Origin: Thermoleophilia bacterium
Lineage (GTDB): Bacteria > Actinomycetota > Thermoleophilia > Gaiellales > Gaiellaceae
Length of the DNA stretch: 64,000 bases
Direction: 5' to 3'
NCBI GenBank assembly: GCA_017882615.1
Contig: JADGPD010000001.1
Coordinates: 46,531-110,530 of the forward strand
Shown one piece after another: positions 1 through 64,000 of the stretch. The position numbers and the translations under genes were made by a program. The notes under the pieces were generated by a model, which saw only the letters and a list, made by a program, of their open reading frames with translations, did not search any database and was not told the origin of the DNA. Every line of letters begins with the position of its first letter. Position 1 is the stretch's first letter.

Positions 1-137
1 GGGATAACACCGCCGGGGAAGCGCGGTCACGCAACCGATCATGTTTGGAATCGGGGTAGTGCGCATCCCCCAATTTAGGGAGCCGAGGTTTAGTTAACGC
101 GTACTTCCGCCCGGTCGGCAGTCAATTGGGACGGCGT

Positions 138-986
138 TTAGGCGAGGCTTCCGGCCGCGTCCATCGCGCGCAGGCGGCGAACCCGTTCCTCGATCGGCGG
201 GTGTGTCGAGAAGAGCTTCGACATGCCGCGGGTGCTGAGCGGGTTCATGATGTAGAGCGATTCGGTCGCCGGGTTCACCTGCATCGGGATCGCCTTGCTC
301 GCTCGCTCGAGCGACTCGAGCGCATCGGCAAGCGGGGCGGCCTGCCCGAGCAACTTGGCGCCGCTTGCGTCGGCCAGGTATTCCCGCTGGCGCGAGATGC
401 CGAGTTGCAGCAGCGTCGCCGCGAGCGGCCCGACGATCAGTGCCACCAGCCCCCCGATCGCGCCGCCAGAGTCGCTCTCGTCGCCGCCGAAAAAAAGGAA
501 CATGTAGCTGAGCCAGGTGATGACCGATCCGATCATCGCCGCGATCGAGGAGACCAGGATGTCTCGGTTCTTCACGTGCGACAACTCGTGTGCGAGCACG
601 CCCTTGACCTGCTCGCGCGGCATCAACTGCACGAGCCCCTGGGTGACCGCGACCGCTGCGTGCGCCGGGTTGCGTCCCGTGGCGAAGGCGTTCGGCTGCT
701 GCGACGGGGTCATGTAGACGCGCGGCATCGGAAGCCCGGCTCGCTGCGTCAACTCGCGGATGTCCGCGTAGAGGTCGGGCGCTTGCGATTCCGCGATCAA
801 CTGGGCGCGGCTCGAGGCGAGCGCGACCTTGTCGGAGAAGAAGTAGCCGAAGAAATTCATCACTAGGGCCAGCCCGAGGAAGATGTAGATGAAGCTTCCT
901 CCGAGCAGGAAGCCGATTCCGACCAGCAGGCCCGACAGAGCCGCGATCAAAAGCCAGGTTCTGAGGCGAGTCGTGAATCCGATCAT
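138..986 (-). CDS. htpX: Protease HtpX (M48 family zinc metalloprotease, membrane)
   Basis: 282-aa ORF with N-terminal TM helices, an HELSHV zinc motif, and the conserved HtpX C-terminus (STHPPIEERV). Confidence 0.9.
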   Translation of the reverse strand: MIGFTTRLRTWLLIAALSGLLVGIGFLLGGSFIYIFLGLALVMNFFGYFFSDKVALASSRAQLIAESQAPDLYADIRELTQRAGLPMPRVYMTPSQQPNAFATGRNPAHAAVAVTQGLVQLMPREQVKGVLAHELSHVKNRDILVSSIAAMIGSVITWLSYMFLFFGGDESDSGGAIGGLVALIVGPLAATLLQLGISRQREYLADASGAKLLGQAAPLADALESLERASKAIPMQVNPATESLYIMNPLSTRGMSKLFSTHPPIEERVRRLRAMDAAGSLA

Positions 987-1170
987 GACGTTGTGACCTC
1001 CGGTTGAAATCTCGTTGGCGTCTGGAGGTCTCTCCCTCGCCCCTGCGGGCCGGCTCCGCCGGGCCTCGCGGCCGTGCTGACGACGGAGCCCGAATCGGGA
1101 TACTCCCCTCCTGGGGCACCTGGATAGTACCCAGCGGCTCGCGTTTAGGGCTGCGCCGCGCGACGATCGA

Positions 1171-2706
1171 TCAGTGCTTGAGGTGGCGCCGATGGGTGAA
1201 CACCATCGCGCCTCCGGCCTCGTTCACGGCCTCGATCGACTCGCGGTCGCGCTTCGATCCACCGGGCTGGACGATGTGCCTGATTCCCGCCTCGAGCGCC
1301 AGCTTGGGGATATCCGAGAAGGGGAAGAGAGCGTCCGAGGCCAGCGCGGCTCCGCTCAGGTCGTGACCGTTGTCGCGCGCGCGCTCGATCGCGACCTTGA
1401 TCGCGTCGAGCCGGCTGGGCTGACCGCCGCAGATGCCAATCGTCTGCAGATCCTTCGCGACCACGACGCCGTTGGATGTCACGTGCTTGACGACCTTCCA
1501 GGCAAAGAGCAGGTCGCCCCAAGCTTCTTCGCTGATCTCGCCGCAGACGATCTCCATGCCCGAGCGATCCTCGAGGCCCCAGTCGCGATCCTGCGCCAGT
1601 AGACCGCCGAGGACTCGCTTGTAGTCCTTCTCGCCCGGATCGCCGCGGCGGCGTTCGTAGTGGGTGAGCACGCGGGTCTCGAGCTCGCGCAGGGCGTCGA
1701 TTGCTTTCTGCGCGTAGGCCGGCGCGAAGAGCACCTCGATGAACTGCTCCGACAGCAGCTTGCCGAGTTCGGCGGAGATCGGCCTGTTGAGAATGACCAC
1801 GCCGCCGTAGGCCGAGGACGGATCGGCCGAGAGCGCCCGGATGAAGGCTTCCTCCGGCGAGGCTCCGACCGCGACGCCACAAGGGTTGGCCTGCTTGACG
1901 ATCACACAGGCCGGCAGAGTGAATTCGTCGATGATCAGCCGCGCCGTCGACAGGTCGTTGAGGTTGTTGAACGTCAGCTCGCGCCCGTGCAGCTGCTCGA
2001 CGCGCGAGAGCAGGTGGCGGCGGCCGTAGGCCTCGGCGTAGAGGGCGCCGCGCTGGTGGGGATTCTCGCCGTAGGGCAGATCGAGCACCTTGACCAGGGT
2101 GGTCGTCATCGTCTCGGGGAAGGCCTCTCGGTCGGCGAACCAGGCCGCGATCGCCGACTCATAGGCGGCGGTGGTGGCGAAGGCCTCGCCGGCGAGCTGC
2201 CGGCGCGTCTCTTCGGACAGCTCGCCCGACTGGCGCAGCTCGTCGAGGACGAAGGTGTACTGGTCGGCTCGTGAGACGACCGCGACGTGGGGGTAGTTCT
2301 TTGCCGCGGCGCGGGCGAGCGTCGGCCCGGCGACGTCGATCATCTCGACGGCGTCCTCTTCGCGCACGCCGTAGCGGGCGACGACCTTGGCGAAGGGATA
2401 GAAGTTGACGCAGACGAGGTCGAACGGCTCGATCGAGCTCTCGCTCAGCGCGGCGAGATCTTCTTCGCGATCGCGGCGGGCGAGGATGGCGGCATGGATG
2501 GCCGGGTGCAGAGTCTTGAAGCGCCCGGTCAGCTTCTCGGACGATTTGGTCGTCTCCTCGGCGCTCGCGACATTGAGCCCAAAGGACCTGATCACCTCGG
2601 TCGTGTCGCCGCTGGCGGTTAGCTCCCAGCCCAGCTCGGCAAGGCCGCGTACGAACTCCTCCAGCCCGTTCTTGTCGTAGACGGAGATGAGCGCGCGTTT
2701 GGTCAT
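1171..2706 (-). CDS. purH: Bifunctional AICAR transformylase / IMP cyclohydrolase
   Basis: 511 aa. N-terminus KRALISVYDKNGL (MGS-like domain) and full-length PurH-like sequence. ATGA overlap with the purN stop at 2703-2706. Confidence 0.95.
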   Translation of the reverse strand: MTKRALISVYDKNGLEEFVRGLAELGWELTASGDTTEVIRSFGLNVASAEETTKSSEKLTGRFKTLHPAIHAAILARRDREEDLAALSESSIEPFDLVCVNFYPFAKVVARYGVREEDAVEMIDVAGPTLARAAAKNYPHVAVVSRADQYTFVLDELRQSGELSEETRRQLAGEAFATTAAYESAIAAWFADREAFPETMTTTLVKVLDLPYGENPHQRGALYAEAYGRRHLLSRVEQLHGRELTFNNLNDLSTARLIIDEFTLPACVIVKQANPCGVAVGASPEEAFIRALSADPSSAYGGVVILNRPISAELGKLLSEQFIEVLFAPAYAQKAIDALRELETRVLTHYERRRGDPGEKDYKRVLGGLLAQDRDWGLEDRSGMEIVCGEISEEAWGDLLFAWKVVKHVTSNGVVVAKDLQTIGICGGQPSRLDAIKVAIERARDNGHDLSGAALASDALFPFSDIPKLALEAGIRHIVQPGGSKRDRESIEAVNEAGGAMVFTHRRHLKH

Positions 2707-3287
2707 GTGATCACCACTCGACGGGAACTCTCCCGCAACCGTACTCGTCCGTCAAGACAGAGTCGGGCGGCTTGGGGCAGTAAACGATGCTCGACGGCAT
2801 GAATCCGCTCGGCCAGAGTCTCCACCGTGTCGTCGTCGTGAACCTCGACCGGCTCCTGCAAGATGACCGGTCCGGTGTCGACGCCCTCGTCGACGAAGTG
2901 GACGCTAACGCCCGTCCAGCGGACTCCGTATTCGAGCGCGTCGTCGATGGCGTGAGCGCCGGGAAACGACGGAAGAAGAGCCGGGTGCAGGTTGATGACG
3001 CGCCTGGGGAAGCGGCTCAGGAAGGCCGCTGTGAGTACGTGCATGTAGCCGGCCAGCACGACCCACTCCACACCGCTGTCATGAAGCCAATCGGCCAGGG
3101 CCGTGTCCCGCGCAGGGCGATCCGGGTAGTCCTCTTGCTCGAAAACCGCGATCTCGACTCCCGCCTTCGCCGCTCGCTCCAGCCCCAGCACGCCGGGCTT
3201 GTTCGAGCCGACGCAGGCGATCGGCAGCTCGGCGTCGATCAGGGCCTGCAGGTTGGTCCCGGAGCCCGACACAAGAACGCCGATCAA
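2703..3287 (-). CDS. purN: Phosphoribosylglycinamide formyltransferase
   Basis: 194 aa with an IGVLVSGSGTNLQALID N-terminus typical of PurN. TTG start overlaps the purM TGA stop (TTGA). Confidence 0.93.
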   Translation of the reverse strand: MIGVLVSGSGTNLQALIDAELPIACVGSNKPGVLGLERAAKAGVEIAVFEQEDYPDRPARDTALADWLHDSGVEWVVLAGYMHVLTAAFLSRFPRRVINLHPALLPSFPGAHAIDDALEYGVRWTGVSVHFVDEGVDTGPVILQEPVEVHDDDTVETLAERIHAVEHRLLPQAARLCLDGRVRLRESSRRVVIT

Positions 3288-4246
3288 GTGAACTGCACTC
3301 CTTCGAGGTCGCCTTCCAACCTTCCAATCACGAGATCGTCCGGACTCGCGTCATCTTCAGGGACGACGACGCAGTAGCCGATGCCGAGGTTGAATACGCG
3401 CCGCTGCTCCTCTTCGCTGACACCCTTCTCGCTGATCCAGTCGTAAACCGCGCCGCGCTGCCAGGAGCCGGTCTCGATGCGCGCTCCGATGCCCGGCGGA
3501 AGCACGCGCGCCAGGTTCCCCGGGATGCCGCCGCCCGTGATGTGAGCCAGCGCATGGATCTCGGCTCGCTCACGCAACTCGCGCACGTCCTCGAGGTAGC
3601 AGAGTGTCGGCGGCAGGACCAGCTCGGCGTCGTAGCCGTCCGAGCCGATCAGGCTGCGCACTAGTGTGAAGCCGTTCGCGTGCAGGCCGGCGGAGCGCAG
3701 GCCGATGACGACGTCGCCGGGCTTGCAGCTGGCGGGGCCGTCGATCAGGCGCTCGCGCTCGACCAGGCCGATGCACGTGCCCGCGAAGTCGAACTCGCCC
3801 TCGGCGTAGATGCCGGGAAGCTCGGCCGTCTCGCCGCCCAGGAGCACGCAGCCCGTGTCGCGACAGATCTCCGCAGCGCCTTCCACCAGCTCGGTTACCA
3901 ACTCGAGCTCGATCTTGCTGGCTGCGACGTAGTCGAGGAAGAAGAGCGGCTCGGCGCCGCAGGTGAGAACGTCGTTGATGCAATGGGCGGCCGCGTCCAT
4001 TCCGCCCCAACGCAGGTGCCCGCTCGCGCGCTGCAGCATCAGCTTCGTCCCGACGCCGTCGGTCGAGGCGGCGAGAAGACGCTGCGCCGGGCCGGCGTCA
4101 TCGAGCGCGTAGAGGCCGGCGAAGGCGCCGAAGGAACCGCTGGCGCCCCGCGTATGAGTCGACGCGACGGCGGCTCGCAGGCGCTCGACGATCTCTTCGG
4201 CCTTGGCCAGCGAAACGCCGGCCGCCTCGTAACTCATTCCAGCCAC
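3284..4246 (-). CDS. purM: Phosphoribosylformylglycinamidine cyclo-ligase (AIR synthetase)
   Basis: 320 aa with SYEAAGVS near the N-terminus and DGVGTK and GGETAE motifs of the PurM family. An alternative ATG lies 9 nt downstream. Confidence 0.93.
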   Translation of the reverse strand: MAGMSYEAAGVSLAKAEEIVERLRAAVASTHTRGASGSFGAFAGLYALDDAGPAQRLLAASTDGVGTKLMLQRASGHLRWGGMDAAAHCINDVLTCGAEPLFFLDYVAASKIELELVTELVEGAAEICRDTGCVLLGGETAELPGIYAEGEFDFAGTCIGLVERERLIDGPASCKPGDVVIGLRSAGLHANGFTLVRSLIGSDGYDAELVLPPTLCYLEDVRELRERAEIHALAHITGGGIPGNLARVLPPGIGARIETGSWQRGAVYDWISEKGVSEEEQRRVFNLGIGYCVVVPEDDASPDDLVIGRLEGDLEGVQFT

Positions 4247-4326
4247 CCCGCCAGTGTATTTACAGGGGCTGCTGTTTGGAGCGGTCGGCCTCCGCGGCCG
4301 GCCTGTAGCTGGTACAAACGCAGACG

Positions 4327-5124
4327 ATGCAGATTCCCGAGTCGATCGCGGTGCGCTGCCTGGCCGGTCGCGAGGCCTTTCCGGGAACCTGGGTCGCGCT
4401 CACTTTGGAGTGCGCGGAGGAAGGAACAAAGATCGCGCTCTCTTTTGCCTTCGGCCCGACGAGAGAGGACGGACGCCTCTTCCTGCGCCGCGCGGACGTG
4501 CTCGCTCAGGCTCGCTACTTCGACGAGGGAGTCGGCCTCGACTACGGGAGCGTCGAGGAACGCTGGAACGGCCGAGGCTGGCTTTCGGTCGCCGGAGCCG
4601 CCGAGCTCAGGCACCAGCTCAGGCTCACCTTCGCCGATCCTCCGCTCAGACAGGCCTCGACACACCGAGTCGCCGCCGCTCGGGCGCTCCGCTATCTCAA
4701 CGAGCACGAGGGCGAGCGCCTTTCGATCAAGCTCGAGAGCCAGCTACCGCGCGAGGTGACGCTCGATCTGACCAATCCCGGCCGCGGAGACTGGCTTCCC
4801 GAGCGGCTGTACGAACCAGTGCAGGAACTGCTCACTCGGCTTGCGCGACGCGAGCTGCCGGATTTGATCGACGAAGGCGCTCTCACGCCCGAGATGGCGT
4901 CCCGGATCGAGCAGGAGATCATCGACTACGGGGCTTCGCCCGTGATTCCGCCGGATATCGCGCTGCTCCTGACCAGCGCCACCGCCGACGGCGAGCAAGC
5001 CTGGACGATCGAAGCGCCGCTCTGGACGCGCGAGGAAGGGCCGAGCGATCTGACTCTCTGGATGCATGCGCGCGAGCTCGAGAGCGGTCTGGAGCTCGAG
5101 CTCCGCGGCATAGCGCTCATCTAG
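4327..5124 (+). CDS. Hypothetical protein (no family recognised)
   Basis: 265-aa ORF with normal, non-Arg-biased composition, sitting in a gap between conserved minus-strand genes. I recognise no motif. Confidence 0.6.
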   Translation: MQIPESIAVRCLAGREAFPGTWVALTLECAEEGTKIALSFAFGPTREDGRLFLRRADVLAQARYFDEGVGLDYGSVEERWNGRGWLSVAGAAELRHQLRLTFADPPLRQASTHRVAAARALRYLNEHEGERLSIKLESQLPREVTLDLTNPGRGDWLPERLYEPVQELLTRLARRELPDLIDEGALTPEMASRIEQEIIDYGASPVIPPDIALLLTSATADGEQAWTIEAPLWTREEGPSDLTLWMHARELESGLELELRGIALI

Positions 5125-5144
5125 CGGCGCTCAGTCGAGGGTTC

Positions 5145-5588
5145 TCAGTCCGGCGCCGTGTCGACCGCGACCGCGAGCTCGATCGGTAGATCGAGCGAGA
5201 CGGCGACCAGGCAGTCGTCCGCGGCCTTTTGCGCTACCTCTCGCGCCAGCTCTTCCTGGCCCGGGTCGGTCTTGATCGCGACGCGCAGGCTCATGCGCGA
5301 AAAACCGAACTTCCCGTCTTCGCGCCCGCCGACGACTCCGGTTCCGCTCACCTCGAGACCGCGCAACGGCAGGCCGCGTCGCTCGGCGATGCCCGCGAGC
5401 GTGATCGCGACGCACGAGGCGGCGGCGCCTACGAAGAAGTCCTCGGGGCTCCAGATCGTGGCGTCCTTGCCCCGGAACTCGAGCGGCGAGGAGGTCTCTA
5501 TCTCTCGCTTGCCGTCGATGCGGGTGGCAACACGCGTGTCGCCGAGCCACTCGACGTTGACCGGAAAGCTGAACTCCTTGGCTTGCAT
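5145..5588 (-). CDS. OsmC/Ohr family peroxiredoxin-like protein
   Basis: 147 aa. Size and a central PEDFFVGAAASC cysteine segment are typical of the OsmC family. Confidence 0.75.
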   Translation of the reverse strand: MQAKEFSFPVNVEWLGDTRVATRIDGKREIETSSPLEFRGKDATIWSPEDFFVGAAASCVAITLAGIAERRGLPLRGLEVSGTGVVGGREDGKFGFSRMSLRVAIKTDPGQEELAREVAQKAADDCLVAVSLDLPIELAVAVDTAPD

Positions 5589-5619
5589 CTCGTTCTCTTT
5601 TCGTCGAACCCAGGTTGAA

Positions 5620-6183
5620 CTAGTAGAGCGTGCTCGCCAGCTGGCGGCGGTACTGAAGCGAAACCGGATTGTCGGCGCCGAGGTCGCCGAACAGCGCGAT
5701 CATGTATCGACCCAACCGCTGGCGCACCGAATCGTCGCCGCCGCGGACCTGCTCCAGCAAGAGCTCGAGCGCCTGCTTGTGATCGCCGGCCTCGAGCGCC
5801 GCCGCCACTTCGGGCGCTTCGCCAGAGCTCTTCAGCTCCGCCAGCACCTGCTCGGTCGCCGAGGGACCGCTGAGCTGATCGAGGAAGCGCGCGATCGCCG
5901 CCGCGGGCTGAACGCCGACGAACTCCGCGACGACGTTTCCATTGCGGAAGGCCTTGACGGCCGGAATTCCGCGAATCGAGTACATCGCGGCGATGTCCTG
6001 ATTCTCGTCCACGTCGATCTTGGCCAGCTCGACCGTGCCGCGCCGTTCCTCGATCTCCTTCTCGAGCACGGGGCCGAGCATCGTGCAGGGCGCGCACCAG
6101 GGCGCCCAGAAATCGACCACCACCGGCAGCTCACGCGAGCGCTCGATCACATCTCGCTCGAAGGTCTCGCTAGTCACATCCAT
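5620..6183 (-). CDS. Thioredoxin-domain protein with C-terminal helical (TPR-like) extension, YbbN/CnoX-like
   Basis: VVDFWAPWCAPC active-site motif followed by about 90 aa of helical extension. Start placed at MDVTSETF; the ORF track's upstream ATG at 6231 lies in an AT-rich promoter-like stretch. Confidence 0.8.
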   Translation of the reverse strand: MDVTSETFERDVIERSRELPVVVDFWAPWCAPCTMLGPVLEKEIEERRGTVELAKIDVDENQDIAAMYSIRGIPAVKAFRNGNVVAEFVGVQPAAAIARFLDQLSGPSATEQVLAELKSSGEAPEVAAALEAGDHKQALELLLEQVRGGDDSVRQRLGRYMIALFGDLGADNPVSLQYRRQLASTLY

Positions 6184-6240
6184 CGAAGCTCTCCTCTGGT
6201 TTTCTCGTAGGCCGTATGGGTAATAGTACACAACTATACA

Positions 6241-6630
6241 ATGGTAAGGTATATTCCCACTAACGCCATGTCTCTACCTCACCCCATCCCCGACGACCTG
6301 ATCGAGTTGATCTCCTACCGGCTTCGCGCCATCGCCGAGCCGATGCGGATCAGGCTGCTCGATCGCCTGCGAGACGGCGAGGCGTGCGTGGGCGAGCTGG
6401 TCGACGCGGCGGGCGCGTCGCAGCAGAACGTGTCCAAGCATCTCCATGTCTTGCTCGACGCCGGCATCGTGGGCAAGCGAAAGGACGGCAACCGCACCTA
6501 CTACCGGATCGTCGATCAGGGTGTGTTCGCGCTCTGCGACCAGGTGTGCGGAACGCTTCAGCGCCAGTTCAACGAACTTGGTGCGTTGCTGGAGGGGACG
6601 GGGAACGGGCGAGGAGGAGGCCAAGGATGA
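6241..6630 (+). CDS. ArsR/SmtB family transcriptional regulator
   Basis: Winged-helix signature (CVGELVDAAGASQQNVSKHLHVLLDAGIV, then RKDGNRTYYRI). The true start may be the ATG at 6268, because 6241 lies inside an AT-rich dyad. Confidence 0.85.
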   Translation: MVRYIPTNAMSLPHPIPDDLIELISYRLRAIAEPMRIRLLDRLRDGEACVGELVDAAGASQQNVSKHLHVLLDAGIVGKRKDGNRTYYRIVDQGVFALCDQVCGTLQRQFNELGALLEGTGNGRGGGQG

Positions 6631-6854
6631 ACGTCAACATGGGATCGATCGATCGGTTGGTTAGGGCAGTGATAGTCGTACCGGTGGCGATAGTGATCGC
6701 CGTCGTAGTCGGGGTCGGAAGCGTCGCCGGGATTGTTTTGCTTGCGCTTGCGGCAGTGATCCTGGCGACCTCCGCCGTCGGCTTCTGCCCGCTCTACAAG
6801 GCGCTTAGGATCAATACGCGCCCTCATAGCGAGTCCGTTGGCCCGGGCGCGTAA
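6627..6854 (+). CDS. DUF2892 (YgaP-like) small membrane protein
   Basis: 75 aa, two TM helices, C-terminal GFCPLYKALRI motif typical of DUF2892. ATGA overlap with the arsR-family stop. Confidence 0.75.
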   Translation: MNVNMGSIDRLVRAVIVVPVAIVIAVVVGVGSVAGIVLLALAAVILATSAVGFCPLYKALRINTRPHSESVGPGA

Positions 6855-6877
6855 GCCGCGAGACAGCGATGACAGCA

Positions 6878-6900
6878 TCTAGATGTAAGTAACATCTAGA
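6878..6900. promoter_or_regulatory. Perfect 9-bp inverted repeat TCTAGATGT-N5-ACATCTAGA, candidate PadR operator
   Basis: Read directly: arms at 6878-6886 and 6892-6900, ending 1 nt before the padR-family ATG (6902). It contains the ATGT/ACAT half-sites known from PadR operators, though with N5 rather than N8 spacing. Confidence 0.55.
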
Positions 6901-6901
6901 C

Positions 6902-7360
6902 ATGCCTGTCGAATCGGAAGCGGTCGAGAACAGCCGCCGACCGTGTCGAAGCGGTCGCGGGCGAGGCGGTCGCGGCGCCGGCTTGCTCGAGCCCGCGCTC
7001 CTGGCTGCTCTTGCCGCCCAACCGAGTCACGGCTACGACCTGCGCCGGGCGGTCGAGGAGCTGAGCGGGGGACTCGTCTGCATGGATCCCGGAGGGATGT
7101 ATCGCGTTCTACGCCGGCTGGAAGAGGAGAGCTACATCCTGTCGAAGTGGTCGACCGGCGAGCACGGACCTCAGCGGCGCGAGTACGAGCTGACCGACCA
7201 GGGGCGCTCGCTGCTGAGGCAGTGGGCTGAGCACCTTCGGGAGCGAGAGCGCGTGTCGAGGAGCGTGATCGAGCTGATCGATCGCTCGCTCGGCCCCGTC
7301 CCGGTAATCGATCCGATCGGAAGCGGGTCGGAAAAAGCAAGCAAGCGAGGAGATGTTTGA
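6902..7360 (+). CDS. PadR family transcriptional regulator
   Basis: 152 aa with SHGYDL, GGMYRVLRRLEEE and REYELTDQG signatures of the PadR winged helix. Confidence 0.85.
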   Translation: MPVESEAVENSRRPCRSGRGRGGRGAGLLEPALLAALAAQPSHGYDLRRAVEELSGGLVCMDPGGMYRVLRRLEEESYILSKWSTGEHGPQRREYELTDQGRSLLRQWAEHLRERERVSRSVIELIDRSLGPVPVIDPIGSGSEKASKRGDV

Positions 7361-7791
7361 TGGAGAGAATGGAACTCAAGTCGACCGCCGGAGACAGGCG
7401 CATGGTCGCGGTGCCGTCGGTCAGCGACGACGGGCTCGAGGCCAGGCGCTCGCATCACTTCGGCAAGAGCCCCTGCTTCACGCTGGTCGAGCTGACTCGG
7501 GGGGAGGTCGCAGAGGTGCGAACCGTTTTGAACGAGCGTCACAGCGAAGGCGGTTGCCAGGCTGCAGCGCAGCTTCTCGCAAGCGAAGGAGCGAGCACGC
7601 TGGTCGCGGGGGGAATCGGCGCCCGCCCGCTTGCCATCCTCAACCAGGCCGGCATCGAGGTGTACTTCGACAAGCAGCGCAAGACGGTCGCAGAGGCGAT
7701 CGCCGCGCTCGCCGCGGGAGAGCTGCAACCAATCGGGCTCGATCAGACCTGCTCTCACCATCAGGGTGGGGCGCACGAGCACGCCTGCTAG
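7357..7791 (+). CDS. NifB/NifX-type (dinitrogenase FeMo-cofactor biosynthesis domain) protein with Cys/His-rich tail
   Basis: 144 aa. HFGKSPCFTLVE and GIGARP resemble the Nitro_FeMo-Co domain; the C-terminus is CSHHQGGAHEHAC. ATGA overlap with the padR-family stop. Confidence 0.65.
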   Translation: MMERMELKSTAGDRRMVAVPSVSDDGLEARRSHHFGKSPCFTLVELTRGEVAEVRTVLNERHSEGGCQAAAQLLASEGASTLVAGGIGARPLAILNQAGIEVYFDKQRKTVAEAIAALAAGELQPIGLDQTCSHHQGGAHEHAC

Positions 7792-7874
7792 GTAGGCCGT
7801 TCCGGGTTGCTTTTGCGCCGCGAACCGGAGAGCATGCGCGGGTCTGTCATTCGAGCTGGAAGGAACCGTTCTCG

Positions 7875-8090
7875 ATGGAAGAAAAAAAACAGGTCACCCT
7901 CGATCTCTCCAAGCTGCGCGTGCCGAACATGGAGTTCGTGGTCTACATCGTCGCTCTGCTCGTCGCCCTGATCGTGATCGCGATCTCGGACCTCCTGACC
8001 ATCGGCAGCTGGTTTCAGTTCTATCTGGTCACCACGGCGATCTACATCCTCAGCCGCGGTATCGCCAAGGCGCACAACGTCGCCGAGTAG
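7875..8090 (+). CDS. Small membrane protein (2 predicted TM)
   Basis: 71-aa ORF starting MEEKKQV with two hydrophobic helices. The upstream part of the 7353-8090 track ORF is Arg-rich and overlaps the NifX-like gene, so I rejected it. Confidence 0.45.
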   Translation: MEEKKQVTLDLSKLRVPNMEFVVYIVALLVALIVIAISDLLTIGSWFQFYLVTTAIYILSRGIAKAHNVAE

Positions 8091-8136
8091 CGCCGCTCTT
8101 TCGCCGCCCGCGTAGCGTCGGGCCTCGGGCTCGGCG

Positions 8137-9528
8137 CTACGCCTTGGCCTTCGTCTTTTCGAGTCGGAGCTTGATCAGCTTGCCGCCCTCGGGGATGGGC
8201 GTCGGGTACTTGCCCTCGAGGCAGGCGCGGCAGAAGTTGGTGGCGGGCCGTTGCGAAGCGGCCTGCAGGCCGTCGAGCGAGAGGTGCGCGAGCGAGGTGG
8301 CGCCGATGTGGCTCCGTACCTCGTCGACCGTCTTGGAGCCGGCGATCAGCTGTTCGGCGTCGCCGAAGTCGATTCCGTAGAAACAGGGGAAGACGACCGG
8401 CGGCGAGGAGATGCGCACGTGCACCTCGGTCGCGCCGGCATCGAACAGCATGGAGACGATCTTGCGCGTGGTCGAGCCGCGCACAATCGAGTCGTCAACG
8501 ACCACCACGCGCTTACCGGCGACCTCGTCGAGCGGGTTGAACTTCAGCCTCACGCCCTGGTCGCGCAGCTTCTGCTCGGGCTCGATGAAGGTACGACCGA
8601 CGTAACGGTTCTTGATCAGCCCTTCGCTGAAAGGGATGCCGCTGCTGCGCGAGAACCCAATCGCGGCGGGCGTGCCGGAGTCGGGAATGGGCATTACCAG
8701 ATCGGCGCTGGCGGGCGCCTCGGCGGCCAGGATCTCGCCCATCCGCACGCGCGCCCCGTGGACTTCGACGTCGAGCAAGCGGCTGTCGGGTCGAGCCAGA
8801 TAGAAAAGCTCGAAAATGCAGAGCGCCGAGTGCTTGGCCGGCTCGACCGCCTGTATCTGACGGCAGCCGTCGTCGTCGATGATCACGAGCTCGCCCGGCT
8901 CGATCTCGCGCTCCAGCGTGGCGCCGATCAGATCGAGCGCGCAGCTCTCCGAGGCCACGACCCAGTCGTCGTCGAGGCGGCCGAAACACAGGGGGCGGAT
9001 GCCGTGCGGATCGCGGAAGGCGAGCAGCTTGCTCTCGGCGAGGGCGACGATCGAGTAGGCGCCGACCAGGCGACTCATCGCCGCCGCGACGGCCTCTTCG
9101 AGCGGGCGCTCGTCGTTGGCGATCATCGCGGCGACTATCTCGCTGTCGGAGCTCGTGCTCAGGCGCACGCGCTGCCGGGCGAGCTCTCCGCGCAGCTCCT
9201 CGACGTTGGTGAGATTGCCGTTGTGCGCGAGCGCGACCGTGCGCTCGCGGCCGCGCAAGATGAGCGGCTGAGAGTTCTCCCAGTGGCTGCCGCCGGTGGT
9301 CGAGTAGCGGCAATGGCCGATCGCCAGCTGTCCGTGCAGGCCGCGCAGGCTCTGTTCGTTGAAGACCTGTGTCACCAGTCCCATGTCCCTGAGGCCGTAG
9401 AGGCGGCCTTCATCGCAGACGGCGATCCCCGCCGACTCCTGCCCGCGGTGCTGGAGCGCGTGCAGCCCGAAATAGGTCAGGCGTGCGTTATCGCGCTCTG
9501 GCGCCCTGATACCGAAGATGCCGCACAT
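8137..9528 (-). CDS. purF: Amidophosphoribosyltransferase
   Basis: 463 aa. MCGIFGI N-terminus (catalytic Cys after Met) and a PRTase motif VVVVDDSIVRGST. The start abuts the purL stop. Confidence 0.95.
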   Translation of the reverse strand: MCGIFGIRAPERDNARLTYFGLHALQHRGQESAGIAVCDEGRLYGLRDMGLVTQVFNEQSLRGLHGQLAIGHCRYSTTGGSHWENSQPLILRGRERTVALAHNGNLTNVEELRGELARQRVRLSTSSDSEIVAAMIANDERPLEEAVAAAMSRLVGAYSIVALAESKLLAFRDPHGIRPLCFGRLDDDWVVASESCALDLIGATLEREIEPGELVIIDDDGCRQIQAVEPAKHSALCIFELFYLARPDSRLLDVEVHGARVRMGEILAAEAPASADLVMPIPDSGTPAAIGFSRSSGIPFSEGLIKNRYVGRTFIEPEQKLRDQGVRLKFNPLDEVAGKRVVVVDDSIVRGSTTRKIVSMLFDAGATEVHVRISSPPVVFPCFYGIDFGDAEQLIAGSKTVDEVRSHIGATSLAHLSLDGLQAASQRPATNFCRACLEGKYPTPIPEGGKLIKLRLEKTKAKA

Positions 9529-11640
9529 TCAGCTGTCCTTGGTAGATGTGCTCTTAGCTTGCCAGCAGCGAGTCAGCTGGGAGAGTGGCATCCCGTTCAG
9601 AGAGTCGCCGCCGGCGCTGCCGATCTCGCGCAGCGGCACTCCAGCCGTCTCGAGTTGGCTCACCTGCTCGCGCGCACAGGCGACGACGGCCAGGCCGCCG
9701 CATTCGCCAAAGAGCTGGACGGGATCGGCGGGGAGATCCAGGTGGGCGCCAATGCCGCTGAAGATCGCACACTCGGCGAGGCAGACGGCGAGCCCGCCTT
9801 CGGCGACGTCGTGGGCGATCGAGAACAGGCGGTTGTTCTTCCAAAGGAAACGGATCAGGGCTGCCTCCGCCTCGAGGTCGAACTCGGCCGGCGCGCCGCA
9901 GACCTTGTCGTACAGCGCCTGGTACTCCGAGCCGGCGATCGAGAGACGGGACTCGCCCGCGAGCAAGACGACGTCGCCGTCGCGCCAGGCGCCTCCGATC
10001 TCGCGCACGTCGGGGACGAGGCCCACGCAGCCGACGACCGGTGTCGGGTAGATCGGCTGCCCGTCGGTCTCGTTGTAGAGCGAGACGTTGCCCGAGACAA
10101 CGGGAATCCCGAGCGCCTCACAGGCCTGGGCCATGCCCTCGATCGCCTCGGAAAGCTCCCAGGCCATCTCGGGCTTCTCGGGGTTGCCGAAGTTGAGGCA
10201 GTTCGTGATCGCCAGCGGCTCGCCGCCGGAGCAGGCCACGTTGCGCGCCGCTTCGAGCACGGCATGAGCGCCGCCGATGCGCGGGTCGAGCCAGGCGATG
10301 CGACCGTTGCCGTCGAGCGAGAGCGCCAGGCCGCGCAGCGACGGCCGCAACCTCAGCACGCCGGCATCGAGCCCGGGCCGGCGCACCGTGCGCGAGCCGA
10401 CGATGTAGTCGTAGCGCTCGAAGACCCAGGCGCGGTCGCGGATGTTGTCGGAGGCGAGCAATTCGAGCAGCGCCTGGCGGAAGGGCGGGGCGACCGGGGT
10501 GGGGGGCGGATCCTGCTTCGGCCGGGCCGCCAACTCGAGCTGGTAACGGGGCGCATCCTCGGTCAGGAAACGGGCCGGGATGTCGCCGATCACATCGCCG
10601 TGCCAGAAGCAGCGCAGCACGCCCGAGTCGGTCACCGTGCCGATCTCGGTGCAGGGCAGCTCCCAGCGGGCGCAGACATCTTTTACGGCCGGCACGAGCG
10701 ATGGCGTGACGGCGGCGACCATCCGCTCCTGGCTCTCCGAGACCATGATCTCCCAGGGCTCGAGATCGTCCTGGCGCAGCGGGACTCGGTCGAGGTGGAT
10801 GTCGAGGCCGAAGGAGGCCGCCATCTCGGACAGCGCCGAGGCCAGTCCGGCCGCGCCGCAATCCTGCAGGCTCTCGACCAGGTTCGACTCGATCAGCTCG
10901 ACCGAGACCTCGATCAGTTTCTTGCCGGTGAAGGGGTCGCCGACCTGGACGCTCGGACGCTTGTCGGCGTCGTCCTCGCCCAGCTCCTGGCTGGCCAGCA
11001 CACTGGCGCCGCCGATGCCGTCGCGCCCGGTGGTGGCGCCGAACATGACCACGCTGCCGACGCCGCTGGCTCGCGCGCTGGTGAGCTGCTCGCGCGGCAG
11101 GATGCCGACGCACATCGCGTTGACCAGGCAGTTGCCCGCGTAGCGCGAGTCGAAGAAGGTGGCGCCGCCGACGTTGGGCACTCCTACGCAGTTGCCGTAG
11201 GTGCCGATACCGGCCACCGCCCGCTCGAACTGGATGTCGTCCTCGCCGAAGTAGAGACCGTCGAGCAGCGCGATCGGGCGCGCGCCCATGGCGTAGATGT
11301 CGCGCAGGATGCCGCCCACTCCGGTCGCGGCGCCCTCGAAGGGCTCGACCGCCGAGGGGTGGTTGTGGCTCTCGACCTTGAACGCGACCGCGTCGCCCTC
11401 GCCGATGTCCACGACGCCGGCGTTCTCGCCAGGGCCCTGGAGCACGCGCTCGCCCTTGGTCGGAAATCGCTTCAGCAGCAGAGTCGAGTGCTTGTAGCCG
11501 CAGTGCTCCGACCAGAGCAGCGAGAAGACGGCTAGCTCGAAGTGATTGGGCTCGCGCCCAAGTAGCTCGCAGATTCGCTGGAGCTCCCAGTCGGTGAGCC
11601 CGAGCGCGCGGTGGATCGGCTGTTCTTCGATCTTCGCCAG
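9529..11640 (-). CDS. purL: Phosphoribosylformylglycinamidine synthase subunit PurL
   Basis: PurL-like along its whole length. Conserved N-terminal residues (LGREPNHFELAVFSLLWSEHCGYKHS) lie upstream of the first ATG/GTG (11445). The frame is open only to a TAG at 11653-11655, and the only plausible initiator there is CTG at 11640. Confidence 0.85.
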   Translation of the reverse strand: MAKIEEQPIHRALGLTDWELQRICELLGREPNHFELAVFSLLWSEHCGYKHSTLLLKRFPTKGERVLQGPGENAGVVDIGEGDAVAFKVESHNHPSAVEPFEGAATGVGGILRDIYAMGARPIALLDGLYFGEDDIQFERAVAGIGTYGNCVGVPNVGGATFFDSRYAGNCLVNAMCVGILPREQLTSARASGVGSVVMFGATTGRDGIGGASVLASQELGEDDADKRPSVQVGDPFTGKKLIEVSVELIESNLVESLQDCGAAGLASALSEMAASFGLDIHLDRVPLRQDDLEPWEIMVSESQERMVAAVTPSLVPAVKDVCARWELPCTEIGTVTDSGVLRCFWHGDVIGDIPARFLTEDAPRYQLELAARPKQDPPPTPVAPPFRQALLELLASDNIRDRAWVFERYDYIVGSRTVRRPGLDAGVLRLRPSLRGLALSLDGNGRIAWLDPRIGGAHAVLEAARNVACSGGEPLAITNCLNFGNPEKPEMAWELSEAIEGMAQACEALGIPVVSGNVSLYNETDGQPIYPTPVVGCVGLVPDVREIGGAWRDGDVVLLAGESRLSIAGSEYQALYDKVCGAPAEFDLEAEAALIRFLWKNNRLFSIAHDVAEGGLAVCLAECAIFSGIGAHLDLPADPVQLFGECGGLAVVACAREQVSQLETAGVPLREIGSAGGDSLNGMPLSQLTRCWQAKSTSTKDS

Positions 11641-11883
11641 AGTTGGTTCAGTCTATCGGCGCGCCTGGATGTGGCTGCGGTTGAGTGTGATCAGGCTCAA
11701 CCGAGCTTCGCCCCGGCACTTCTCTATTCGCCCGCCCCCAAAGCCACCCGCCCGCGGGGTGATTGAAAAGTAACGATGCTTGAAGCCGAAAGGCGCGTCT
11801 CGGTGTGCCGATTCAGATTCGGATCGGTAACGCGGCGACGCGCCGCCCGTTTCGTCTGAGCGTTCCCGGGGGATCTGGTTCGA

Positions 11884-12459
11884 GTGGCCGTTTCATCCAA
11901 AGACGCAGGTGACCCCGCTAGGGTTCGGGACGCGATGACAGGTAGCCAGTTGAGACTGCGACGAGCGGGGCTCCGCGATGTGGACTACCTGCTCGAGCTG
12001 CAGGTTGATCCCGATATCGCGCCCTTCCTATCGGCGGGAAGAGCCGCGAGCCGCGAAGAGCTGGTGGAGGAGGTCGAGCGCTCGCTCGTCGATCCCCAGG
12101 CCTTTGGTCGGCTGATGATCGAGACGCCGCATGAGCGCGAGTGGAGACTGGTAGGCGCGATCGGCTTCGAGCGTACGAACAAGCGCAGCCGCATCGCCCG
12201 CATCGGCGGCCTGGCCGTTCATCCCGATTTCCGCGGTCACGGTTTGGGCAAGGCGGCGGTGCGCGAGCTAGCGCGCGTTCTCTTCGGCGAGCTCGGCTAC
12301 CACCGGCTCGAGGCCGGCGTCTACGGCTTCAACGAGCGGGGCATGGCCGCGATCGAGAACGCGGGCTTCGTGCGCGAAGGCGTCAAGCGCCTTGCCTACA
12401 GACCCGCCGACGAATGGGTGGACGCGGTCGAGTTCGGTCTCCTGGCGGACGAGCTCTAG
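11884..12459 (+). CDS. GNAT family N-acetyltransferase (RimJ/RimL-like)
   Basis: 191 aa with an acetyl-CoA binding segment (VHPDFRGHGLGKAAVRELARV) and HRLEAGVYGFNERGMAAIENAGF. GTG start. Confidence 0.8.
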   Translation: MAVSSKDAGDPARVRDAMTGSQLRLRRAGLRDVDYLLELQVDPDIAPFLSAGRAASREELVEEVERSLVDPQAFGRLMIETPHEREWRLVGAIGFERTNKRSRIARIGGLAVHPDFRGHGLGKAAVRELARVLFGELGYHRLEAGVYGFNERGMAAIENAGFVREGVKRLAYRPADEWVDAVEFGLLADEL

Positions 12460-12510
12460 CCTCCGACCGTTCCGCGCAGCCGGCATCGACCGCGACGTAG
12501 GATCTGCTCC

Positions 12511-12894
12511 ATGGAACTGATTCACACCTGCTACCGCATCGGCGACCCTGAGAAGTCGACCGCCTTCTACCAGGCGCTCGGCCTGGAGAAGCGGCGCGAG
12601 CAGCCGATCCGCGACGAGGCGGTCAACTACTTCTTCGGCGTCCCCGGCCGGCCCAGCCCCGAGCTCGAGCTCACCTACAACTTCGGCGTCTCAAGCTACG
12701 AGATCGGTAGTGGCTTCGGTCATCTCGCCCTGCGCGTGGACGACCTCGCGGCAACGCTGGAGCAGCTTGCGCGGGAGTACAGCATCGAGCCCGAGCGCGC
12801 GCCCTACCGGGTCAGCGAGAGTGGACCGCTGATCTGTTTTGTGCGCGATCCGGACGACTACAGGATCGAGCTGATCGACACCTCCGGCCGCTAG
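12511..12894 (+). CDS. VOC family protein / lactoylglutathione lyase-like (glyoxalase I)
   Basis: 127 aa. HTCYRIGDPEKSTAFY, LELTYN, GFGHLA and DPDDYRIELI match the glyoxalase I pattern. Confidence 0.8.
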   Translation: MELIHTCYRIGDPEKSTAFYQALGLEKRREQPIRDEAVNYFFGVPGRPSPELELTYNFGVSSYEIGSGFGHLALRVDDLAATLEQLAREYSIEPERAPYRVSESGPLICFVRDPDDYRIELIDTSGR

Positions 12895-12900
12895 ACGGGC

Positions 12901-13602
12901 TTAGACCAGCGCCGCGCTCTGCTCGCGCGCGGCGTCCGCGAGCGAGGCGAGGATCAGGGCGCCGTCGGCCGAGCCGAGCAGGCGATCGACGGCATGCTCG
13001 GGGTGGGGCATCATCCCCATCACGTTGCCGAGCTCGTTGACGACGCCGGCGATGTTCAGCGCCGAGCCGTTCGGGTTGTCGCCGTGGTAGCGAAGCACGA
13101 TCTGATTCTTCTTTTCGAGCTCGGCCAGCAGCTCGTCCGAGCCGGTGAAGTTTCCGTAGCCGTGCTTGATCGGGATGCTCAGCCGCTGGCCCTGCTCGCA
13201 GCGCGAGGTGAAGGGAGTGTCTGTTCGCTCGACGCGCAGCGTGGTGTCGCGGCAGACGAAGGAGAGAGAGGCGTTCCGGATCAGCACGCCGGGAAGCAAT
13301 CCAGCCTCGCAGAGGATCTGGAAGCCGTTGCAGATGCCGAGCACGAGCCCGCCCTTGGCGGCGAACTCGGTCACCGACTCCATGATCGGAGCGAAGCGGG
13401 CGATCGCGCCTCCGCGCAGGTAGTCGCCGTAGGAGAAGCCACCGGGAAGCACGACGGCCGCCGTGTCCTTCGGCAGCTCGGTCTCGGCGTGCCAGACGAG
13501 CTGCGGCTCGACGTCCACCGCGGCCAGCGCCCAGGCGGCGTCGTGATCGTCGAGCGAGCCGAGGAAGGTGATGACCGCGATCTTGGGACGGTTCGGGGTC
13601 AC
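12901..13602 (-). CDS. purQ: Phosphoribosylformylglycinamidine synthase, glutaminase subunit PurQ
   Basis: 233 aa. GICNGFQIL nucleophile elbow and MGMMPHPE histidine motif. GTGA overlap with the purS stop. Confidence 0.93.
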   Translation of the reverse strand: MTPNRPKIAVITFLGSLDDHDAAWALAAVDVEPQLVWHAETELPKDTAAVVLPGGFSYGDYLRGGAIARFAPIMESVTEFAAKGGLVLGICNGFQILCEAGLLPGVLIRNASLSFVCRDTTLRVERTDTPFTSRCEQGQRLSIPIKHGYGNFTGSDELLAELEKKNQIVLRYHGDNPNGSALNIAGVVNELGNVMGMMPHPEHAVDRLLGSADGALILASLADAAREQSAALV

Positions 13603-13844
13603 GCTTCCTCCAGCAGCTCGATCTCGTAGCTTTCGATCAGCGGATTGGCCAGCAGGTCGTGCGAGATCTGCTGCAGCTCGGCCAGCGCCCGCTCGCGCTC
13701 GGAGGTCTCCAGCTCGATGTCGACCACGCGTCCGATGCGAACGCTGACGATGTCGAAGCCCGATTTGGCGAGCGAGCCCCTTACCGCCTCGCCCTGCGGA
13801 TCCTTGATGCCGGCCTTGGGCCGCACGAACACCGTCGCTTTCAC
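13599..13844 (-). CDS. purS: Phosphoribosylformylglycinamidine synthase subunit PurS
   Basis: 81 aa starting VKATVFVRPKAGIKDPQGEAV, as PurS does. The GTG start overlaps the purC TGA (GTGA). The longer track ORF (13599-14465) is antisense-type Arg-rich and was rejected. Confidence 0.88.
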   Translation of the reverse strand: MKATVFVRPKAGIKDPQGEAVRGSLAKSGFDIVSVRIGRVVDIELETSERERALAELQQISHDLLANPLIESYEIELLEEA

Positions 13845-14707
13845 CTGAGCACCACCTCCGGGTTTGCCAGATAGTCGTCGAATGAAATCTCGGTCAGTCG
13901 CTCGAAGGCCTGGACGTAGCGCGCGCGGGTCGATGCGACGACGTCTTCCGGCAGCTCCGGGCCGGGATATGCCTTGTCCCAGCCCGTCCCCTCGGTCCAG
14001 TCTCTGACCGGCTGCTTGTCGAAAGAGGGCTGCGGGCCACCGGGGCGGTAGCCGTCGGCAGCCCAGAAGCGGGAGGAGTCGGGCGTGAACAGCTCGTCGC
14101 CCAAGACGAGTGCGCCTTCCGCGTCGAGCCCGAGCTCGAACTTGGTGTCGGCGAGCAGAATTCCCCGCTCGGCGGCGTAGGCGGCGGCGAAGCGGTAGAG
14201 ATCCAGCGAGACCTCTTCCAGCTCGGCGTAGCGCTCTTCGCCCACCAGCTCGGCGCCGCGGGCGCGATCGACCGTCTCGTCGTGGCCGACCAGCGCCTTG
14301 GTCGAAGGCGTGAAGATCGGCTCGGGTAGCCGCTCCGACTCGACCAGGCCGGGCGGAGGAGCGTGCCCCGCGATCTCGCCGGAGCGCTGGTAGTCCTTCC
14401 AGCCCGATCCGGCCAGGTAGCCGCGAACGACGCACTCCAGGGGCAGCATCTCGAGCCGGCGGCACTCGCTCGAGCGCCCGTCGGCGCGCAGGCCGAGCAG
14501 ATGGTTGGGGACGATCTCGCGCGTTCGCGCGAACCAGAAGCCCGAGATCCCGGTGAGCACCCGGCCCTTGTCCGGGATGTCGGTGGGCAGCACGACGTCG
14601 AAGACCGAGATGCGATCGGAGGCGACAAGCAGCACCGTCTGCGCGTCGAGCGCGAAGATTTCTCGCACCTTGCCCGAGGCGAGGTGCTGCGCCTGCCCTT
14701 CCGTCAC
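13841..14707 (-). CDS. purC: Phosphoribosylaminoimidazole-succinocarboxamide synthase
   Basis: 288 aa with SGKVREIF, RISVFD and LADTKFELG SAICAR synthetase motifs. GTGA overlap with the purB stop. Confidence 0.93.
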   Translation of the reverse strand: MTEGQAQHLASGKVREIFALDAQTVLLVASDRISVFDVVLPTDIPDKGRVLTGISGFWFARTREIVPNHLLGLRADGRSSECRRLEMLPLECVVRGYLAGSGWKDYQRSGEIAGHAPPPGLVESERLPEPIFTPSTKALVGHDETVDRARGAELVGEERYAELEEVSLDLYRFAAAYAAERGILLADTKFELGLDAEGALVLGDELFTPDSSRFWAADGYRPGGPQPSFDKQPVRDWTEGTGWDKAYPGPELPEDVVASTRARYVQAFERLTEISFDDYLANPEVVLR

Positions 14708-16020
14708 TTCTTCTCCTTGCCCACGCTGGCGTCGAGCCGCGCGAAGACGGTGTCCACGTGCTCGAGGTAGGCGTCGTTGTCGAAGACCGCTTCGAGCGCT
14801 TTCTCGTCCAGCCTAGCCGTCACCTCATGGTCGGCCTCGACCAGTTCGCGGAAGCTCGTCTCGGTATCCCAGGCCTGCATGGCGCCCTGCTGGACGATGC
14901 GGTAGGCCTCGTCGCGCGGAAGGCCGGAGGAGACGAGCGCCAGCAGCAGGCGCTGGCTGAAATAGAGGCCGAAGGAGGCTTCGAGGTTGCGGCGCATGCG
15001 CTCGGGGAAGACGACCATCCCGTCCACGAGCCAGGCGAAGCGCTCGAGCATGTAGTCGAGCGCGAAGAAGGCATCGGGGATGACCACCCGCTCGGCAGAG
15101 GAGTGGGAGATGTCGCGCTCGTGCCAGAGGGCGACGTTCTCGAGCCCGACCAGCGCTGCGGCGCGCACGACGCGGGCCAGCCCGCAGATGCGCTCGGCCA
15201 CGACCGGGTTGCGCTTGTGCGGCATGGCCGAGGAGCCCTTCTGGCCCTTGCCGAACGGTTCCTGCACTTCGCGTACCTCGGTGCGGGCGAGGTGGCGGAT
15301 CTCGAGCGCGAACTTGTCGAGCGACGAGGCGCAGAGTGCGAGCGCGTTCAGCAGCTCGGCGTGGCGGTCGCGCTGGATGATCTGGGTCGAGGCGGGCGCC
15401 GGCTCGAGCCCGAGGCGCTTGCAGGCGATCTCTTCCAGGCGGGGGTCGGTTGCGGCGTAGGTGCCGACGACACCGGAGAGCTTGCCGACGCGCATCTGCT
15501 CGAGCGCTTGCATCAGACGGTTGCGGTTGCGCTTCAGCTCGAAGGCCCAGACGGCCAGCTTGAGGCCGAAGCTGATCGGTTCGGCGTGAACGCCGTGGGT
15601 GCGGCCGATGCAGACGGTCCGGCGATGCTCGCGCGCCCGGGCGACGACCGCTGCGAGCGCTCGATCGAGCCCTTCCACGATCAGCTCGCCGGCGCGCCCG
15701 ATCTGCAGCGAGAGCGCCGTGTCTACGACATCCGAGGAGGTGAGCCCGTAATGGAACCAGCGCCCCTCCTCGCCGAGCTGCTCGCAGACCGCGTCGATAA
15801 AGGCGGCGGTGTCGTGATGAAGCGTGGCCTCGATCTCGCGCACGCGCGCCGGATCGGGCGTCTTTGCCGTCGCGACGATCTGTTGCGCCTGATCGCGCGG
15901 GATGGCGCCCAGCTCGGCCCAAGCCTCCAGCGCCGCCAGCTCCACCTCCAGCCAACTAGAGAGCTTGCCCTCGTCCGACCAGAGAGCGGCCATGGCGGGG
16001 CGGGAGTAGCGAGCGATCAC
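14704..16020 (-). CDS. purB: Adenylosuccinate lyase
   Basis: 438 aa with the fumarate-lyase signature GSSAMPHKRNP and a RYSRP N-terminus. Confidence 0.95.
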   Translation of the reverse strand: MIARYSRPAMAALWSDEGKLSSWLEVELAALEAWAELGAIPRDQAQQIVATAKTPDPARVREIEATLHHDTAAFIDAVCEQLGEEGRWFHYGLTSSDVVDTALSLQIGRAGELIVEGLDRALAAVVARAREHRRTVCIGRTHGVHAEPISFGLKLAVWAFELKRNRNRLMQALEQMRVGKLSGVVGTYAATDPRLEEIACKRLGLEPAPASTQIIQRDRHAELLNALALCASSLDKFALEIRHLARTEVREVQEPFGKGQKGSSAMPHKRNPVVAERICGLARVVRAAALVGLENVALWHERDISHSSAERVVIPDAFFALDYMLERFAWLVDGMVVFPERMRRNLEASFGLYFSQRLLLALVSSGLPRDEAYRIVQQGAMQAWDTETSFRELVEADHEVTARLDEKALEAVFDNDAYLEHVDTVFARLDASVGKEKK

Positions 16021-16116
16021 TAGCGGTAGTTTAGATGTAGCTCTGGCCGGCGCTCGGGGCGAGCCGCTCCGACGGCAGAGAGGGGCGTTGGCTCAGAATG
16101 GAGCACGATTCCAAAC

Positions 16117-17061
16117 GTGACGAACGAGCAGCGAGACAGCGAGCGGGAGAAAAGCCGACGGCGCCTACGGCGCCAGAGACAGGTGGCGGCGCTTGCCGTC
16201 GTGCTGGCGCTCGCCGTCCTGCTCGGGCTCGGCCTGTTCCTGCTGCCCGGAGGCGATTCGTCTGCGCCGGCGCCGGCGCATCGCGCCAAGACGAGTGCGC
16301 GGAAAAAGGTCGAGCCGAAGCCCGTCGCCCCTGTGCCCTGGCTGTCCGCGCTTGCCGGGGCGATCAACAAGGCCACCCATCTGGGCGAGAACGCCGCGCT
16401 CGATCGGTTTTCCACCCGAGGCAAGCGCGTTTACTGCGGCGGCTTGAGCGGCCACTACGTTGCACTCACCTTCGACGACGGCCCGGGCGCGTACACGCCG
16501 CGAACTCTGGCGATTCTCCACAAGAGTCACCTGCGCGCGACGTTCTTCCTGATCGGCAGCAACGTGCCGTCGCGGCCAAGCTTGGCGCGAATAGAGCTGA
16601 AGGACTACGCCTCGCTCGGAGTCCACGCCTGGGTGCACAAGTCGCTCGTACGACTCAAGCAGGCGAAGATACGCAACCAGATCGTCTGGACGAGAAACGC
16701 GATCGCCACGGCGACTGGCGCGCAGGCGCGTCTTTTCCGCCCGCCGTACGGCGCTCGGAACGCCCGGGTCGATCGCGTCGCGCGTCGGCTCGGAATGGTC
16801 GAGGTGCTCTGGAGCATCGACAGCGGCGATTCGCTGGGTAAGAACTGGCGCCAGATCGGGCGCGAAGTGCTACGCAACATCCAGCCTGGCTCGATCGTTC
16901 TGATGCACGACAACCGCGGCCAGACAATCCGCGCCCTCCATCGCCTGATTCTGCCGGGGCTCGCGAAGCGCGGCCTGATTCCGGTCACCGTGCCGGAGCT
17001 TCTGATGCTCGATCCGCCCGTCGGCCCGTCCAGTCGCTGCTGGGCCAACTGGCGCGGGTAG
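16117..17061 (+). CDS. Polysaccharide deacetylase (NodB homology domain), membrane-anchored
   Basis: 314 aa. Basic N-terminus plus one TM helix, then VALTFDDGP, LRATFFLIG and RPPYG NodB motifs. Confidence 0.85.
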   Translation: MTNEQRDSEREKSRRRLRRQRQVAALAVVLALAVLLGLGLFLLPGGDSSAPAPAHRAKTSARKKVEPKPVAPVPWLSALAGAINKATHLGENAALDRFSTRGKRVYCGGLSGHYVALTFDDGPGAYTPRTLAILHKSHLRATFFLIGSNVPSRPSLARIELKDYASLGVHAWVHKSLVRLKQAKIRNQIVWTRNAIATATGAQARLFRPPYGARNARVDRVARRLGMVEVLWSIDSGDSLGKNWRQIGREVLRNIQPGSIVLMHDNRGQTIRALHRLILPGLAKRGLIPVTVPELLMLDPPVGPSSRCWANWRG

Positions 17062-17514
17062 TCAGAGCAACCCGGGAAAGAAGCGCTTGCGCACCCGGCC
17101 CAGGTACTCGCTGTAGCCCGGATCGGCCTCCGCGAGCAGCCGCTCTTCGTAGCGCGCCTTGAGCAGGAGGAAGGGAATGCTTGCCAGCGCCGGAGCCAGA
17201 GCCAGCGGGCCCGTAATGAGCGCGGCGCCGGTCAGGAGGACGATGACCCCGCCGTACATGGGGTGGCGAACGAAACGGAATGGCCCGCGTTCGAGGTGGG
17301 CTCCGCGCGGGCTCGGGAACGGAGTGAGCGATGAGCCCAACGTCCGTCCGGCCCAGAGCATCACGAACCCGCCCGCGAGCACGAGCGCGATCCCGGCGAT
17401 CGCAACGGCGAGCCGAGCAGGCCAGTGCGGAGCGAACACCGCGGTGACGATCAGCACGGCGAAGAGGAGAAGCTGACCTCCGACCCAGAGCCGATCAGCG
17501 TTCGCTCGCGACAT
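17062..17514 (-). CDS. Isoprenylcysteine carboxyl methyltransferase (ICMT/PEMT-like) family membrane protein
   Basis: 150 aa, polytopic, with a GPFRFVRHPMYGG motif. Its ATG shares 1 nt with the purE TGA (TGATG). Confidence 0.7.
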   Translation of the reverse strand: MSRANADRLWVGGQLLLFAVLIVTAVFAPHWPARLAVAIAGIALVLAGGFVMLWAGRTLGSSLTPFPSPRGAHLERGPFRFVRHPMYGGVIVLLTGAALITGPLALAPALASIPFLLLKARYEERLLAEADPGYSEYLGRVRKRFFPGLL

Positions 17515-17933
17515 CAGCTCTCTACCAGCGCGAGAATCCGCGCGGCCAGGATGGCGGCGTTTCGAGCCCCGTCGATGGAGACGGCCGCGACCGGGACGCC
17601 GGGTGGCATCTGGGCGATCGCCAGCAGCGCGTCCATCCCGTCCATTGCGCTCTTCTCGGAGCGAAGCGGTACGCCGATGACCGGCAGCTCGGTGTAGGCG
17701 GCTGCCATTCCGGGCAGCGCCGCGGCCATGCCGGCGCCGCAGATCAGGACCTTCAAGCCGCGGCCGGCGGCGGCGCGGCAGTACTCGGCCACGGCGTCGG
17801 GGGAGCGGTGCGCCGAGCGCACCTCGAGCTCGAAGGCGATGTTGCGGCTATCCAGCTCGTCCAAGCAGGCCTGCATTCGCTCGCGGTCCGACTCCGAGCC
17901 GATCAGCACGCCCACCAGCGGCTGCTCAGGCAT
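17514..17933 (-). CDS. purE: N5-carboxyaminoimidazole ribonucleotide mutase (PurE family)
   Basis: 139 aa with GSESD and SAHRSPD motifs. The motif usually read GAGGAAHLPG is GAGMAAALPG here. 8-nt overlap with purD. Confidence 0.85.
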   Translation of the reverse strand: MPEQPLVGVLIGSESDRERMQACLDELDSRNIAFELEVRSAHRSPDAVAEYCRAAAGRGLKVLICGAGMAAALPGMAAAYTELPVIGVPLRSEKSAMDGMDALLAIAQMPPGVPVAAVSIDGARNAAILAARILALVES

Positions 17934-19158
17934 TTTCGCCCGCCTCTCGTTTTGCCGCTTCCAGAGCGATATCGGTGCGGTAGCGCATCCCTTCCCAGCT
18001 GATCTTCTCGCAGGCCGCGTAGGCCCGCTCGCGCGCCGCGGCGATCGTCGGGCCGAGCGCGCTCACGTTCAGAACTCGTCCTCCGCTCGTCACCAGCGCT
18101 TCGCCGCGCATCGCGGTACCCGCGTGGAATACGACCGCACCGGTCGCCTCGGCCTCGGCGATGCCGCTGATCGGCGAGCCCCTGTCGGAGCTCGCCGGGT
18201 AATCGCCGGCCGCGAGCACCACGGTCACGCAGGCTTCATCCGAGACGTCTAGTTTCACGTCTTCCAGTTCACCGTTCGCGGCCGCGGCGAGCGCCTCGAG
18301 CAGATCGCCCTCGATCCGCGGCACGATCGCCTGCGTCTCGGGATCGCCGAAGCGGACGTTGAACTCGAGCACCTTGATGCCCTCGTCGGTGCGCATCAGG
18401 CCGGCATAGAGAACTCCGATGAAGGGGTGCCCGCGGTCGTTCAACTCGGCCAGCACGGGGCGATGCACCTGCTCGAGAATCGCCTCGACCTCGTCGGGGC
18501 CGATACCCGGCACCGGGGAGTACGAGCCCATGCCGCCGGTGTTCGGGCCCTGGTCGCCGTCGTAGGCGCGCTTGAAATCCTGGGCCGGCGCCAGCGCGAG
18601 GGTCTCCTCGCCGGCGGCCAACACGAGCATCGACAGTTCCTCGCCGACCAAAAGCTCTTCGAACACGGGCTTGCCGGGGAAGCTCTCGACCTCTTTCAGC
18701 GCCCGCGCCAGCGACACGGTGTCGGGGCAGACGAAGACGCCCTTCCCGGCTGCGAGCCCGTCGGCCTTGACCACGCAGGGTGCAACCGGCTCGGAGAGAT
18801 CCTTCGCCGTCGGCACTCCCGCCGCGAGCATCAGCTCCTTGGCGAACGCCTTCGAGCCCTCGAGCATGGCCGCCTCGCGCGCCGGCCCGAAGACGGCGAT
18901 GCCGGCGTGACGAAGCTCGTCGGCCACCCCGGCTACCAGCGGCACCTCTGGCCCGATTACGACCAGGTCGATCGCCAGCGAGTGCGCCAGTGTGAGCAGA
19001 CCTTCGCCGTCGTCGGCGCGCACGGGGTGGCAGTTGCCGAGCGCCGCGATGCCCGGATTTCCCGGCGCGGCGTGCAGCTCGCTCAACTTCAGGCTCTGAG
19101 CGAGTTTCCACGCCAGGGCGTGCTCGCGGCCGCCCGATCCAACGATGAGTACTTTCAT
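17926..19158 (-). CDS. purD: Phosphoribosylamine-glycine ligase
   Basis: 410 aa. MKVLIVGSGGREHALAWKL N-terminus and ATP-grasp body. Confidence 0.95.
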   Translation of the reverse strand: MKVLIVGSGGREHALAWKLAQSLKLSELHAAPGNPGIAALGNCHPVRADDGEGLLTLAHSLAIDLVVIGPEVPLVAGVADELRHAGIAVFGPAREAAMLEGSKAFAKELMLAAGVPTAKDLSEPVAPCVVKADGLAAGKGVFVCPDTVSLARALKEVESFPGKPVFEELLVGEELSMLVLAAGEETLALAPAQDFKRAYDGDQGPNTGGMGSYSPVPGIGPDEVEAILEQVHRPVLAELNDRGHPFIGVLYAGLMRTDEGIKVLEFNVRFGDPETQAIVPRIEGDLLEALAAAANGELEDVKLDVSDEACVTVVLAAGDYPASSDRGSPISGIAEAEATGAVVFHAGTAMRGEALVTSGGRVLNVSALGPTIAAARERAYAACEKISWEGMRYRTDIALEAAKREAGENA

Positions 19159-19191
19159 GCCTAGGGAAATCTAAGCGTTTCTTCGGTCGCC

Positions 19192-20115
19192 GTGGCGGAT
19201 AGCCTGGAGCGGATGCTCAAGCTCGTCTCGCTCCTCGCCTCTCTCCTGGTCGGTCTCGCGCTGCAGCGCCTGCGCTCGCAGGAACGTCTGCGCGACCTGA
19301 TCTGGATCTCCAGCTTCTGGCTTGTGATCCCGGTGCTGGTTTTCTCGACCTTCCTCACCATCTCGCTCACGAGCAGGCTCGGGCTCTCGGTCGCGGCTGT
19401 GATCGCGAGCACCTGGACGATGGTCGGGCTGAGCTTTCTCTACGGCCGCCTGGTCAGCAAGGAGCGAGACGAGCAGGGCGCGCTGACGCTCGGCGGCGCA
19501 GTAGGCAACACCGGCTTCATCGGCTACCCGCTCGCTCAGCTCGCCTTTGGCCACACCGGCCTCACCCAGGCGGTCGTCTACGACCAGCTCTCGTTCGGGG
19601 TGCCGATGTCCTCGGTGTCGGTGGTGATCGGGCGCCTGTTCGGCAAGCGGCAGGTCGACACGTCGGGGCGCTCGCGCCTGGCCGTGGTCCTGCTCAACCC
19701 GCCGCTCTGGGCGCTGGCCCTCGCGCTCGTGCTGCGGCTTGCCGGCGTCCACATTCCCCACATCGGACGGGTCGAGAACGTAGCCGCGGCGTTAATCGGC
19801 CCGCTCGGGTTTCTCATGCTCGGCGTCTCCTTGCCGCTCGTGGCGATCGAGCACGATCTGCTCGAGGTGGCCCGCGCGACCGGGGCGATGGTGATCAAGA
19901 TCGGCGTTGGCCCGCTCGTCCTACTCGTCGTCGGCGCGGCCATCGGCGCCCACATTCCCTCGACGTACTACCTGCTCGCCGCGATGCCGCCGGCCTTCCA
20001 CCTGCTCACGATCGCCCGCATCTACGACATGCGCCCGGCGCTGATGCGCCTGATGGTGGTGGCGGCGACGATCCCGGTGGTCATCGCGGTCGTGGTCGGG
20101 TCGTACGTCTTCTAG
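19192..20115 (+). CDS. AEC (auxin efflux carrier) family transporter
   Basis: 307 aa, about 10 TM, with GNTGFIGYPL and PPAFHLLTIA segments typical of the AEC/membrane transport protein family. GTG start. Confidence 0.7.
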   Translation: MADSLERMLKLVSLLASLLVGLALQRLRSQERLRDLIWISSFWLVIPVLVFSTFLTISLTSRLGLSVAAVIASTWTMVGLSFLYGRLVSKERDEQGALTLGGAVGNTGFIGYPLAQLAFGHTGLTQAVVYDQLSFGVPMSSVSVVIGRLFGKRQVDTSGRSRLAVVLLNPPLWALALALVLRLAGVHIPHIGRVENVAAALIGPLGFLMLGVSLPLVAIEHDLLEVARATGAMVIKIGVGPLVLLVVGAAIGAHIPSTYYLLAAMPPAFHLLTIARIYDMRPALMRLMVVAATIPVVIAVVVGSYVF

Positions 20116-20125
20116 GAGACGGGCG

Positions 20126-21418
<1,293 letters not shown>

Positions 21419-21550
21419 GAGCGAGAGTTTGCCTGAACGGTCGGCGGGCGGCGCGATCGAGCCGATGGCTTCGGCTTTAGATCCTCCGTTTGCGATGCTG
21501 GTCGCGGTGATCGCGCTCACTGCGTGGAGGCTTGGGAGCCGAAGGATCCA

Positions 21551-21574
21551 GTAACGAGGCTGCAAATCGACGTT
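21551..21574 (+). promoter_or_regulatory. Candidate ECF-type promoter (GTAAC-N15-CGTT)
   Basis: AAC and CGT elements 33 nt upstream of the ECF sigma ATG. The spacing is one nt shorter than the usual N16, so this is weak. Confidence 0.25.
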
Positions 21575-21606
21575 GCACATCTGCTTCGATAAACCAAGAA
21601 GTAACG

Positions 21607-22209
21607 ATGGATAACAACAGCCAAAGCAACGAACAGTTTCACCGGATCGCAACCGACCCGCATGCCTTCGAGATCTTCTATCGCGCTCACTTCGGACGAG
21701 TCGTCGACTTTGTAGCCCGTCGCTGCGCCTCTCCAGAGGACGTCGCGGACATCGTCGCCGACGTCTTTGTCGAGGCCATCCGCTCCGCAGAGCGATTCGA
21801 TCCGTCCCGGGGAGAACCTTTCGCTTGGCTCCTTGGAATCGCTTCGAATCTGATGTCGTCGTCGTGGCGAGCCCAACGCCGGCGGCGCGCGCTAGTGGTT
21901 GTCCTTCTAGGTCGGGAGCTGCTTGCGAACGACGACTACACGTGGCTCGAGGACCGCGTCGACGCTGCGCGGCTCGCTCCTGCTGCGGAGCGCGCACTTG
22001 GTCGCCTCTCCGACCTGGAGCGATCGGTTGTCGAGTTGGTGGACATCGAAGGATTCTCGACGGTAGAAGCTGCAAGCACGCTGGGCATCAGACCGGCAAG
22101 CGCGCGAATGAGGCTTACGCGCGCCCGTCGAAGGCTCCGCCGCGACCTGGACGTCGCCGGTGAAAAGACCGTGTCGCTGGCTTTGTCACAAAGGGGAGAG
22201 AGCTCATGA
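21607..22209 (+). CDS. RNA polymerase sigma-70 factor, ECF subfamily
   Basis: 200 aa from MDNNSQ. Region 2 (FYRAHFGRVVDFVARR, DVFVEA) and region 4 (LSDLERSVVELVDIEGFSTVEAASTLGIRPASARMRLTRARRRL). Confidence 0.88.
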   Translation: MDNNSQSNEQFHRIATDPHAFEIFYRAHFGRVVDFVARRCASPEDVADIVADVFVEAIRSAERFDPSRGEPFAWLLGIASNLMSSSWRAQRRRRALVVVLLGRELLANDDYTWLEDRVDAARLAPAAERALGRLSDLERSVVELVDIEGFSTVEAASTLGIRPASARMRLTRARRRLRRDLDVAGEKTVSLALSQRGESS

Positions 22210-22865
22210 ACGAGACGTCGCAAGACTCAACTGCGAACTTCGGATTCGAGCAGCGTCTTCTCGGAGAGCTCCGCCTACTGGTCTCGGACGGCGCTCTCAG
22301 ACGACGCGACAAGAAGCGGCGTCAGCCACGATTTACCCGCCGTCCCGCATTTGCGGTTCTCGCGGCCCTGTTGCTCTTGATCGTTATCGGCGGGACGGTC
22401 TCTATCGCCGCTGGGCGCTTGCCGTTCGTCGATCGAGAAAAGAGCGACATTGTCAACCGTCTAGCGCACCGGCAGCACATCGGTCCAGAAGTGGCGTCGG
22501 TGGGGCCGTGGAAGCTCTTTGCCGCTCCGAGCACTCACCCCGGTTGGATCAATTTGGAGATTTGGTCGGCGGATGAGCAGGCGATCGGCGGCATCAAGGC
22601 GAATAACCCACTAGCGGTCTCGGAAGCGAGCGGCAGTTCGACGGCGTTGTTATACGGTCACGTGGATCCCGATCGCGTCGCCATGTTGAAGCTCAAGATC
22701 GGAGACTCCGAGAGGCGCGTTCTGCTGAGTTCCTCGGGCTACTTCATCGAGTCACTCGCACTCGAGCCGTCCGACGTCTCCACGATCGCGCAGGGAAACG
22801 CTCGGCTCGTTGCCCTCAGTGAGAACGGCGACGTGGTGAGGACATACCAACTTTCCGGGCCGTAG
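22206..22865 (+). CDS. Sigma-associated single-pass membrane protein (putative anti-sigma factor)
   Basis: 219 aa. ATGA overlap with the ECF sigma stop and one TM helix (AFAVLAALLLLIVIGG). No zinc anti-sigma motif, so the function is inferred from position only. Confidence 0.45.
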   Translation: MNETSQDSTANFGFEQRLLGELRLLVSDGALRRRDKKRRQPRFTRRPAFAVLAALLLLIVIGGTVSIAAGRLPFVDREKSDIVNRLAHRQHIGPEVASVGPWKLFAAPSTHPGWINLEIWSADEQAIGGIKANNPLAVSEASGSSTALLYGHVDPDRVAMLKLKIGDSERRVLLSSSGYFIESLALEPSDVSTIAQGNARLVALSENGDVVRTYQLSGP

Positions 22866-22891
22866 TACGAAGCCCGCAGTCGGGAGGATCT

Positions 22892-23113
22892 CTACGCGGC
22901 TCTGCGGCCGGCGCTGGTGCGCACGAGCTCGAAGGCGTGACCGTGCGGGCAGGTGGCTTCTTCACGCACGCGCGAGAGTGGAAGCTCGCCCTCTAGCACG
23001 GTTGCGTAGCGGCCTTCCTTGGGTGAGCACTCCGCCAGGCAGGCCTCGCAGAGCACGGTGAAGCGTACGACGCCGGGGCCGAGCCAAACAGTCTGCTTCA
23101 TATCCGTCGTCAT
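22892..23113 (-). CDS. Small Cys/His-containing hypothetical protein
   Basis: 73 aa with CEACLAEC and CPHGH clusters, on the same strand as dnaB and 108 bp downstream of it. Confidence 0.45.
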   Translation of the reverse strand: MTTDMKQTVWLGPGVVRFTVLCEACLAECSPKEGRYATVLEGELPLSRVREEATCPHGHAFELVRTSAGRRAA

Positions 23114-23221
23114 CTCCCCCTCCCGTCTCGAGCCGCGGAATAGTTCATTGTCCGTTCGCGGTCGGACGTGCTTACCCTCCCTTCCGTAGGCGCGAAACTC
23201 GATCGGCGCCCCGAAGCACGG

Positions 23222-24571
23222 TTACCCCGCCGCCAGATCTGCGAATTTGGCGTAGCGCTTGAGGAAAGAGAGCTTGACCGTGTCGGTGGGGCCGTTGCGG
23301 TGTTTGGCCACGATCACCTCGGCCAGTCCCTGCTGGTCCGACTCGTCGTTGTAGTACTCGTCGCGGTAGATGAAGCCGACGATGTCGGCGTCCTGCTCGA
23401 TCGCGCCGGACTCGCGCAGGTCGGAAAGGATCGGGCGCTTGTCGGAGCGCTGCTCGACCGCGCGCGAGAGCTGCGAGAGGGCGACGATCGGCACCTCGAG
23501 GTCGCGCGCCAGAATTTTCAGGTTGCGCGAGATCGCCGAGACTTCCTGGACGCGGTTCTCGACCGAGGCGCCGGAGGTCATCAGCTGCAGGTAGTCGACG
23601 ATGACAAGACCGAGATTGGGAACCCGCGCCTTCAGGCGCCGGGCCTTGGAGCGAATCTCCATCATCGTGATCGAGCCGGTGTCGTCGACGTAGATCGGAG
23701 CACGCGCCAGCTTGTCGCAGGCCGCCGTCAAGCGGGGCCAGTCCTCCGGCGAGAGCTTGCCCGAGCGAAGCTTCTGCGACTCGACCTTGGCCTCGCTGCA
23801 CATCAGGCGCTGCGTCACCTCGGCCTTGGACATCTCGAGCGTGAACAGCGCCACCGGGATGTTCAGGCGCACGCCCATGTTGGCGGCCATGCACAGCGCG
23901 AGCGCCGATTTCCCCATCGACGGCCGAGCGGCGATGATGACCAGGTTCCCGGGCTGGAAGCCGGAGGTGATGCGGTCGATATCGCGGAAGCCCGAGGCGA
24001 CGCCGGTGATCTCGACGCCCGCTTCGTAGAGCGCCGTGATTCGCTCGAAGCTTTCCTTGAGCAGCTGCTCGATGTGGCTGAACTCGCTCGAGACGCGGTC
24101 CTGCGAAATGGCGAAGATGATCTGCTCGGCGCGATCGACCAGCTCGGCCACCTCGCCGGGGCGGTCGTAGCCGAGGGTTGCGATCTCCTGGCCACAGGTG
24201 ATCAGCCCGCGCAGGGTCGCCATCTCGTGGACGATGCGGGCGTAGTGTCCAGCGTTGGCGCTCGCAGGAACCAGAGCTGCAAGCTCGTGGATCCGCGAGC
24301 GCCCGCCTACGCCCTCCAGCTCGCCGAGCTTGTCCAGCTCGTCGGTGAGAGTGATTGCGTCGACCGGCTCGCCTCTTCCATAGAGAGCGAGTGCCGCCCG
24401 GTAGACGCGCCCATGGCTCTGCCGGTAGAAGTCCTCCGCCCTGCAGATCTCCGAGACCGCTCCAATCGCGCCGGGCGCAAGCAGCATCGCTCCGAGGACG
24501 TACTCCTCAGCTTCGACATTCTGCGGCGGCACGCGCGCAGGCTCGACAAGACTGACGGCAGCGGACGTCAT
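23222..24571 (-). CDS. dnaB: Replicative DNA helicase DnaB
   Basis: 449 aa with PPQNVEAEEYVLGAML N-terminal signature, Walker A GARPSMGKSA, and SQLSRAVE. No intein. Confidence 0.95.
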   Translation of the reverse strand: MTSAAVSLVEPARVPPQNVEAEEYVLGAMLLAPGAIGAVSEICRAEDFYRQSHGRVYRAALALYGRGEPVDAITLTDELDKLGELEGVGGRSRIHELAALVPASANAGHYARIVHEMATLRGLITCGQEIATLGYDRPGEVAELVDRAEQIIFAISQDRVSSEFSHIEQLLKESFERITALYEAGVEITGVASGFRDIDRITSGFQPGNLVIIAARPSMGKSALALCMAANMGVRLNIPVALFTLEMSKAEVTQRLMCSEAKVESQKLRSGKLSPEDWPRLTAACDKLARAPIYVDDTGSITMMEIRSKARRLKARVPNLGLVIVDYLQLMTSGASVENRVQEVSAISRNLKILARDLEVPIVALSQLSRAVEQRSDKRPILSDLRESGAIEQDADIVGFIYRDEYYNDESDQQGLAEVIVAKHRNGPTDTVKLSFLKRYAKFADLAAG

Positions 24572-24616
24572 GCGCTCATCCTCGTCTCGACCGCGAAGCC
24601 TGTAAAACCCCTGCGG

Positions 24617-24625
24617 TTATCCATA
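24617..24625. promoter_or_regulatory. DnaA-box-like 9-mer TTATCCATA
   Basis: One mismatch to TTATCCACA, in the AT-richer intergenic region upstream of dnaB. A second, weaker copy, TTATCCCCG, lies at 24737-24745. Confidence 0.25.
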
Positions 24626-24849
24626 GCGTGTTGAAAAGAGACATGTCCAAAGTAGCTGGAAAGGGTAGTAAAGCACGAACACGCGTTCGCTGTCCATTCT
24701 GAACGAAGAAGGCGTTTCCCACAAGCCGGTTGCGAGTTATCCCCGGATGGAGGGCGTTTTGGGGAGAAAGCGTCGTTTCGGGGGAAAATGATTTAGCCGC
24801 ATTTTGCGGAAGTTTTGTTCGTCGAAGCTCGTTCGCCGATTGCTCCGCT

Positions 24850-25677
24850 CTACCGGAGCAATCGGGAAAGACGGCGATCGGCGAGCTTTCGTCCTCCCGT
24901 TTGGCAGCGCGGGCAGTAGAAGATCGTGTGCTCCTCGAAGGCGATGCGCGCTATCGGGGTCGCGCAGACGTGGCAAGGCAGGCCGAGCTTGCCGTGCACG
25001 CGGTAGACAACCTCGTTCGCGAGCCCCTGTTCGCGTAGCTCGAGCCCGCGCTCGAGCTCTGACCCGATCGCAGCGGCGAGGCGATCGAGCGCTTCGGCGT
25101 CGAGCTCGGCGGCCAGGGCGAAGGGCGACAGGCGGGCGGTATGCAGGATCTCGTTCGCCCAGGCGCGTCCGATGCCCGCGAGCACGCGCTGGTCGCGCAG
25201 AAAGCCGTGTAGGCGCCGGCGCTCTCCCTTGCAGAGGTCGGCCAGCGTCGCCCGCTCGAGCCCGAGCGCGTCGGGCCCGAGATGCGCCAGTTCCCGCTCG
25301 GCCATCTCCGTCGTGAGCAGCCAGACGCCCGCCCGCTTGCGTTTGCCCGGCTCGGTCAGGATCAGCCTGGCTCCACCGGCGAAGCTGAGCTGGAAGGCCG
25401 GCGCCGCGGGACCGCGCTTTCCCGCCGCGAGCATGCGTAGGCGCCCGGCGCTCATCAAGTGCACCATCAGCACCAGCTCGCCGTCATCGGTGGGGAAGAG
25501 CAACCGCTTTCCGCGCCGGCGAGCTCCGGCGAGGCGGCCACCCTCGAGCGCCTGAAGTGGTGGCTCGACTGTCTTCAGAGTCGCCAGATGGGCCGGGCCG
25601 GCCTGCTCGATTGGCGCGGCGGAGACCGGCTCGTCGAGGGAGCGGCGAAGCGCTTCCATTTCCGGGAGCTCGGGCAA
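24850..25677 (-). CDS. Fpg/Nei family DNA glycosylase/AP lyase
   Basis: A TTG at 25677 yields the canonical N-terminus (M)PELPEME with Pro2/Glu3. C-terminal zinc finger C..C-x16-CPRCQ. The 333-aa track ORF extension was rejected. Confidence 0.85.
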   Translation of the reverse strand: MPELPEMEALRRSLDEPVSAAPIEQAGPAHLATLKTVEPPLQALEGGRLAGARRRGKRLLFPTDDGELVLMVHLMSAGRLRMLAAGKRGPAAPAFQLSFAGGARLILTEPGKRKRAGVWLLTTEMAERELAHLGPDALGLERATLADLCKGERRRLHGFLRDQRVLAGIGRAWANEILHTARLSPFALAAELDAEALDRLAAAIGSELERGLELREQGLANEVVYRVHGKLGLPCHVCATPIARIAFEEHTIFYCPRCQTGGRKLADRRLSRLLR

Positions 25678-25800
25678 TTCCGTTTGCGAGCCTAGCGGGT
25701 ATTTCCCTGCTCGTGGGCCGTTGCCAAAAGACGTGTTGACAAAGACCCGAAGATCGGTTTTCTTGTGCGCGTGCCCGGATAACGTCGGGCGGCAGCAAAC

Positions 25801-25829
25801 GAGCCGGGGCCAGGAAGGCCGGCTCTTTT
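25801..25829 (+). terminator. Terminator-like hairpin plus TTTT in the rpoD leader region
   Basis: GAGCCGG...CCGGCTC stem (7 bp plus an inner CC/GG pair) followed by TTTTC, 50 nt upstream of the rpoD ATG. No upstream plus-strand gene exists for it to terminate. Confidence 0.3.
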
Positions 25830-25878
25830 CATATCTGGTCGCGGAACCCATCCCCAGCGCGAGAGAAAGCCGAGGTCA

Positions 25879-26976
<1,098 letters not shown>

Positions 26977-26980
26977 TTCT

Positions 26981-27023
26981 CCGCGAAAAGTCGGCCGGCG
27001 AAGCCGGCTATGACTTTTCGCGG
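26981..27023 (+). terminator. Long compound hairpin after rpoD (member of the GAAAGTC/GACTTTC repeat family)
   Basis: CCGCGAAAAGTC-G-GCCGGC-GAA-GCCGGC-TAT-GACTTTTCGCGG, starting 5 nt after the rpoD TAG and followed by TATTTCC. Confidence 0.6.
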
Positions 27024-27148
27024 TATTTCCTTGGCGTACGAGTCGGCGCGCCTTCGGCGCGTGTACCTCGTCTGCTCCTACAAGCGGGGCGGGCTGGCCT
27101 TAGGTGTGGTCAGTGTTCGTGGTGGATTGGACCTGCGGATGGCGTTTG

Positions 27149-27266
27149 TGAGCCGCAGCCGCGCATGTCGGCTGCGGCGGCCTGGAACAAAGCCACTTTC
27201 CACCGACGAAAGTCGCCAGACTTTTGTCGGCTAAGCCGCGCCCGCGCATGTCGGTCGCGGCGGCCG
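27149..27266. repeat. Intergenic palindromic repeat cluster (two GCCGC..CGCATGTCGG..GCGGCGGCC modules flanking a CCGACGAAAGTC-GCCA-GACTTTTGTCGG hairpin)
   Basis: Read directly. The reverse complement of 27234-27266 (GGCCGCCGCGACCGACATGCGCGGGCGCGGCT) nearly matches 49736-49768 (GGCCGCCGCGACCGGCATGACGGGCGCGGCT). Confidence 0.7.
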
Positions 27267-27280
27267 AAAAAGCCTGGCGC

Positions 27281-28135
27281 CTAGAACGGAAACGGCTTGC
27301 GCGCCAGAGCGCAGAGAACCTGTGCCGTCACCCAGGCGGGCGTGGTGACGTAGCGGGCGCTGTAGCGGAAGCTGCCGTCGCCGCGCTGGAGGTTTTTCAG
27401 GTAGCGGAAGGGCGCCATGCCGGGGTCATTGCGGGCCGCCACGAGAGCCTGGATCGCCCAGGCCGTCGACTGGGCGTCGGAGTCGGCGCCGGGCGAGACG
27501 GCGAAGCCGCCGTCTTTGTTCCGGCAACGGCGCAGGTAGCGGACGGCGCGGTTGACCGGCGCCGAGCGAGCGCTGGCGCCGGCGGCACGCAGGGCCTGGA
27601 TGGCGGCGGCGGTGTCGCCGGCGTCGGAGGCGGCGCGCGGGCTCCACGACCAGCCGCCGTCCTTGCGCTGGGCGCTCAGGATGTAGTGAACAGTCGCCTT
27701 AATGGGCTTTCGCCCTGCGGCGCGGAGTGCGAGCACGCCCCAGTAGGTCGAGTTGAGCGCCGGCCCGATGCGCCCATCAGGACGGCGAAGCTGCTCGATC
27801 TGATCGGCGAGCCTGGAAACGTCGTGGCCGAGCGTGGCCTGGGCGAGCAGGTTCAGCTCCAGATCGGTCGCTTGCGACGCCGGCGCCTGCGCCAGATAGT
27901 CGGCGGCCGCCTGCGGCTGCGCGAGAGTCTTCCCGCTCGCCTTCAGGCCGAGCACGCTCCAGGCCGTCAGCCCGGCGCTCGAGGCGGCGCCCGGCTCGGC
28001 GAAACCGCCGCCCGATTGCTGGCGCGCGAGCAAATAGGAGGCGCCGCGTCCGAGCGGGCTCGCCGCCGAGCAGGTCGAGGCAAGCGCGAGCGCAAGCAAG
28101 AAAGCCAGAAGGAGAGTGCGCCGGCGCCTGTCCAC
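27281..28135 (-). CDS. Secreted prenyltransferase/squalene-oxidase-repeat (alpha/alpha toroid) protein
   Basis: 284 aa. Signal peptide (RRRTLLLAFLLALALAS) and five spaced repeats of the Q/R-x-x-(D/G)GGF/W type (QQSGGGF, RRPDGRIG, QRKDGGWSW, RNKDGGF, QRGDGSF). Confidence 0.7.
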   Translation of the reverse strand: MDRRRRTLLLAFLLALALASTCSAASPLGRGASYLLARQQSGGGFAEPGAASSAGLTAWSVLGLKASGKTLAQPQAAADYLAQAPASQATDLELNLLAQATLGHDVSRLADQIEQLRRPDGRIGPALNSTYWGVLALRAAGRKPIKATVHYILSAQRKDGGWSWSPRAASDAGDTAAAIQALRAAGASARSAPVNRAVRYLRRCRNKDGGFAVSPGADSDAQSTAWAIQALVAARNDPGMAPFRYLKNLQRGDGSFRYSARYVTTPAWVTAQVLCALARKPFPF

Positions 28136-28207
28136 GAGGCGGCGAGCCTAGCAGCGAGGGACGCCGGAACGATCCCCGCTGCAGCCCAAGACGCAACTAG
28201 ATAGTTT

Positions 28208-28223
28208 TTGCGACTCGTTCGCA
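28208..28223. promoter_or_regulatory. Candidate Fur-family operator, imperfect dyad TTGCGA-CTCGT-TCGCA
   Basis: The only dyad in the AT-richer divergent intergenic region (28136-28253), 30 nt upstream of the fur-family TTG start. Short and imperfect. Confidence 0.25.
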
Positions 28224-28253
28224 GTTACGCAGGCGCGTCTGGAGGAGATCGAG

Positions 28254-28745
28254 TTGACAACCACTCACCGTAGTCCGGCCCTCGCCGCCACCAGCGTCGA
28301 GGAAGCGGTCGAAGCTCTGCGCGAGCGCGGGCTGAGGGCTTCAGCCGCGCGCCGGCTCGTGCTCGAAGCCCTCTACGGCGCCGACGGTCCGCTTTCGGCC
28401 GAGCGCGTCGCCGAAGGGCTGGAAGGACGCTTGCCGCGCTCTGATCTGGCCTCGGTCTATCGCAACCTCGAGACTTTGGAGGAGGTCGGGCTCGTTCGCC
28501 ACGTCCACCTCGGCCACGGTCCGGGCCTGTATGCGCTCGCCGCCCCCGAGCATGAGTACCTCGTCTGCGAGTCCTGCCACGCGGTTCGGACGGTCGCAAG
28601 CGAGGAACTCGACGCGGTTCGCACTCAGGTGCGCGAGCAGTTCGGTTACGAGCCCCGTTTCGCCCACTTCCCGCTTGTCGGGCTATGCCCCGACTGCATC
28701 TCCGAAAGCCACGGCCACGAGGAACGCAAGCGTGCACATTCCTGA
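28254..28745 (+). CDS. Fur family transcriptional regulator (metal specificity unknown; Nur/Zur-like context)
   Basis: 163 aa. DNA-binding helix region (SAERVAEGL..., VYRNLETLEEVGLV), HxxH-type HVHLGHG, and CESC plus CPDC zinc site. TTG start. Confidence 0.85.
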   Translation: MTTTHRSPALAATSVEEAVEALRERGLRASAARRLVLEALYGADGPLSAERVAEGLEGRLPRSDLASVYRNLETLEEVGLVRHVHLGHGPGLYALAAPEHEYLVCESCHAVRTVASEELDAVRTQVREQFGYEPRFAHFPLVGLCPDCISESHGHEERKRAHS

Positions 28746-29793
28746 CGGCTATCTGAGCCCGGCCACGTGTGCGGTCACCGGCGCCGCGATGGTGCCCGTG
28801 ATCGGTACCGCCTGCGCCCGGGTGAAGCGGGTCGTCAAGGATCGGCACGCGCCGCTGCTCGCGCTCGGCGCCGCCTACAGCTTCCTGGTGATGATGTTCA
28901 ACATCCCGATCCCGGACGGAACTACGGCGCACGCTGTGGGGGCGGTACTGATCGCCGTCTTGCTCGGGCCCTGGGCGGCGGTGGTTTGCGTCAGCGTTGC
29001 GCTGGTGATCCAGGCGCTCTTCTTCGGCGACGGCGGCGTGCTGGCGCTCGGCGCCAACGCCCTGAACATGGCCTTCGTGATGCCGTTCGTCGGCTACGGG
29101 GTCTACCGTTTGGCGGCCCGGAACACGTCGCTGACATCCAGGCGGCGGGCGCTGGCGGCCGGTGTCGGCGGCTACGTCGGCTTGAACGCGGCGGCGCTTT
29201 GCGCGGCGATCGAGTTCGGGCTGCAACCGACTCTCTTCCACTCGGCGAACGGCACGCCGCTGTATGCGCCCTTCCACCTCGCGCAGACGATTCCGACGAT
29301 GGCGCTTGCACACCTCACGATCGCCGGCGCCGCCGAGCTCATTCTCACCTTGGGCGTCGTCGCCTACCTACAGCGGGCGAACCTGCCGCTGCTGCGCATC
29401 AATCACCCCGGCGTCGTCGACACCGACGAGGAGCTGGCTCCCACGCGCGGGCTGCCGGCGCTTCGTTGGGCCCTGATCGGCATCGCGACGATGATCGTTC
29501 TCTCGCCGCTCGGGCTGCTTGCACCCGGTACCGCCTACGGCGAGGGAGCGTCGGCCGACCTCAACCTGCACAAGTACGGGCTGAGTGCGATTCCCAGCGG
29601 TCTCCAGCACTACAACGGCTTCTGGAAGCACACGCTGCTGGCTGACTACGGCTTCGCGTCGGGCCGGCACTCAAGCCTCGGCTACGTCCTGTCGGCGGCG
29701 CTGGGCGCGCTGGTCGTAGGAGCCGCAATCCTGCTTTTCGTCGCTGTCGGTCGGGCGGTCGCGCGGCGGCGGCCGGACGTGCAGACGGGGTAG
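28732..29793 (+). CDS. ECF transporter substrate-capture component CbiM/NikM fused to a C-terminal NikN/PDGLE-like segment
   Basis: A GTG at 28732 gives the family-defining N-terminus (M)HIPDGYLS, and the conserved His lies in DGTTAHAVG. The extra C-terminal 100 aa or so end in a TM helix. Overlaps the fur-family 3' end by 14 nt. Confidence 0.85.
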   Translation: MHIPDGYLSPATCAVTGAAMVPVIGTACARVKRVVKDRHAPLLALGAAYSFLVMMFNIPIPDGTTAHAVGAVLIAVLLGPWAAVVCVSVALVIQALFFGDGGVLALGANALNMAFVMPFVGYGVYRLAARNTSLTSRRRALAAGVGGYVGLNAAALCAAIEFGLQPTLFHSANGTPLYAPFHLAQTIPTMALAHLTIAGAAELILTLGVVAYLQRANLPLLRINHPGVVDTDEELAPTRGLPALRWALIGIATMIVLSPLGLLAPGTAYGEGASADLNLHKYGLSAIPSGLQHYNGFWKHTLLADYGFASGRHSSLGYVLSAALGALVVGAAILLFVAVGRAVARRRPDVQTG

Positions 29794-29796
29794 GCG

Positions 29797-30723
29797 TTGG
29801 CCGGCGGCGCTACGACACCGGCCTGGCTGCTCGAGAGCGAGGCAGGCGCCTTCCCGATTGGCTGCAGCGGCCGGCGCCGGCGCGGAAATGCGCTCGAGAA
29901 GACGCTCGACGGATTGGCGAAGATCGTCCGGCAGGCGATCACGAGCGAGGAGACCGCGGCGCGGCCGGGCCTCTTACAGAGCCTCGATGCCCGGGCCAAG
30001 TTGCCCGGCGTCGTCGCGCTGCTCGTCGCGGTCGGGCTCGTGCGTCACATTCCCGTGCTCGCCGGCCTCTATCTGTTCACGCTCGGGCTCGCGGCCGCTT
30101 CGCGGATCGGGCTGTGGGGATTCGTCAAGCGAGTCTGGCTCTTCATACCCGTCTTCACCGGGGTGATCGTGGCGCCGGCGATGTTCAGTTTCGTCACGCC
30201 CGGCGAGGTCGTGCTGCCGCTCGGGCACTGGTTCGGGCACGAGGTCGGGCTGACACGGCAGGGCCTCACCTCGGCGGGATTGATCGTCTGCCGGGTCGCC
30301 ACGTCGATCTCGCTCGTAGTGCTGCTGACGCTGACGACGTCCTGGCCGGGGCTGCTCTCGGCGCTCAGAGCCCTGTTCGTGCCGCGGCTGCTCGTGCTCG
30401 TCCTCGGCATGGCCTACCGCTATCTCTTCGTCCTGCTCGACTCGATTTCGGAAATGGTGGTTGCGCGCAGGGCGCGAACGATCGCCGCGGGAAGGAACCG
30501 GCACGGGGCGCGGGCGGCCGCCAGCTTCTCGGGCGGAGCGCTCTTCGGCAAGGCGCACGCGCTCAGCGAGGAGATTCACCAGGCGATGCTGGCGCGCGGC
30601 TTCCGCGGCGAGGCAAGGACACTCGAGCGAGTTCGCCTGCGAGCGGTTGACGGAACCTGGCTCCTTGCTTGCCTGGTGCTGGCGGTGCTCGTAGTGGGAG
30701 GGGATCGTGCGCTTGGGCTCTGA
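29797..30723 (+). CDS. cbiQ: ECF transporter transmembrane (T) component CbiQ/NikQ
   Basis: 308 aa, polytopic, with ARRART and ALSEEIHQAMLARGF motifs characteristic of CbiQ/EcfT coupling helices. The exact start is uncertain (TTG at 29797). Confidence 0.8.
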   Translation: MAGGATTPAWLLESEAGAFPIGCSGRRRRGNALEKTLDGLAKIVRQAITSEETAARPGLLQSLDARAKLPGVVALLVAVGLVRHIPVLAGLYLFTLGLAAASRIGLWGFVKRVWLFIPVFTGVIVAPAMFSFVTPGEVVLPLGHWFGHEVGLTRQGLTSAGLIVCRVATSISLVVLLTLTTSWPGLLSALRALFVPRLLVLVLGMAYRYLFVLLDSISEMVVARRARTIAAGRNRHGARAAASFSGGALFGKAHALSEEIHQAMLARGFRGEARTLERVRLRAVDGTWLLACLVLAVLVVGGDRALGL

Positions 30724-31537
30724 GCCGCTGCTGGTAGCCGAGAGTCTCAGCTACTCCTATCTCGAGCGCTTCGCCGCGCTCGAGGACGTCTCGCTCGAGG
30801 TTCAGCGCGGCGAGCGGCTGGCGCTTCTCGGCGCCAACGGCTGCGGCAAGTCGACGTTGCTCAAGATCCTGGCCGGCCTGATCTTTCCCGACCGGGGCAG
30901 CTACCGCGCCTTCGGTGAAGAGGTGAGCGAGCCGAAGCTCGAAGACGAGCAGTTCTCACGGGGCTTCCGCGCCCGGGTCGGCTTCGTCTTCCAGAACACC
31001 GACGCCCAGGTCTTCTCGCCCACGGTGCGCGAAGAGATCGCGTTCGGGCCGCTGCAACTCGGGCTTGCGCCCGGAGAGATCGAGGCGCGGACGAACGACG
31101 TGGTCGCGCTGCTCGAGATCGGCGATCTGATCGAGCGGGCGCCTTACCAGCTCTCGGCCGGGCAGAAGAAGAGGGTCGCGATCGCCTCGGTGCTGGTGAT
31201 GAACCCCGAGCTGCTGCTCTTCGACGAGCCCACGGCCGGGCTCGATCCGCGCAGCCGCCACTGGCTGCTCGAGTTGATGAGCGAGCTGGGAGCGGCGGGG
31301 AAGACGATCGTCTTCGCCACGCACGAGCTCGAGCAGCTCGAGTGGGTCGCCGACCGCTGTCTCGTCCTCTCCGAAGCTCATCGCCTGCTGGCGGAGGGCA
31401 CGCCAAACGAGATCCTCTCCGACAGGGAGCTGCTGCTGCGGGCGAATCTCATCCACGAGCACACCCATCAGCACGGGGCTCTCCTGCACAGTCACCCGCA
31501 CGAGCGCGGTCATCACGCGACGGGGACGGCCGGCTGA
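30707..31537 (+). CDS. cbiO: ECF transporter ATPase CbiO/NikO with His-rich C-terminal tail
   Basis: 276 aa with Walker A GANGCGKST, signature LSAGQKKRV, and Walker B LLLFDEPTAGLD. The tail is HEHTHQHGALLHSHPHERGHH. Confidence 0.9.
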   Translation: MRLGSEPLLVAESLSYSYLERFAALEDVSLEVQRGERLALLGANGCGKSTLLKILAGLIFPDRGSYRAFGEEVSEPKLEDEQFSRGFRARVGFVFQNTDAQVFSPTVREEIAFGPLQLGLAPGEIEARTNDVVALLEIGDLIERAPYQLSAGQKKRVAIASVLVMNPELLLFDEPTAGLDPRSRHWLLELMSELGAAGKTIVFATHELEQLEWVADRCLVLSEAHRLLAEGTPNEILSDRELLLRANLIHEHTHQHGALLHSHPHERGHHATGTAG

Positions 31538-31575
31538 TTGCCGAGCGCCGTGCGAGCGAGTAGGTTTCGCTCGCC

Positions 31576-33225
31576 GTGATTCGCGCCACCGTCAGCAGCC
31601 GTGCCCGGCAACTGCGCGAAGCGCTTGCGGATGCACTCGTCCGAGAGGCCCTGATCGCAGCTTCGCTCGCGGGCGCTCTTGCGGCGCTGTTCGCCTGGCT
31701 CGGCCCGCCCGGAAACGATCTCGCCGCTCACGTGTATCTGCGCTGGGAATTCCTCCAGCACGGGCTCGTCTTCTGGAACAACTACTGGTACTCCGGCCGC
31801 TACAGCTACATCACCTACAGCCCGCTCTACTACCCGCTCGCCGGTCTGATCGGAATCCGGCTGCTGGCGACCGTCTCGATTGCGGCGTCGGCCTTCGCCT
31901 TTTCGATGCTGCTGGGACGGCAGTGGGGCGGGGTGGCGCGCTGGTCGAGTCGCAGCTTCGCCGTGCTCTGGGCGGGGATCGTCTTTTCGGCCGCCTTCCC
32001 CTTCGAGCTCGGGGGAATGCTGGCGCTCTTTGCCATCCTGGCGCTCCAGGCTCGCGGCCGCTGGCGCTTCGCCGTCTTTTCCTTCCTGACGCTGCTTGCC
32101 AGTCCGCTCGCCTTTGCCTTCTTGCTGCTGGTCGTCGCTTCGTTCGGTCTCGCCGACGCGAGAAAGCATCTGGCGGGGCTGCGTCAACCGGCGCTCGCGC
32201 TGGGGGCTTGCCTGGTGCTCGGTCTACTCGCCTGGCGCATGTTCCCCAGCTCCGGCCGCTACCCGTTTCAGCTCATGATCTTGCTCGAGATAGCGGCCTT
32301 CTGCGCGCTCGGCGCCGCGCTCACTTGGCGCACCCCGGAAGCGCGCCTGTTGCGTTGGATCTTCCCGCTTTACCTCGGCGCCAGCCTGGTCGTGTACGCG
32401 ATCTCGTCTGAGCTGGGCTCGAACATCGGGCGCCTGCGGCTTTTCGCCTTGCCGATCACGCTGCTGGCCTTCTCGCTCAGGGGCTACCGTCCGCGCCTGC
32501 TCGTCGCGCCGGCGCTTGCTCTCGTTCTCGTCTGGAACCTCGGCCCGATCGTGGACGGTTTCAGTAAGGGGCACAGCGATCCCAGTAACAAGAAGGAGTA
32601 CTGGGCTCCGGCGATCGGCTTCCTGCATGGGCAGCTGGCGCCCTCCTACCGCGCCGAATCGGTCGACACCGTCAACCACTGGGCGGCGCTCTACCTACCG
32701 CAGGCCGGCATACCGCTCCTGCGCGGCTGGTTCCGGCAGGACGACTACCCGCAGAACGAGATCCTCTACAAAGACCTGTCCCCGCGTTCCTACCTTGGCT
32801 GGCTGCGCGGCCTGGGCGCCCGTTACGTGATCTTGACCGATGCTCCGAGCGACTACAGCTCGCGCGACGAGGCGGCGCTGATCCGTAGCGGGCGCTCAGG
32901 CTTGAACGAGGTCTTCCGTTCGTCCAATCTGACGATCTACGAAGTTCCGCATCCCCGCTCGATGCTCACCGGCCCGGGGAATCCGCGCGTCCTCGCGCTG
33001 GAGACCGCTCGGGTGCGGCTCCGGCTCCCCGGCGCCGGCCGCTACCGGCTTGCCGTGCACTATTCGCCGTACCTGCACGCCGCCGGTGTCTGCCTACGCA
33101 GGCGAGCCGACGGCATGACGGAGCTCGTGGCTCGCCGCAGCGAGGTGATCACGCTCACGTTCGATCTCGATCCCGGGCGGGCGCTCGACGTGCTCGCCGG
33201 TGTCGAGGAGAGCGACTGCGCCTAG
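31576..33225 (+). CDS. Large polytopic membrane protein with C-terminal soluble domain (family not recognised; GT-C-like architecture)
   Basis: 549 aa, about 10 or more hydrophobic helices, an early AAHVYLRWEF..WNNYWYSGRY motif, and a soluble tail of about 200 aa. GTG start 38 nt after cbiO. Confidence 0.6.
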   Translation: MIRATVSSRARQLREALADALVREALIAASLAGALAALFAWLGPPGNDLAAHVYLRWEFLQHGLVFWNNYWYSGRYSYITYSPLYYPLAGLIGIRLLATVSIAASAFAFSMLLGRQWGGVARWSSRSFAVLWAGIVFSAAFPFELGGMLALFAILALQARGRWRFAVFSFLTLLASPLAFAFLLLVVASFGLADARKHLAGLRQPALALGACLVLGLLAWRMFPSSGRYPFQLMILLEIAAFCALGAALTWRTPEARLLRWIFPLYLGASLVVYAISSELGSNIGRLRLFALPITLLAFSLRGYRPRLLVAPALALVLVWNLGPIVDGFSKGHSDPSNKKEYWAPAIGFLHGQLAPSYRAESVDTVNHWAALYLPQAGIPLLRGWFRQDDYPQNEILYKDLSPRSYLGWLRGLGARYVILTDAPSDYSSRDEAALIRSGRSGLNEVFRSSNLTIYEVPHPRSMLTGPGNPRVLALETARVRLRLPGAGRYRLAVHYSPYLHAAGVCLRRRADGMTELVARRSEVITLTFDLDPGRALDVLAGVEESDCA

Positions 33226-33401
33226 AAAAGGCGGCTCGACCTGGCGTAAACGGCGCCAGCTATCCTCGATTCTCACGGTTATGCGGCAAGCCCAATAGCG
33301 ACGGTGGCGCGGGCGCGCGTTCGAAGTAAGGTTCTCGTCTCTCCTGCCGATCTTGCTAAGTGGTTCTGTCCCACGGTTTTTGGCATTCGAGGAGGGTCCT
33401 C

Positions 33402-35573
33402 TTGTTCGAGCATCTCGGGCGCTACGTCGTCGCCCATCCCTGGCGAATCATCGCCGCCTGGGTGATCGCGGTAGCGATCATCGTCCCGTTCGCGCCTTCG
33501 CTCGCCAGCGTCTCGAGCTCTGACCAGGCCAGCTTCCTGCCCAGCTCGTACGAGTCGGTGCGAGCCGAGAAACTCGTCCAGAAGGCCTTCCCGGGTACCA
33601 GCGGGGCCTCGGCGATCTTCATTGTCGAGCGCGGCGACGGGCACAAGCTGACGCCGAGCGACCGGCGCGAGATCGGGACGTTGGCCGCCCGCCTTCAAAC
33701 ATCGAAAATCGAGAGCGTAGGACGCGTCAGCACGGGCGTGCGTCTCTCCTCGCCGAACGGCAAGGCCCAGTTGATCGACGTCGCCTTCCGTGGCTCGTCT
33801 GAGGATCCGTCCGTTCAACAAGCGGTGGGCACGCTGCGCACGAATGCCAACTCGATTCTCAGGGGAGGCTCTCTGCGCGCCGGGCTGACCGGAGAGGCGG
33901 CGATCCAGGTTGATTCGAGCAACTCCTTCGGCTCCGCCCAGAGGGTCGTCTTCCTGGCCACGATCGTGCTCATCCTGGGAATGCTCCTGGCGGTTTTCCG
34001 CAGTCCGATTGCCGCGATCTTCCCGCTCGCCTCGATCGGGCTCGTCTACGTGCTGACCACCAAAGCGCTGGCCGCGCTGGCTCAGGCGCTCGGCTTTCGG
34101 CTCGACGAGTCGACCTCGTCGCTTCTGATCGTCGTGCTGTTCGGCATCGGGACCGATTACATCCTCTTCCTTCTATTCCGCTACCGCGAGCGCCTGGGCA
34201 AGGGCGACGACTCCAAGACTGCGATCAGGCACTCGGTGCACAAGGTCGGAACGGCCATCGCCTCCTCCGGTCTGGTGGTGATGGCGGCGATGCTGGCGCT
34301 CGTCCTCTCCGACCTCGGCTCCTTCCGCAACATGGCGCCCGGCTTCCTGCTCAGCGTCGGCACCATGCTCGTCGCATCGCTGACGCTGGTTCCGGCCGTG
34401 CTGACGCTGCTCGGCCCGCGCGTCTTCTGGCCTTCCAAGCGCTGGCGCCGCGAGCGGCACGGACGCGTGTATCCGGCGCTCGGGCGCCTGATCTCGCGCC
34501 GGCCGGGACTGACCGCGCTCGCCTCGGGAGCGCTTCTCGTGGGGCTCGCCTCGGGCGTGATCTACTTCAAGGCGAGCTACGACATCACCAGCAGCCTGCC
34601 GTCGAACACGAAATCGGCGCAAGCGATCACGAGCCTCGACAAGGCCTACCCGCCCGGCTCGCTCAACCCAACTCAGATCCTCGTCTCGAGCAAGCAGCGG
34701 CTCGGCAAGTCCGACCTGGCGCCGATCACCGCACGGGTCAAGCGCGTCAAGGGAGTCGCCTCGGTCGTCACAGCGGGCTTCAGCCCCGACAGGCGCACGG
34801 CCGAGCTCGATGTGAACGTCCTTGCCAACCCGAGCTCGCGGGCGGCGATGTCGCTCGTCTCCGGCCCGGTGAAGGACGCGGCCCAGACCGCCGCCGGCCC
34901 GGGCAGGTCGATCTTGATCGGAGGCGAGTCGATGTCGCTCGCTGACGTTAGCCACGCCACGAACCGCGACTACACGATCGTCTATCCGTTCGCGGCCGCT
35001 TTGATCCTGCTGATCCTCGCCATCTTGCTGCGCAGCTTGATCGCGCCGCTCTATCTCCTGGTCGGAGTAGGCCTCGGCTACACGGCGACTCTCGGCGCCT
35101 CGGTGCATGTCTTCCAAGGCCTGCAGGGGCGCTCGGGCCTGCTCTTCATGATGCCGATCCTCGTCTACCTGTTCGTGGTCGCGGTGGGCACCGACTACAA
35201 CATCCTGCTGACCACGCGCCTGCGCGAGGAGATCGTGGCAGGAGCATCGCCCCGCCGCGCCGCGGCTCTCGCGGTTGAGCACGGAGGGCCCACCGTCGCC
35301 TCGGCCGGGATCATCCTCGCCGGCACCTTCGGCTCTCTGATGCTGACCGGTGTGAGCCTGCTTTCGGAGATCGGGTTCGCGGTCGCCTCGGGCATCGTGC
35401 TGGTGGCGATCGTGATGGCGAGCATCTTCGTGCCCAGCGTCGCCACCCTGCTCGGTCGCTTCATCTGGTGGCCCGGCCATCAACCGGGACGGATCCTGCG
35501 CGACAAGGCCAAGCAGCTGGTCGAAGACGCGCTGCATCCGCCGAAGCTCGACGACGAGCCGGCTGCTTCGTAG
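33402..35573 (+). CDS. MMPL family (RND superfamily) transporter
   Basis: Two 6-TM bundles, each preceded by a soluble loop, with GTDY(I/N)(L/I)(F/L)L motifs in both halves. Start placed at the TTG 33402, preceded by GGAGG; the track ORF starts at GTG 33360. Confidence 0.88.
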   Translation: MFEHLGRYVVAHPWRIIAAWVIAVAIIVPFAPSLASVSSSDQASFLPSSYESVRAEKLVQKAFPGTSGASAIFIVERGDGHKLTPSDRREIGTLAARLQTSKIESVGRVSTGVRLSSPNGKAQLIDVAFRGSSEDPSVQQAVGTLRTNANSILRGGSLRAGLTGEAAIQVDSSNSFGSAQRVVFLATIVLILGMLLAVFRSPIAAIFPLASIGLVYVLTTKALAALAQALGFRLDESTSSLLIVVLFGIGTDYILFLLFRYRERLGKGDDSKTAIRHSVHKVGTAIASSGLVVMAAMLALVLSDLGSFRNMAPGFLLSVGTMLVASLTLVPAVLTLLGPRVFWPSKRWRRERHGRVYPALGRLISRRPGLTALASGALLVGLASGVIYFKASYDITSSLPSNTKSAQAITSLDKAYPPGSLNPTQILVSSKQRLGKSDLAPITARVKRVKGVASVVTAGFSPDRRTAELDVNVLANPSSRAAMSLVSGPVKDAAQTAAGPGRSILIGGESMSLADVSHATNRDYTIVYPFAAALILLILAILLRSLIAPLYLLVGVGLGYTATLGASVHVFQGLQGRSGLLFMMPILVYLFVVAVGTDYNILLTTRLREEIVAGASPRRAAALAVEHGGPTVASAGIILAGTFGSLMLTGVSLLSEIGFAVASGIVLVAIVMASIFVPSVATLLGRFIWWPGHQPGRILRDKAKQLVEDALHPPKLDDEPAAS

Positions 35574-35618
35574 CGCGGTCACGGTTCCGGTTTGCCGTCA
35601 TTGGGAAGACGAAAACCG

Positions 35619-36260
35619 ATGCGAATCGCGGTGATCGGAGCATCCGGTTGGTTGGGCGGGGCGATAGCTCGGGAAGCCCTTGCGCGCGGGCATCAGGTGA
35701 CCGCGATCGGTCGCGATCCCGCCCGTCTGGCGAGTCTGGAGGTGACGGCCGTCGCTCATGCCGACGTAACCGATCCCGACGCGATCGCCGGGCCGCTCAA
35801 GGGAAGCGATGCCGTCGTAGTCGCGGTCGTCGATCGCGCGAACGAAAACTGGGACGTCATCCCGCGAGCGGCCGCAGCGCTGCTCGAGGCGCTTCCGATG
35901 GCGGGAGTGAAGCGACTCCTCTTCATCGGCGGCGCCGGGAGTCTCGAGGACGAAACCGGAGTCAGGCTCGTCGACAAACCCGATGCTCCGCCCGAGTACG
36001 TGCCCGAGGCGCTCGCACAGGCCGAGGCCCTTGCCACTCTCCGCAGCTCCAGCGGCGAGGTTGAGTGGAGTTATCTGAGCCCCTCGCCGATGCTGATCCC
36101 GGGCGAGAAGAACGGCAACTACCGCGTCCAGGCCGGCGACCGAGCGCTTGTAGACGAGCGCGGAGAAAGCCGCATCGCGGCGGGAGACCTGGCCGCCGCG
36201 GCGCTTGACGAGCTCGAGCAAAACCGCTTTCCGGGGCAAAGGTTCACCGTCGGATACTGA
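35619..36260 (+). CDS. NAD(P)-binding atypical SDR / NmrA-like oxidoreductase
   Basis: 213 aa from MRIAVIGASGWLGGAI (Rossmann GxxGxxG). Confidence 0.75.
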   Translation: MRIAVIGASGWLGGAIAREALARGHQVTAIGRDPARLASLEVTAVAHADVTDPDAIAGPLKGSDAVVVAVVDRANENWDVIPRAAAALLEALPMAGVKRLLFIGGAGSLEDETGVRLVDKPDAPPEYVPEALAQAEALATLRSSSGEVEWSYLSPSPMLIPGEKNGNYRVQAGDRALVDERGESRIAAGDLAAAALDELEQNRFPGQRFTVGY

Positions 36261-36502
36261 GCTCCTAGGTCGGCGCTGTAGACCGCAGCCGAAGACGACG
36301 GATTGCGCTGTAGGGCGCCGGCTCGGGGTTCGGGCGCCTTTGCCCACCCGCCACCCCCCACCCTCCCACGGGGCGGGGAACGGTAGCGTGAAAACGCACC
36401 CCGGAATGTGCCGGTTCTGCTTCAGATTCGCACGAATCGCCGGCTCTGGCTCGCGGCGCGATCCAACGCAGTACGCTTGCGGCGCAAATCAAGGAGGAAG
36501 CC

Positions 36503-37021
36503 GTGTCACCCAAGCCTCACCTGCGCCCGCTCGAGCTGAAGGATGTCGAGCAGGTGACCGCGATCTACGCTCACTACGTCGCCAGCGGCGCTGCCACCTT
36601 CGACGAGATCGCGCCCGACGAAGGAGCCTGGTCGGCGAAGGCTGGGAGCATCGTGGCGCACGGGTTTCCCTTCCTCATCGTCGAGGTCGGTGAGAAGGTT
36701 GCCGGCTTTGCCTATGCGACTTTATGGCGACCGAGGCCGGCCTACCGTCATACGGTCGAAGACACGGTCTACGTCGCGCCCGACCGGCTGCGCCAGGGCC
36801 TGGGCGGGATGCTCCTGGAAGGCGTCGTCGAGGGCTGCCGGAGAGCCGGAGTGGAACAGCTGATCGCCGTGATCGCCGACACCGGCGACCCGGCCTCCGA
36901 GGCGCTGCATATAAGCGCCGGCTTCGCTGAGGTTGGTCGTTTGAGCAAGGTCGGTTTCAAGCACGGGCAGTGGATCGACACGGTGCTGCTGCAGCTCAGC
37001 CTGGAACAGGGCGAGAGTTAG
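36503..37021 (+). CDS. GNAT N-acetyltransferase, phosphinothricin/methionine-sulfoximine acetyltransferase-like
   Basis: 172 aa with IYAHYV..ATFDE, GFAYATLWRPRPAYRHTVEDTVYV and GLGGMLLEG, matching the PAT-family pattern. GTG start after AAGGAGG. Confidence 0.7.
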   Translation: MSPKPHLRPLELKDVEQVTAIYAHYVASGAATFDEIAPDEGAWSAKAGSIVAHGFPFLIVEVGEKVAGFAYATLWRPRPAYRHTVEDTVYVAPDRLRQGLGGMLLEGVVEGCRRAGVEQLIAVIADTGDPASEALHISAGFAEVGRLSKVGFKHGQWIDTVLLQLSLEQGES

Positions 37022-37096
37022 CTCGACCGCGGTTTAGCGATCTCGCGGTTACATCACTCTGGCGACAAGGAAAAGCAACGCGATCGGGCGTTCGCG

Positions 37097-37855
37097 TTAC
37101 GAGCGCGTGCCGGCTGAGAGTGCGTCTCTCAGCGCCTTCGATTGCTCGATCACGTCGGCATGCCCCGCGTACAGCTCGGCGTGCCCGTCGGTCAGGTGTT
37201 GGGCGAAGGCCGGATCGCCCGCCGCCGCGCGATCTCTGATCAGCGCGGCGAGCCAGCGCAGGCGTTCGACGATCGCCTCGGGCAGGCGCGCCTTCTCCTC
37301 GCGGCCGAGTCCGTATGCGTCGGCGAACGCGAGCACGCGCCCGGCGTCCTGTGCGCTGAGTTCTCTGAGCGGCTCGCGGATCAGGCAGAAGCGATAGGCG
37401 GAGTAGGCGACGTCGTACAGGCGCGGGCCCGGACGGGCGGTGTCGAAGTCGATCCAGGCCACCGGCACGCCGCCTCGGAAGACGCAATTGTAGGGCGCCG
37501 CGTCTCCATGAAGAACGACCTCCGCCGGCTGCTCGGCAGGGAACTGCCAGACGAGGCCGGACGGATCGAACCCGGCCGCGGCGTCGTGGTAGCCGCGCAG
37601 CAGGCGCGCCGCGGCGAGCACCGTGCCCAGGTCGATATCTGCCCCCTCCGCGTCCTCGACCGTCCCCTCGACCCAGCCGAGCACCTCAGAGCCGGCCTCT
37701 AGCCCGAACGGCTCCGGGGCGCCTTCGAAGCCGGCGCGGCGAATGTGCTCGAGCAGCCGCAGCACCGATTGCGACCAGGGCCGCTCCGGCCGGTAGAGGC
37801 GATCGCCGCGGCGAACGACCTCGTTTATCCCTCCGTGGAGAATCTGCTCGTCCAT
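37097..37855 (-). CDS. Aminoglycoside phosphotransferase (APH) family kinase-like protein
   Basis: 252 aa from MDEQILHGG. Catalytic-loop-like VLHGDAAPYN and IDFDTA motifs. Confidence 0.65.
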   Translation of the reverse strand: MDEQILHGGINEVVRRGDRLYRPERPWSQSVLRLLEHIRRAGFEGAPEPFGLEAGSEVLGWVEGTVEDAEGADIDLGTVLAAARLLRGYHDAAAGFDPSGLVWQFPAEQPAEVVLHGDAAPYNCVFRGGVPVAWIDFDTARPGPRLYDVAYSAYRFCLIREPLRELSAQDAGRVLAFADAYGLGREEKARLPEAIVERLRWLAALIRDRAAAGDPAFAQHLTDGHAELYAGHADVIEQSKALRDALSAGTRS

Positions 37856-37900
37856 GGCCGGCGAATCATCGCAGTCGCGGCGGCTCGATATCTTGTTCTT

Positions 37901-38260
37901 GTGGATGCCGAGATCGCCGAACGACTCATTCGCCGCTACGTCGAGGGCTGGTGCAAGGGCGACGCGGCGATGATCCTCGCTTCGGTCAGCGAGGACTGCG
38001 TGGTCATCGAGTCGCACGGCCCCACCTACCGCGGCAAGGATCAGATCGGGCGCTGGGTCGATACCTGATTCAGCGACGGTGGCGAGGTGCTCGCCTGGGA
38101 GATTCGCTCGCTCGAGGTCCTCGGGGATAGCGGTTTCTTCGAGTGGTCGTTCGCTTGCGCGTGGCTCGGGGAGAGATACGACTTCGAGGGCGCCTCGATT
38201 GTTCGCTTCAAGGAGAGCCTGATCTCCTATCTCTGCGAGTACGCGACCACCGCGCCGCTG
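37901..38260 (+). pseudogene. NTF2/SnoaL-like protein gene interrupted by an in-frame TGA and lacking a recognisable native 3' end
   Basis: A GTG at 37901 gives ..AERLIRRYVEGWCKGD..RGKDQIGRWVDT, then TGA (38066-38068), then in the same frame FSDGGEVLAWEIRSLEV..FEWSF..ASIVRFKESLISYLCEY. Beyond about 38260 the frame runs through AT-richer sequence into the next gene. Confidence 0.5.
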
Positions 38261-38339
38261 CTCTTCTTATTTTCCGGAAAACCGACCTTCTGTCTCACGG
38301 TCAGGTGCGATAAGTTGTTTCCGACGTGGGGGCGCGGCT

Positions 38340-41300
38340 GTGACCAAGCCTCGGCTGCTGGTTGGGGGACTGGCGCTGATCGCCGCTGCCCTCGCGGCCG
38401 GTGCTTTTATTGTCCTTCGCTCCGGATCCGGTGGTGGCGGCGGCGGCGGCGGCGGAAACGACTCCGCCGTTGACAAGGCGATCGTCGTCGAAGCCGGGAA
38501 GAAATCGGCGGCAGGATTCGAGCTCGGCGGCGAGGGGCACGCGGCGAAGCTGCTCGAAACGGTCGGCTCCTCGGCGCGGATCGTCTTCAGCTCGCAGACC
38601 CCGAGCGAGGTCACCTTGACACGCGGAGTCCCGCTCGAAGTCGACCTGAACTCCGACTCGGTCGCCGACGCGACTGTCACCCTGACCAAGGCCTCGCAGG
38701 ACTCCGCGCAGCTCGAGATCGCGCCCATCAGCCGGCGCAGCTGGGACGAAAGCTCGTTCGAGACGAGGGGCGGCTTTCGCCCCTACAACCATTGGAACAA
38801 CTCGGGCGACGAGGACTTCTCGGTCGTGCCGCAGGGTGGCCCCAATCTGCTGCTCTACGTCTCCGGCGACGGCAAGCTCAACTGGGAACGCTATGACCCC
38901 TCCGGCGCGCTCGTGACCTCGCCGTCGCTCGCGCTCGGCACGCTCGATACGGGCCTTGGCGATGCCGGCAGGGTCAACTCCGTCGACGGCGCGATGGTCG
39001 GGGGCAGGCTCGCGGCCGTGGTCGCGAGCGCCCGGACCGGAGTGTCGCTTCGTAGCTACGACGAGAATCTCGTCGGCGCGGGCCAGGCCTTGTACATAGG
39101 GAAGCAATTGGCGAACCCGATCGTCGTTCCGGTGGGCGAGCGCGCCTATGTGATCGCCTCCGGCAAGTTCGATCCTCCCCAGAACGAAGGCGGCCCCGCT
39201 CGCCTGATCGCGACCGAGGCCGATCTGAACGATGGGCCGATCATCGTTCGCCAGAAGGCGGTGACGAACCCGCAGGGTCGTGAGCTCGACATCGCCTCCG
39301 ACGCCGCGCTCGATTCGGCCAGTGGACGTCTCGTTGTCGCCTACAAGCATCGCCTGCCCAACAACAAGGTCGAGATCCGGCTCTCGGCCCTCGACCCCGA
39401 GACGCTCGCCCCGTCCTGGACCTCCGTCGTGGCGCCCGGCGCCGGGCGCGGCGTCACTCCAAACGTCTGCGTCGCCGCCTCGGGCGGGAAGGCGACAGTT
39501 GTCTGGATCCGAAACAGCGCCGCCGAGGGCGGCCAGCAGCTCAACGTGGTCAGCGCCGACATGGCGAGCGGCAAGCTCAGCCCGATCTGGGGCGGCCCGG
39601 CCGCGAGCTCCTCACCGCGGATGGTCGATCTGCTCCCCTGCGAGCTGGTGCAGAGCGGCTCCGCGCTTTCCTTCGCGTACTTCGACACCTATGCCAAGCC
39701 CGATGCCCCGGCCGGCTCGCCCGATCGCGGCCGCTTCGTGCTCTGGCCCTGGAACGGCAGCGCCTGGGCCGGCCGCTCGACCATCCTCGAGGGCGGCAAG
39801 CCGCTCTACGCCGACCCGATGTTCGACCTGAACGCCTTTGCACAGGTGCCGCTCAAGGCGATCTGCGGTGCGCCGGTTGCGCTCAAAGGCACGATCGTCA
39901 ACCGCGGCTCGCGTCCCGCCCGGGCGGTCACGGTGAGCGCGAGCGTGGGCGGGCAGGAGGCCGGTTCCGTCACGCTCGGCACGGTCGCCGCCGCATCGAG
40001 CGCCGACTTCTCCATACCTTGGACGGTGCCGCCGGGCACGACCGAGGAGCTGGTCAACGTCTCCTTCGCTCTCACGACCACGAGCGATCAGTACACCACC
40101 GGAAACGACAGCGCGAGCTCGACCATCGCGGTGCGCCAGAAGGGCCTCGTCATGGGCCGCGTCGTCAACGCGTCCTCGGACATCAAGCACGAGACACACT
40201 GGTACCCGGGGCTCGAGAACGCCGTCGTCACGATCGGCGGCCGAACGGTGCTTACGGACGTGGCCGGCGCTTTCACGATCGAGGATCTCCCCTTCGGCAG
40301 CTACCCGGTCGCGGTCGAGAAGGAAGGCTTCAACCGGCTCGAGACTCAGGTAACGGTCTCGCGCACCAAGCCGCTCGCCTTCGTCTCGGCCGAGATGGAC
40401 GACCACGGCGTGATCACGCTCCAGGTGGTGGACGACTCTGGCAAGCCGCTCGAGGGCGTCGACGTCTATCTGCACGACTACGACGAGCAGGAACGCACGC
40501 CGTCGAGCGGCGAGTTGAGTTGGGATATCTCGGCTCGCGCTTACTCGTTCTCGTTCGTCAAGCGCGGTTACCGTTCCGTACCCGACCGGCAGATCGCGGT
40601 GACGCTCGGCGAGGAGCGCACCGAGACGATCACCATGGAAGAGATCAAGACCGCCCTCCTCGGAGGTCGCGTCATCGACAAGAAGGGCGCTCCAGTGAGT
40701 AGCGCCACGGTCACGATCACAAACGCGCACGACGAGGTGGTTGCCCGACCGGTCGTGAGCGCGGGAGGCACCTTCGAGCCGGTCGAGCTGCCCGCAAAGC
40801 CCGCCCAGCGCTATACGGTCACCGTCTCGGGTAACGGACTCACGGTCACCGAAGCTGTACTGCTCTACGGTGGCGACGATCTCTTCATGACCTACGGGCT
40901 CGTGCCCGATCGCGGCGAGGCGCGCGTGCGCTCGGCCACCGAGGGCTACACCTCCTGGATGATCAAGGCCGGCTGGCCGGGTCTGGGCCCGGTCTCCGGC
41001 ACCGACATGTACGTCTGGTACGGCAACTACGCGATCAGCGTCGGCGCCGAATACTGGAAGGGAACCGACGAGCTCTCGGCCGTGGACGTGACGGCCTGGG
41101 GCGGTACCTATGAGACTCACGCGACCAAGTCGGAGATCGACTTCTCGGGCTGGTTCGAGCCGCCGGATACGGGCAGCGTCTTCGATCTCACCAAATGGGC
41201 CGATATCCCCAGCACCCTAGCCACGGAACATTCGAGCGACCTGCTCGATATCGCCGGCGCGCTCGTGGACGGCTTCTCGGGAGACGAGGCCGATGACGAC

Positions 41301-41819
41301 TCGGTCGTGACCGGCCAGGGCGAAGAACTCCTCACCTGGAAGGAGGCCCGCAGCGACTTCAGTCCCGAGCCGGAGTTCGACTCCTCGGCGCCGCTCGAGT
41401 CGATGTGGAGCGTGGTCGACGCGGTGCCGAGCTCGTTCGCCATCCCAGTTGTGATCGGCGGCAGCAGCGAGCAACAGACCGCGGTGCGCGTCGATCAGGT
41501 CGATGTCGTCAGGCTCGGCAGCGGCTCGCCCATTGCGCTGAACGGGCCGGAGGCGGAGTGGTACTCGTACCAGGGGCCCGAGGGCACGGAGAACCAAAAC
41601 GGCAAGCGCTACGAGGTGGCGCAGGCGGATGTGCCCTACGACGAGGTGGTGGTCTACGTCTGGCTGACGGTGCAGAAGTACTGGCAGGGCGCTCCCGGCG
41701 GCACCTGCTTCCAGCAGCGCCAGCAGCAGGTCATAGTCTTCCATCCCGGCCCGCAGCGGATGCAGGGCTTCATCGCCCCCGGCGATCTCTATCGCGACTC
41801 GTCGCGCATGGCGTTCTAG
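38340..41819 (+). CDS. Large (1159 aa) membrane-anchored/secreted surface protein with CARDB-like and carboxypeptidase-regulatory-like Ig-fold modules and unknown N- and C-terminal regions
   Basis: N-terminal anchor LLVGGLALIAAALAAGAFIVL followed by a Gly9 linker. A mid-region CARDB-like segment (ALKGTIVNRGSRPARAVTVSASVGG...FSIPWTVPPG). At least three G-R-V-(V/I)-x...G-x-(F/Y) carboxypeptidase-regulatory-like modules. Confidence 0.8.
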   Translation: MTKPRLLVGGLALIAAALAAGAFIVLRSGSGGGGGGGGGNDSAVDKAIVVEAGKKSAAGFELGGEGHAAKLLETVGSSARIVFSSQTPSEVTLTRGVPLEVDLNSDSVADATVTLTKASQDSAQLEIAPISRRSWDESSFETRGGFRPYNHWNNSGDEDFSVVPQGGPNLLLYVSGDGKLNWERYDPSGALVTSPSLALGTLDTGLGDAGRVNSVDGAMVGGRLAAVVASARTGVSLRSYDENLVGAGQALYIGKQLANPIVVPVGERAYVIASGKFDPPQNEGGPARLIATEADLNDGPIIVRQKAVTNPQGRELDIASDAALDSASGRLVVAYKHRLPNNKVEIRLSALDPETLAPSWTSVVAPGAGRGVTPNVCVAASGGKATVVWIRNSAAEGGQQLNVVSADMASGKLSPIWGGPAASSSPRMVDLLPCELVQSGSALSFAYFDTYAKPDAPAGSPDRGRFVLWPWNGSAWAGRSTILEGGKPLYADPMFDLNAFAQVPLKAICGAPVALKGTIVNRGSRPARAVTVSASVGGQEAGSVTLGTVAAASSADFSIPWTVPPGTTEELVNVSFALTTTSDQYTTGNDSASSTIAVRQKGLVMGRVVNASSDIKHETHWYPGLENAVVTIGGRTVLTDVAGAFTIEDLPFGSYPVAVEKEGFNRLETQVTVSRTKPLAFVSAEMDDHGVITLQVVDDSGKPLEGVDVYLHDYDEQERTPSSGELSWDISARAYSFSFVKRGYRSVPDRQIAVTLGEERTETITMEEIKTALLGGRVIDKKGAPVSSATVTITNAHDEVVARPVVSAGGTFEPVELPAKPAQRYTVTVSGNGLTVTEAVLLYGGDDLFMTYGLVPDRGEARVRSATEGYTSWMIKAGWPGLGPVSGTDMYVWYGNYAISVGAEYWKGTDELSAVDVTAWGGTYETHATKSEIDFSGWFEPPDTGSVFDLTKWADIPSTLATEHSSDLLDIAGALVDGFSGDEADDDSVVTGQGEELLTWKEARSDFSPEPEFDSSAPLESMWSVVDAVPSSFAIPVVIGGSSEQQTAVRVDQVDVVRLGSGSPIALNGPEAEWYSYQGPEGTENQNGKRYEVAQADVPYDEVVVYVWLTVQKYWQGAPGGTCFQQRQQQVIVFHPGPQRMQGFIAPGDLYRDSSRMAF
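38430..38456 (+). repeat. Coding GGY trinucleotide microsatellite (GGT x2, GGC x6, GGA) encoding Gly9
   Basis: Read directly. Six perfect GGC units at 38436-38453. Confidence 0.9.
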
Positions 41820-41868
41820 TTCGCGCACGCTCTCCGGCGGCGTGTTTGCGTCGAGCGGGTGCGCGAAC
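41819..41868 (+). terminator. Long hairpin overlapping the stop of the 1159-aa gene
   Basis: GTTCGCGCAC(GCTC)...(GAGC)GGGTGCGCGAAC, a perfect 10-bp outer stem, followed downstream by GCGCTTTTCCGTTTCG. Confidence 0.5.
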
Positions 41869-41951
41869 GGCGGCGCTTTTCCGTTTCGCCAAAGCCGGAT
41901 ACGGCGATAAGTAGAACTCTGTCCCAGCATCGATTTGCGAGAAGGCGCCAA

Positions 41952-42122
41952 ATGAGCAAATTGCACAAGAAGCCGAAGAGCGCGGAAGGCGAGAGCGCCG
42001 AGCACAAGCCGCACACTCACAAATGGAACGACGAGAACAAGTGTGAGATCTGCGGAGCCAGTCCGATCGCTGGTCGGGCCTACAACGACATGTTCCGGCA
42101 AGGCAGCCGACCCTCCGCCTGA
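41952..42122 (+). CDS. Small basic hypothetical protein (56 aa) with CEIC motif
   Basis: MSKLHKKPKSAEGESAEHKPHTHKWNDENKCEICGAS..., located in a visibly AT-richer patch. Coding status uncertain. Confidence 0.35.
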   Translation: MSKLHKKPKSAEGESAEHKPHTHKWNDENKCEICGASPIAGRAYNDMFRQGSRPSA

Positions 42123-42195
42123 CCGTATGCGGCTCGGTTATGCGCCGGCGTTGGCGCCGGCGTAGCCGAGTCGTCCGTTTGGAGGCGAACCTCCG

Positions 42196-42615
42196 TCACG
42201 CCTCGGCCGAGGCGGGCGGCTCGCTGTAGCCGACCAGGCGCAAGAGAAGCTCGAGCGACTGCTCGGGACCGGGCCAGAGCTCCCGAATCGCTTGCTCGTT
42301 GCCGCGGAGCAGGTGGCGAAGGACGAAGGCCAGAATGATCGCGTCGTCGAGTTGCCCGATCACCGGAATGAAGTCGGGCACGAGGTCGAAGGGGAGCGCC
42401 AAGTAGCCGGCAGTCCCTGCGAGTAGCAGCTTGCGGCGGCGCGGCACGCGCGGGTCGCGCAGGAGCCGCCCGACCAGGACGACGCAGTCGGGGATGAAGC
42501 CGGCAAGCGCCCGCGCCTTCGTGCGACCACCCACGAGGTAGAAAACGAGGACGACCACGCCCCAGACGAGCGCGAGCGCGCCAAGCAATACGAGTATCCA
42601 AAGCTGCCAAGCCAT
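42196..42615 (-). CDS. DUF1232 (YkvA-like) membrane protein
   Basis: 139 aa. YLALPFDLVPDFIPVIGQLDDAII is the DUF1232 signature. Confidence 0.75.
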   Translation of the reverse strand: MAWQLWILVLLGALALVWGVVVLVFYLVGGRTKARALAGFIPDCVVLVGRLLRDPRVPRRRKLLLAGTAGYLALPFDLVPDFIPVIGQLDDAIILAFVLRHLLRGNEQAIRELWPGPEQSLELLLRLVGYSEPPASAEA

Positions 42616-42785
42616 AAATGGGCGTCTGAGCGGACGTTACCGCTAAGGCGACTGCTTGCAGACTTGGCGCGCCGCTCGCGCTGCTGCTCATTCCGACTCG
42701 CGCCGGAACAGACAGGAAGCGAAACACATAGGGGTTCGCCCGCGGCGGCGGGTTTTGCGACGAGACCATCGGGCAAACCGAAACG

Positions 42786-44231
42786 GTGTCGCAGAGGATT
42801 ACCGCCGGCGCCGTGGTTACGGTCGCACTTCTCGTAGTCGCATGTGGCGGCCGTGTTGCTCCGGCCGGCTCGTCCGAAACCGGTGCCGCGGCGAGAGGTG
42901 TCGTCAGCGGGCACGACTGGACACGCTTCAACTGGGATGCACGGCGGAGCGGCGCGGTGACGTTTGCGACCGGCATAACTGCTGCAAACGTCTCCGGACT
43001 GAAGCGGCAGCAGGTGCGACTCCCCGGCACCGTCGACTCCTCGGCGATCTACCTGCATGGCGTGAAGATCCGCGGTGTGACGCGGGACGCCTTCTTCGTT
43101 ACGACGACCTACGGGATCACGCTGGCGATCGACGCCGCGAAGGGGTCGATCCTCTGGAAGTGGACGCCACCCGGGTACCGCAGTTGGGCTGGCTCGGTGC
43201 AGATCACTACCGCGACCCCGGTCGCCGATCCGAGCCGCCTCTGGATCTACGCTTCCTCGCCCGACGGCCGCATCCAGAAGCTGTCGGTAGCCAATGGGCA
43301 CGCCGCGTGGCGCGTCTCGATCACCAAGCTCCCGCAGCGCGAGAAGATCACGTCGTCGCTCAACTTTGCGAACGGGCACGTGATCGCGACCACCGGCGGC
43401 TACATCGGCGATAAGCCGCCCTACCAGGGACACATCGCGATCATTTCGCCGGGCGGCCGGCTCCTGCAGGTGTGGAACTCGCTCTGCTCCAACCGGCACG
43501 GCCTGATCGTGCCCAGCTCGTGCACCTCCAGCGACTCGGCGATCTGGGGTCGCGCCGGCGCCGTCGTCGTCCCGAGCAGCGGCGACCTGCTCGTCGCCAC
43601 CGGCAATGGGCCCTGGAACGGCACTACCGACTGGGGCGATTCGGTGCTTCTGCTACCGCCCTCCGCGACCAAGCTGATCGGCAACTACACCCCGGTCAAC
43701 ACCGCGCAGCTGAACGCGACCGACCTGGATGTCGGCTCCACTTCTCCGGTGCTGCTCACATCCAGTCTCGTCGCGCAGGGCGGTAAGGACGGAAAGATCC
43801 GTTTGTTGAGCATGAGCCGCCTACGAGGCACGGCGCCGCACAAGGGCGGCGAGCTTCAGGTGGTCTCGACTCCCTCCGGTGGCGAGATGTTCACGGCGCC
43901 GGCGGTGTGGCGGACTCAGGCGGGCGTCTGGATGTTCGCCACCGACGGGGGCGGGACAACGGCCTGGAGGCTGAGCGGTAACAGGCTGCAGCAGGCCTGG
44001 CAGAACGCGAACGGCGGCACGAGCCCGATCGTCGCGGGCGGCATGCTCTGGGTCTACGACCCGAACGGCGGCCTTCGCGTCTACGCGCCGAAGACCGGGA
44101 GTCTCCTGGCCACGCTTCAAGCCGGGCCCGGCCACTGGAACAGCCCGATCGTCGTCGACGGTCGCGTCGCGCTCCCCGAGGGCAACTCGAACGATCACGC
44201 GACCAGTGGCGTGCTCGATATCTGGCGCTGA
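42786..44231 (+). CDS. PQQ-like beta-propeller repeat lipoprotein
   Basis: 481 aa. Lipobox VVAC-GG after the signal peptide, then repeated motifs of the type G..LW / DG.i..l....G...W typical of PQQ/BamB-like propellers. GTG start. Confidence 0.65.
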   Translation: MSQRITAGAVVTVALLVVACGGRVAPAGSSETGAAARGVVSGHDWTRFNWDARRSGAVTFATGITAANVSGLKRQQVRLPGTVDSSAIYLHGVKIRGVTRDAFFVTTTYGITLAIDAAKGSILWKWTPPGYRSWAGSVQITTATPVADPSRLWIYASSPDGRIQKLSVANGHAAWRVSITKLPQREKITSSLNFANGHVIATTGGYIGDKPPYQGHIAIISPGGRLLQVWNSLCSNRHGLIVPSSCTSSDSAIWGRAGAVVVPSSGDLLVATGNGPWNGTTDWGDSVLLLPPSATKLIGNYTPVNTAQLNATDLDVGSTSPVLLTSSLVAQGGKDGKIRLLSMSRLRGTAPHKGGELQVVSTPSGGEMFTAPAVWRTQAGVWMFATDGGGTTAWRLSGNRLQQAWQNANGGTSPIVAGGMLWVYDPNGGLRVYAPKTGSLLATLQAGPGHWNSPIVVDGRVALPEGNSNDHATSGVLDIWR

Positions 44232-44281
44232 TAACGCGAAGGTGGAGATTTGGCGGCGGTGGTTTACACGAAGGGGCCGAG

Positions 44282-44683
44282 ATGAACCAGACCAAGATAA
44301 AAACCAGGGCGCAGATCAGCGAGGTCGGGAGGGTGATGGTGCCGGTGACCGACCAGGATCGAGCGCTCGATTTCTACGTGGGTACGCTCGGCTTCGAGAA
44401 GCGGGCGGATACGCCCTTCGGTAAAGGAGATCGCTGGATAGAGGTCGCGCCGCCAGGAGCGGAAACCGCCATCGCACTCGTTCATCCACCCGAGGGGATG
44501 CCGATCGGTATCGACACCAACATCGCTCTCACCAGCGAGGACGTGGACGCGACTCACGAGTATCTGCGCTCGAAGGGCGTCGAAGAGGATCCCGAGGTCA
44601 TGCGGATGGGGGATCCCATCCCGCCGATGTTCTTCTTCCGCGATCCAGACGGCAACAAGCTCCTGATCGTAGAGCCGAGTTGA
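44282..44683 (+). CDS. VOC (glyoxalase/bleomycin-resistance/dioxygenase) family protein
   Basis: 133 aa with VMVPVTDQDRALDFYVGTLGFE and FFFRDPDGNKLLIVE. Confidence 0.78.
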   Translation: MNQTKIKTRAQISEVGRVMVPVTDQDRALDFYVGTLGFEKRADTPFGKGDRWIEVAPPGAETAIALVHPPEGMPIGIDTNIALTSEDVDATHEYLRSKGVEEDPEVMRMGDPIPPMFFFRDPDGNKLLIVEPS

Positions 44684-44732
44684 GCTGATAGCAGCCGAGG
44701 CCGGCCGTGGCGTCAGCGCCGCGCCCGGCCCC

Positions 44733-45656
44733 TCACTCTCTGGCGTTCACGTTCAGCAGCGGTTCGCCGGCCGCGTAGCGGCGCAGCTGCTCGCCGGCGA
44801 GGCGGTAGGCGCGATTCCGCCAGCGCGTCACCGAGCCGGCGACGTGCGGGGTGATGATGACGTTCGGCGCCTGCCAGAGCGGGTGCTCGGGCGGAAGCGG
44901 CTCGGGATCGGTGACGTCGAGAGCGGCGCGGATATGCCCCGCGCGCAGCGCTTCGACCAGCGCGTCGGTGTTCACGATGGCGCCGCGCGCCGCGTTGACG
45001 AGCAGCGCACCCTCCTTCATCCGAGCGAGGAAATCCGCGTTGACGGTTCCCCTCGTATCGGGCGTCAGCGGGGCGAGCAGGACGACCGCGTCCGCTTCCG
45101 GGAGCAGGCGGGGAAGCGCCTCCGGCGTCTCGGCATCGTGCCGTGCGTGTCTGGCTATGCCGATCGTACGCACGCCGAACGGCGCCAGGCGCGCGGCCAG
45201 CGCACGACCGATCGAGCCATGGCCGAAGATGAGGACGGTCGCACCGTCGAGGTCGTCGACGCGGCCGATCGAAGATGGGCCCGTGGTGGTCCAGTCGCCC
45301 GCGTTCGTGTCCCACTCGGCTCGCTGCTGGAGCTCGTAGAACTGCGGCAGGCGCCAGCCCAGCGCGAGCAGCGTCGCCACGACCCATTCCGAGACCGCGA
45401 TGTCATACGCGCCGCTCGCTCCACAGAGGATGACTCCCTCGGGCACGAGCGGCAGTAAGGAGTCGACCCCGGCCGAGGTCGACTGCATCACGCGAAGATT
45501 CGGCAGCTGCTCGAGCAGAGTGGGCACGTCGGCCACGAGCTCGGGCCCGAGCACGGCGAACTCGACCTCGGCGTCCGGCGCGGCGACGAGCTCGACTCCC
45601 TCGGGCAGCGGCTCGAGTTCGGCGCGGTGGGGGACGTCGGCTACCAGAACCTTCAC
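44733..45656 (-). CDS. D-isomer-specific 2-hydroxyacid dehydrogenase family protein
   Basis: NAD-binding GHGSIGRALA motif and the RG..V...AL...L..G.I..AALDV pattern. Start set at GTG 45656, which follows AAGGAG by 6 nt. Confidence 0.82.
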   Translation of the reverse strand: MKVLVADVPHRAELEPLPEGVELVAAPDAEVEFAVLGPELVADVPTLLEQLPNLRVMQSTSAGVDSLLPLVPEGVILCGASGAYDIAVSEWVVATLLALGWRLPQFYELQQRAEWDTNAGDWTTTGPSSIGRVDDLDGATVLIFGHGSIGRALAARLAPFGVRTIGIARHARHDAETPEALPRLLPEADAVVLLAPLTPDTRGTVNADFLARMKEGALLVNAARGAIVNTDALVEALRAGHIRAALDVTDPEPLPPEHPLWQAPNVIITPHVAGSVTRWRNRAYRLAGEQLRRYAAGEPLLNVNARE

Positions 45657-45850
45657 GCGATTCTCCTTTGCAAACAACCACCCACTTCGCTGTGCCAGCG
45701 CGGCGACTCAGGAAAGACGAGATCGCTGATCAGGATTCGCAGCTCGTGCGCTGAGGACGGTTTCGTCGGCATCGCGCTGAGGCGTTTGCCCGTTTGCAGC
45801 CGCTCGGTAAACGCGTTTATGCTCGCGACCAATCACTCGCGCCCTGCGGT

Positions 45851-47686
45851 TCACCCTCCGATTCGCTCGCCTCGCTGAGCGATCTGTGCACCGGATTTGT
45901 CGAAGGCGCGGTACACGAGCAGCGTTTTACTGCCACTGAGCTCGGCGGCCGGAACCAGGTAGCCGACGAGCCCCTCCTTCTGCGTGAGCTTTCCGACAGT
46001 CCCATCGGGGAATGTGACCGTCACTGACGCAACCTGGTCCGGAACCATGCCGGAGAGGAACACGTTGTTCCCGCTATCCCTTTCCCAAGCCCCTATCAGC
46101 GTCAGCGGGTTGCCCTGGGGCATGTTGGTGAGCGGCCAGGGTGAACAGCCGCCGTCTGCGGAGTCCCCCTTGATGGGGTCGCTCACGCGGGACGACATGC
46201 AGCGGACGCCGCCCGCGGTATCGCCGGCCCGGACAATCAGCGTGTGGCCGGCGCCGGCCCTGATGCGGAAGAGCTCGTGGACGCTGGCGCGCGCCTGCCA
46301 CGGGGCCGGGTTGGTCGCCCCGTCACTCTGGTACGTATGGACGTCGATCACGCGCTGCTGGTCGTCGTAGGCGACGAGTCTGGCCGGGAAGGAAGCGCGG
46401 GCGGCCCGGACGATAAAGGCATTGTCCTTGAGCGGGACGTCAACGGTCTCGCCGGAGGCGAGGAACAGCTTGATCTGGGCGACGTCGTCGCTCGCGAGCC
46501 CGCTGAAGACGGAGAACTGGCCCGCACCGGAGCTGCCCGACAAGACGTCGAGCGGGCCGTACTGGAACCGGCGGCTGAAGTGTCCGCACACGGCCCACCC
46601 TGGATCATCTCCACTGGAGATCAGCGCGGTGCAGAGGCCGGGCTCTCCGTTGCTGGGCTTCTCCAGGCTGCCGTCGGTGAGGGTAACGCCCACCCGTTCG
46701 GCGCTCTCGGGGTCGGGCTGGATCAGGCGACCGTAGACGTAGCGGCCGCTCACTAGCTCCGGGAACCGCCGCAGCTCGGACGGGAGTGGCTCTCCCCTCG
46801 GCTCGCGCGCGTCGAGCCAGCCGATCGTACCGCCGCTGACGTGGCGATCGACCTTCGCCGGCCCTTGCGCAGTGCCTTTCGGCGGCTGCGGCAGGTCGAT
46901 CGTCCCGAAGGGGGCCGACTGGAGGGGCAGGGCGACGCTCGTTCCGTCGGCGGCGATCGCCTGGGCGCTGCGAACGCGGACCTGGGCCTGCGTGTGATCG
47001 GTCACATATAAGAACGCGTTCGAGGCGACGAGGGCTTCGTGGTCGCCGTCATCTGCGTGCAGCAACACCTTTGTGACGCCGTCGGAGACGATGCCGAAGC
47101 TCGCGGCCGGTTCGGGCACCTCGTCCGCGCCGTTTGGGGGCGCGCTCGCCGACTCGAACGGCTCGTCGACGGATATCACGAGAGCGGGCTCCTTAGCCGT
47201 CTGCAGCGCCTGAAGCGGCGCGCAGCGCGTCCTCGTGGCGGACACGGCGCCGCTGGCGACGAGGCGAAGACAGAGCTGATCGCCGCTGCGGAAGCCGAGG
47301 AGCGTGTATTTCGCGCCGCCCGCGCTCGTCTCGATCAGGCGCCGTAGCGCGGTGCCGGGAGCGAAGCCGGACCAGGAGCGTTCGTTTGCCTGCTGAAACG
47401 CCTGCTGCTCGGCGGGCGACACAGGCTGGCCCGGCTCGCCGCTGATCCAACTCGCGAAACCGTCGAGACCGCGAGCGACCGCCGCTCCCACCGGGGTGGT
47501 CACCGCGACCAGTAGCGCTGCCACGGTCGCCGCGGCTGCGATCGAGACGAGTCGGCGCCTCGACTTCGTGCGTCCACGGTGAAACGCCGCGCGACCCACG
47601 ACTTCCTGCCAGTTGGCGCGCTCGCCGCTCGGAAGCGGAAGCATCCGGTCAAGCTCGGAGACGATCAGGGCATCCATGTCGATCAT
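45851..47686 (-). CDS. Sigma-associated single-pass membrane protein with large extracytoplasmic domain (putative anti-sigma factor)
   Basis: 611 aa. ATGA overlap with the upstream ECF sigma stop and one TM helix (LVSIAAAATVAALLVAV). No recognised domain beyond that. Confidence 0.5.
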   Translation of the reverse strand: MIDMDALIVSELDRMLPLPSGERANWQEVVGRAAFHRGRTKSRRRLVSIAAAATVAALLVAVTTPVGAAVARGLDGFASWISGEPGQPVSPAEQQAFQQANERSWSGFAPGTALRRLIETSAGGAKYTLLGFRSGDQLCLRLVASGAVSATRTRCAPLQALQTAKEPALVISVDEPFESASAPPNGADEVPEPAASFGIVSDGVTKVLLHADDGDHEALVASNAFLYVTDHTQAQVRVRSAQAIAADGTSVALPLQSAPFGTIDLPQPPKGTAQGPAKVDRHVSGGTIGWLDAREPRGEPLPSELRRFPELVSGRYVYGRLIQPDPESAERVGVTLTDGSLEKPSNGEPGLCTALISSGDDPGWAVCGHFSRRFQYGPLDVLSGSSGAGQFSVFSGLASDDVAQIKLFLASGETVDVPLKDNAFIVRAARASFPARLVAYDDQQRVIDVHTYQSDGATNPAPWQARASVHELFRIRAGAGHTLIVRAGDTAGGVRCMSSRVSDPIKGDSADGGCSPWPLTNMPQGNPLTLIGAWERDSGNNVFLSGMVPDQVASVTVTFPDGTVGKLTQKEGLVGYLVPAAELSGSKTLLVYRAFDKSGAQIAQRGERIGG

Positions 47687-48198
47687 CGTTCGACCTCCTC
47701 GAGAGAGCGGCGAAGCGCAAGGCGCGCCGAGCTCAATGTCGCCGCCACCGTTCCAACCTCGATCTCGAGCGCTGTCGCGATCGACTGGTAATCGAGGTCG
47801 GCGAAGTAGCGAAGAAAGACCGCAAGCCTCTGTCGCTCCGGCAGCGCCGCGATCCAGGTGCGCACGCCGGAGTCGCTTTCAGGGTGACCGTTCAAGCTCG
47901 TTGTTCCGTCAGTTGTCGCCGACGCCGACGTTGACTCCAGCGACTCGCGGCGGGCCGCTTGTGCCCGACGCTGGTGACGCGCCGCGTTCACGACGACCCG
48001 CCAGACCCATGCCTCGAGCGGGCCCTCGCCGCGGAACGACGCGCGCTGCGTCAACACCCGCGAGAACGCCTCCTGGACGGCGTCGTGGCCCGTCGCCTCG
48101 TCTCCGACGATCGCCGTCGCCACCCGCAGGAAGTGGCGGTAGCGCTCCCGATAGATCGACTCGATCTCAGAGACGGGTGGCTTTGATCGATCCATCAC
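47683..48198 (-). CDS. RNA polymerase sigma-70 factor, ECF subfamily
   Basis: 171 aa. Region 2 (YRERYRHFLRVA, DAVQEAF, WVWRVVVN) and region 4 (LPERQRLAVFLRYFADLDYQSIATALEIEVGTVAATLSSARLAL). Confidence 0.88.
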   Translation of the reverse strand: MMDRSKPPVSEIESIYRERYRHFLRVATAIVGDEATGHDAVQEAFSRVLTQRASFRGEGPLEAWVWRVVVNAARHQRRAQAARRESLESTSASATTDGTTSLNGHPESDSGVRTWIAALPERQRLAVFLRYFADLDYQSIATALEIEVGTVAATLSSARLALRRSLEEVER

Positions 48199-48376
48199 CT
48201 AACGATGCTTTCATGGGCCCGTTTTATTTAGTCGCGGCAGCGTACCCCGCTGATCCTCACGGGATGACACCACGTTGAGCTCCTCGTCCAATCTCGTCGG
48301 CGGCCGCCGGGCGACGGCTCGCTCGTTTAGCACGCTTCGATCCGGGTACCTGACTCTCCCACGAAAGGAGGCTCCG

Positions 48377-48661
48377 ATGCCGTTTGCGCGTGTTGTGACT
48401 TTCGAAGGAGTCGACAAGGATCGGATGGACAAGATGAGTCGGGAGATGCGCGAGGGCGAGCGGCCCGAAGGGCTCCCCGTGAGCGAGCTCCTGGTGCTGC
48501 ACGATCCCGAGGCCGAGAAGTCGCTGGCGATCGTCTTCTTCGAGACGGAGGACGACTACAAACGAGGAGACGAAGCGCTGAACGCGATGCCGGCGGGAGA
48601 GACTCCGGGCCGGCGCACGTCGGTGGCCAAGTACGACGTCGCGGTTCGCATGAAGTCCTGA
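48377..48661 (+). CDS. Hypothetical small protein (94 aa)
   Basis: ATG preceded by AAGGAGG. Sequence MPFARVVTFEGVD..., no family recognised. Confidence 0.55.
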   Translation: MPFARVVTFEGVDKDRMDKMSREMREGERPEGLPVSELLVLHDPEAEKSLAIVFFETEDDYKRGDEALNAMPAGETPGRRTSVAKYDVAVRMKS

Positions 48662-48762
48662 GGACTTCGGCGTTCAAGGGATCGTCTTAGGCGGAGATCA
48701 ACGTCCAGCGCCTCGGTGGTGCTCGCATCGCTGCGCCAGCGCGATCCCCAGACCCTTCGCGA

Positions 48763-48835
48763 AGCCCTCTCACGGACTCGAACCGTGGACCCCCTCCTTA
48801 CCATGGAGGTGCTCTACCAACTGAGCTAAGAGGGC
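48763..48835 (-). tRNA. tRNA-Thr (anticodon GGT)
   Basis: Manual cloverleaf fold: acceptor GCCCTCT/AGAGGGC, D-arm GCTC..GAGC, anticodon stem CCTCC/GGAGG with loop ATGGTAA, T-arm CACGG-TTCGAGT-CCGTG. CCA is not encoded. Confidence 0.9.
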
Positions 48836-48906
48836 AAGCGCCGGAATTGTACCGCCGCTCCGATCGCGCTGAATCGGCGCCCGCCGTCTCGCGTGCGCGC
48901 GAGAAA

Positions 48907-49548
48907 CTACTTGGAGCCAGACGCGCCGTTTTCGCGCTCTTCCCTATGCCTTCGGCGCTCGCGGAAGAACCAGAGCGCAGCCGCGCCGAGCGCGAGCAGG
49001 ACGACGACGGCCAGCCCGATATATCCAGCGTTCTCGACGATCTTGATCGCCCGGTGGAGGTTCGAGCCGACCAGCAAGCCGACGGCCATCACCGCGGCGA
49101 CCCAGCAGGCGCCGCCGAGTGCGTTTGCGAGTAGGAAGGCACGCCAGTGCATGTGTGAGATCCCGGCGATCGGCCCGGCGAAAATGCGCAGGATGGCGAC
49201 GAAGCGCGCCAGGAAGACGACGACCCAGCCGCGGCGCCGCTTGAAGAACGATTCCGCCAGCTCGACGCGCCTGGGGTGATAGAAGCGCCTGATTCCAGGC
49301 AGCGTCCAGAAGCGCTCGCCGTAGTGGTGTCCGAGCGCGTAGCCGATGTTGTCGCCGATGACCGCGCCGCCCCAGGCGCAGAGCGCAACCTGCCAGGGCA
49401 CCAAAGTCCCATGGCCGGCTGCGACCGCCGCGATCACGAGCACGGTCTCGCCGGGGATGGGAACTCCCATCGACTCGATCCCCACGCCGAAGAAGACGAG
49501 GGGGAGCCCGACGACTTTCAGCAAGTGCTCGATCGTGTGGACGAACAT
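48907..49548 (-). CDS. DedA family membrane protein
   Basis: 213 aa. ESMGVPIPGETVLV and GDNIGYALG motifs typical of DedA/SNARE-associated proteins. Confidence 0.82.
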   Translation of the reverse strand: MFVHTIEHLLKVVGLPLVFFGVGIESMGVPIPGETVLVIAAVAAGHGTLVPWQVALCAWGGAVIGDNIGYALGHHYGERFWTLPGIRRFYHPRRVELAESFFKRRRGWVVVFLARFVAILRIFAGPIAGISHMHWRAFLLANALGGACWVAAVMAVGLLVGSNLHRAIKIVENAGYIGLAVVVLLALGAAALWFFRERRRHREERENGASGSK

Positions 49549-49735
49549 CGGCGAGGCGGTACCTTCTCATGCCCTCCGAATCGATGCCGCGCAAGCACCG
49601 CCGCGATCTAGCCGGCCGCGCCCGGCCGGCAGGAACCGGAGCGCGGAAAACCGCTGTACGCCAAGAACCGTTATCTCGCTTTTCCGGGGCGCCGCTGAGC
49701 GTGCACGGCTGAAGCGCACAACACTCGCCAAAACC

Positions 49736-49845
49736 GGCCGCCGCGACCGGCATGACGGGCGCGGCTCACCAGACGCCATCCCGCGGTCTCTGTGCTTCTA
49801 TCCGCCGAAAGTCTTCGCCGGCTTTGCCGGCGGACTTTCGGCGGA
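49736..49845. repeat. Intergenic repeat copy A (about 105-110 bp: GCCGCG..CATG..CGCGGC module plus compound GAAAGTC/GACTTTC hairpin)
   Basis: Aligns by eye over about 105 bp with 50044-50155 in the same orientation, with most positions identical. The terminal hairpin is TCCGCCGAAAGTC-TTC-GCCGGC-TTT-GCCGGC-G-GACTTTCGGCGGA. Confidence 0.75.
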
Positions 49846-49850
49846 GAAGA

Positions 49851-49932
49851 TGGGGGAGGGAGGATTCGAACCTCCGTAGGCTGAGCCGACGGGTTTACAG
49901 CCCGCTCCCTTTGGCCGCTCGGGCACTCCCCC
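49851..49932 (-). tRNA. tRNA-Tyr (anticodon GTA), long variable arm
   Basis: Manual fold: acceptor GGGGGAG/CTCCCCC, anticodon stem GCGGG/CCCGT with loop CTGTAAA, long variable arm, T-arm GGAGG-TTCGAAT-CCTCC. CCA is not encoded. Confidence 0.9.
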
Positions 49933-49947
49933 GCGGAGCGCCATTCT

Positions 49948-49977
49948 ACCCGTGAAAGTCTGACGACTTTCACGGGT
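49948..49977. repeat. Perfect 13-bp hairpin ACCCGTGAAAGTC-TGAC-GACTTTCACGGGT (same GAAAGTC/GACTTTC core)
   Basis: Read directly. It sits 16 nt from the tRNA-Tyr 5' end. Confidence 0.75.
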
Positions 49978-50043
49978 GTAAAAAGAACGAGCTGAGAGAG
50001 CGACATCACCGTTGCTTAGCGTGGCGTCGGTGGGAGCGTCGTA

Positions 50044-50155
50044 GGGGCGCAGCGACCGCGTGACGGGCGCGGCTCAGAAGACGTCATCCTCCGGTCGCTC
50101 GAGTTTCTTCCCGCCGAAAGTCGTCAGGGCGGCTATGCCGGCGGACTTTCCGCGG
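50044..50155. repeat. Intergenic repeat copy B (direct repeat of 49736-49845)
   Basis: Shares GACGGGCGCGGCTCA, AGACG.CATCC and CCGCCGAAAGTC...GCCGGCGGACTTTC.GCGG with copy A. Confidence 0.75.
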
Positions 50156-50177
50156 CCTCTAAAGCGCAGGCGCAAAA

Positions 50178-51398
50178 GTGCCGATGCAACCGCGGATGGA
50201 ACTTGACGACCTCCTTACCCGTGTAGTCGAGATCGGGGGCTCCGACCTTCACCTCAAGTTGGGTCAGCCGCCGATCGTCAGGCGAGATGGTGAGCTCGGC
50301 GCGCTCGATGGCTTTCCGCCTTTGGGGCCGAAAGAGCTGAACACCATCCTCGAGACGCTAACCAGGCATCTCCCGAGCAAGCTGCAGGAGTTCCGTCAGA
50401 CGGGCGAGCTCGATATGGCCTTCACGCATCCGAGTCTGCCGCGCTTCCGAGTCAACGGATTCAGGCAGCGCGGCGCTATCTCGTTCGCCTTCCGCGTCAT
50501 CCCGCGCGAGATTCCGACCTTCGAGCAGCTCGAGCTACCGCCCGGGGTGGCCAACCTCGCCAGCTACCACCGCGGACTCGTACTCGTCACCGGCGCGACC
50601 GGAGCGGGCAAGTCGACCACCCTTGCGGCGATGGTCGACCACATCAACCGCACGCGCCGGCAGCACATACTCACGATCGAGGATCCGATCGAGATCCTTC
50701 ATGCCGATCGCGGCTGCATCGTCAACCAACGCGAGATCGGCCTGGATTCCGCCTCCTTCGGCCAGGCGCTGCGGCGCGCCCTGCGCCAGGACCCGGATGT
50801 GATCTTGATCGGCGAGCTGCGTGACCGGGAGACCGCCGAGACGGCGCTACAAGCCGCCGAGTCCGGTCACCTGGTGATGTCGACCATGCACACGATCGAC
50901 GCTTCCGAGACGGTTTCACGCCTCGTTGAGCTGTTCCAGGAGACCAAGCAGGCACAGATCCGCTCGATTCTCGCGGGCGTGCTGCGTGGCGTCGTCAGCC
51001 AGCGCCTGCTGCCGCGTATCGGCGGCGGCCGCGTCGCGGCGGTCGAAGTGATGGTCACGAACGCCCGCATCGCCGATCTGATCCGCGAGGGCAAGGGGGA
51101 GGAGATTCCCGACGCGATCGCAGACGGCGCCTTCTTCCAGATGCAGACTTTCGCGCAGTCGTTGACCTCGCTAGTGCTCGAGGGGAAGGTCGACCGGGAG
51201 ATCGCCGCCAACGCGGCGTCGAATCGCCACGATTTCCTTGTTCAGATCGAGCATGCGACCAAGAGCCAGGCCGCTGGGGAGCAGGGAAAGGACACGGCCG
51301 ACGGCACCCCGGACGGACTTGGAGCTGCGCTCGCGCGTAGCGCGGCGGGCGCGTCGCCCGACGCTGGATCGCTCAGGGTCGCCGGTCCGGACGGATGA
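50178..51398 (+). CDS. pilT: Type IV pilus retraction ATPase PilT
   Basis: 406 aa with GGSDLHL, Walker A GATGAGKSTT, Asp/His boxes (ILIGELRD, GHLVMSTMHT), and a PilT-specific AIRNLIREgK-like ARIADLIREGK. Low-complexity C-terminal extension of about 45 aa. The start could be the ATG at 50196. Confidence 0.9.
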   Translation: MPMQPRMELDDLLTRVVEIGGSDLHLKLGQPPIVRRDGELGALDGFPPLGPKELNTILETLTRHLPSKLQEFRQTGELDMAFTHPSLPRFRVNGFRQRGAISFAFRVIPREIPTFEQLELPPGVANLASYHRGLVLVTGATGAGKSTTLAAMVDHINRTRRQHILTIEDPIEILHADRGCIVNQREIGLDSASFGQALRRALRQDPDVILIGELRDRETAETALQAAESGHLVMSTMHTIDASETVSRLVELFQETKQAQIRSILAGVLRGVVSQRLLPRIGGGRVAAVEVMVTNARIADLIREGKGEEIPDAIADGAFFQMQTFAQSLTSLVLEGKVDREIAANAASNRHDFLVQIEHATKSQAAGEQGKDTADGTPDGLGAALARSAAGASPDAGSLRVAGPDG

Positions 51399-53008
51399 AG
51401 CGGGCGCTAGCGGGCGCCCTGCTGGCGTTCGCGCTTTGTGCCGGGACCGCGAGCGGCGACACCTTCACGGTCGTCTCTCCGTCCAGCCCGTCCTCGACGC
51501 TCGCCGGCGGCGGGCTGCCGAGCTCCCAGATCCCGAACGTCTCGGGCTCGCTTGCGCTCCCGTTGGCCTGGACCGAGCGCGCCGGCGAGGAGACCGCGCT
51601 CACGTCCGCTCAGTTGCGTGGCATCTGGCAGTCGGCCGGCGTCGCCTACGGCGTCCCTTGGTCGGTGCTGGCGGCGATCAACAAGGTCGAGTCGAACTTC
51701 GGTCGCAACATGGGCCCGAGCTCGGCCGGCGCGGTCGGCTGGATGCAGTTCATGCCCGACACCTGGCTGCGCTGGGGTGCCGATTATGACGGGAACGGAG
51801 TGGCCGACCCCTGGAACGCCAAGGACGCTGTGTTCTCAGCCGCGCGCTACCTGGCCGCTGCAGGCGGTGCGAATGACATCTCGCGAGGCGTTTTCGCCTA
51901 CAACCATGCTCAGTGGTATGTGGACGAAGTGCTCTCCCTGGCCCGACTGTTGGGCAATGACGGCTCGCTCAGCTTCTCACTGGACGAGCTGCAAGTGAGC
52001 CTGGAGAAAGCCGAGCAACGAGTCGCCTCGCTCAGCCAGCAGATCGCCCAGACCAACGCCCGCGCGAATGCGCTTGGGCATCGAGCGCAGCGAATGCTCG
52101 CCGCCGCCGAGACGATCAAGCTGATCAACGATCGCTCCGCCGCGCGCGCGCGAGCGGCCCGGGTGCAGATACAGGCCAACTCCCTCGAGGCGCGGCTTCC
52201 GGACTTGAGTGCGGCGCTGGACAAGGCCAAGACGAACCTCGCGAGCGCACGGGCAAGCGCGCAGCCGCAGTCGTTCAACTCCGGCACCTCCGTCTACCTT
52301 GCCAGCGCGCTCTACCAGAACGGCTACGTCTTTCCCGTCGGCGGCGGGCCGAGCCGAGTCTCGGTCGGGCACACGCACCACGACTATCCGGCAGCGGACA
52401 TTGCGGCGCCTGCCGGCTCGCCTGTCTACGCGCTTGCGGACGGAACCGTCGCCAAGGCCTGGCGCACCATCGACCCTCTCTGCGGCATCGGCCTGCGCTT
52501 CCGCACAGACGACGGCCGGACCTGGGCCTATTGCCATCTCTCCTACCTCGAGCCCTCGACCGTGACCGGCGCGCGGCTGACGGCCGGGGCGCTGATCGGC
52601 CTCGTCGGCTCGACGGGACACGCGACCGGACCGCACCTGCATCTCGGGCTGCTTCCCTCGAGCGAAGGCTATCCACAGAGTCAGCCCTGGTTCCAGAGCT
52701 TCGCCGGCGTCGCGTACCGCTGGCAGGACGCGAGTACGCCGTCCGTACCCGGAGTCTCCTCGTCGCTCGGCGCACCGGCGGTGTTTGCCGTCGTGAGCGG
52801 CGCGGCCGGTCTGTCGACGGACAGCACCTGGGCGGAGTCCTCCCAGACGGTCCTACCGTCTACCATCTCGGAGCCGAGCTCGAGCTCGGCTGTCAGCCAA
52901 AGCTCTCTCTTCGCAGCCGCGCCCGGAAGGTCCGCCTCGCCGAGGTCGTCGGCGGGCGCCGAGCCGTCCCAAAGCGTGCAGGGTTCGGCTATTCCATTCA
53001 GTAGATAG
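51395..53008 (+). CDS. Secreted bifunctional murein hydrolase: MltB-like lytic transglycosylase (SLT_2) domain, coiled coil, and M23 metallopeptidase domain
   Basis: Signal peptide. VESNFGRNMG..AVGWMQFMPDTW..DYDGNGVADPWN (SLT_2), a central Ala/Gln/Arg-rich helical region, then HHDYPAADIAAPAGSPV and GSTGHATGPHLHLG (M23). ATGA overlap with the pilT stop. Confidence 0.8.
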   Translation: MKRALAGALLAFALCAGTASGDTFTVVSPSSPSSTLAGGGLPSSQIPNVSGSLALPLAWTERAGEETALTSAQLRGIWQSAGVAYGVPWSVLAAINKVESNFGRNMGPSSAGAVGWMQFMPDTWLRWGADYDGNGVADPWNAKDAVFSAARYLAAAGGANDISRGVFAYNHAQWYVDEVLSLARLLGNDGSLSFSLDELQVSLEKAEQRVASLSQQIAQTNARANALGHRAQRMLAAAETIKLINDRSAARARAARVQIQANSLEARLPDLSAALDKAKTNLASARASAQPQSFNSGTSVYLASALYQNGYVFPVGGGPSRVSVGHTHHDYPAADIAAPAGSPVYALADGTVAKAWRTIDPLCGIGLRFRTDDGRTWAYCHLSYLEPSTVTGARLTAGALIGLVGSTGHATGPHLHLGLLPSSEGYPQSQPWFQSFAGVAYRWQDASTPSVPGVSSSLGAPAVFAVVSGAAGLSTDSTWAESSQTVLPSTISEPSSSSAVSQSSLFAAAPGRSASPRSSAGAEPSQSVQGSAIPFSR

Positions 53009-53043
53009 CCCTTAGGCTCAACTCGAGCTGGCATCCTGTCGAA

Positions 53044-53907
53044 ATGAGGCTCATGCGAGTTCGGTTAACGCTTGGCCGCGTCGTGGCGTTTATCGTCGTC
53101 TGTGCGCTCGCCTCGATGGCGCTGACCATCATCTTTACTCACAGCGATTCTGCGGAGGTCCAGCACAAGGGGAAGACCGCGGCGCCTCCGAACAAGGTGG
53201 TGCCCGGCGTCGTGGGTCAGCTGTACGTCTTCGCCGAGGGCGCGCTGCAGGAGCACGGATTCGGCTGGAAGGTCGTCGGCTCGGTCGAGGGCTGGGCGGG
53301 GATGACCGTCGCGAGCCAGGATCCTCTTCCCGGTACGAGGGTCGTGGATACGGGCGCCCCGCTCGTCACCCTGCGCCTGGTGAAACCGAAGGGCTACGTT
53401 CCTCAGGGCACGCCGGAGAACTCTTCGCCCTTTGCTGGCACCGAGATCTTGTTCCCCGGCGCCTCGACCGTGACGAGTCCGTCGACGACGAGCGCCCGGA
53501 CAACGACCACGAAGACCAGCCCGATCACGACCACGAAAACGCGCCCGACCACGACCGCAAGATCAACGACGTCAGCCAAGCCCAAGCTGCCGGCCCGCCC
53601 ACCCGCTTTCACGATCGCAGGGGCGAAGCCCGAGCCGCTCGATGAGATACCGCTTCCGCAGCGCGCCAAGAATCTGAGCACCTGGCTCGACGCGCATGGC
53701 GCCGCGAGCCCGGCGAACGAACGCTACTGGCTGTTCCAGCATGCTTGGATCGTCACCGGCGCCAAGTTCGGCTGGTGGCACGGCGCCCGCGCGCTGGAGA
53801 CTCTGATCGCGGTGGACAAGCGAGTCGAGAAGCTCTGGGGCATCGGCTCGAGGAGCGAAGCCGAAGCCAGCGCCGCGCTCGAGTTCGTGCGGGCGCACGG
53901 CGGCTGA
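53044..53907 (+). CDS. Membrane-anchored protein with PASTA-like domain, Thr-rich linker and unknown C-terminal domain
   Basis: 287 aa. TM helix VVAFIVVCALASMALTII. VPGVVGQ..A...L...GF...V.G....V.SQDP.PGTRV..GAP.VTLRL fits the PASTA pattern. Then the TSPSTTSARTTTTKTSPITTTKTRPTTTARSTT linker. Confidence 0.5.
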   Translation: MRLMRVRLTLGRVVAFIVVCALASMALTIIFTHSDSAEVQHKGKTAAPPNKVVPGVVGQLYVFAEGALQEHGFGWKVVGSVEGWAGMTVASQDPLPGTRVVDTGAPLVTLRLVKPKGYVPQGTPENSSPFAGTEILFPGASTVTSPSTTSARTTTTKTSPITTTKTRPTTTARSTTSAKPKLPARPPAFTIAGAKPEPLDEIPLPQRAKNLSTWLDAHGAASPANERYWLFQHAWIVTGAKFGWWHGARALETLIAVDKRVEKLWGIGSRSEAEASAALEFVRAHGG

Positions 53908-53932
53908 GTTAGTCAACCTTGCTAGACGGAAG

Positions 53933-53969
53933 CCGACGTCCCCCTCGCGGTTGAGCGAGCGAACGTCGG
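53933..53969. terminator. Hairpin between convergent genes (candidate bidirectional terminator)
   Basis: CCGACGT...ACGTCGG outer stem with inner CTCGC/GCGAG, between the stops at 53907 (+) and 53986 (-). Confidence 0.35.
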
Positions 53970-53985
53970 GTAAGAGCTCTCGCGG

Positions 53986-55932
53986 CTAGCCTGCCGGAAC
54001 GGCTGTCGGCATGGTGTCCGGCGCCACTTCGTGGAAGAGCACCGTCGTCTCCATTCCGTTGATGACCGGGAACCAAGGTGGGAACAGGAACTTCAGCGCG
54101 TCGTATTGCGCGTAGCTCGGTACTGCGGCTCCTGCCGATCCGTCGTCCGCGATTCTGGAGACGCCGTCGATGTTGTAACCGCTGCTGCTGGAGCCAGAAC
54201 CGTATTGCATGCAACCGGAAGGATTGGTGAACGCGCTCGTTCCGACGAACGTCATCGTGCTGCTGTTTCCTCGATAGGCGCCACGGTTCGTGCAGTTGTA
54301 GTCGGACCATATTCCAGTGATCGACATGGTGGCCGCTCTCCACCAGAGGTTCGTGGGCGCGTATTTCGGCAGCCAGATGTTGCCTTTGGCGATCAAGCCA
54401 AGCACGTCGTCATCCGGGCCGCCGATGCCGTCTGTGGCTGCCTCGGAGGCGTAGTGAACGTCGCCGCCGATGATCATGTCACCGGCAGTCGCGACGGTCA
54501 GGCGACCGTTGACCATGCTGGATGGGGAGCCGTCGTGGCTCGTGCTGCTGTACCCGCTGATCGAGCTCGGCCAGGAGATGATCGTGTCCTGGCCGGTATA
54601 GATCGCTCCGTTCGAGGGAATCGGCCCGTTGAAGTAAGGCCACGACCAGGTGATCCCGGTCGAGATCATCGAGACCGTCTCGCCGGCCCCGTGCAACCTG
54701 GTGGACGAGCCGCAGGTGGAGGGGCATGCGACCTGGTTGAGCGTGTTACCAGACCTGCTCTGGTAGGTGACCGTGTCGGTCCTGGAGCTCGAGGGGCCTA
54801 TATAGATCGTGCCGCCTCCAGTCGGGAAAGCTTCCGGGTTTCCGGTCACGCTGACCGTGCTGATCGTCGACCCGTTCGACTTGGGCAGCGTTGTTGCACT
54901 GGTGAGCGTGACGTCGGGGCCGCAGTATGGCTGGCTGGAAGCCGGATCCGGCGATCCGCTGGGGAAGACGCACTTCCACACCTGGAAGTTTCCGTTGGAA
55001 GAGAAATTGATGCGCCAGGCGTTGGCGCTGGAATCCTCGAAATCCGTGGAGGGTGAGTTCAGCGCCGCGGAACGCTTGAGATCGAGGCTCGGATCGCCCA
55101 GGCTGGCGAAAGTGATCGGGTGATTTCTGATCACGGTGCCGATGTCAGGATGAGTCCTGTCGTAAATCCGAGCGGGACTGTGCAACCGCGATCCGCTGAT
55201 TCCGGACACGGTGTCTTCGGCCATCAGGTCACCGTAGGACTCACCGCTGGGGTTGAAACAAATATCGTGAGTGCTGTAGACCTTTCCGTAGAGCGTGCTC
55301 CCGTAGCAGACCGGGTCGTACTTGGTCGGGTCGTAATCGATCATGTACTGGAAGTCGGCGGGAGTCGAGCGCCGGACGCGTATCTCGATTGCACGCTTCG
55401 CGAGCTTGGAGTCGCACTGCAACGGCGTTGCATTCTGATCGACCACCTTGCAGCCGGTCGAGACGATGTCGACGTAGCTGGTTCCAAGCGCTTCCGATGG
55501 CGGAGAAATCATCAAGTTGTAGGCGTAGCCTCGCAGCGAGGTCGAGTTGCCGGCCGCGTTACCCGCGCCCGCAAACCACCAGTCTTTGCTCGCATAGCTC
55601 CATCTGAGGCCGGCCGGCCAGACCGACGGGGTCGTGGACGTACTGTGTGCAACCGTCGCTCCGTTGGAGCCAAGTCGCGTCGATTCGCCCTTCGCTACGT
55701 AGTGGTCATAAAACTGAGGATCCTCGGTCAGCTTGGCGACGTAGTCGTTGATGCCGGCCTCGGCCGCCTGATAGACGGCGTCGTTCTTAACCGCTGTTCC
55801 GGCGCGGGTTGTTTCTGAGGTGACCTGATCGATCAGCACGATCGAGAGAATCGTCAGTACTCCGGTCATCATCACGACCGTCGCCATAGCCATGCCTTCT
55901 TCTCGCGAGAAAAACCGTTTCAGCTTCCTCAT
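53986..55932 (-). CDS. PilX-N-terminal-domain protein, 648 aa (large pilus-associated/pseudopilin-like protein)
   Basis: Start [34 protein letters not shown] (PilX_N-like hydrophobic segment after EEG). ATGA overlap with the upstream gene. Ser/Thr/Gly-rich body. The track ORF's 74-aa upstream extension was rejected. Confidence 0.7.
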
Positions 55933-56651
55933 GATGCGTTCCACCTCAGTGTCGCGACAGCGCCGTAGTTGAACTTCTCGGTCGAGGGGGGGGAAGAGGC
56001 GACGATTCTCACGACCACGGTCTTGACGTCCGAGGCCTGGGTCGGGGCCCGGCACGCCCACGTGATCAGCTCGGCCGAGGTCGAGTTGCTCAAGTCGATC
56101 GCCATATCGGGGGGAGACTGGACGCAGTACTTGAAGATCTGTCCCGCCGCCCATCCACCGTTGGCCGGGTCCCCCGACTGGGGAGAGTAGGCCGAACGCA
56201 CGATTGACTCTACGGGTCCGTGGTCGCCGGGGTCGATTGGGTCTCCGTCGCCGTCGTACGAGGTGACCATGGTGACCTGTCGCTTCAGCGTCGTACCGTC
56301 GAGCCAGTACTTGACTACGCGGAGGTTGTTCGGCGCCATACGATCGGGTGAATAGAAACGGATCGAGTTGGCCAGGGCCGAGCTGGGGAAGATCGGGGGG
56401 GTCGGGGTTCCCGTGGTGGCATCGCGCAGGTCGGAAACGAGCTGGTTGACCTCCGCGCGCACCTCCGTCTGCAAGATGTTCTGAGCCTGCACCTGCGAGC
56501 TGCGCCGGATGATTGTTCCGAACGTCGTCTCGAACATGGCGGTGGTTATTCCGACCAGAACTATCACCACCAAGAGCTCGATCAGAGTGAAGCCGCCCTC
56601 GCTGCCGAGAGTGCTAAGCCGGCGCCGAAAGGCTGACGATAAGCGGTTCAC
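55929..56651 (-). CDS. Prepilin-type N-terminal cleavage/methylation domain protein (240 aa pseudopilin)
   Basis: Class III signal ...[21 protein letters not shown] with Glu at +5. The GTG start overlaps the upstream stop (GTGA). Confidence 0.8.
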
Positions 56652-58123
56652 GAGACACTCACCGCGAAGGCACAGCCCGTCGATGGCACCTTCTGATCGG
56701 TCAGCCCGCCACTCACAGCGATAGTACCGGAGACGCCCCAAGCCTTAATGTCGTAGTCGCCCGTGGGATTCGTCGTGACAGGGAGCCTCACGTTGAGTAT
56801 CTGTCCCGAGCTATTCGTTGGGCCGGCCACTACATAGGCCTGCGGAATAGGATCCAGCGACCCGTCGATGACATCGACGCGTGCGCCCGAGATCGGTGTC
56901 GTGCCCTTTTTAACGGTTATCGTGCAGCTGCTGGTCGTGACCGGCTGGAGCTGGGTGACGAAGGTGGAGGTGAGGTCGGTCGGGTAGTTGCTGGGCACGG
57001 TCTGCCTTACAGAAGAGGCGAACTTCGTCCCGTCAGAGCTGTGCACGCCAACCGCGTAGGTGGCTCCGGAAACGGCCTGTTCGCCGCCGATTGTGGTCGG
57101 CGGAGTGACCCTGAAGATTCCGTCGGAAACGCCGCTGGTGTTGCAGAACTCCTGCGCGCCGCGGGGCATGGGCGCGCCGATGTCCGCGCAGAAACCACCC
57201 GTATAGGGAGTGCCGTCCGCGTTGTTCATATCCACGATGATGGTCGCCGGGCGGTAGAGGTGAACGGTCGTAGTCTGCGTCTGGCTCGGGTTGATTTGGA
57301 GATGGGCGACGTTGACGGGCCCCGCCCCGGTGCCGGCCGGGACCGTGCCGGGCGGGATTTCTTCCCTCAACGTCTGGTAGCCACCCAGGCCGACCAAGAT
57401 GTCGTAATAAGCGTTAACCCCGGTCGTCAGCAGAGTGCCGCCCGAGTCGGCCGGGTTCGGCGTCAGGCCCGCGAATGTGACTAGGCCCGTTTCGTCGGTT
57501 ACATCGCTTGCGTGTGGGCTCGGGCCGTCGAACAGGTCAACCTGCGCTCCCTGGACAGGCGGCGTGGAGGGGCTGGGCGTTGCCAGGTATCCGTTATCCA
57601 CCACGTTCACGTTGATGATCGCGTTGTTGATTCCGCCCAGGCTCGTTCGTGACGGGTTGGAGACATAGGTGTAAATCCGGGCCAGCTGCTTGTTGTCGTT
57701 CTGACGAGAAACGGTTACTCGTACACGCTTGTAGTTCGCGGCCGTTGCGACGCCGGTGGGCGCGGCGTCGTTTACCCATCTGATGCTCGTGGCCAGCGTG
57801 TAACGAAGTCCCATCACCCATTTCTGCTGCGACCCAGGGATGCCCCCGACACCTGATGGGCACGTCGGGTTGCCGCCGGCGACGCAGACATCCGCGTAAA
57901 CCAACTGCCGCACGTACTCGACTTGCTGCTGAGCCAGCTCGAGCGCAATGGTTCTCTGTCGAGCGTTACCGTCGGCTGCGGTGGCCGAGGTCAGCACGCC
58001 TATGGTCGAGGTGCTGACTATGGCGAAGATCGAGATGGCGAAGAGAGTTTCGATCAGCGTGACGCCAGCCTCGCGCCGGGCGGCGCGAAGCAGCCGATTC
58101 CTGATGCACTTGATCCAGTCCAC
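56648..58123 (-). CDS. Prepilin-type N-terminal domain protein, 491 aa modular pseudopilin (PilV-like N-terminus plus Ig-like/carboxypeptidase-regulatory-like modules)
   Basis: Leader [36 protein letters not shown] with Glu at +5. Internal segments such as VNVVDNG...GAQVDLFDG...[14 protein letters not shown] resemble the CarboxypepD_reg fold. Confidence 0.75.
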
Positions 58124-58320
58124 CTGAATGGAGTTTCGGCATATCCGAGCGAGAACTCGTCCCCCAATATCGCTATACGGGGTACCCGTTTTGGTTTTGG
58201 GTTTTAGCGCTTCAAATCTCGCTTCGGGCCGGTTTGGAAGGGGTGAGCGCGGCGCGGGCGAAAATGCACGCGCTAGCCTTGGCGCGAAAGCGCCCCAGAG
58301 AACAGGAGCCCGCGCCGGCG

Positions 58321-59067
58321 ATGAACGTAGCTTTCCCGATTCTCATGCTTCTGCCGGGGCTCGCGCTCGGTAGCTTTCTCAACGTCGTCGCCGCGCGCGT
58401 ACCGCGACACGAGTCGATCGCCTTCCCCGGCTCGCACTGCATGACCTGCGGCCACGCGATCGCCTGGTACGACAACATCCCGCTCGTCTCCTACATCGTC
58501 TTGCGCGGCCGCTGCCGCAACTGCGAATCGGCGATCGGGCTGCGCTATCCGGCCGTCGAGCTTGCGACGGCGCTGCTCGTGTCCGGATGCGTCTGGAAGT
58601 TCGGGTTTCACTTGGAGACCTTGCTCGCGGTTTTCTTCTCCGCGGTGCTGGTCGCCATCTCGGCCGCCGATCTCGAGCACCGCATCGTTCCGAACGTGAT
58701 CGTGCTCCCCGCCGCCGTGATCACGCTCGGCGCCCAGACCGCTCTACATCTCTCCTTCGAATGGACGATCGCCGCCTTCGCGGCATCGGGCTTCCTGCTC
58801 CTGACGGCGCTGCTCTATCCGGGCGGAATGGGTATGGGCGACGTGAAGCTGGCCTTTCTGCTCGGCGCGATGCTCGGTCGCACGGTTGCCGTCGCGCTCG
58901 CCGCCGGCATGATCAGCGCGCTCGTGCCCTCGATCTGGCTGTTCATCCGGCACGGCTCGAAGGCGCGCAAGATGAAGATTCCCTTCGCTCCCTTCCTGGC
59001 GCTCGGCGCCATCGTGGCCCTCTTCGCAGGCAAAGAGTTGCTCGACGCCTACCTGTCGTTCTTCTAG
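58321..59067 (+). CDS. pilD: Prepilin peptidase (A24 family) PilD
   Basis: 248 aa from MNVAFPIL. CMTCGH...CRNC zinc cluster, the two catalytic Asp contexts (AADLEH, GMGMGDVKL), 7-8 TM. Confidence 0.88.
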   Translation: MNVAFPILMLLPGLALGSFLNVVAARVPRHESIAFPGSHCMTCGHAIAWYDNIPLVSYIVLRGRCRNCESAIGLRYPAVELATALLVSGCVWKFGFHLETLLAVFFSAVLVAISAADLEHRIVPNVIVLPAAVITLGAQTALHLSFEWTIAAFAASGFLLLTALLYPGGMGMGDVKLAFLLGAMLGRTVAVALAAGMISALVPSIWLFIRHGSKARKMKIPFAPFLALGAIVALFAGKELLDAYLSFF

Positions 59068-59205
59068 CGATTCCGGGCCGGGCTCTTCGGTCACGAAAAG
59101 CCTGCAAAAGCAGCCGTCGAATGGGTGAGCGAATCGCCCATCTTCATCACTCGTGGCGGTGTCAAGTAGTCGCCATCCGCTGCCGATAGCTCGTTTGAGG
59201 GATAG

Positions 59206-60996
59206 ATGGCAGAAGAACGCCAGTCCACGAAGAGCGGGGGACGAGCGGGCGCGCGCAGCAGCGCACGTCCGTTGGCCGGCGCGCGACAGATCAACGAGCT
59301 CGTAGAGCTTCTCGGGGATCTGCTCGAGGCAACCGGTCTCGTCACGCCCGACAAGCTCGCCGAAGCGCGCAGCGATGCCGGGGCGTCCGGATCGCTCGTC
59401 GCGGCGCTCACCGAGAAGGGCGTGATCCCCGCGGCACGGGTGGCCGAGGTCCGGGCGTCGCACTACCACTTACCGCTGATCTCTCTCGGAGACGAGAAAA
59501 TCTCTCCCGACGCGGTTGCGTCGATTCCGATTCACGTGCTCGAGCGCGTCGTCGCCCTGCCTTACAAGCTTTCGGGCGAGCGCCTGCAGGTTGCAATCGC
59601 CGATCCCTCCGACGTGAGCGGCGTCGATGAGCTGAAGCTCGCGACGCGCTTCCAGATCGAGCTGGGTGTCGCGTCGAGCGAGGAGATCGTCACCGAGCTT
59701 CAGGGACTTTTGCGCCAGAGCGAGACCCTTCACGCTCAATCGGCGGCGCTGGAAGACGTAGAGGTGGTCGAAGAAGGCGTGGGCGAGGTCGACGATCTCG
59801 AGGCCGACGACGGTATCTCAGACGCGCCGCTCGTGCGCCTCGTCAACGCGATCATCTTCCAGGGCGCCGAGGACGGGGCATCGGACATTCACTTCATGCC
59901 CGAGGAGGACGCGCTCGTCATCCGCTACCGAATCGACGGCGTGCTGCAAGAGGTTCAGCGCGTCCCGCGACGCATGGCTTCGGGTGTCACCACGCGCCTC
60001 AAGGTGCTGGCCAAGCTCGACATCGCCGAACGGCGCAAGCCACAGGACGGCCGCATCTCGCTGAACGCCAAGGCGGCAGGACGGATGCTCGATATTCGTG
60101 TCGCGGTGCTGCCGACGGTCGAAGGCGAATGCGTAGTGATGCGCCTGATCGACAAGTCGAGAAAGACGCCGACACTGGAGGGGCTCGGTCTGGCCGAGGA
60201 AATGCGCGAGGAGCTGGAGCATGTGGTCAAGAAGCCGACCGGCACCCTGCTCGTCACCGGGCCGACCGGTTCCGGTAAGTCGACCACGCTGTATGCCGCC
60301 TTGCACATCGTCGCTCAGCCCGAGGTCAACGTCATCACCGTCGAGGATCCGGTCGAGTACCGGCTCCAGGGAATCAACCAGGTTCAGATCAACACCAAGG
60401 CCGGTTTGACCTTCGCGGCCGTCCTGCGCTCGATCCTGCGTGCGGATCCCGACATCCTGATGGTGGGGGAGATTCGCGACTCCGAGACGGCCAAGATCTC
60501 GATCGAGGCGGCACTCACGGGGCACATGGTGCTCTCGTCGCTGCATACCAACGACGCTCCGAGCGCGCTCACGCGGCTGAACGAGATGGGCGTCGAGCCG
60601 TTTCTAACCAGCGCCGCCGTCTCGGGCGTACTGGCTCAGCGCCTGGCGCGGCGCCTTTGCACGAACTGCGCCGAGATGTACACGCCCTCGGTCGGCGAGA
60701 TGGTCGCGGCGAACGTCTCGCCCAGCATCGCAGCCCAGCTCGATGGGATGGCCTTCTATCGCAAAGTCGGCTGCCCACGTTGCAACCAGACCGGCTTCAA
60801 GGGCCGAGTCGGCATCTTCGAGTTCCTGAACATGAGCGACGAGCTGGCCGCTTACTCGGCGACGAAGCCGTCACACGAGGAACTGAGGACGCGCGCGATC
60901 GATCTGGGCATGCGCACGATGTGGGACGAAGGAATGAGCAAGGTCGCCCAGGGGTTGACGTCGATTGAGGAGCTAGCACGTGTCGTTGCGACCTAG
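59206..60996 (+). CDS. pilB: Type IV pilus assembly ATPase PilB (GspE family)
   Basis: 596 aa. N-terminal T2SSE_N-type domain, Walker A GPTGSGKSTT, GEIRD, GHMVLSSLHTND, and a tetracysteine CTNC..CPRC. Confidence 0.9.
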   Translation: MAEERQSTKSGGRAGARSSARPLAGARQINELVELLGDLLEATGLVTPDKLAEARSDAGASGSLVAALTEKGVIPAARVAEVRASHYHLPLISLGDEKISPDAVASIPIHVLERVVALPYKLSGERLQVAIADPSDVSGVDELKLATRFQIELGVASSEEIVTELQGLLRQSETLHAQSAALEDVEVVEEGVGEVDDLEADDGISDAPLVRLVNAIIFQGAEDGASDIHFMPEEDALVIRYRIDGVLQEVQRVPRRMASGVTTRLKVLAKLDIAERRKPQDGRISLNAKAAGRMLDIRVAVLPTVEGECVVMRLIDKSRKTPTLEGLGLAEEMREELEHVVKKPTGTLLVTGPTGSGKSTTLYAALHIVAQPEVNVITVEDPVEYRLQGINQVQINTKAGLTFAAVLRSILRADPDILMVGEIRDSETAKISIEAALTGHMVLSSLHTNDAPSALTRLNEMGVEPFLTSAAVSGVLAQRLARRLCTNCAEMYTPSVGEMVAANVSPSIAAQLDGMAFYRKVGCPRCNQTGFKGRVGIFEFLNMSDELAAYSATKPSHEELRTRAIDLGMRTMWDEGMSKVAQGLTSIEELARVVAT

Positions 60997-61065
60997 ACCT
61001 CAGCGCTACAGTGTGCGTGGCAACGCGCTCGAAGTCGGGCGCCGGTGATTGCGGAGGCGTGAGAA

Positions 61066-63174
61066 GTGCCGTTTCTTCGTCGTAGACAAGAGAACGAGCC
61101 CGATACCCCGGCTGCGGGTGTCGTACCGGCGGCGCCTGAAACCGCCGAGGCAGCGCCTGCGTTTGCGCCTGCGCCAGAGGCGCCGCTCGTCGGCGAGTAT
61201 CCGCAGACTGCCGAGACGCCGGTGGAATCGCAGTTTCAACCCGTCGAGGGTGCCGACGAGATGCTCGACATGCCGCTTGGGACGCTCATCTTTCGCGCCG
61301 GCCTGATTGCCCCCCAACAGCTCGAGGACGCACTGGCCGAAGGGCTTCGCTCGGGCAAGCGGCTGGGCGAGGTACTGCTCTCGCGCGGCTGGCTCAGCGA
61401 GGAGGACCTGAGCCGGCTACTCGCCGGGCAGAAGGGCTTGCCCTACGCCGATCTCGACAAGATCGCCATCGATCGCGAGCTGGCGCAGGCCATGAGCTAC
61501 GACGACGCTCGTAGCGAGATGGCGCTGCCCGTGGTCACCGAGTTTGGTTTGCCGGTGGTCGCGATGGCCGACCCGGACGAAGCGGCGATGGACCGGCTGC
61601 GCGCGCAACTCGGTCCCGAGATTCGGTTCGTCGTCGGAGCGCCGAGCGCGCTCACGCGTCTCATCGAGGAGGTGCTTGGCGGCGCTCCGGCTCAGGCGCT
61701 GTCGGTCACGCCGACCGCACGCGAGCAACACGCGCCGACCGAGCCGAGTGCGGACTATCAGTTCACGCCGGATGAGGCTCCTGTGGCCGAGCCCTCCCCG
61801 GCGGAGACCGCCGTAGAGGCCGAGCCCGTTCTGTCCGAGCCGGCCCCGACCGAGGCGATAGCGCCCGACTCGAGCGAGCAGGAGGCTCCAGCCCCCGTTC
61901 CCGATCCTGCGGCGCAGGAGATCCATCCGATCATGGCCGACGAGGAGGTCGAATACCCGACGTTCACGCAGTATCAGCCCCTTCCGGAGACAGAAATCAT
62001 CGTGGGGTCCGACGAGCAGCTTCCCGCCGAGGTGCAAACGGGAGAATACGGCTACTACGACGATTCTTCGCTGCTGGAAGGCAACGCCTGGCAGGCCGGA
62101 GAGACCGGGCCGCCGGCGGCAGAACCCGCGCCGGAGTTCACCGATATCGGCGCCGATCAGTTCGATGTCGATCGACCATCCGAAGAACCCGTGGCGCCCG
62201 CCGAAGAGGTTGTGCCGACCGAATACGTCGAGCCAATCGAACAGGCCGAGGCACCGAACGAATACGTCGAGCCAATCGAACAGGCCGAGGCACCGACCGA
62301 ATACATCGAGCCAATCGAACAGGCCGAGGCGCAAGTCGAAGAGCCCGCGTTGCCGGCCGAGTATGTCGAGCAGTCGCTCGACGAGGCCGAGACGCCGATC
62401 GAGCAAGCGTGGGAGGAGCCGGCTGCAGAAGCCGTGCCGGAGCCTGTCGCGCCCGAGCTCGAGCAGCCCGCGCCAGCGCCGCCGGAAGAAATCGCAGACG
62501 CGCCGGCGGGCGAAGATGATCCGGCGCTCACGACGCCCGCCTGGATGCGCGGCGAGCTCAACGTCATAACCGCCGACGTGGCCGACTTCATCGATTCCGG
62601 CGCTTCGAGTGCCACTGAGCCTCCGCTTTCAGCGCCGGTCGAGAACGACGCCGCCGAAGTCGAGCCGGCGCCTTTCCTCGCCGCGGACGAGCCGCCGGTC
62701 GACGCGCCGCTTCCCGAAGATGCCACGGACCTGGAAACCGCCGAGCTCGCCGAAAGCGACGCGGTCGCCGCGGAGCTCGATCCCGAGCCTCCCGCCTGGG
62801 CAAGCGAGCCCGTCGAAGCGGTCGAGGAAGCCGCGCTCGAAGGCGCGGTCGACGTTCCGCCCGAGCCGGCGCCCGAGGCCTCGCAGGATGAATCTGCCCC
62901 GAAGGCCGGTCGCGGCGCGTTCGAGCTTGTGCTGCGCCTCGTGGACGGCGATCGGATGCCGATCGGATCCTTCGACACTGTTGAGGGGGCGCAAGAGAAG
63001 GCCGCCGAGGTCGTCAAGCAGTTCGCGGAGATGAAAGAAGGCGGCTGGCCCTTCATCGGCGGTCGCTTCCTGCGCCCGGAGACGATCGTCTCGATCGACG
63101 TCGAACAGCACGGCTCCGGCTGGGGCGGCTCCAACTCGCGCGGGCGCATGTTCTCCGGCGGCGACGGCTCGTAG
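61066..63174 (+). CDS. Orphan MshEN/T2SSE_N-domain protein with long acidic Pro/Glu/Ala-rich repeat region and unknown C-terminal domain
   Basis: 702 aa, GTG start. Residues 70-122 are PLGTLIFRAGLIAPQQLEDALAEG-LRSGK-RLGEVLLSRGWLSEEDLSRLLAGQ (two 24-residue motifs, 5-residue spacer). There is no ATPase domain. About 400 aa are acidic low-complexity, followed by about 90 aa of folded-looking C-terminus. Confidence 0.8.
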   Translation: MPFLRRRQENEPDTPAAGVVPAAPETAEAAPAFAPAPEAPLVGEYPQTAETPVESQFQPVEGADEMLDMPLGTLIFRAGLIAPQQLEDALAEGLRSGKRLGEVLLSRGWLSEEDLSRLLAGQKGLPYADLDKIAIDRELAQAMSYDDARSEMALPVVTEFGLPVVAMADPDEAAMDRLRAQLGPEIRFVVGAPSALTRLIEEVLGGAPAQALSVTPTAREQHAPTEPSADYQFTPDEAPVAEPSPAETAVEAEPVLSEPAPTEAIAPDSSEQEAPAPVPDPAAQEIHPIMADEEVEYPTFTQYQPLPETEIIVGSDEQLPAEVQTGEYGYYDDSSLLEGNAWQAGETGPPAAEPAPEFTDIGADQFDVDRPSEEPVAPAEEVVPTEYVEPIEQAEAPNEYVEPIEQAEAPTEYIEPIEQAEAQVEEPALPAEYVEQSLDEAETPIEQAWEEPAAEAVPEPVAPELEQPAPAPPEEIADAPAGEDDPALTTPAWMRGELNVITADVADFIDSGASSATEPPLSAPVENDAAEVEPAPFLAADEPPVDAPLPEDATDLETAELAESDAVAAELDPEPPAWASEPVEAVEEAALEGAVDVPPEPAPEASQDESAPKAGRGAFELVLRLVDGDRMPIGSFDTVEGAQEKAAEVVKQFAEMKEGGWPFIGGRFLRPETIVSIDVEQHGSGWGGSNSRGRMFSGGDGS
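62221..62337 (+). repeat. Three tandem 39-bp coding repeats (EYVEPIEQAEAP(N/T))
   Basis: Units at 62221-62259, 62260-62298 and 62299-62337. The first two differ at one position; the third diverges at its 3' end. Confidence 0.9.
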
Positions 63175-63298
63175 CGCGAATTCCGCTAGGGCTGCGGCGC
63201 GGCGATCCGCTACGCCGGCGTAGACGCGAACTGTCTACCGGCGGCCCATTGGCGTTGCTTCCTCGGGCGGACGCTCGAGAGCCCTACGCGCGCAGGAG

Positions 63299-63607
63299 CT
63301 AGCTGACTTCGCAGCCGAGGTACTCGAGCGCGAGCAGCGCTTCCTCGATGTAGGCGGCCGCTTCGTCCTTGCTGCCGAAGTGATACGGGCCCGGATGAAG
63401 CGGCTCGACGCGCAGGCTGTTGGTCGGATAAACATCGCACTCGACCACGAACTGCTCGTCGCGTTCGAACAGGCGCAGAATCACGACGCGGCGTCCGTCC
63501 TTCTTGGCGTGGCGATGGAAGCTCTCCTTGGCGGACGCCTTGCCGCCCTTTTTCGAACTGCCCTTGCCGCCGGAGCGGAGGCCATATTCGTCGGCGAGGT
63601 CGCTCAC
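63299..63607 (-). CDS. Hypothetical protein (102 aa)
   Basis: Lys/Gly-rich basic N-terminus, then a compact domain. ATGA overlap with the upstream ORF's stop. Confidence 0.5.
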   Translation of the reverse strand: MSDLADEYGLRSGGKGSSKKGGKASAKESFHRHAKKDGRRVVILRLFERDEQFVVECDVYPTNSLRVEPLHPGPYHFGSKDEAAAYIEEALLALEYLGCEVS

Positions 63608-63978
63608 GAGGCGCAGCTGATGATCTGGAGTTTCGCCGCGAGGCTGCTCGCACTTGCGATCAGCGCCGCGTTCTTTTGGTCGATCGAGGTAGCGGTCGTC
63701 CGATCGTTACCGCGAAGCGCCGCCGCCTCGGAGCCCATATTGGTTGCGATCTGTTGCAGATCGGCTACGAGTTGAGAGTAATCCTTGGCATTGCCCACGT
63801 TCGCCCTGACGGCGCGAAGCGATTTCGTTTCCCGCGTCAGAGTGGCTGCGGCGCTGTTCATCGCCGCCGCGGCTTGTGCTCGCCCTGCCGCTGTGTCGAG
63901 GTTGGCGCTCTTCGCCTTGCTCAAAGCCAGCGAGAGCGGTCCCGAGAAGCGGCTGCAGATCCTGTCCGCGTCGCTCAC
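63604..63978 (-). CDS. Hypothetical helical protein, 5' end possibly beyond the window
   Basis: 124 aa from GTG 63978, Ala/Ser/Thr-rich and helical. The frame stays open up to position 64000, so the true start may lie outside the window. Confidence 0.45.
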   Translation of the reverse strand: MSDADRICSRFSGPLSLALSKAKSANLDTAAGRAQAAAAMNSAAATLTRETKSLRAVRANVGNAKDYSQLVADLQQIATNMGSEAAALRGNDRTTATSIDQKNAALIASASSLAAKLQIISCAS

Positions 63979-64000
63979 CCAAGGATCGGAGAAGGGATAG

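Follow-up and report, generated by a model that had tools for sequence, protein, structure and literature searches.

The window analysed here is a 64,000-nucleotide stretch from an uncultured soil actinobacterium of the family Gaiellaceae (Actinomycetota, Thermoleophilia), and its right-hand end is occupied by genes related to type IV pilus assembly (Table 1). The remaining 50 kb carry housekeeping genes, including pur genes, dnaB, a sigma-70 gene, cbiMQO, and an MMPL gene. The nine genes named in a preliminary description of the locus are real and were correctly named: each open reading frame was recovered at its original coordinates, and shows a strong third-position GC bias. The lengths given there for the three minus-strand genes (648, 240, and 491 amino acids) agree with the ATGA and GTGA start-stop overlaps, read directly from the sequence, that chain them together. 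The gene order is identical in 11 Gaiellaceae loci, in which PilB is 83% to 99% identical.

Table 1. Features of the pilus locus, with positions counted from the first nucleotide of the window.
Feature	Position	Strand	Basis or remark
pilT1, PilT/PilU-family retraction ATPase, 406 aa	50178..51398	+	T2SSE 152 bits
Secreted bifunctional peptidoglycan hydrolase (predicted)	51395..53008	+	SLT_2 65 bits, SLT 38.5, Peptidase_M23 58.9; all above Pfam cut-offs
Membrane-anchored extracytoplasmic PASTA protein	53044..53907	+	PASTA E 5.5e-4
PilX/GspK-like minor pilin, 648 aa from M75, extra C-terminal module	53986..55932	-	PilX-type N-terminus
GspH/J- or PilW-like minor pilin, 240 aa from GTG at 56651	55929..56651	-	N_methyl 23.6 bits vs 21.2
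PilV/GspI-like modular minor pilin, 491 aa	56648..58123	-	N_methyl 22.8 bits vs 21.2
Divergent intergenic region, minor-pilin operon / pilD-pilB	58124..58233	.	Presumed promoters, from gene arrangement
pilD, prepilin peptidase	58234..59067	+	A24_N_bact (PF06750) 118 bits, Peptidase_A24 (PF01478) 55 bits
pilB, extension ATPase, 596 aa	59206..60996	+	T2SSE 434.5 bits, MshEN 52.5 bits
Stand-alone MshEN protein, 702 aa	61066..63174	+	MshEN 52.8 bits, sole domain matched
p102, small conserved protein	63299..63607	-	Last gene of pilA-containing minus-strand operon in relatives
p310, 3' part	63604..64000	-	TM, Thr-rich linker, C-terminal domain; cut by window end

Two of these genes encode pilus ATPases. 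PilT1 scores 422.8 bits against the PilT/PilU model TIGR01420 (cut-off 319.1) and is 46% identical to a second PilT encoded in related loci. The best NCBIfam match of PilB is TIGR02538 (type_IV_pilB), at 568.7 bits and under the equivalog cut-off of 675.65. Its N-terminal MshEN domain is degenerate: against NF053729, which models the c-di-GMP motif, it reaches 15.4 bits, below the cut-off of 38. The true start of pilD is possibly the ATG at 58321, and a sigma-70 consensus scan of the divergent region upstream of it gave no match.

The stop of pilT1 overlaps the start of the hydrolase gene in an ATGA (51395 to 51398), and the encoded protein is laid out as a signal peptide, an SLT domain, a coiled coil of about 100 amino acids, an M23 endopeptidase domain, and a low-complexity tail. 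The best match to this gene is 93% identical, and the 4-bp overlap is kept across 52% to 93% identity, including lineages only 52% to 56% identical; the hydrolase is thus predicted to be translationally coupled to pilT. Invariant across 20 homologues are E99-S100, the E-S motif with the catalytic Glu of SLT (GH23) domains, as well as H328/H329/D330...D335, H381, and H414-x-H416. The last two comprise the M23 HxH motif (H414, H416) and its accompanying His, and the first metal-binding motif, HHDYPAAD as against the canonical HxxxD, is also invariant. Because these M23 His and Asp residues do not vary, the domain is probably active and not a degenerate activator. The fold matches active M23 enzymes. 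Structures retrieved by Foldseek are LytM, lysostaphin, ShyA, full-length EnvC in FtsEX-EnvC, and Neisseria NGO1686/NMB0315. The structural model places a helical hairpin at residues 190 to 293 with confidence; its overall confidence is low (pLDDT 57), and this and the non-canonical first M23 motif weigh against the explanation we prefer. The long hairpin before the M23/LytM domain recalls EnvC/FtsEX-type LytM factors, and 340 Foldseek columns align to full-length V. cholerae EnvC, a likeness of architecture that does not imply homology of the coiled coils. Unlike those factors, the protein has an extra SLT domain and the invariant M23 His and Asp residues, and there are no adjacent FtsEX genes.

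Secreted wall hydrolases have been tied to filament or secretion machines before. The M23 protein NGO1686 (Mpg) is needed for full piliation in Neisseria (PMC3735123), the LytF hydrolase promotes extrusion of the streptococcal Com (competence) pilus (PMC13192262), and VirB1-type SLT plus peptidase proteins belong to Gram-positive conjugation. The enzyme described here shares its M23 fold with the NGO1686/NMB0315 structures; it differs from NGO1686 and LytF in being a predicted SLT/coiled-coil/M23 fusion encoded inside a chromosomal type IVa pilus (T4aP) cluster and overlapping pilT. The genes for NGO1686 and LytF lie away from pilus genes.

The next gene encodes a protein with a transmembrane helix, one PASTA domain, a linker rich in Thr, Ser, and Pro, and a conserved four-helix bundle rich in Trp, a combination that is maintained family-wide. 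On the PASTA profile the window protein reaches 20.3 bits against a gathering score of 23.2, and PF03793 is precomputed on many orthologues. In its AlphaFold model the transmembrane helix spans residues 10 to 32, the PASTA fold 50 to 113, a disordered segment 140 to 181, and the helices 204 to 285 at a pLDDT of about 90. The seven best PDB matches in Foldseek are PASTA domains of PknB, PBP2x, PBP1, and PrkC (probability 0.95 to 1.0), with a TM-score of 0.72 to the single-domain entry 3ouv; the same search of the C-terminal domain gave no PDB match. The linker is encoded in part by a 24-bp repeat in 2.6 copies.

The third accessory gene, downstream of pilB, encodes an MshEN domain followed by a disordered region of about 375 amino acids, acidic and rich in Pro, Glu, and Ala, and by a C-terminal domain some 80 amino acids long. 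Both end domains are conserved in 12 homologues, among which the length of the linker ranges between about 0 and 400 amino acids; the gene itself contains a 39-bp repeat in three copies at 62215-62330. Residues 70 to 122 cover all 53 positions of NF053729 at 54 to 57 bits, above the cut-off of 38, in the form of paired 24-residue motifs with a 5-residue linker between them, PLGTLIFRAGLIAPQQLEDALAEG-LRSGK-RLGEVLLSRGWLSEEDLSRLLAGQ. Motif 1 has an invariant Pro at its start and Gly at its end and lacks the consensus Arg (position 1) and Gln (position 24), both of which are kept invariantly in motif 2. In V. cholerae MshEN, R9 and Q32 are reported to be pivotal for c-di-GMP binding, and the motif definition used here comes from the same source (PMC12943098). 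The protein resembles the MshE/MshEN receptor of T4P and type II secretion (T2SS) ATPases in its 53-residue tandem-motif domain, above the NCBIfam cut-off, and departs from it in the loss of Arg and Gln from motif 1, in the detachment of the domain from the ATPase and its fusion to an acidic disordered region and a small C-terminal domain, and in leaving the cognate PilB with a degenerate copy only.

The preliminary description correctly set the hydrolase, the PASTA protein, and the detached MshEN protein apart from the standard components of T4P, and all three genes are kept in synteny across Gaiellaceae. They could nevertheless be neighbours of a standard T4aP that have general roles, in wall remodelling during growth or division and in other c-di-GMP outputs. 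SLT and M23 domains occur everywhere as modules of housekeeping hydrolases (more than 4000 matches), and the coiled coil plus M23 arrangement resembles EnvC, a division factor. One related locus (L087) has about 6 kb of unrelated genes between the hydrolase and PASTA genes, and another (L088) has no adjacent PASTA gene. Yet the pilT/slt-m23 overlap has outlasted sequence divergence down to about 52% identity as well as rearrangement of the remainder of the locus, the PASTA gene of L087 still adjoins a pseudopilin gene and pilD, and the stand-alone MshEN gene lies beside pilB in every locus seen, including that of a distant lineage (L089). An independent link of SLT+M23 with pilus genes is found on a Bacillus subtilis plasmid, whose best SLT+M23 homologue is encoded at the end of a Tad/Flp-type pilus operon. 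General roles for these proteins are in our view possible but doubtful; adjacency and translational coupling suggest instead that the three genes are conserved, lineage-specific additions to a standard machine, with roles in the pilus.

The three minus-strand genes appear to form a hypervariable, modular PilV/W/X-like minor-pilin cassette, with family membership assigned from the N-terminal signals alone. The 491-residue protein has a canonical class III signal, REAG/VTLIE, conserved in orthologues, and ComGE, GspI, and PilV-type N-terminus profiles match it below their cut-offs. It is predicted to carry Ig-like (prealbumin-type) C-terminal domains, as five of seven orthologues match CarboxypepD_reg (best E 1.3e-5) and two of the seven match SpaA. 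The 240-residue protein scores 22.5 bits on IV_pilin_GFxxxE (cut-off 16.3) and below the cut-off on a GspH-like N-terminus, and its signal, EGG/FTLIELLVV, is conserved in 11 orthologues. The start of the 648-residue gene overlaps the stop of this upstream pseudopilin gene (ATGA), and its product has the N-terminal signal EEG/MAMATVVMM, with Thr at +5 and no Glu5. This sequence itself reaches only E 0.29 against PilX_N; 16 of 40 family members have E of 0.01 or less (best 2.7e-7). The family comprises 214 cluster representatives among 1.84 billion proteins, most of them 450 to 500 amino acids long and sharing residues 1 to 340. The cassette is like GspI-J-K of the T2SS and FimU-PilVWX of Pseudomonas in its order (I/V-like, J/W-like, then K/X-like without Glu5) and in the translational coupling of three genes beside pilD and pilB. 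It is unlike them in the size of its proteins, which at 491 and 648 amino acids are two to three times as large, and in their Ig-like and unknown C-terminal modules; PilY1 and FimU/PilE equivalents were not found. Cassette-like variability between strains is also a feature of the Pseudomonas pilin island.

The system might serve chiefly DNA uptake (competence) or protein secretion in place of adhesion and twitching. Many bacteria take up DNA by means of T4aP, which counts in favour of such a role. So does the description of Gaiella occulta, the only cultured relative, as non-motile (PMC6741124), a point that weighs against the explanation we prefer. The evidence on the other side is two PilT-family retraction ATPases, a full-length PilB of the PilB/GspE type and not of the ComGA type, and no comEA or comEC in the window or the flanks examined. 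In addition, the tip pilins are large and hypervariable with Ig-like modules, which suggests ligand binding. We consider a system devoted mainly to uptake or secretion rather unlikely.

The window holds no pilC, pilM, pilN, pilO, or small pilin gene by tblastn with relatives' proteins, and a six-frame scan of it for class III signal peptides returned the two pseudopilins (55929-56651 and 56648-58123) and no others, so this part of the preliminary description is borne out for the window. From it the locus had been read as lacking these genes and hence as a distinct T4P-related machine. That reading very probably fails: the window ends within p310, and related loci continue with the pilin and pilT2 and, in some of them, with pilMNO and pilC; the apparent lack of core genes would be an artefact of the window edge. 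p102 has a constant position and 86% to 93% identity across relatives, with no Pfam or NCBIfam match, and the p310 fragment is 53% identical by tblastn to residues 180 to 308 of its counterpart in L008, the alignment reaching base 63999. In relatives the pilin gene lies 0.6 to 2.2 kb beyond p310, and this gene, encoding 129 to 139 amino acids with a KEEG/ class III signal (N_methyl E 9e-9), is present together with pilT2 in all nine related loci reaching far enough.

Genes for PilM, PilN, and PilO were seen in six loci: in L008 above Pfam cut-offs (PilM_2 133 bits; PilN 27.6 against 22.8; PilO 42.5 against 22), in L080-L083 by tblastn, and in the more distant L089 from precomputed Pfam matches. 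In two of these six, L083 (T2SSF 204 bits) and L081, pilC comes after pilO. The nearest relative, L001, whose genes are 90% to 99% identical to those flanking the locus in the window, carries pilA and pilT2 and ends after the latter. Assembled from syntenic relatives, the whole cluster would run pilT1, slt-cc-m23, pasta, then pilX-like, pilW-like, and pilV-like on the minus strand, pilD, and pilB; continue with the stand-alone mshEN gene, the minus-strand genes p102, p310, a GT-C-like gene in some loci, and pilA, then pilT2; and close with pilM, pilN, pilO, a gene for a 274-aa membrane protein, and pilC. No secretin was found in the window, nor as a Pfam family among the called neighbours of L087-L089, and ORF scans of L083 and L081 gave no secretin candidate between pilO and pilC; that neither secretin nor PilP was seen is expected for a single-membrane (monoderm-type) envelope.

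The region thus very probably makes up the left arm (about 14 kb) of a complete single-cluster T4aP locus of about 23 kb, whose right arm is seen in relatives only. A genuinely reduced, non-canonical machine in this genome, one that does not use PilC, PilMNO, and a small pilin or that has their genes elsewhere, would account for their absence from the 64-kb window but is highly improbable, given that the window stops inside a member of the relatives' pilA operon, that core genes follow in related loci and pilA and pilT2 come next in L001, and that we know of no type IV filament system that assembles without a platform protein. The preliminary description had also envisaged the alternative that the region is one arm of a standard locus, with a canonical cluster immediately outside the window and the accessory genes not conserved alongside it; the cluster does lie there in relatives, but the accessory genes are conserved with it.

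The system is very probably a monoderm-type, retractile, single-cluster type IVa pilus. Monoderm T4aP are encoded by clustered genes, use PilMNO and PilT, and include minor pilins of very large size and modular build (PMC6916266). Like the T4aP of Firmicutes (the pil locus of Streptococcus sanguinis, and Clostridium perfringens and C. difficile), the cluster as assembled from relatives has PilB, PilC, PilD, PilM, PilN, PilO, and PilT in a single cluster (PMC6916266), a long-leader major pilin, three very large modular minor pilins, and no secretin or PilP seen. It differs in phylum, in having two PilT paralogues and the SLT-M23, PASTA, and stand-alone MshEN genes, and in the long Pro-rich N-terminal extension of PilM in the window's relatives; its minor pilins have no detectable similarity to S. 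sanguinis PilA, PilB, and PilC. T4aP were already predicted in Actinobacteria (PMC6668835), and experimental study in Actinomycetota has so far been of Tad-type pili only (PMC6916266).

In the mechanism we propose for this pilus, PilD would cleave the pilin together with all three minor pilins, and the PilV/W/X-like trio would form a priming tip complex whose large, fast-diverging modules may act as adhesins. PilB, PilC, and PilMNO would polymerise PilA, and the two PilT paralogues would retract the fibre. The secreted SLT/coiled-coil/M23 enzyme, co-translated with PilT1, could open the peptidoglycan locally for fibre passage, and the membrane-anchored PASTA and helical-bundle protein could position the machine or the hydrolase on the wall. 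The stand-alone MshEN protein may sense c-di-GMP in place of the degenerate N-domain of PilB, a role against which the loss of Arg and Gln from its motif 1 speaks. We rate the cluster as a known kind of system in which the conserved wall-cutting and signalling accessory genes are the lineage-specific part. The literature leaves open how pili get through peptidoglycan (PMC6916266), and the interest of this locus is that it offers a candidate answer for the monoderm wall.

The pilus locus at the right end of the window belongs to a type IVa pilus (T4aP) system of the monoderm, single-cluster type. It represents a known system in a lineage-specific form, whose nonstandard accessory genes are conserved. 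All nine genes described between 50178 and 63174 are present and correctly called, as judged by ORF reading, Pfam, and NCBIfam, in a window of 66% G+C whose ORFs are strongly GC3-biased. The remaining 50 kb is housekeeping in content (purine biosynthesis, dnaB, sigma-70, a cobalt ECF transporter, and MMPL). An ATGA start-stop overlap joins pilT1, the window's PilT gene, to the hydrolase gene. Scanning the locus for consensus promoters turned up no sigma-70-like site, and terminator-like matches were uninformative. Rfam detected no riboswitch or other RNA in the locus apart from two tRNAs on its left margin.

Features of the window and of related loci in other genomes
Feature	Sequence	Coordinates (strand)	Observation
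tRNA-Cys call	window	32816-32897 (+)	ARAGORN; odd anticodon position, within 549-aa ORF 31576-33225; absent from Rfam at gathering score, so probably a false positive
1159-aa protein	window	38340-41819 (+)	upstream of locus; three CarboxypepD_reg/PEGA Ig-like domains
ECF sigma factor gene and 611-aa ORF	window	45851-48198 (-)	upstream of locus; ECF gene (47683-48198) overlaps start of ORF, possibly an anti-sigma factor
tRNA-Thr, tRNA-Tyr	window	48763-48835 (-), 49851-49932 (-)	directly left of pilT1
pilT1	window	50178-51398	PilT/PilU ATPase; TIGR01420, 422.8 bits (cut-off 319.1)
Hydrolase	window	51395-53008	secreted; SLT_2/SLT and Peptidase_M23 domains (Pfam)
PASTA membrane protein	window	53044-53907	PASTA match borderline, 20.3 bits versus 23.2
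Tandem repeat	window	53494-53556	in-frame 24 bp x2.6, in Thr-rich disordered linker of PASTA protein
Minor-pilin cassette	window; L001	53986-58123; 4786-8919	hypervariable; lower GC, 0.61-0.63 versus 0.67
Divergent segment	window	54694-57609	DNA identity to L001 drops from about 90-95% to about 68% or no match
Two pilin-like proteins	window		canonical class III signal peptides; N_methyl above cut-off
PilD	window		A24_N_bact and Peptidase_A24
PilB	window		MshEN and T2SSE, 434 bits
MshEN orphan	window	61066-63174	702 aa; MshEN is sole domain
Tandem repeat	window	62215-62330	in-frame 39 bp x3 (96% matches), in linker of MshEN orphan; encodes EYVEPIEQAEAP(N/T)
p102	window	63299-63607 (-)	102 aa, cytoplasmic-looking; coupled to p310 by GTGA in pilA operon
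PilM	L008; L010; L083	17513-20278; about 19000-21787; 6500-9319	very long N-terminal extension
Polytopic protein, about 700 aa	L001; L005	15244-17358 (-); 15136-17199 (-)	between pilA and p310
274-aa protein	L083	10690-11514 (+)	between pilO and pilC; N-terminal TM, long Ser/Thr-rich region, small C-terminal domain
nusG, rplK, rplA, rplJ	L083	16640-19528	a few kb past pilC
Tad/Flp-type operon	L090 (NZ_OX419581.1)	24081-38908	SLT+M23 homologue is last gene

The preliminary description had taken the locus for a non-canonical machine lacking pilC, pilMNO, and a small major pilin. Inside the window these genes are indeed absent: neither tblastn with the relatives' proteins nor a scan of all six frames for class III signals detected PilC, PilM, PilN, PilO, or a pilin elsewhere in it. 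The idea of a machine without core parts does not hold, since the core genes follow in the loci of relatives, and by this shared gene order their apparent lack here is an effect of the window boundary. A PilB-based scan of species-representative genomes yielded a group of metagenome-assembled genomes from Gaiellaceae/Gaiellales whose PilB is 83-99% identical, and all of these keep the nine window genes in the same order and orientation. The MshEN gene is followed by two minus-strand genes, p102 and p310, of which the window holds p102 and the 3' part of p310; its last base, 64000, falls inside p310. Past this edge, all nine related loci that extend further (L001, L002, L005, L006, L008, L010, L012, L070, and L083) encode a pilin of 129-139 aa and a second PilT (PilT2), the pilin having the N-terminus MADLIRKRLTGKEEG|FTLIELLVV (N_methyl E 9e-9). 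Next in L008 come PilM (PilM_2, 133 bits), PilN (27.6 bits versus 22.8), and PilO (42.5 bits versus 22). The whole right arm is visible in L083, a 49-kb metagenome contig (PilB 92%), in the order pilB, MshEN orphan, p102, p310, pilA, pilT2, pilM, pilN, pilO, a 274-aa membrane protein, and pilC (T2SSF, 204 bits), followed by metY and then the nusG-rplK-rplA-rplJ region. The right arm of L081 is the same, and L089, from a more distant Gaiellaceae lineage, has pilD, pilB, the MshEN orphan, two pilins, pilM, pilN, and pilO. No secretin was found in the neighborhoods of the relatives examined. We infer that the window's own genome carries the right arm as well. Taken together, the tRNAs on the left and the right flank of L083 show the whole cluster to be bordered by tRNA genes on one side and by the conserved nusG-ribosomal protein region on the other.

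This layout is that of the Firmicutes T4aP, in which the assembly genes lie all together, PilMNO and PilT are used, secretin and PilP are absent, the major pilin has a long leader, and the minor pilins are very large and modular (PMC6916266). T4aP have already been detected by bioinformatics in Actinobacteria (PMC6668835), where the pili studied by experiment are of the Tad type only (PMC6916266).

The three large proteins of the minor-pilin cassette stand in the classic order of a priming complex. First comes a 491-aa PilV/GspI/ComGE-like protein (in a homologue scan, N_methyl in 7 of 7, CarboxypepD_reg Ig-like in 5 of 7, SpaA in 2 of 7), then a 240-aa protein resembling GspH/J or PilW, and last a 648-aa PilX/GspK-like protein with a PilX-type N-terminus (EEG|MAMAT...) and no Glu5. 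GTGA/ATGA start-stop overlaps chain the three genes and thereby support these lengths, which had been proposed at the outset. The 648-aa protein itself falls short of PilX_N, which 16 of 40 members of its family match (best E 2.7e-7). PDB sequence searches yielded no usable match for the PilX-like, the PilV-like, or the PASTA protein, nor for two family profiles. Cassette proteins are only 50, 66, and 42% identical to those of L001, whereas the flanking proteins are 93-99.5% identical (PilT1 99.5, PilD 98, PilB 99). The window's PilV-like protein is closest to that of L005 (61%), though PilB of L005 is only 88% identical. This pattern suggests that the cassette may have been exchanged between lineages or be under diversifying selection.

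The hydrolase, the PASTA protein, and the detached MshEN protein, flagged early on as nonstandard parts, are confirmed as such and are conserved with the cluster in relatives. The hydrolase (SLT/coiled-coil/M23) has a Sec signal peptide; a lipoprotein signal was rejected on account of its non-conserved Cys and atypical -1 residue. E99-S100, H328/H329/D330...D335, H381, and H414-x-H416 are invariant in 20 homologues. Residues 190-293 are modeled as a confident helical hairpin, and the full-length SLT-M23 model (pLDDT 57) is too uncertain to judge occlusion of the M23 site by the coiled coil. The overlap of 4 bp between pilT and the hydrolase gene persists in lineages as distant as 52-56% identity, including those with an otherwise rearranged locus. 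Structural neighbors include the active M23 enzymes LytM, lysostaphin, and ShyA, full-length EnvC in the FtsEX-EnvC complex, and the Neisseria M23 proteins 6muk and 3slu, which we take to be NGO1686 and its meningococcal orthologue NMB0315, respectively. Full piliation needs NGO1686 (PMC3735123). The best plasmid-borne SLT+M23 homologue ends a Tad/Flp-type pilus operon in Bacillus subtilis (L090) which, going by its annotations (CpaB, AAA ATPase, T2SS/T4P/T4SS-family ATPase), is an independent monoderm type IV filament locus with such a hydrolase. That a wall hydrolase can help a type IV filament across the wall of a monoderm has a precedent in LytF of S. sanguinis, which promotes extrusion of the competence pilus and was first implicated in this only in 2026 (PMC13192262).

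The PASTA protein belongs to a family that is large in Gaiellaceae and many of whose members pass PF03793. In its model a TM helix is followed by a single PASTA fold, a Thr/Ser/Pro linker that is disordered, and, at the C-terminus, a four-helix bundle rich in Trp and modeled with confidence. The seven best PDB matches to the fold are PASTA domains of PknB, PBP2x, PBP1, and PrkC; structure search found no meaningful neighbor for the bundle.

Residues 70-122 of the MshEN orphan score 54-57 bits on the 53-position NCBIfam model of the c-di-GMP-binding motif (cut-off 38), on which the PilB N-domain reaches 15.4 bits. The published motif comprises two RLGxxL(L/V/I)xxG(L/V/I/F)(L/V/I)xxxxLxxxLxxQ copies with a 5-residue linker (PMC12943098). 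Motif 2 of the orphan fits fully, and in motif 1 the Arg and Gln are invariably replaced by Pro and Gly, so that, given the model score, c-di-GMP binding is plausible but unproven. The small C-terminal domain is as conserved as the MshEN domain, and in homologues the acidic Pro/Glu-rich linker is anywhere between about 0 and 400 residues long. The gene adjoins pilB in every locus examined, and the detached protein is a candidate trans-acting c-di-GMP sensor.

At 86-93% identity across relatives, p102 is more conserved than most pilus proteins here, and it has no Pfam or NCBIfam match. The PilM extension is built from two kinds of repeat, tandem ones rich in Pro/Ala/Gly and Lys-rich ones of the form KVPFYKREISxGGKKKK; in L008, PilM is 921 aa long with PilM_2 only at residues 573-920. 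The polytopic protein, which is not found between pilA and p310 in L008 and L083, has a weak PMT_2 (GT-C glycosyltransferase) match below cut-off (E 3.4e-4) and by position could be a pilin glycosyltransferase. The 274-aa protein has no family match; it could take the place of PilP in a monoderm or form some other part that spans the wall.

By established homology, PilD would process the pilins, PilB, PilC, and PilMNO would assemble PilA, and PilT1 and PilT2 would retract the fiber. The PilV/W/X-like trio may prime assembly and sit at the tip, its variable modules mediating binding. Going by adjacency and coupling, the SLT-M23 enzyme might open the wall locally for the fiber, the PASTA protein might place the machine or the hydrolase on peptidoglycan, and the MshEN orphan might relay c-di-GMP to the motor in trans. 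A dedicated wall-breaching module of this kind (a hydrolase made with PilT and a PASTA/helical-bundle dock), with c-di-GMP motor control moved from PilB to a disorder-tethered MshEN protein, is a tentative proposal that may well prove wrong. The accessory genes could instead be bystanders with general wall or signaling roles, an explanation to which we give a rather low probability. DNA uptake or secretion as the main function of the system is a further rival. A locus truly reduced in this genome is highly improbable: with all nine informative relatives in agreement and the window stopping mid-operon, the chance that the core genes are missing here is very small. Descent of pilT1 and the SLT/M23 gene from a conjugative T4SS (VirB11 plus a VirB1-like protein) was rejected, since PilT1 passes the PilT/PilU model and falls far below cut-off on the VirB11 and TrbB models.

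How any type IV pilus passes the peptidoglycan of a single-membrane bacterium is an open question (PMC6916266), and the accessory genes bear on it. With its translational coupling to pilT and its conservation alongside the cluster, the hydrolase gene offers a concrete candidate for pilus passage through peptidoglycan. If the wall-breaching proposal is true, the locus would encode a monoderm-specific way for type IV pili through the cell wall, with a trans-acting second-messenger switch.

Follow-up and report, generated by a model that had tools for sequence, protein, structure and literature searches.

An ATPase-less MshEN-domain protein encoded beside pilB in Gaiellales is predicted to bind c-di-GMP and is probably accessory to the type IV pilus

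The window studied here is a 64,000-nt stretch of DNA from a Thermoleophilia bacterium of the family Gaiellaceae (assembly GCA_017882615.1, contig JADGPD010000001.1, positions 46,531-110,530 of the forward strand). Close to its 3' end, a likely pilD-pilB-X operon faces two convergent genes. ORF X, or simply X, is the name used for the product of the open reading frame at 61066..63174. The genes and signals of the locus are as follows, in window positions.

58234..59067, + strand: pilD, prepilin peptidase, first gene of the likely operon (Pfam A24_N_bact and Peptidase_A24)
59206..60996, + strand: pilB, type IV pilus assembly ATPase, 596 aa (T2SSE, E 3e-130; MshEN at residues 87-172; TIGR02538, 568.7 bits)
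59308..59469, + strand: degenerate double-motif region of PilB, about residues 35-88 (NF053729, 15.3 bits against a cutoff of 38)
61053..61057, + strand: Shine-Dalgarno sequence GGAGG, 8 nt 5' of the GTG start of X (direct sequence reading)
61066..63174, + strand: ORF X, 702 aa, comprising an MshEN module, an acidic linker and a C-terminal domain (open reading frame, HMMs, homologues)
63299..63607, - strand: orf102, convergent neighbour without a Pfam match (conserved in synteny)
63604..64000, - strand: 3' part of an orf310 homologue, truncated by the window end, without a Pfam match (synteny)

The open reading frame of X is real, as an earlier note on this DNA had claimed. It has a strong ribosome-binding site and a GC3 of 0.79, and it is conserved in relatives. 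Many database orthologues begin about 40 aa later, but a downstream start was ruled out for X because the start at 61066 is favoured by the GGAGG site and by the N-terminal peptide PFLRRRQE, which is also kept in a relative (L013). The true start of pilD may be a downstream ATG, since its homologues are 248 aa long. No convincing terminator is seen between pilB and X; a weak candidate at 61056-61070 overlaps the ribosome-binding site and start codon of X and is taken to be a chance match. The orf310 fragment is 71% identical to residues 178-308 of a 308-aa protein from a syntenic locus (L001).

X had been called an orphan, a description that fails at the level of the family. Hundreds of homologues exist, all confined to Gaiellales/Thermoleophilia. 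The gene order pilD-pilB-X-orf102-orf310-pilin is kept in 30 loci, within full type IV pilus clusters, and pilD lies 5' of pilB in syntenic loci as it does here. Across these 30 loci the N-terminal domain of X retains 48-97% identity and PilB identity falls to about 60%. The gaps in pilD-pilB-X range from 69 nt down to a 14-nt overlap. Essentially every syntenic pilus cluster, whether or not it contains X, carries orf102 (41-100% identity). That some of these clusters do without X is more in keeping with a regulatory role than with a core one. Three paralogues that combine MshEN with the C-terminal domain have no pilus genes within 6 kb (L037, L039 and L050). Together with the other C-domain proteins found away from pilus loci, they indicate that the module is not pilus-specific.

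Three regions make up X, and their features are listed here, all on the + strand.

61273..61344, + strand: motif 1, residues 70-93, PLGTLIFRAGLIAPQQLEDALAEG, with P70 for Arg at position 1 and G93 for Gln at position 24 (alignment of 119 sequences)
61360..61431, + strand: motif 2, residues 99-122, RLGEVLLSRGWLSEEDLSRLLAGQ, consensus complete save W109 (alignment of 119 sequences)
61435..61686, + strand: MshEN C-terminal subdomain, T2SSE_N1-like, residues 124-207 (PF05157; pLDDT 93-96)
61696..62904, + strand: acidic Pro/Glu/Ala linker, residues 211-613, 403 aa (composition; predicted disorder)
62014..62103, + strand: linker island A, residues 317-346, EQLPAEVQTGEYGYYDDSSLLEGNAWQAGE (high column identity in about 75 close orthologues)
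62215..62330, + strand: 39-bp tandem repeat in three copies, EY(V/I)EPIEQAEA x 3, residues 386-424 (TRF, 96% matches)
62530..62607, + strand: linker island B, residues 489-514, TPAWMRGELNVITADVADFIDSGA (conserved in the close-orthologue alignment)
62914..63159, + strand: C-terminal domain, residues 617-698, about 80 aa, with a beta-beta-alpha-beta core (pLDDT 88-95 in the full-length model)

Residues 70-122 of X (nt 61273-61431) contain two 24-residue motifs joined by a 5-residue spacer (70-93, 94-98 and 99-122) and align without gaps to MshE 9-61. The earlier note had recognised the published MshEN architecture in these residues, which read as it quoted them, and its account of both motifs stands. 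The consensus RLGxx(L/V/I)(L/V/I)xxG(L/V/I)(L/V/I)xxxxLxxxLxxQ is that of Wang et al. 2016. Motif 2 departs from it only at W109 and fits the relaxed pattern of the same authors; the Trp is hydrophobic, occupies an L/V/I slot and is Leu in 25 of 119 relatives. Motif 1 lacks the Arg and the final Gln. It therefore departs from the strict consensus at both of these positions (1 and 24) and from the relaxed one at position 24, where G93 lies outside [QNKRYWST]; P70 is within [RKPN]. The Leu/Gly framework of motif 1 is wholly retained, with F76 filling the second hydrophobic slot. Ten of its residues (P70, L71, G72, T73, F76, R77, G79, L80, L90 and G93) are invariant in the 119 sequences, as are R99, L100, E102, L119 and Q122 of motif 2, and G101 and L115 are kept in 118. 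The family-invariant deviations P70 and G93 are thus restricted to the positions equivalent to MshE R9 and Q32.

Curated models agree with this reading. The NCBIfam model NF053729 ('c-di-GMP_motif, MshE-related') matches X at residues 70-122 with 54.3-57.6 bits against a cutoff of 38 (E 8e-15), spanning model positions 1-53 of 53, and all 56 family members tested pass it at E <= 1e-9. The Pfam MshEN model PF05157 matches residues 124-207 (E 3.9e-14; 52.8 bits against a threshold of 23.1), where D169 aligns with MshE D108. Pfam finds no T2SSE ATPase domain (PF00437) in X, and no EAL or PilZ domain. X is therefore not a secretion ATPase of the PilB/GspE/MshE kind, nor a PilB paralogue in that sense, and the T2SSE_N fold without an ATPase that had been described earlier is borne out.

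The profile and AlphaFold comparison proposed in the earlier note points the same way. The AF2 model has a pLDDT of 89-96 over residues 55-210, and the best Foldseek match of this module is c-di-GMP-bound MshE (5HTL; E 3e-9, TM 0.82, 2.3 A over 137 columns, 32% identity), with c-di-GMP-bound PilF GSPII-B at TM 0.80. Known non-binders score below these (TM 0.62 for GSPII-A, about 0.70 for X. citri PilB-N and 0.57-0.70 for XpsE-N). Protein-binding domains with the MshEN fold are also among the structural matches (7LKM and 2D27/2D28). None of the eight XpsE substitutions that Wang et al. blame for lost binding is present in X. By curated HMMs and predicted fold, the N-terminal module of X is of the MshEN type, modelled as two subdomains, a four-helix bundle and an alpha/beta T2SSE_N1 subdomain.

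X is best classed as an MshEN-domain protein that is predicted, rather than established, to bind c-di-GMP, because its motif 1 lies outside the consensus. Precedents indicate how much this deviation might matter. PilF GSPII-B binds with nanomolar affinity despite Lys and Leu at motif position 1, and replacing the last Gln of motif 1 by Glu reduces affinity only to about 500 nM (PMC11731258). Mutation of MshE R9 or Q32 alters binding less than 5-fold (PMC5013675). An Arg at motif position 1 is therefore dispensable. Conversely, PilF GSPII-A still does not bind when its consensus is restored (PMC12002112), so that presence of the motif is not sufficient. In MshEN, guanine is recognised specifically by the Leu triads and by the backbone amides of the Gly and the residue after it (PMC5013675).

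The N-terminal domain of PilB itself tells a complementary story. As had been claimed, its motifs are degenerate: the relaxed published motif is absent from PilB in the 30 syntenic loci and in the nearest 120 PilB homologues, and only 5 of 16 adjacent PilB N-termini match NF053729 at all (best E 0.0025). By sequence reading, PilB has R55 at the MshE L29 position, the same change as XpsE L29R. Since the same-fold PilB domain is degenerate and the motif of X is intact in 56 of 56 members, upkeep of the motif in X is not explained by fold constraints alone. The N-terminal domains of X and the adjacent PilB share 26% identity, compared with 32% between X and MshE/PilF-B, and on this account X was judged not to be a recent duplicate of its neighbour's N-terminus. 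In three syntenic relatives (L062-L064), the PilB motifs are equally degenerate and no X gene follows pilB. PilB degeneracy is thus independent of a neighbouring copy of X, which is accessory rather than core.

The linker is very acidic (26% D+E, 1% K+R, net charge -100), and pLDDT values below 50 over most of its length predict disorder. Hydropathy in X reaches a maximum too low for a transmembrane segment. Linker length and sequence differ among orthologues, but the region is not as featureless as first supposed. Island A is missing from a distant subgroup. The 13-aa unit of the tandem repeat occurs three times in X, twice in a 93% identical orthologue (P0001) and in none of 15 other orthologues checked.

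The C-terminal domain carries the invariant signature WPF..GRFLRP..IVSxD and is present in all 120 X homologues listed. Its wider family has 542 cluster representatives, in all of which it is C-terminal. Its novelty, asserted in the earlier note, has held up in the databases searched: the best PDB profile match is not credible (E 0.05), Foldseek reaches only E 0.33 against the PDB and finds only uncharacterised phage proteins in BFVD (E >= 0.01), and a lenient Pfam scan of 42 members yields no consistent family. Weak matches to Sm/Hfq-like proteins (probability at most 0.51, query TM about 0.34) were discarded because the helix of the C-terminal domain lies between strands and is not N-terminal. 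Members of the family are found fused to an MFS/DUF5317 membrane protein in a non-pilus context, as small open reading frames between housekeeping genes and as a C-domain-only protein within two pilus clusters (L038 and L046). A fusion to ribosomal protein S2 (P0123), in which island B also accompanies the domain, comes from a single 2.8-kb metagenome contig and may be an assembly chimera; it is excluded as evidence. Judged by sequence comparison, the domain is an undescribed family of about 540 clusters and several architectures that merits a database entry.

Signature expressions detect no GGDEF, EAL or HD-GYP genes in the 740 kb of the window and loci, which says little about c-di-GMP metabolism since this is mostly one pilus neighbourhood repeated. 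Likewise, Pfam detects no domains of c-di-GMP metabolism in 10 large ORFs of the window. By analogy with C. difficile pilA1, riboswitches were also sought, and Rfam reports no c-di-GMP riboswitch and only two tRNAs in the window and 10 syntenic loci. A literature search on c-di-GMP or pili in Gaiella/Gaiellales retrieved nothing relevant.

These observations suggest that X probably senses c-di-GMP in trans as an accessory of the type IV pilus. The fuller explanation, which makes X a cytoplasmic accessory of the pilus cluster supplying c-di-GMP input to a system whose PilB has lost its own motif, has about an even chance of being correct. Residues 70-122 would fold into the four-helix bundle of MshEN, with a single c-di-GMP as ligand. 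Of the two half-sites, that of motif 2 would be fully canonical, and that of motif 1 would provide the Leu/Gly framework but neither the stacking Arg nor the hydrogen bonds from Gln to the phosphate. For lack of these contacts nanomolar affinity is improbable, and X would probably bind in the sub-micromolar to micromolar range. Binding may re-orient the two MshEN subdomains, as has been shown for PilF GSPII-B, and so change the contacts of X with the pilus machinery. Its partner could be the degenerate N-terminal domain of PilB, PilM/PilC or the products of orf102 and orf310. Contact might be made by the MshEN C-terminal subdomain or by a unit of island B and the C-terminal domain tethered by the acidic linker, and the output would be modulated pilus assembly. 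That sensing may have 'moved' to X, or that X may act on PilB, is suggested by synteny and complementary motif status. The interpretation in the earlier note is accordingly sound for the MshEN type, the missing ATPase, the PilB degeneracy, the C-terminal domain and the adjacency to pilB, and is weakened by the three relatives with equally degenerate PilB and no X.

Motif 1 invariably lacks two ligand-contacting side chains, and a motif does not guarantee binding (PMC12002112). X could accordingly be a nucleotide-independent scaffold or adaptor that uses its MshEN fold for protein contacts, as in XpsE-N/XpsL and Xanthomonas PilB-N/PilZ, while the linker and C-terminal domain tether or localise partners. 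The protein-binding folds among its structural matches and the lack of detectable c-di-GMP metabolism in the sequence scanned also favour this explanation, which we nevertheless regard as somewhat unlikely. The PilB domain of the same fold has no motif in any relative examined, yet the Leu/Gly contacts of X and its R99 and Q122 are near-invariant (n = 119). With contacts kept in X and lost in PilB, selection on the motif is hard to explain without a ligand. A scaffold also sits poorly with a model that lies nearer to ligand-bound binders than to non-binders, and with the uniform passing of the curated motif model.

It is quite unlikely that X is a general c-di-GMP effector with a non-pilus target reached through a promiscuous C-terminal domain, its place beside pilB reflecting only ancestry such as a split or duplicated PilB N-terminus. 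The MFS/DUF5317 fusion, the possible S2 fusion, the small open reading frames amid housekeeping genes, the three paralogues away from pilus genes and the pilus clusters without X are all compatible with such a role. However, adjacency to pilB persists at deep divergence with spacing like that of translationally coupled genes, pilus clusters can hold the C-terminal domain on its own, and the low identity between the two N-terminal domains excludes a recent local duplicate. Very unlikely, finally, is an asymmetric site tuned to another nucleotide such as 3'3'-cGAMP, pGpG or another cyclic dinucleotide. The confinement of the invariant P70 and G93 to the R9 and Q32 equivalents would suit it, and MshEN binds cGAMP weakly (PMC5013675). 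Against it, the guanine-specificity features (Gly amides and Leu triads) are kept in both motifs, and the literature examined holds no precedent for an MshEN domain with other-ligand specificity.

The preferred reading, an accessory c-di-GMP sensor, can be extended into an unlikely scheme. The pilus motor would be 'split', with X as its detachable sensor subunit, and c-di-GMP-loaded X would dock through island B and the C-terminal domain on PilB or PilM/PilC to license extension. The C-terminal domain would serve as an 'address tag' specific to the clade, carried behind long acidic tethers on unrelated proteins (an MFS transporter, possibly S2, and small MshEN_N-half proteins) that recruits them to one site or hub. 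If true, this would amount to a new protein-targeting domain and a new wiring of c-di-GMP to pili in monoderm bacteria.

Among characterised systems, X most resembles MshE of Vibrio cholerae (5HTL) and PilF GSPII-B of Thermus thermophilus (8PDK). It shares with them the fold (TM 0.80-0.82, 32% identity), the pair of 24-residue motifs with a 5-residue spacer, the Leu triads, the Gly positions, the motif-2 Arg and Gln and an association with type IV pili. In those proteins the domain is covalently joined to the T2SSE ATPase that it regulates. X, in contrast, has no ATPase; its motif 1 has Pro for Arg and Gly for Gln, and an acidic linker of 400 aa leads to an unrelated C-terminal domain. The FimX-PilZ-PilB system of Xanthomonas and Pseudomonas offers an analogy of functional logic only, contact with PilB being putative for X. 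Its PilB-N/PilZ complex (7LKM) is among the fold matches of X, but there a degenerate EAL domain serves as receptor and PilZ as its adaptor, with no MshEN sensor, and X has neither EAL nor PilZ.

The architecture is less unprecedented than the earlier note implied. Proteins that join MshEN or MshEN_N to uncharacterised regions and have no secretion ATPase were already catalogued by Wang et al. 2016: P. aeruginosa PA3740, M. xanthus FrgA ('MshEN-UNK-HEAT'), Bdellovibrio Bd2402 and cyanobacterial cce_1044, several of them tied to surface motility. X differs from these in its partner domains, its clade and its fixed site directly 3' of pilB, and its architecture is not in their table. E. coli NfrB, a glycosyltransferase with a C-terminal MshEN, similarly uses the domain as a portable c-di-GMP input to a non-ATPase output, and the N-terminal module of X matches region 481-604 of the NfrB model. 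There the output is the attached enzyme, whereas X has no recognisable enzymatic domain. Polar hub proteins of the FimV/HubP type are presumably comparable in being very acidic, repeat-containing and pilus-associated with a small conserved C-terminal module. The likeness is compositional only, as Pfam reports no LysM, transmembrane or FimV C-terminal match in X.

Gaiellales are actinobacteria that are abundant in soil and peat and almost entirely uncultured, and to our knowledge nothing is known of their second-messenger signalling or pili. X extends a known receptor family and does not overturn current understanding of it. If X binds c-di-GMP, Gaiellales would have their first proposed effector, and a free-standing MshEN protein would constitute a third route to the pilus motor beside the in-cis MshEN domain and the FimX-PilZ relay. 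Its natural Pro/Gly motif 1 would then be a variant already at hand for testing which contacts of MshEN determine affinity.

Protein X, encoded downstream of pilB, belongs to the MshEN domain family by both HMM and fold, and it is not a PilB/MshE ATPase. Its gene lies inside a complete type IV pilus cluster of the monoderm type. Genes for a PilT-like ATPase, an SLT/M23 protein, minor-pilin-like proteins, PilD and PilB precede it in that order, and 3' of X are the convergent orf102 and orf310 and then pilin genes. The mapped features are listed here.

48763-48835 (-), tRNA gene, just upstream of the pilus cluster start
49851-49932 (-), tRNA gene, just upstream of the pilus cluster start
50178..51398, PilT-like ATPase gene, which opens the cluster
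51395..53008, second gene of the cluster, encoding a 537-aa SLT plus Peptidase_M23 protein
59206..60996, pilB, adjoining X and encoding an ATPase domain and an MshEN-fold N-terminal domain
61066..63174 (+), X, an open reading frame of 702 aa with a GTG start
62215-62330, 39-bp x 3 tandem repeat inside the acidic linker of X, encoding EY(V/I)EPIEQAEA
63299-63607 (-), orf102, convergent neighbour of X, no Pfam match
63604-64000 (-), orf310 homologue, convergent neighbour of X, no Pfam match

The X reading frame proposed in the earlier note is confirmed at these coordinates by a GGAGG Shine-Dalgarno sequence 8 nt before the GTG, a GC3 of 0.79 that is usual for coding sequence in the window, and an N-terminal peptide, PFLRRRQE, that is found again in a divergent orthologue (locus L013). 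A full-length AlphaFold2 model built from a 56-sequence family alignment contains two confident domains, at residues 55-210 (pLDDT 89-96) and 615-685 (pLDDT 88-95), separated by a stretch of about 400 residues in which pLDDT is mostly under 50. This linker (residues 211-613) is rich in Glu, Ala and Pro, with 26% D+E, 1% K+R and a net charge of -100. No segment of X is hydrophobic enough to span a membrane. The linker is not featureless, for it carries two islands, A (residues 317-346, EQLPAEVQTGEYGYYDDSSLLEGNAWQAGE) and B (489-514, TPAWMRGELNVITADVADFIDSGA), that are strongly conserved among about 75 close orthologues and absent from more distant pilB-linked family members. The tandem repeat represents a recent expansion or copy-number polymorphism, since X has three copies, the 93%-identical protein P0001 has two and 15 other orthologues checked have none.

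The reading of residues 70-122 as two MshEN motifs (70-93 and 99-122) agrees exactly with the sequence of X. NCBIfam model NF053729 ('c-di-GMP_motif, MshE-related') matches it over the whole model length with 54.3 bits, above its curated cutoff of 38, and Pfam MshEN matches residues 124-207 (E 3.9e-14); judging by these scores, the motif match is far beyond chance. Pfam and NCBIfam HMM scans detect no T2SSE ATPase domain in X, as the earlier note had supposed. When the predicted N-module is compared with the PDB by Foldseek, the superposition that note had called for, the top match is c-di-GMP-bound MshE of Vibrio cholerae (5HTL; E 3e-9, 32% identity, TM 0.82 on target, 2.3 A over 137 columns), followed by c-di-GMP-bound structures of Thermus thermophilus PilF GSPII-B (TM 0.80). 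Non-binders stand lower: PilF GSPII-A (TM 0.62), the PilB-N of the Xanthomonas citri PilB-N/PilZ complex (TM ~0.70, 12% identity) and XpsE-N (TM 0.57-0.70). X has none of the eight substitutions to which Wang et al. attributed the loss of binding in XpsE.

Residues of X and their MshE equivalents in an ungapped alignment
P70, R9
G72, G11
L86 and L90, L25 and L29
G93, Q32
R99, R38
L100, L39
G101, G40
L115 and L119, L54 and L58
Q122, Q61
D169, D108

X has 655 homologues at E <= 1e-3. The 120 among them that were listed all have its architecture, in which a linker of variable make-up joins the MshEN module to the C-terminal domain, and NF053729 matches each of 56 members tested at E <= 1e-9. Across 119 family sequences, P70, L71, G72, T73, F76, R77, G79, L80, L90 and G93 are invariant in motif 1, as are R99, L100, E102, L119 and Q122 in motif 2, with G101 and L115 kept in 118. 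Such constancy indicates that the motif is under strong selection.

The adjacent PilB has diverged in the opposite direction. Its N-terminal domain, already described as degenerate, scores only 15.3 bits against NF053729, and the relaxed motif is absent from all 120 of the nearest PilB homologues and from every PilB of the 30 syntenic loci. Only five of 16 X-adjacent PilB N-termini match NF053729 at all (best E 0.0025). Read from the sequence, the window PilB carries several XpsE-type changes, for example R55 at the L29 position, which is invariant in the PilB alignment. Two side-by-side genes with the same fold thus differ at ligand-contact positions, the motif being kept in X and lost in PilB, and this opposite divergence is the best argument that a ligand may lie behind motif retention in X. 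A separate subgroup of PilB homologues of ~775 aa (P0312-P0314, P0319, P0321; L062 6001-8334) has MshEN domains in tandem, two per protein, and in each of them the c-di-GMP motif is degenerate.

The order pilD-pilB-X, whose conservation in relatives the earlier note had made a check on its proposal, is kept in 30 loci, over which identity falls from 97% to 48% for the X N-domain and from 99% to about 60% for PilB. Between pilB and X the distance varies from 69 nt of intergenic sequence to an overlap of 14 nt, with no convincing terminator between them, and the three genes probably form an operon. Longer loci additionally encode a second PilT-like ATPase, PilM/N/O and PilC. The SLT/Peptidase_M23 protein probably remodels the cell wall so that the pilus of a monoderm can pass through it. 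Homologues of orf102 and orf310 are kept in essentially all syntenic pilus clusters, with or without X, and their products are candidate pilus components or X partners. Two loci have a 667-687-aa protein between orf310 and the pilin genes (L001, 13384-15447, -; L064, 9918-11921, -) with a weak match to PMT_2 (glycosyltransferase family 39-like), below Pfam's gathering score; perhaps this enzyme glycosylates pilin. Elsewhere in the window, a protein of 1159 aa encoded at 38340-41819 (+) contains multiple repeats of the CarboxypepD_reg and PEGA-like types and has no connection with X.

A reverse search, starting from PilB homologues, identified three clusters (L062, L063, L064) that keep the whole syntenic frame and lack X; profile searches of their six-frame translations found neither motif nor C-terminal domain in them. 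Because the PilB ATPase domains of these clusters resemble that of the window more (74-76% identity) than do those of the distant X-carrying group (69-71%), lineage-specific loss of X is suggested. A Y1 (IS200/IS605-type; Y1_Tnp) transposase gene occupies the slot of X between pilB and orf102 in L062 (8771-9421) and L064 (7915-8460), pointing to a loss or replacement event here, and in a fourth cluster the slot holds a 719-aa ORF without Pfam match. X is therefore accessory, and PilB degeneracy is independent of a neighbouring X. It is plausible, as the earlier note suggested, that a separate protein has taken over sensing. Genomes without X in the cluster might carry an unlinked paralogue, as MshEN plus C-domain paralogues with no pilus genes nearby are present in L037, L039 and L050.

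The C-terminal domain was rightly called uncharacterised: it has no match in Pfam or NCBIfam, in the PDB by sequence profile or fold, or in BFVD by fold. The signature WPF..GRFLRP..IVSxD is invariant in its core, a beta-beta-alpha-beta arrangement at about residues 617-681. When 1.84 billion cluster representatives were searched by profile, 542 proteins matched (E <= 1e-3), and in these the domain is always at the C-terminus; of 144 representatives that this search added, 43 (about 30%) have the MshEN module in full or in part. A genome scan with the C-domain profile gave 56 loci, all from MAGs labelled Gaiellaceae, Gaiellales, Thermoleophilia or unclassified Actinomycetota/Actinomycetes. Other contexts (L053, 4159-6255; L055, 2151-4346; L065, 1156-2715; L045, 5863-6207; L042, 5482-6183; P0200; P0123) include small proteins, ~230-aa proteins that combine an MshEN_N-like half with an 'EPPLSP' N-terminus, a 114-aa ORF flanked by a priA-like gene and def/fmt, and a fusion to a DUF5317+MFS membrane protein. 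A domain-only protein lies beside pilD in L038 and L046. One ribosomal protein S2 fusion that includes island B was seen on only one contig of 2.8 kb, which may be chimeric through misassembly. From these varied contexts, the domain has the look of a module for interaction or targeting that can be carried at the C-terminus of different proteins.

We consider it fairly probable that X binds c-di-GMP. In MshE, mutations of the Leu/Gly framework each cost more than 10-fold in affinity and changes to R9 or Q32 less than 5-fold (PMC5013675); this hydrophobic framework, the part that matters most, is complete in X. PilF GSPII-B binds with nanomolar affinity without Arg at position 1 of either motif, and a Q-to-E change at the end of its motif 1 shifts the Kd only to about 500 nM (PMC11731258). 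Its ligand entry requires unwinding of the first helical turn, and its affinity rises when Gly is substituted immediately ahead of the motif (PMC11731258). The Pro at position 1 of motif 1 in X, permitted by the relaxed search pattern of Wang et al. (PMC5013675), would be at least compatible with such unwinding. However, motif 1 keeps X from fully matching the published definition of a binding-competent MshEN, and G93, which even the relaxed pattern does not allow, counts against binding. Restoring the full consensus in PilF GSPII-A does not make it bind (PMC12002112), so the motif is necessary but not sufficient. Scans of the window and available loci, an uninformative sample that mostly repeats the same pilus neighbourhood, found no diguanylate cyclase and, with Rfam, no c-di-GMP riboswitch; we found no literature on c-di-GMP in the Gaiellales/Thermoleophilia clade.

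Our best explanation, held at about even odds, is that X serves the pilus as an accessory c-di-GMP sensor acting in trans. The MshEN module would bind c-di-GMP, its subdomains would re-orient, and either the MshEN C-subdomain or the tethered unit of island B and C-domain might pass the signal on to PilB or to the assembly platform. A nucleotide-independent scaffold, which the failure of restored GSPII-A keeps in view and the opposite divergence of X and PilB speaks against, appears unlikely. We give less weight still to a c-di-GMP effector with a target other than the pilus; the paralogues away from pilus genes would suit it, and the 30 loci with X beside pilB would not. A receptor for a different nucleotide, which the invariantly asymmetric ligand site of X suggests, seems quite improbable.

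The closest functional analogy to an accessory sensor of this kind is the FimX-PilZ-PilB relay. Proteins with MshEN and no ATPase are already known, as Supplementary Table 4 of Wang et al. lists PA3740, FrgA and Bd2402, which like X are fused to uncharacterised regions. What is new in X is its architecture, its clade, its fixed position beside a motif-less PilB, and its C-terminal domain.
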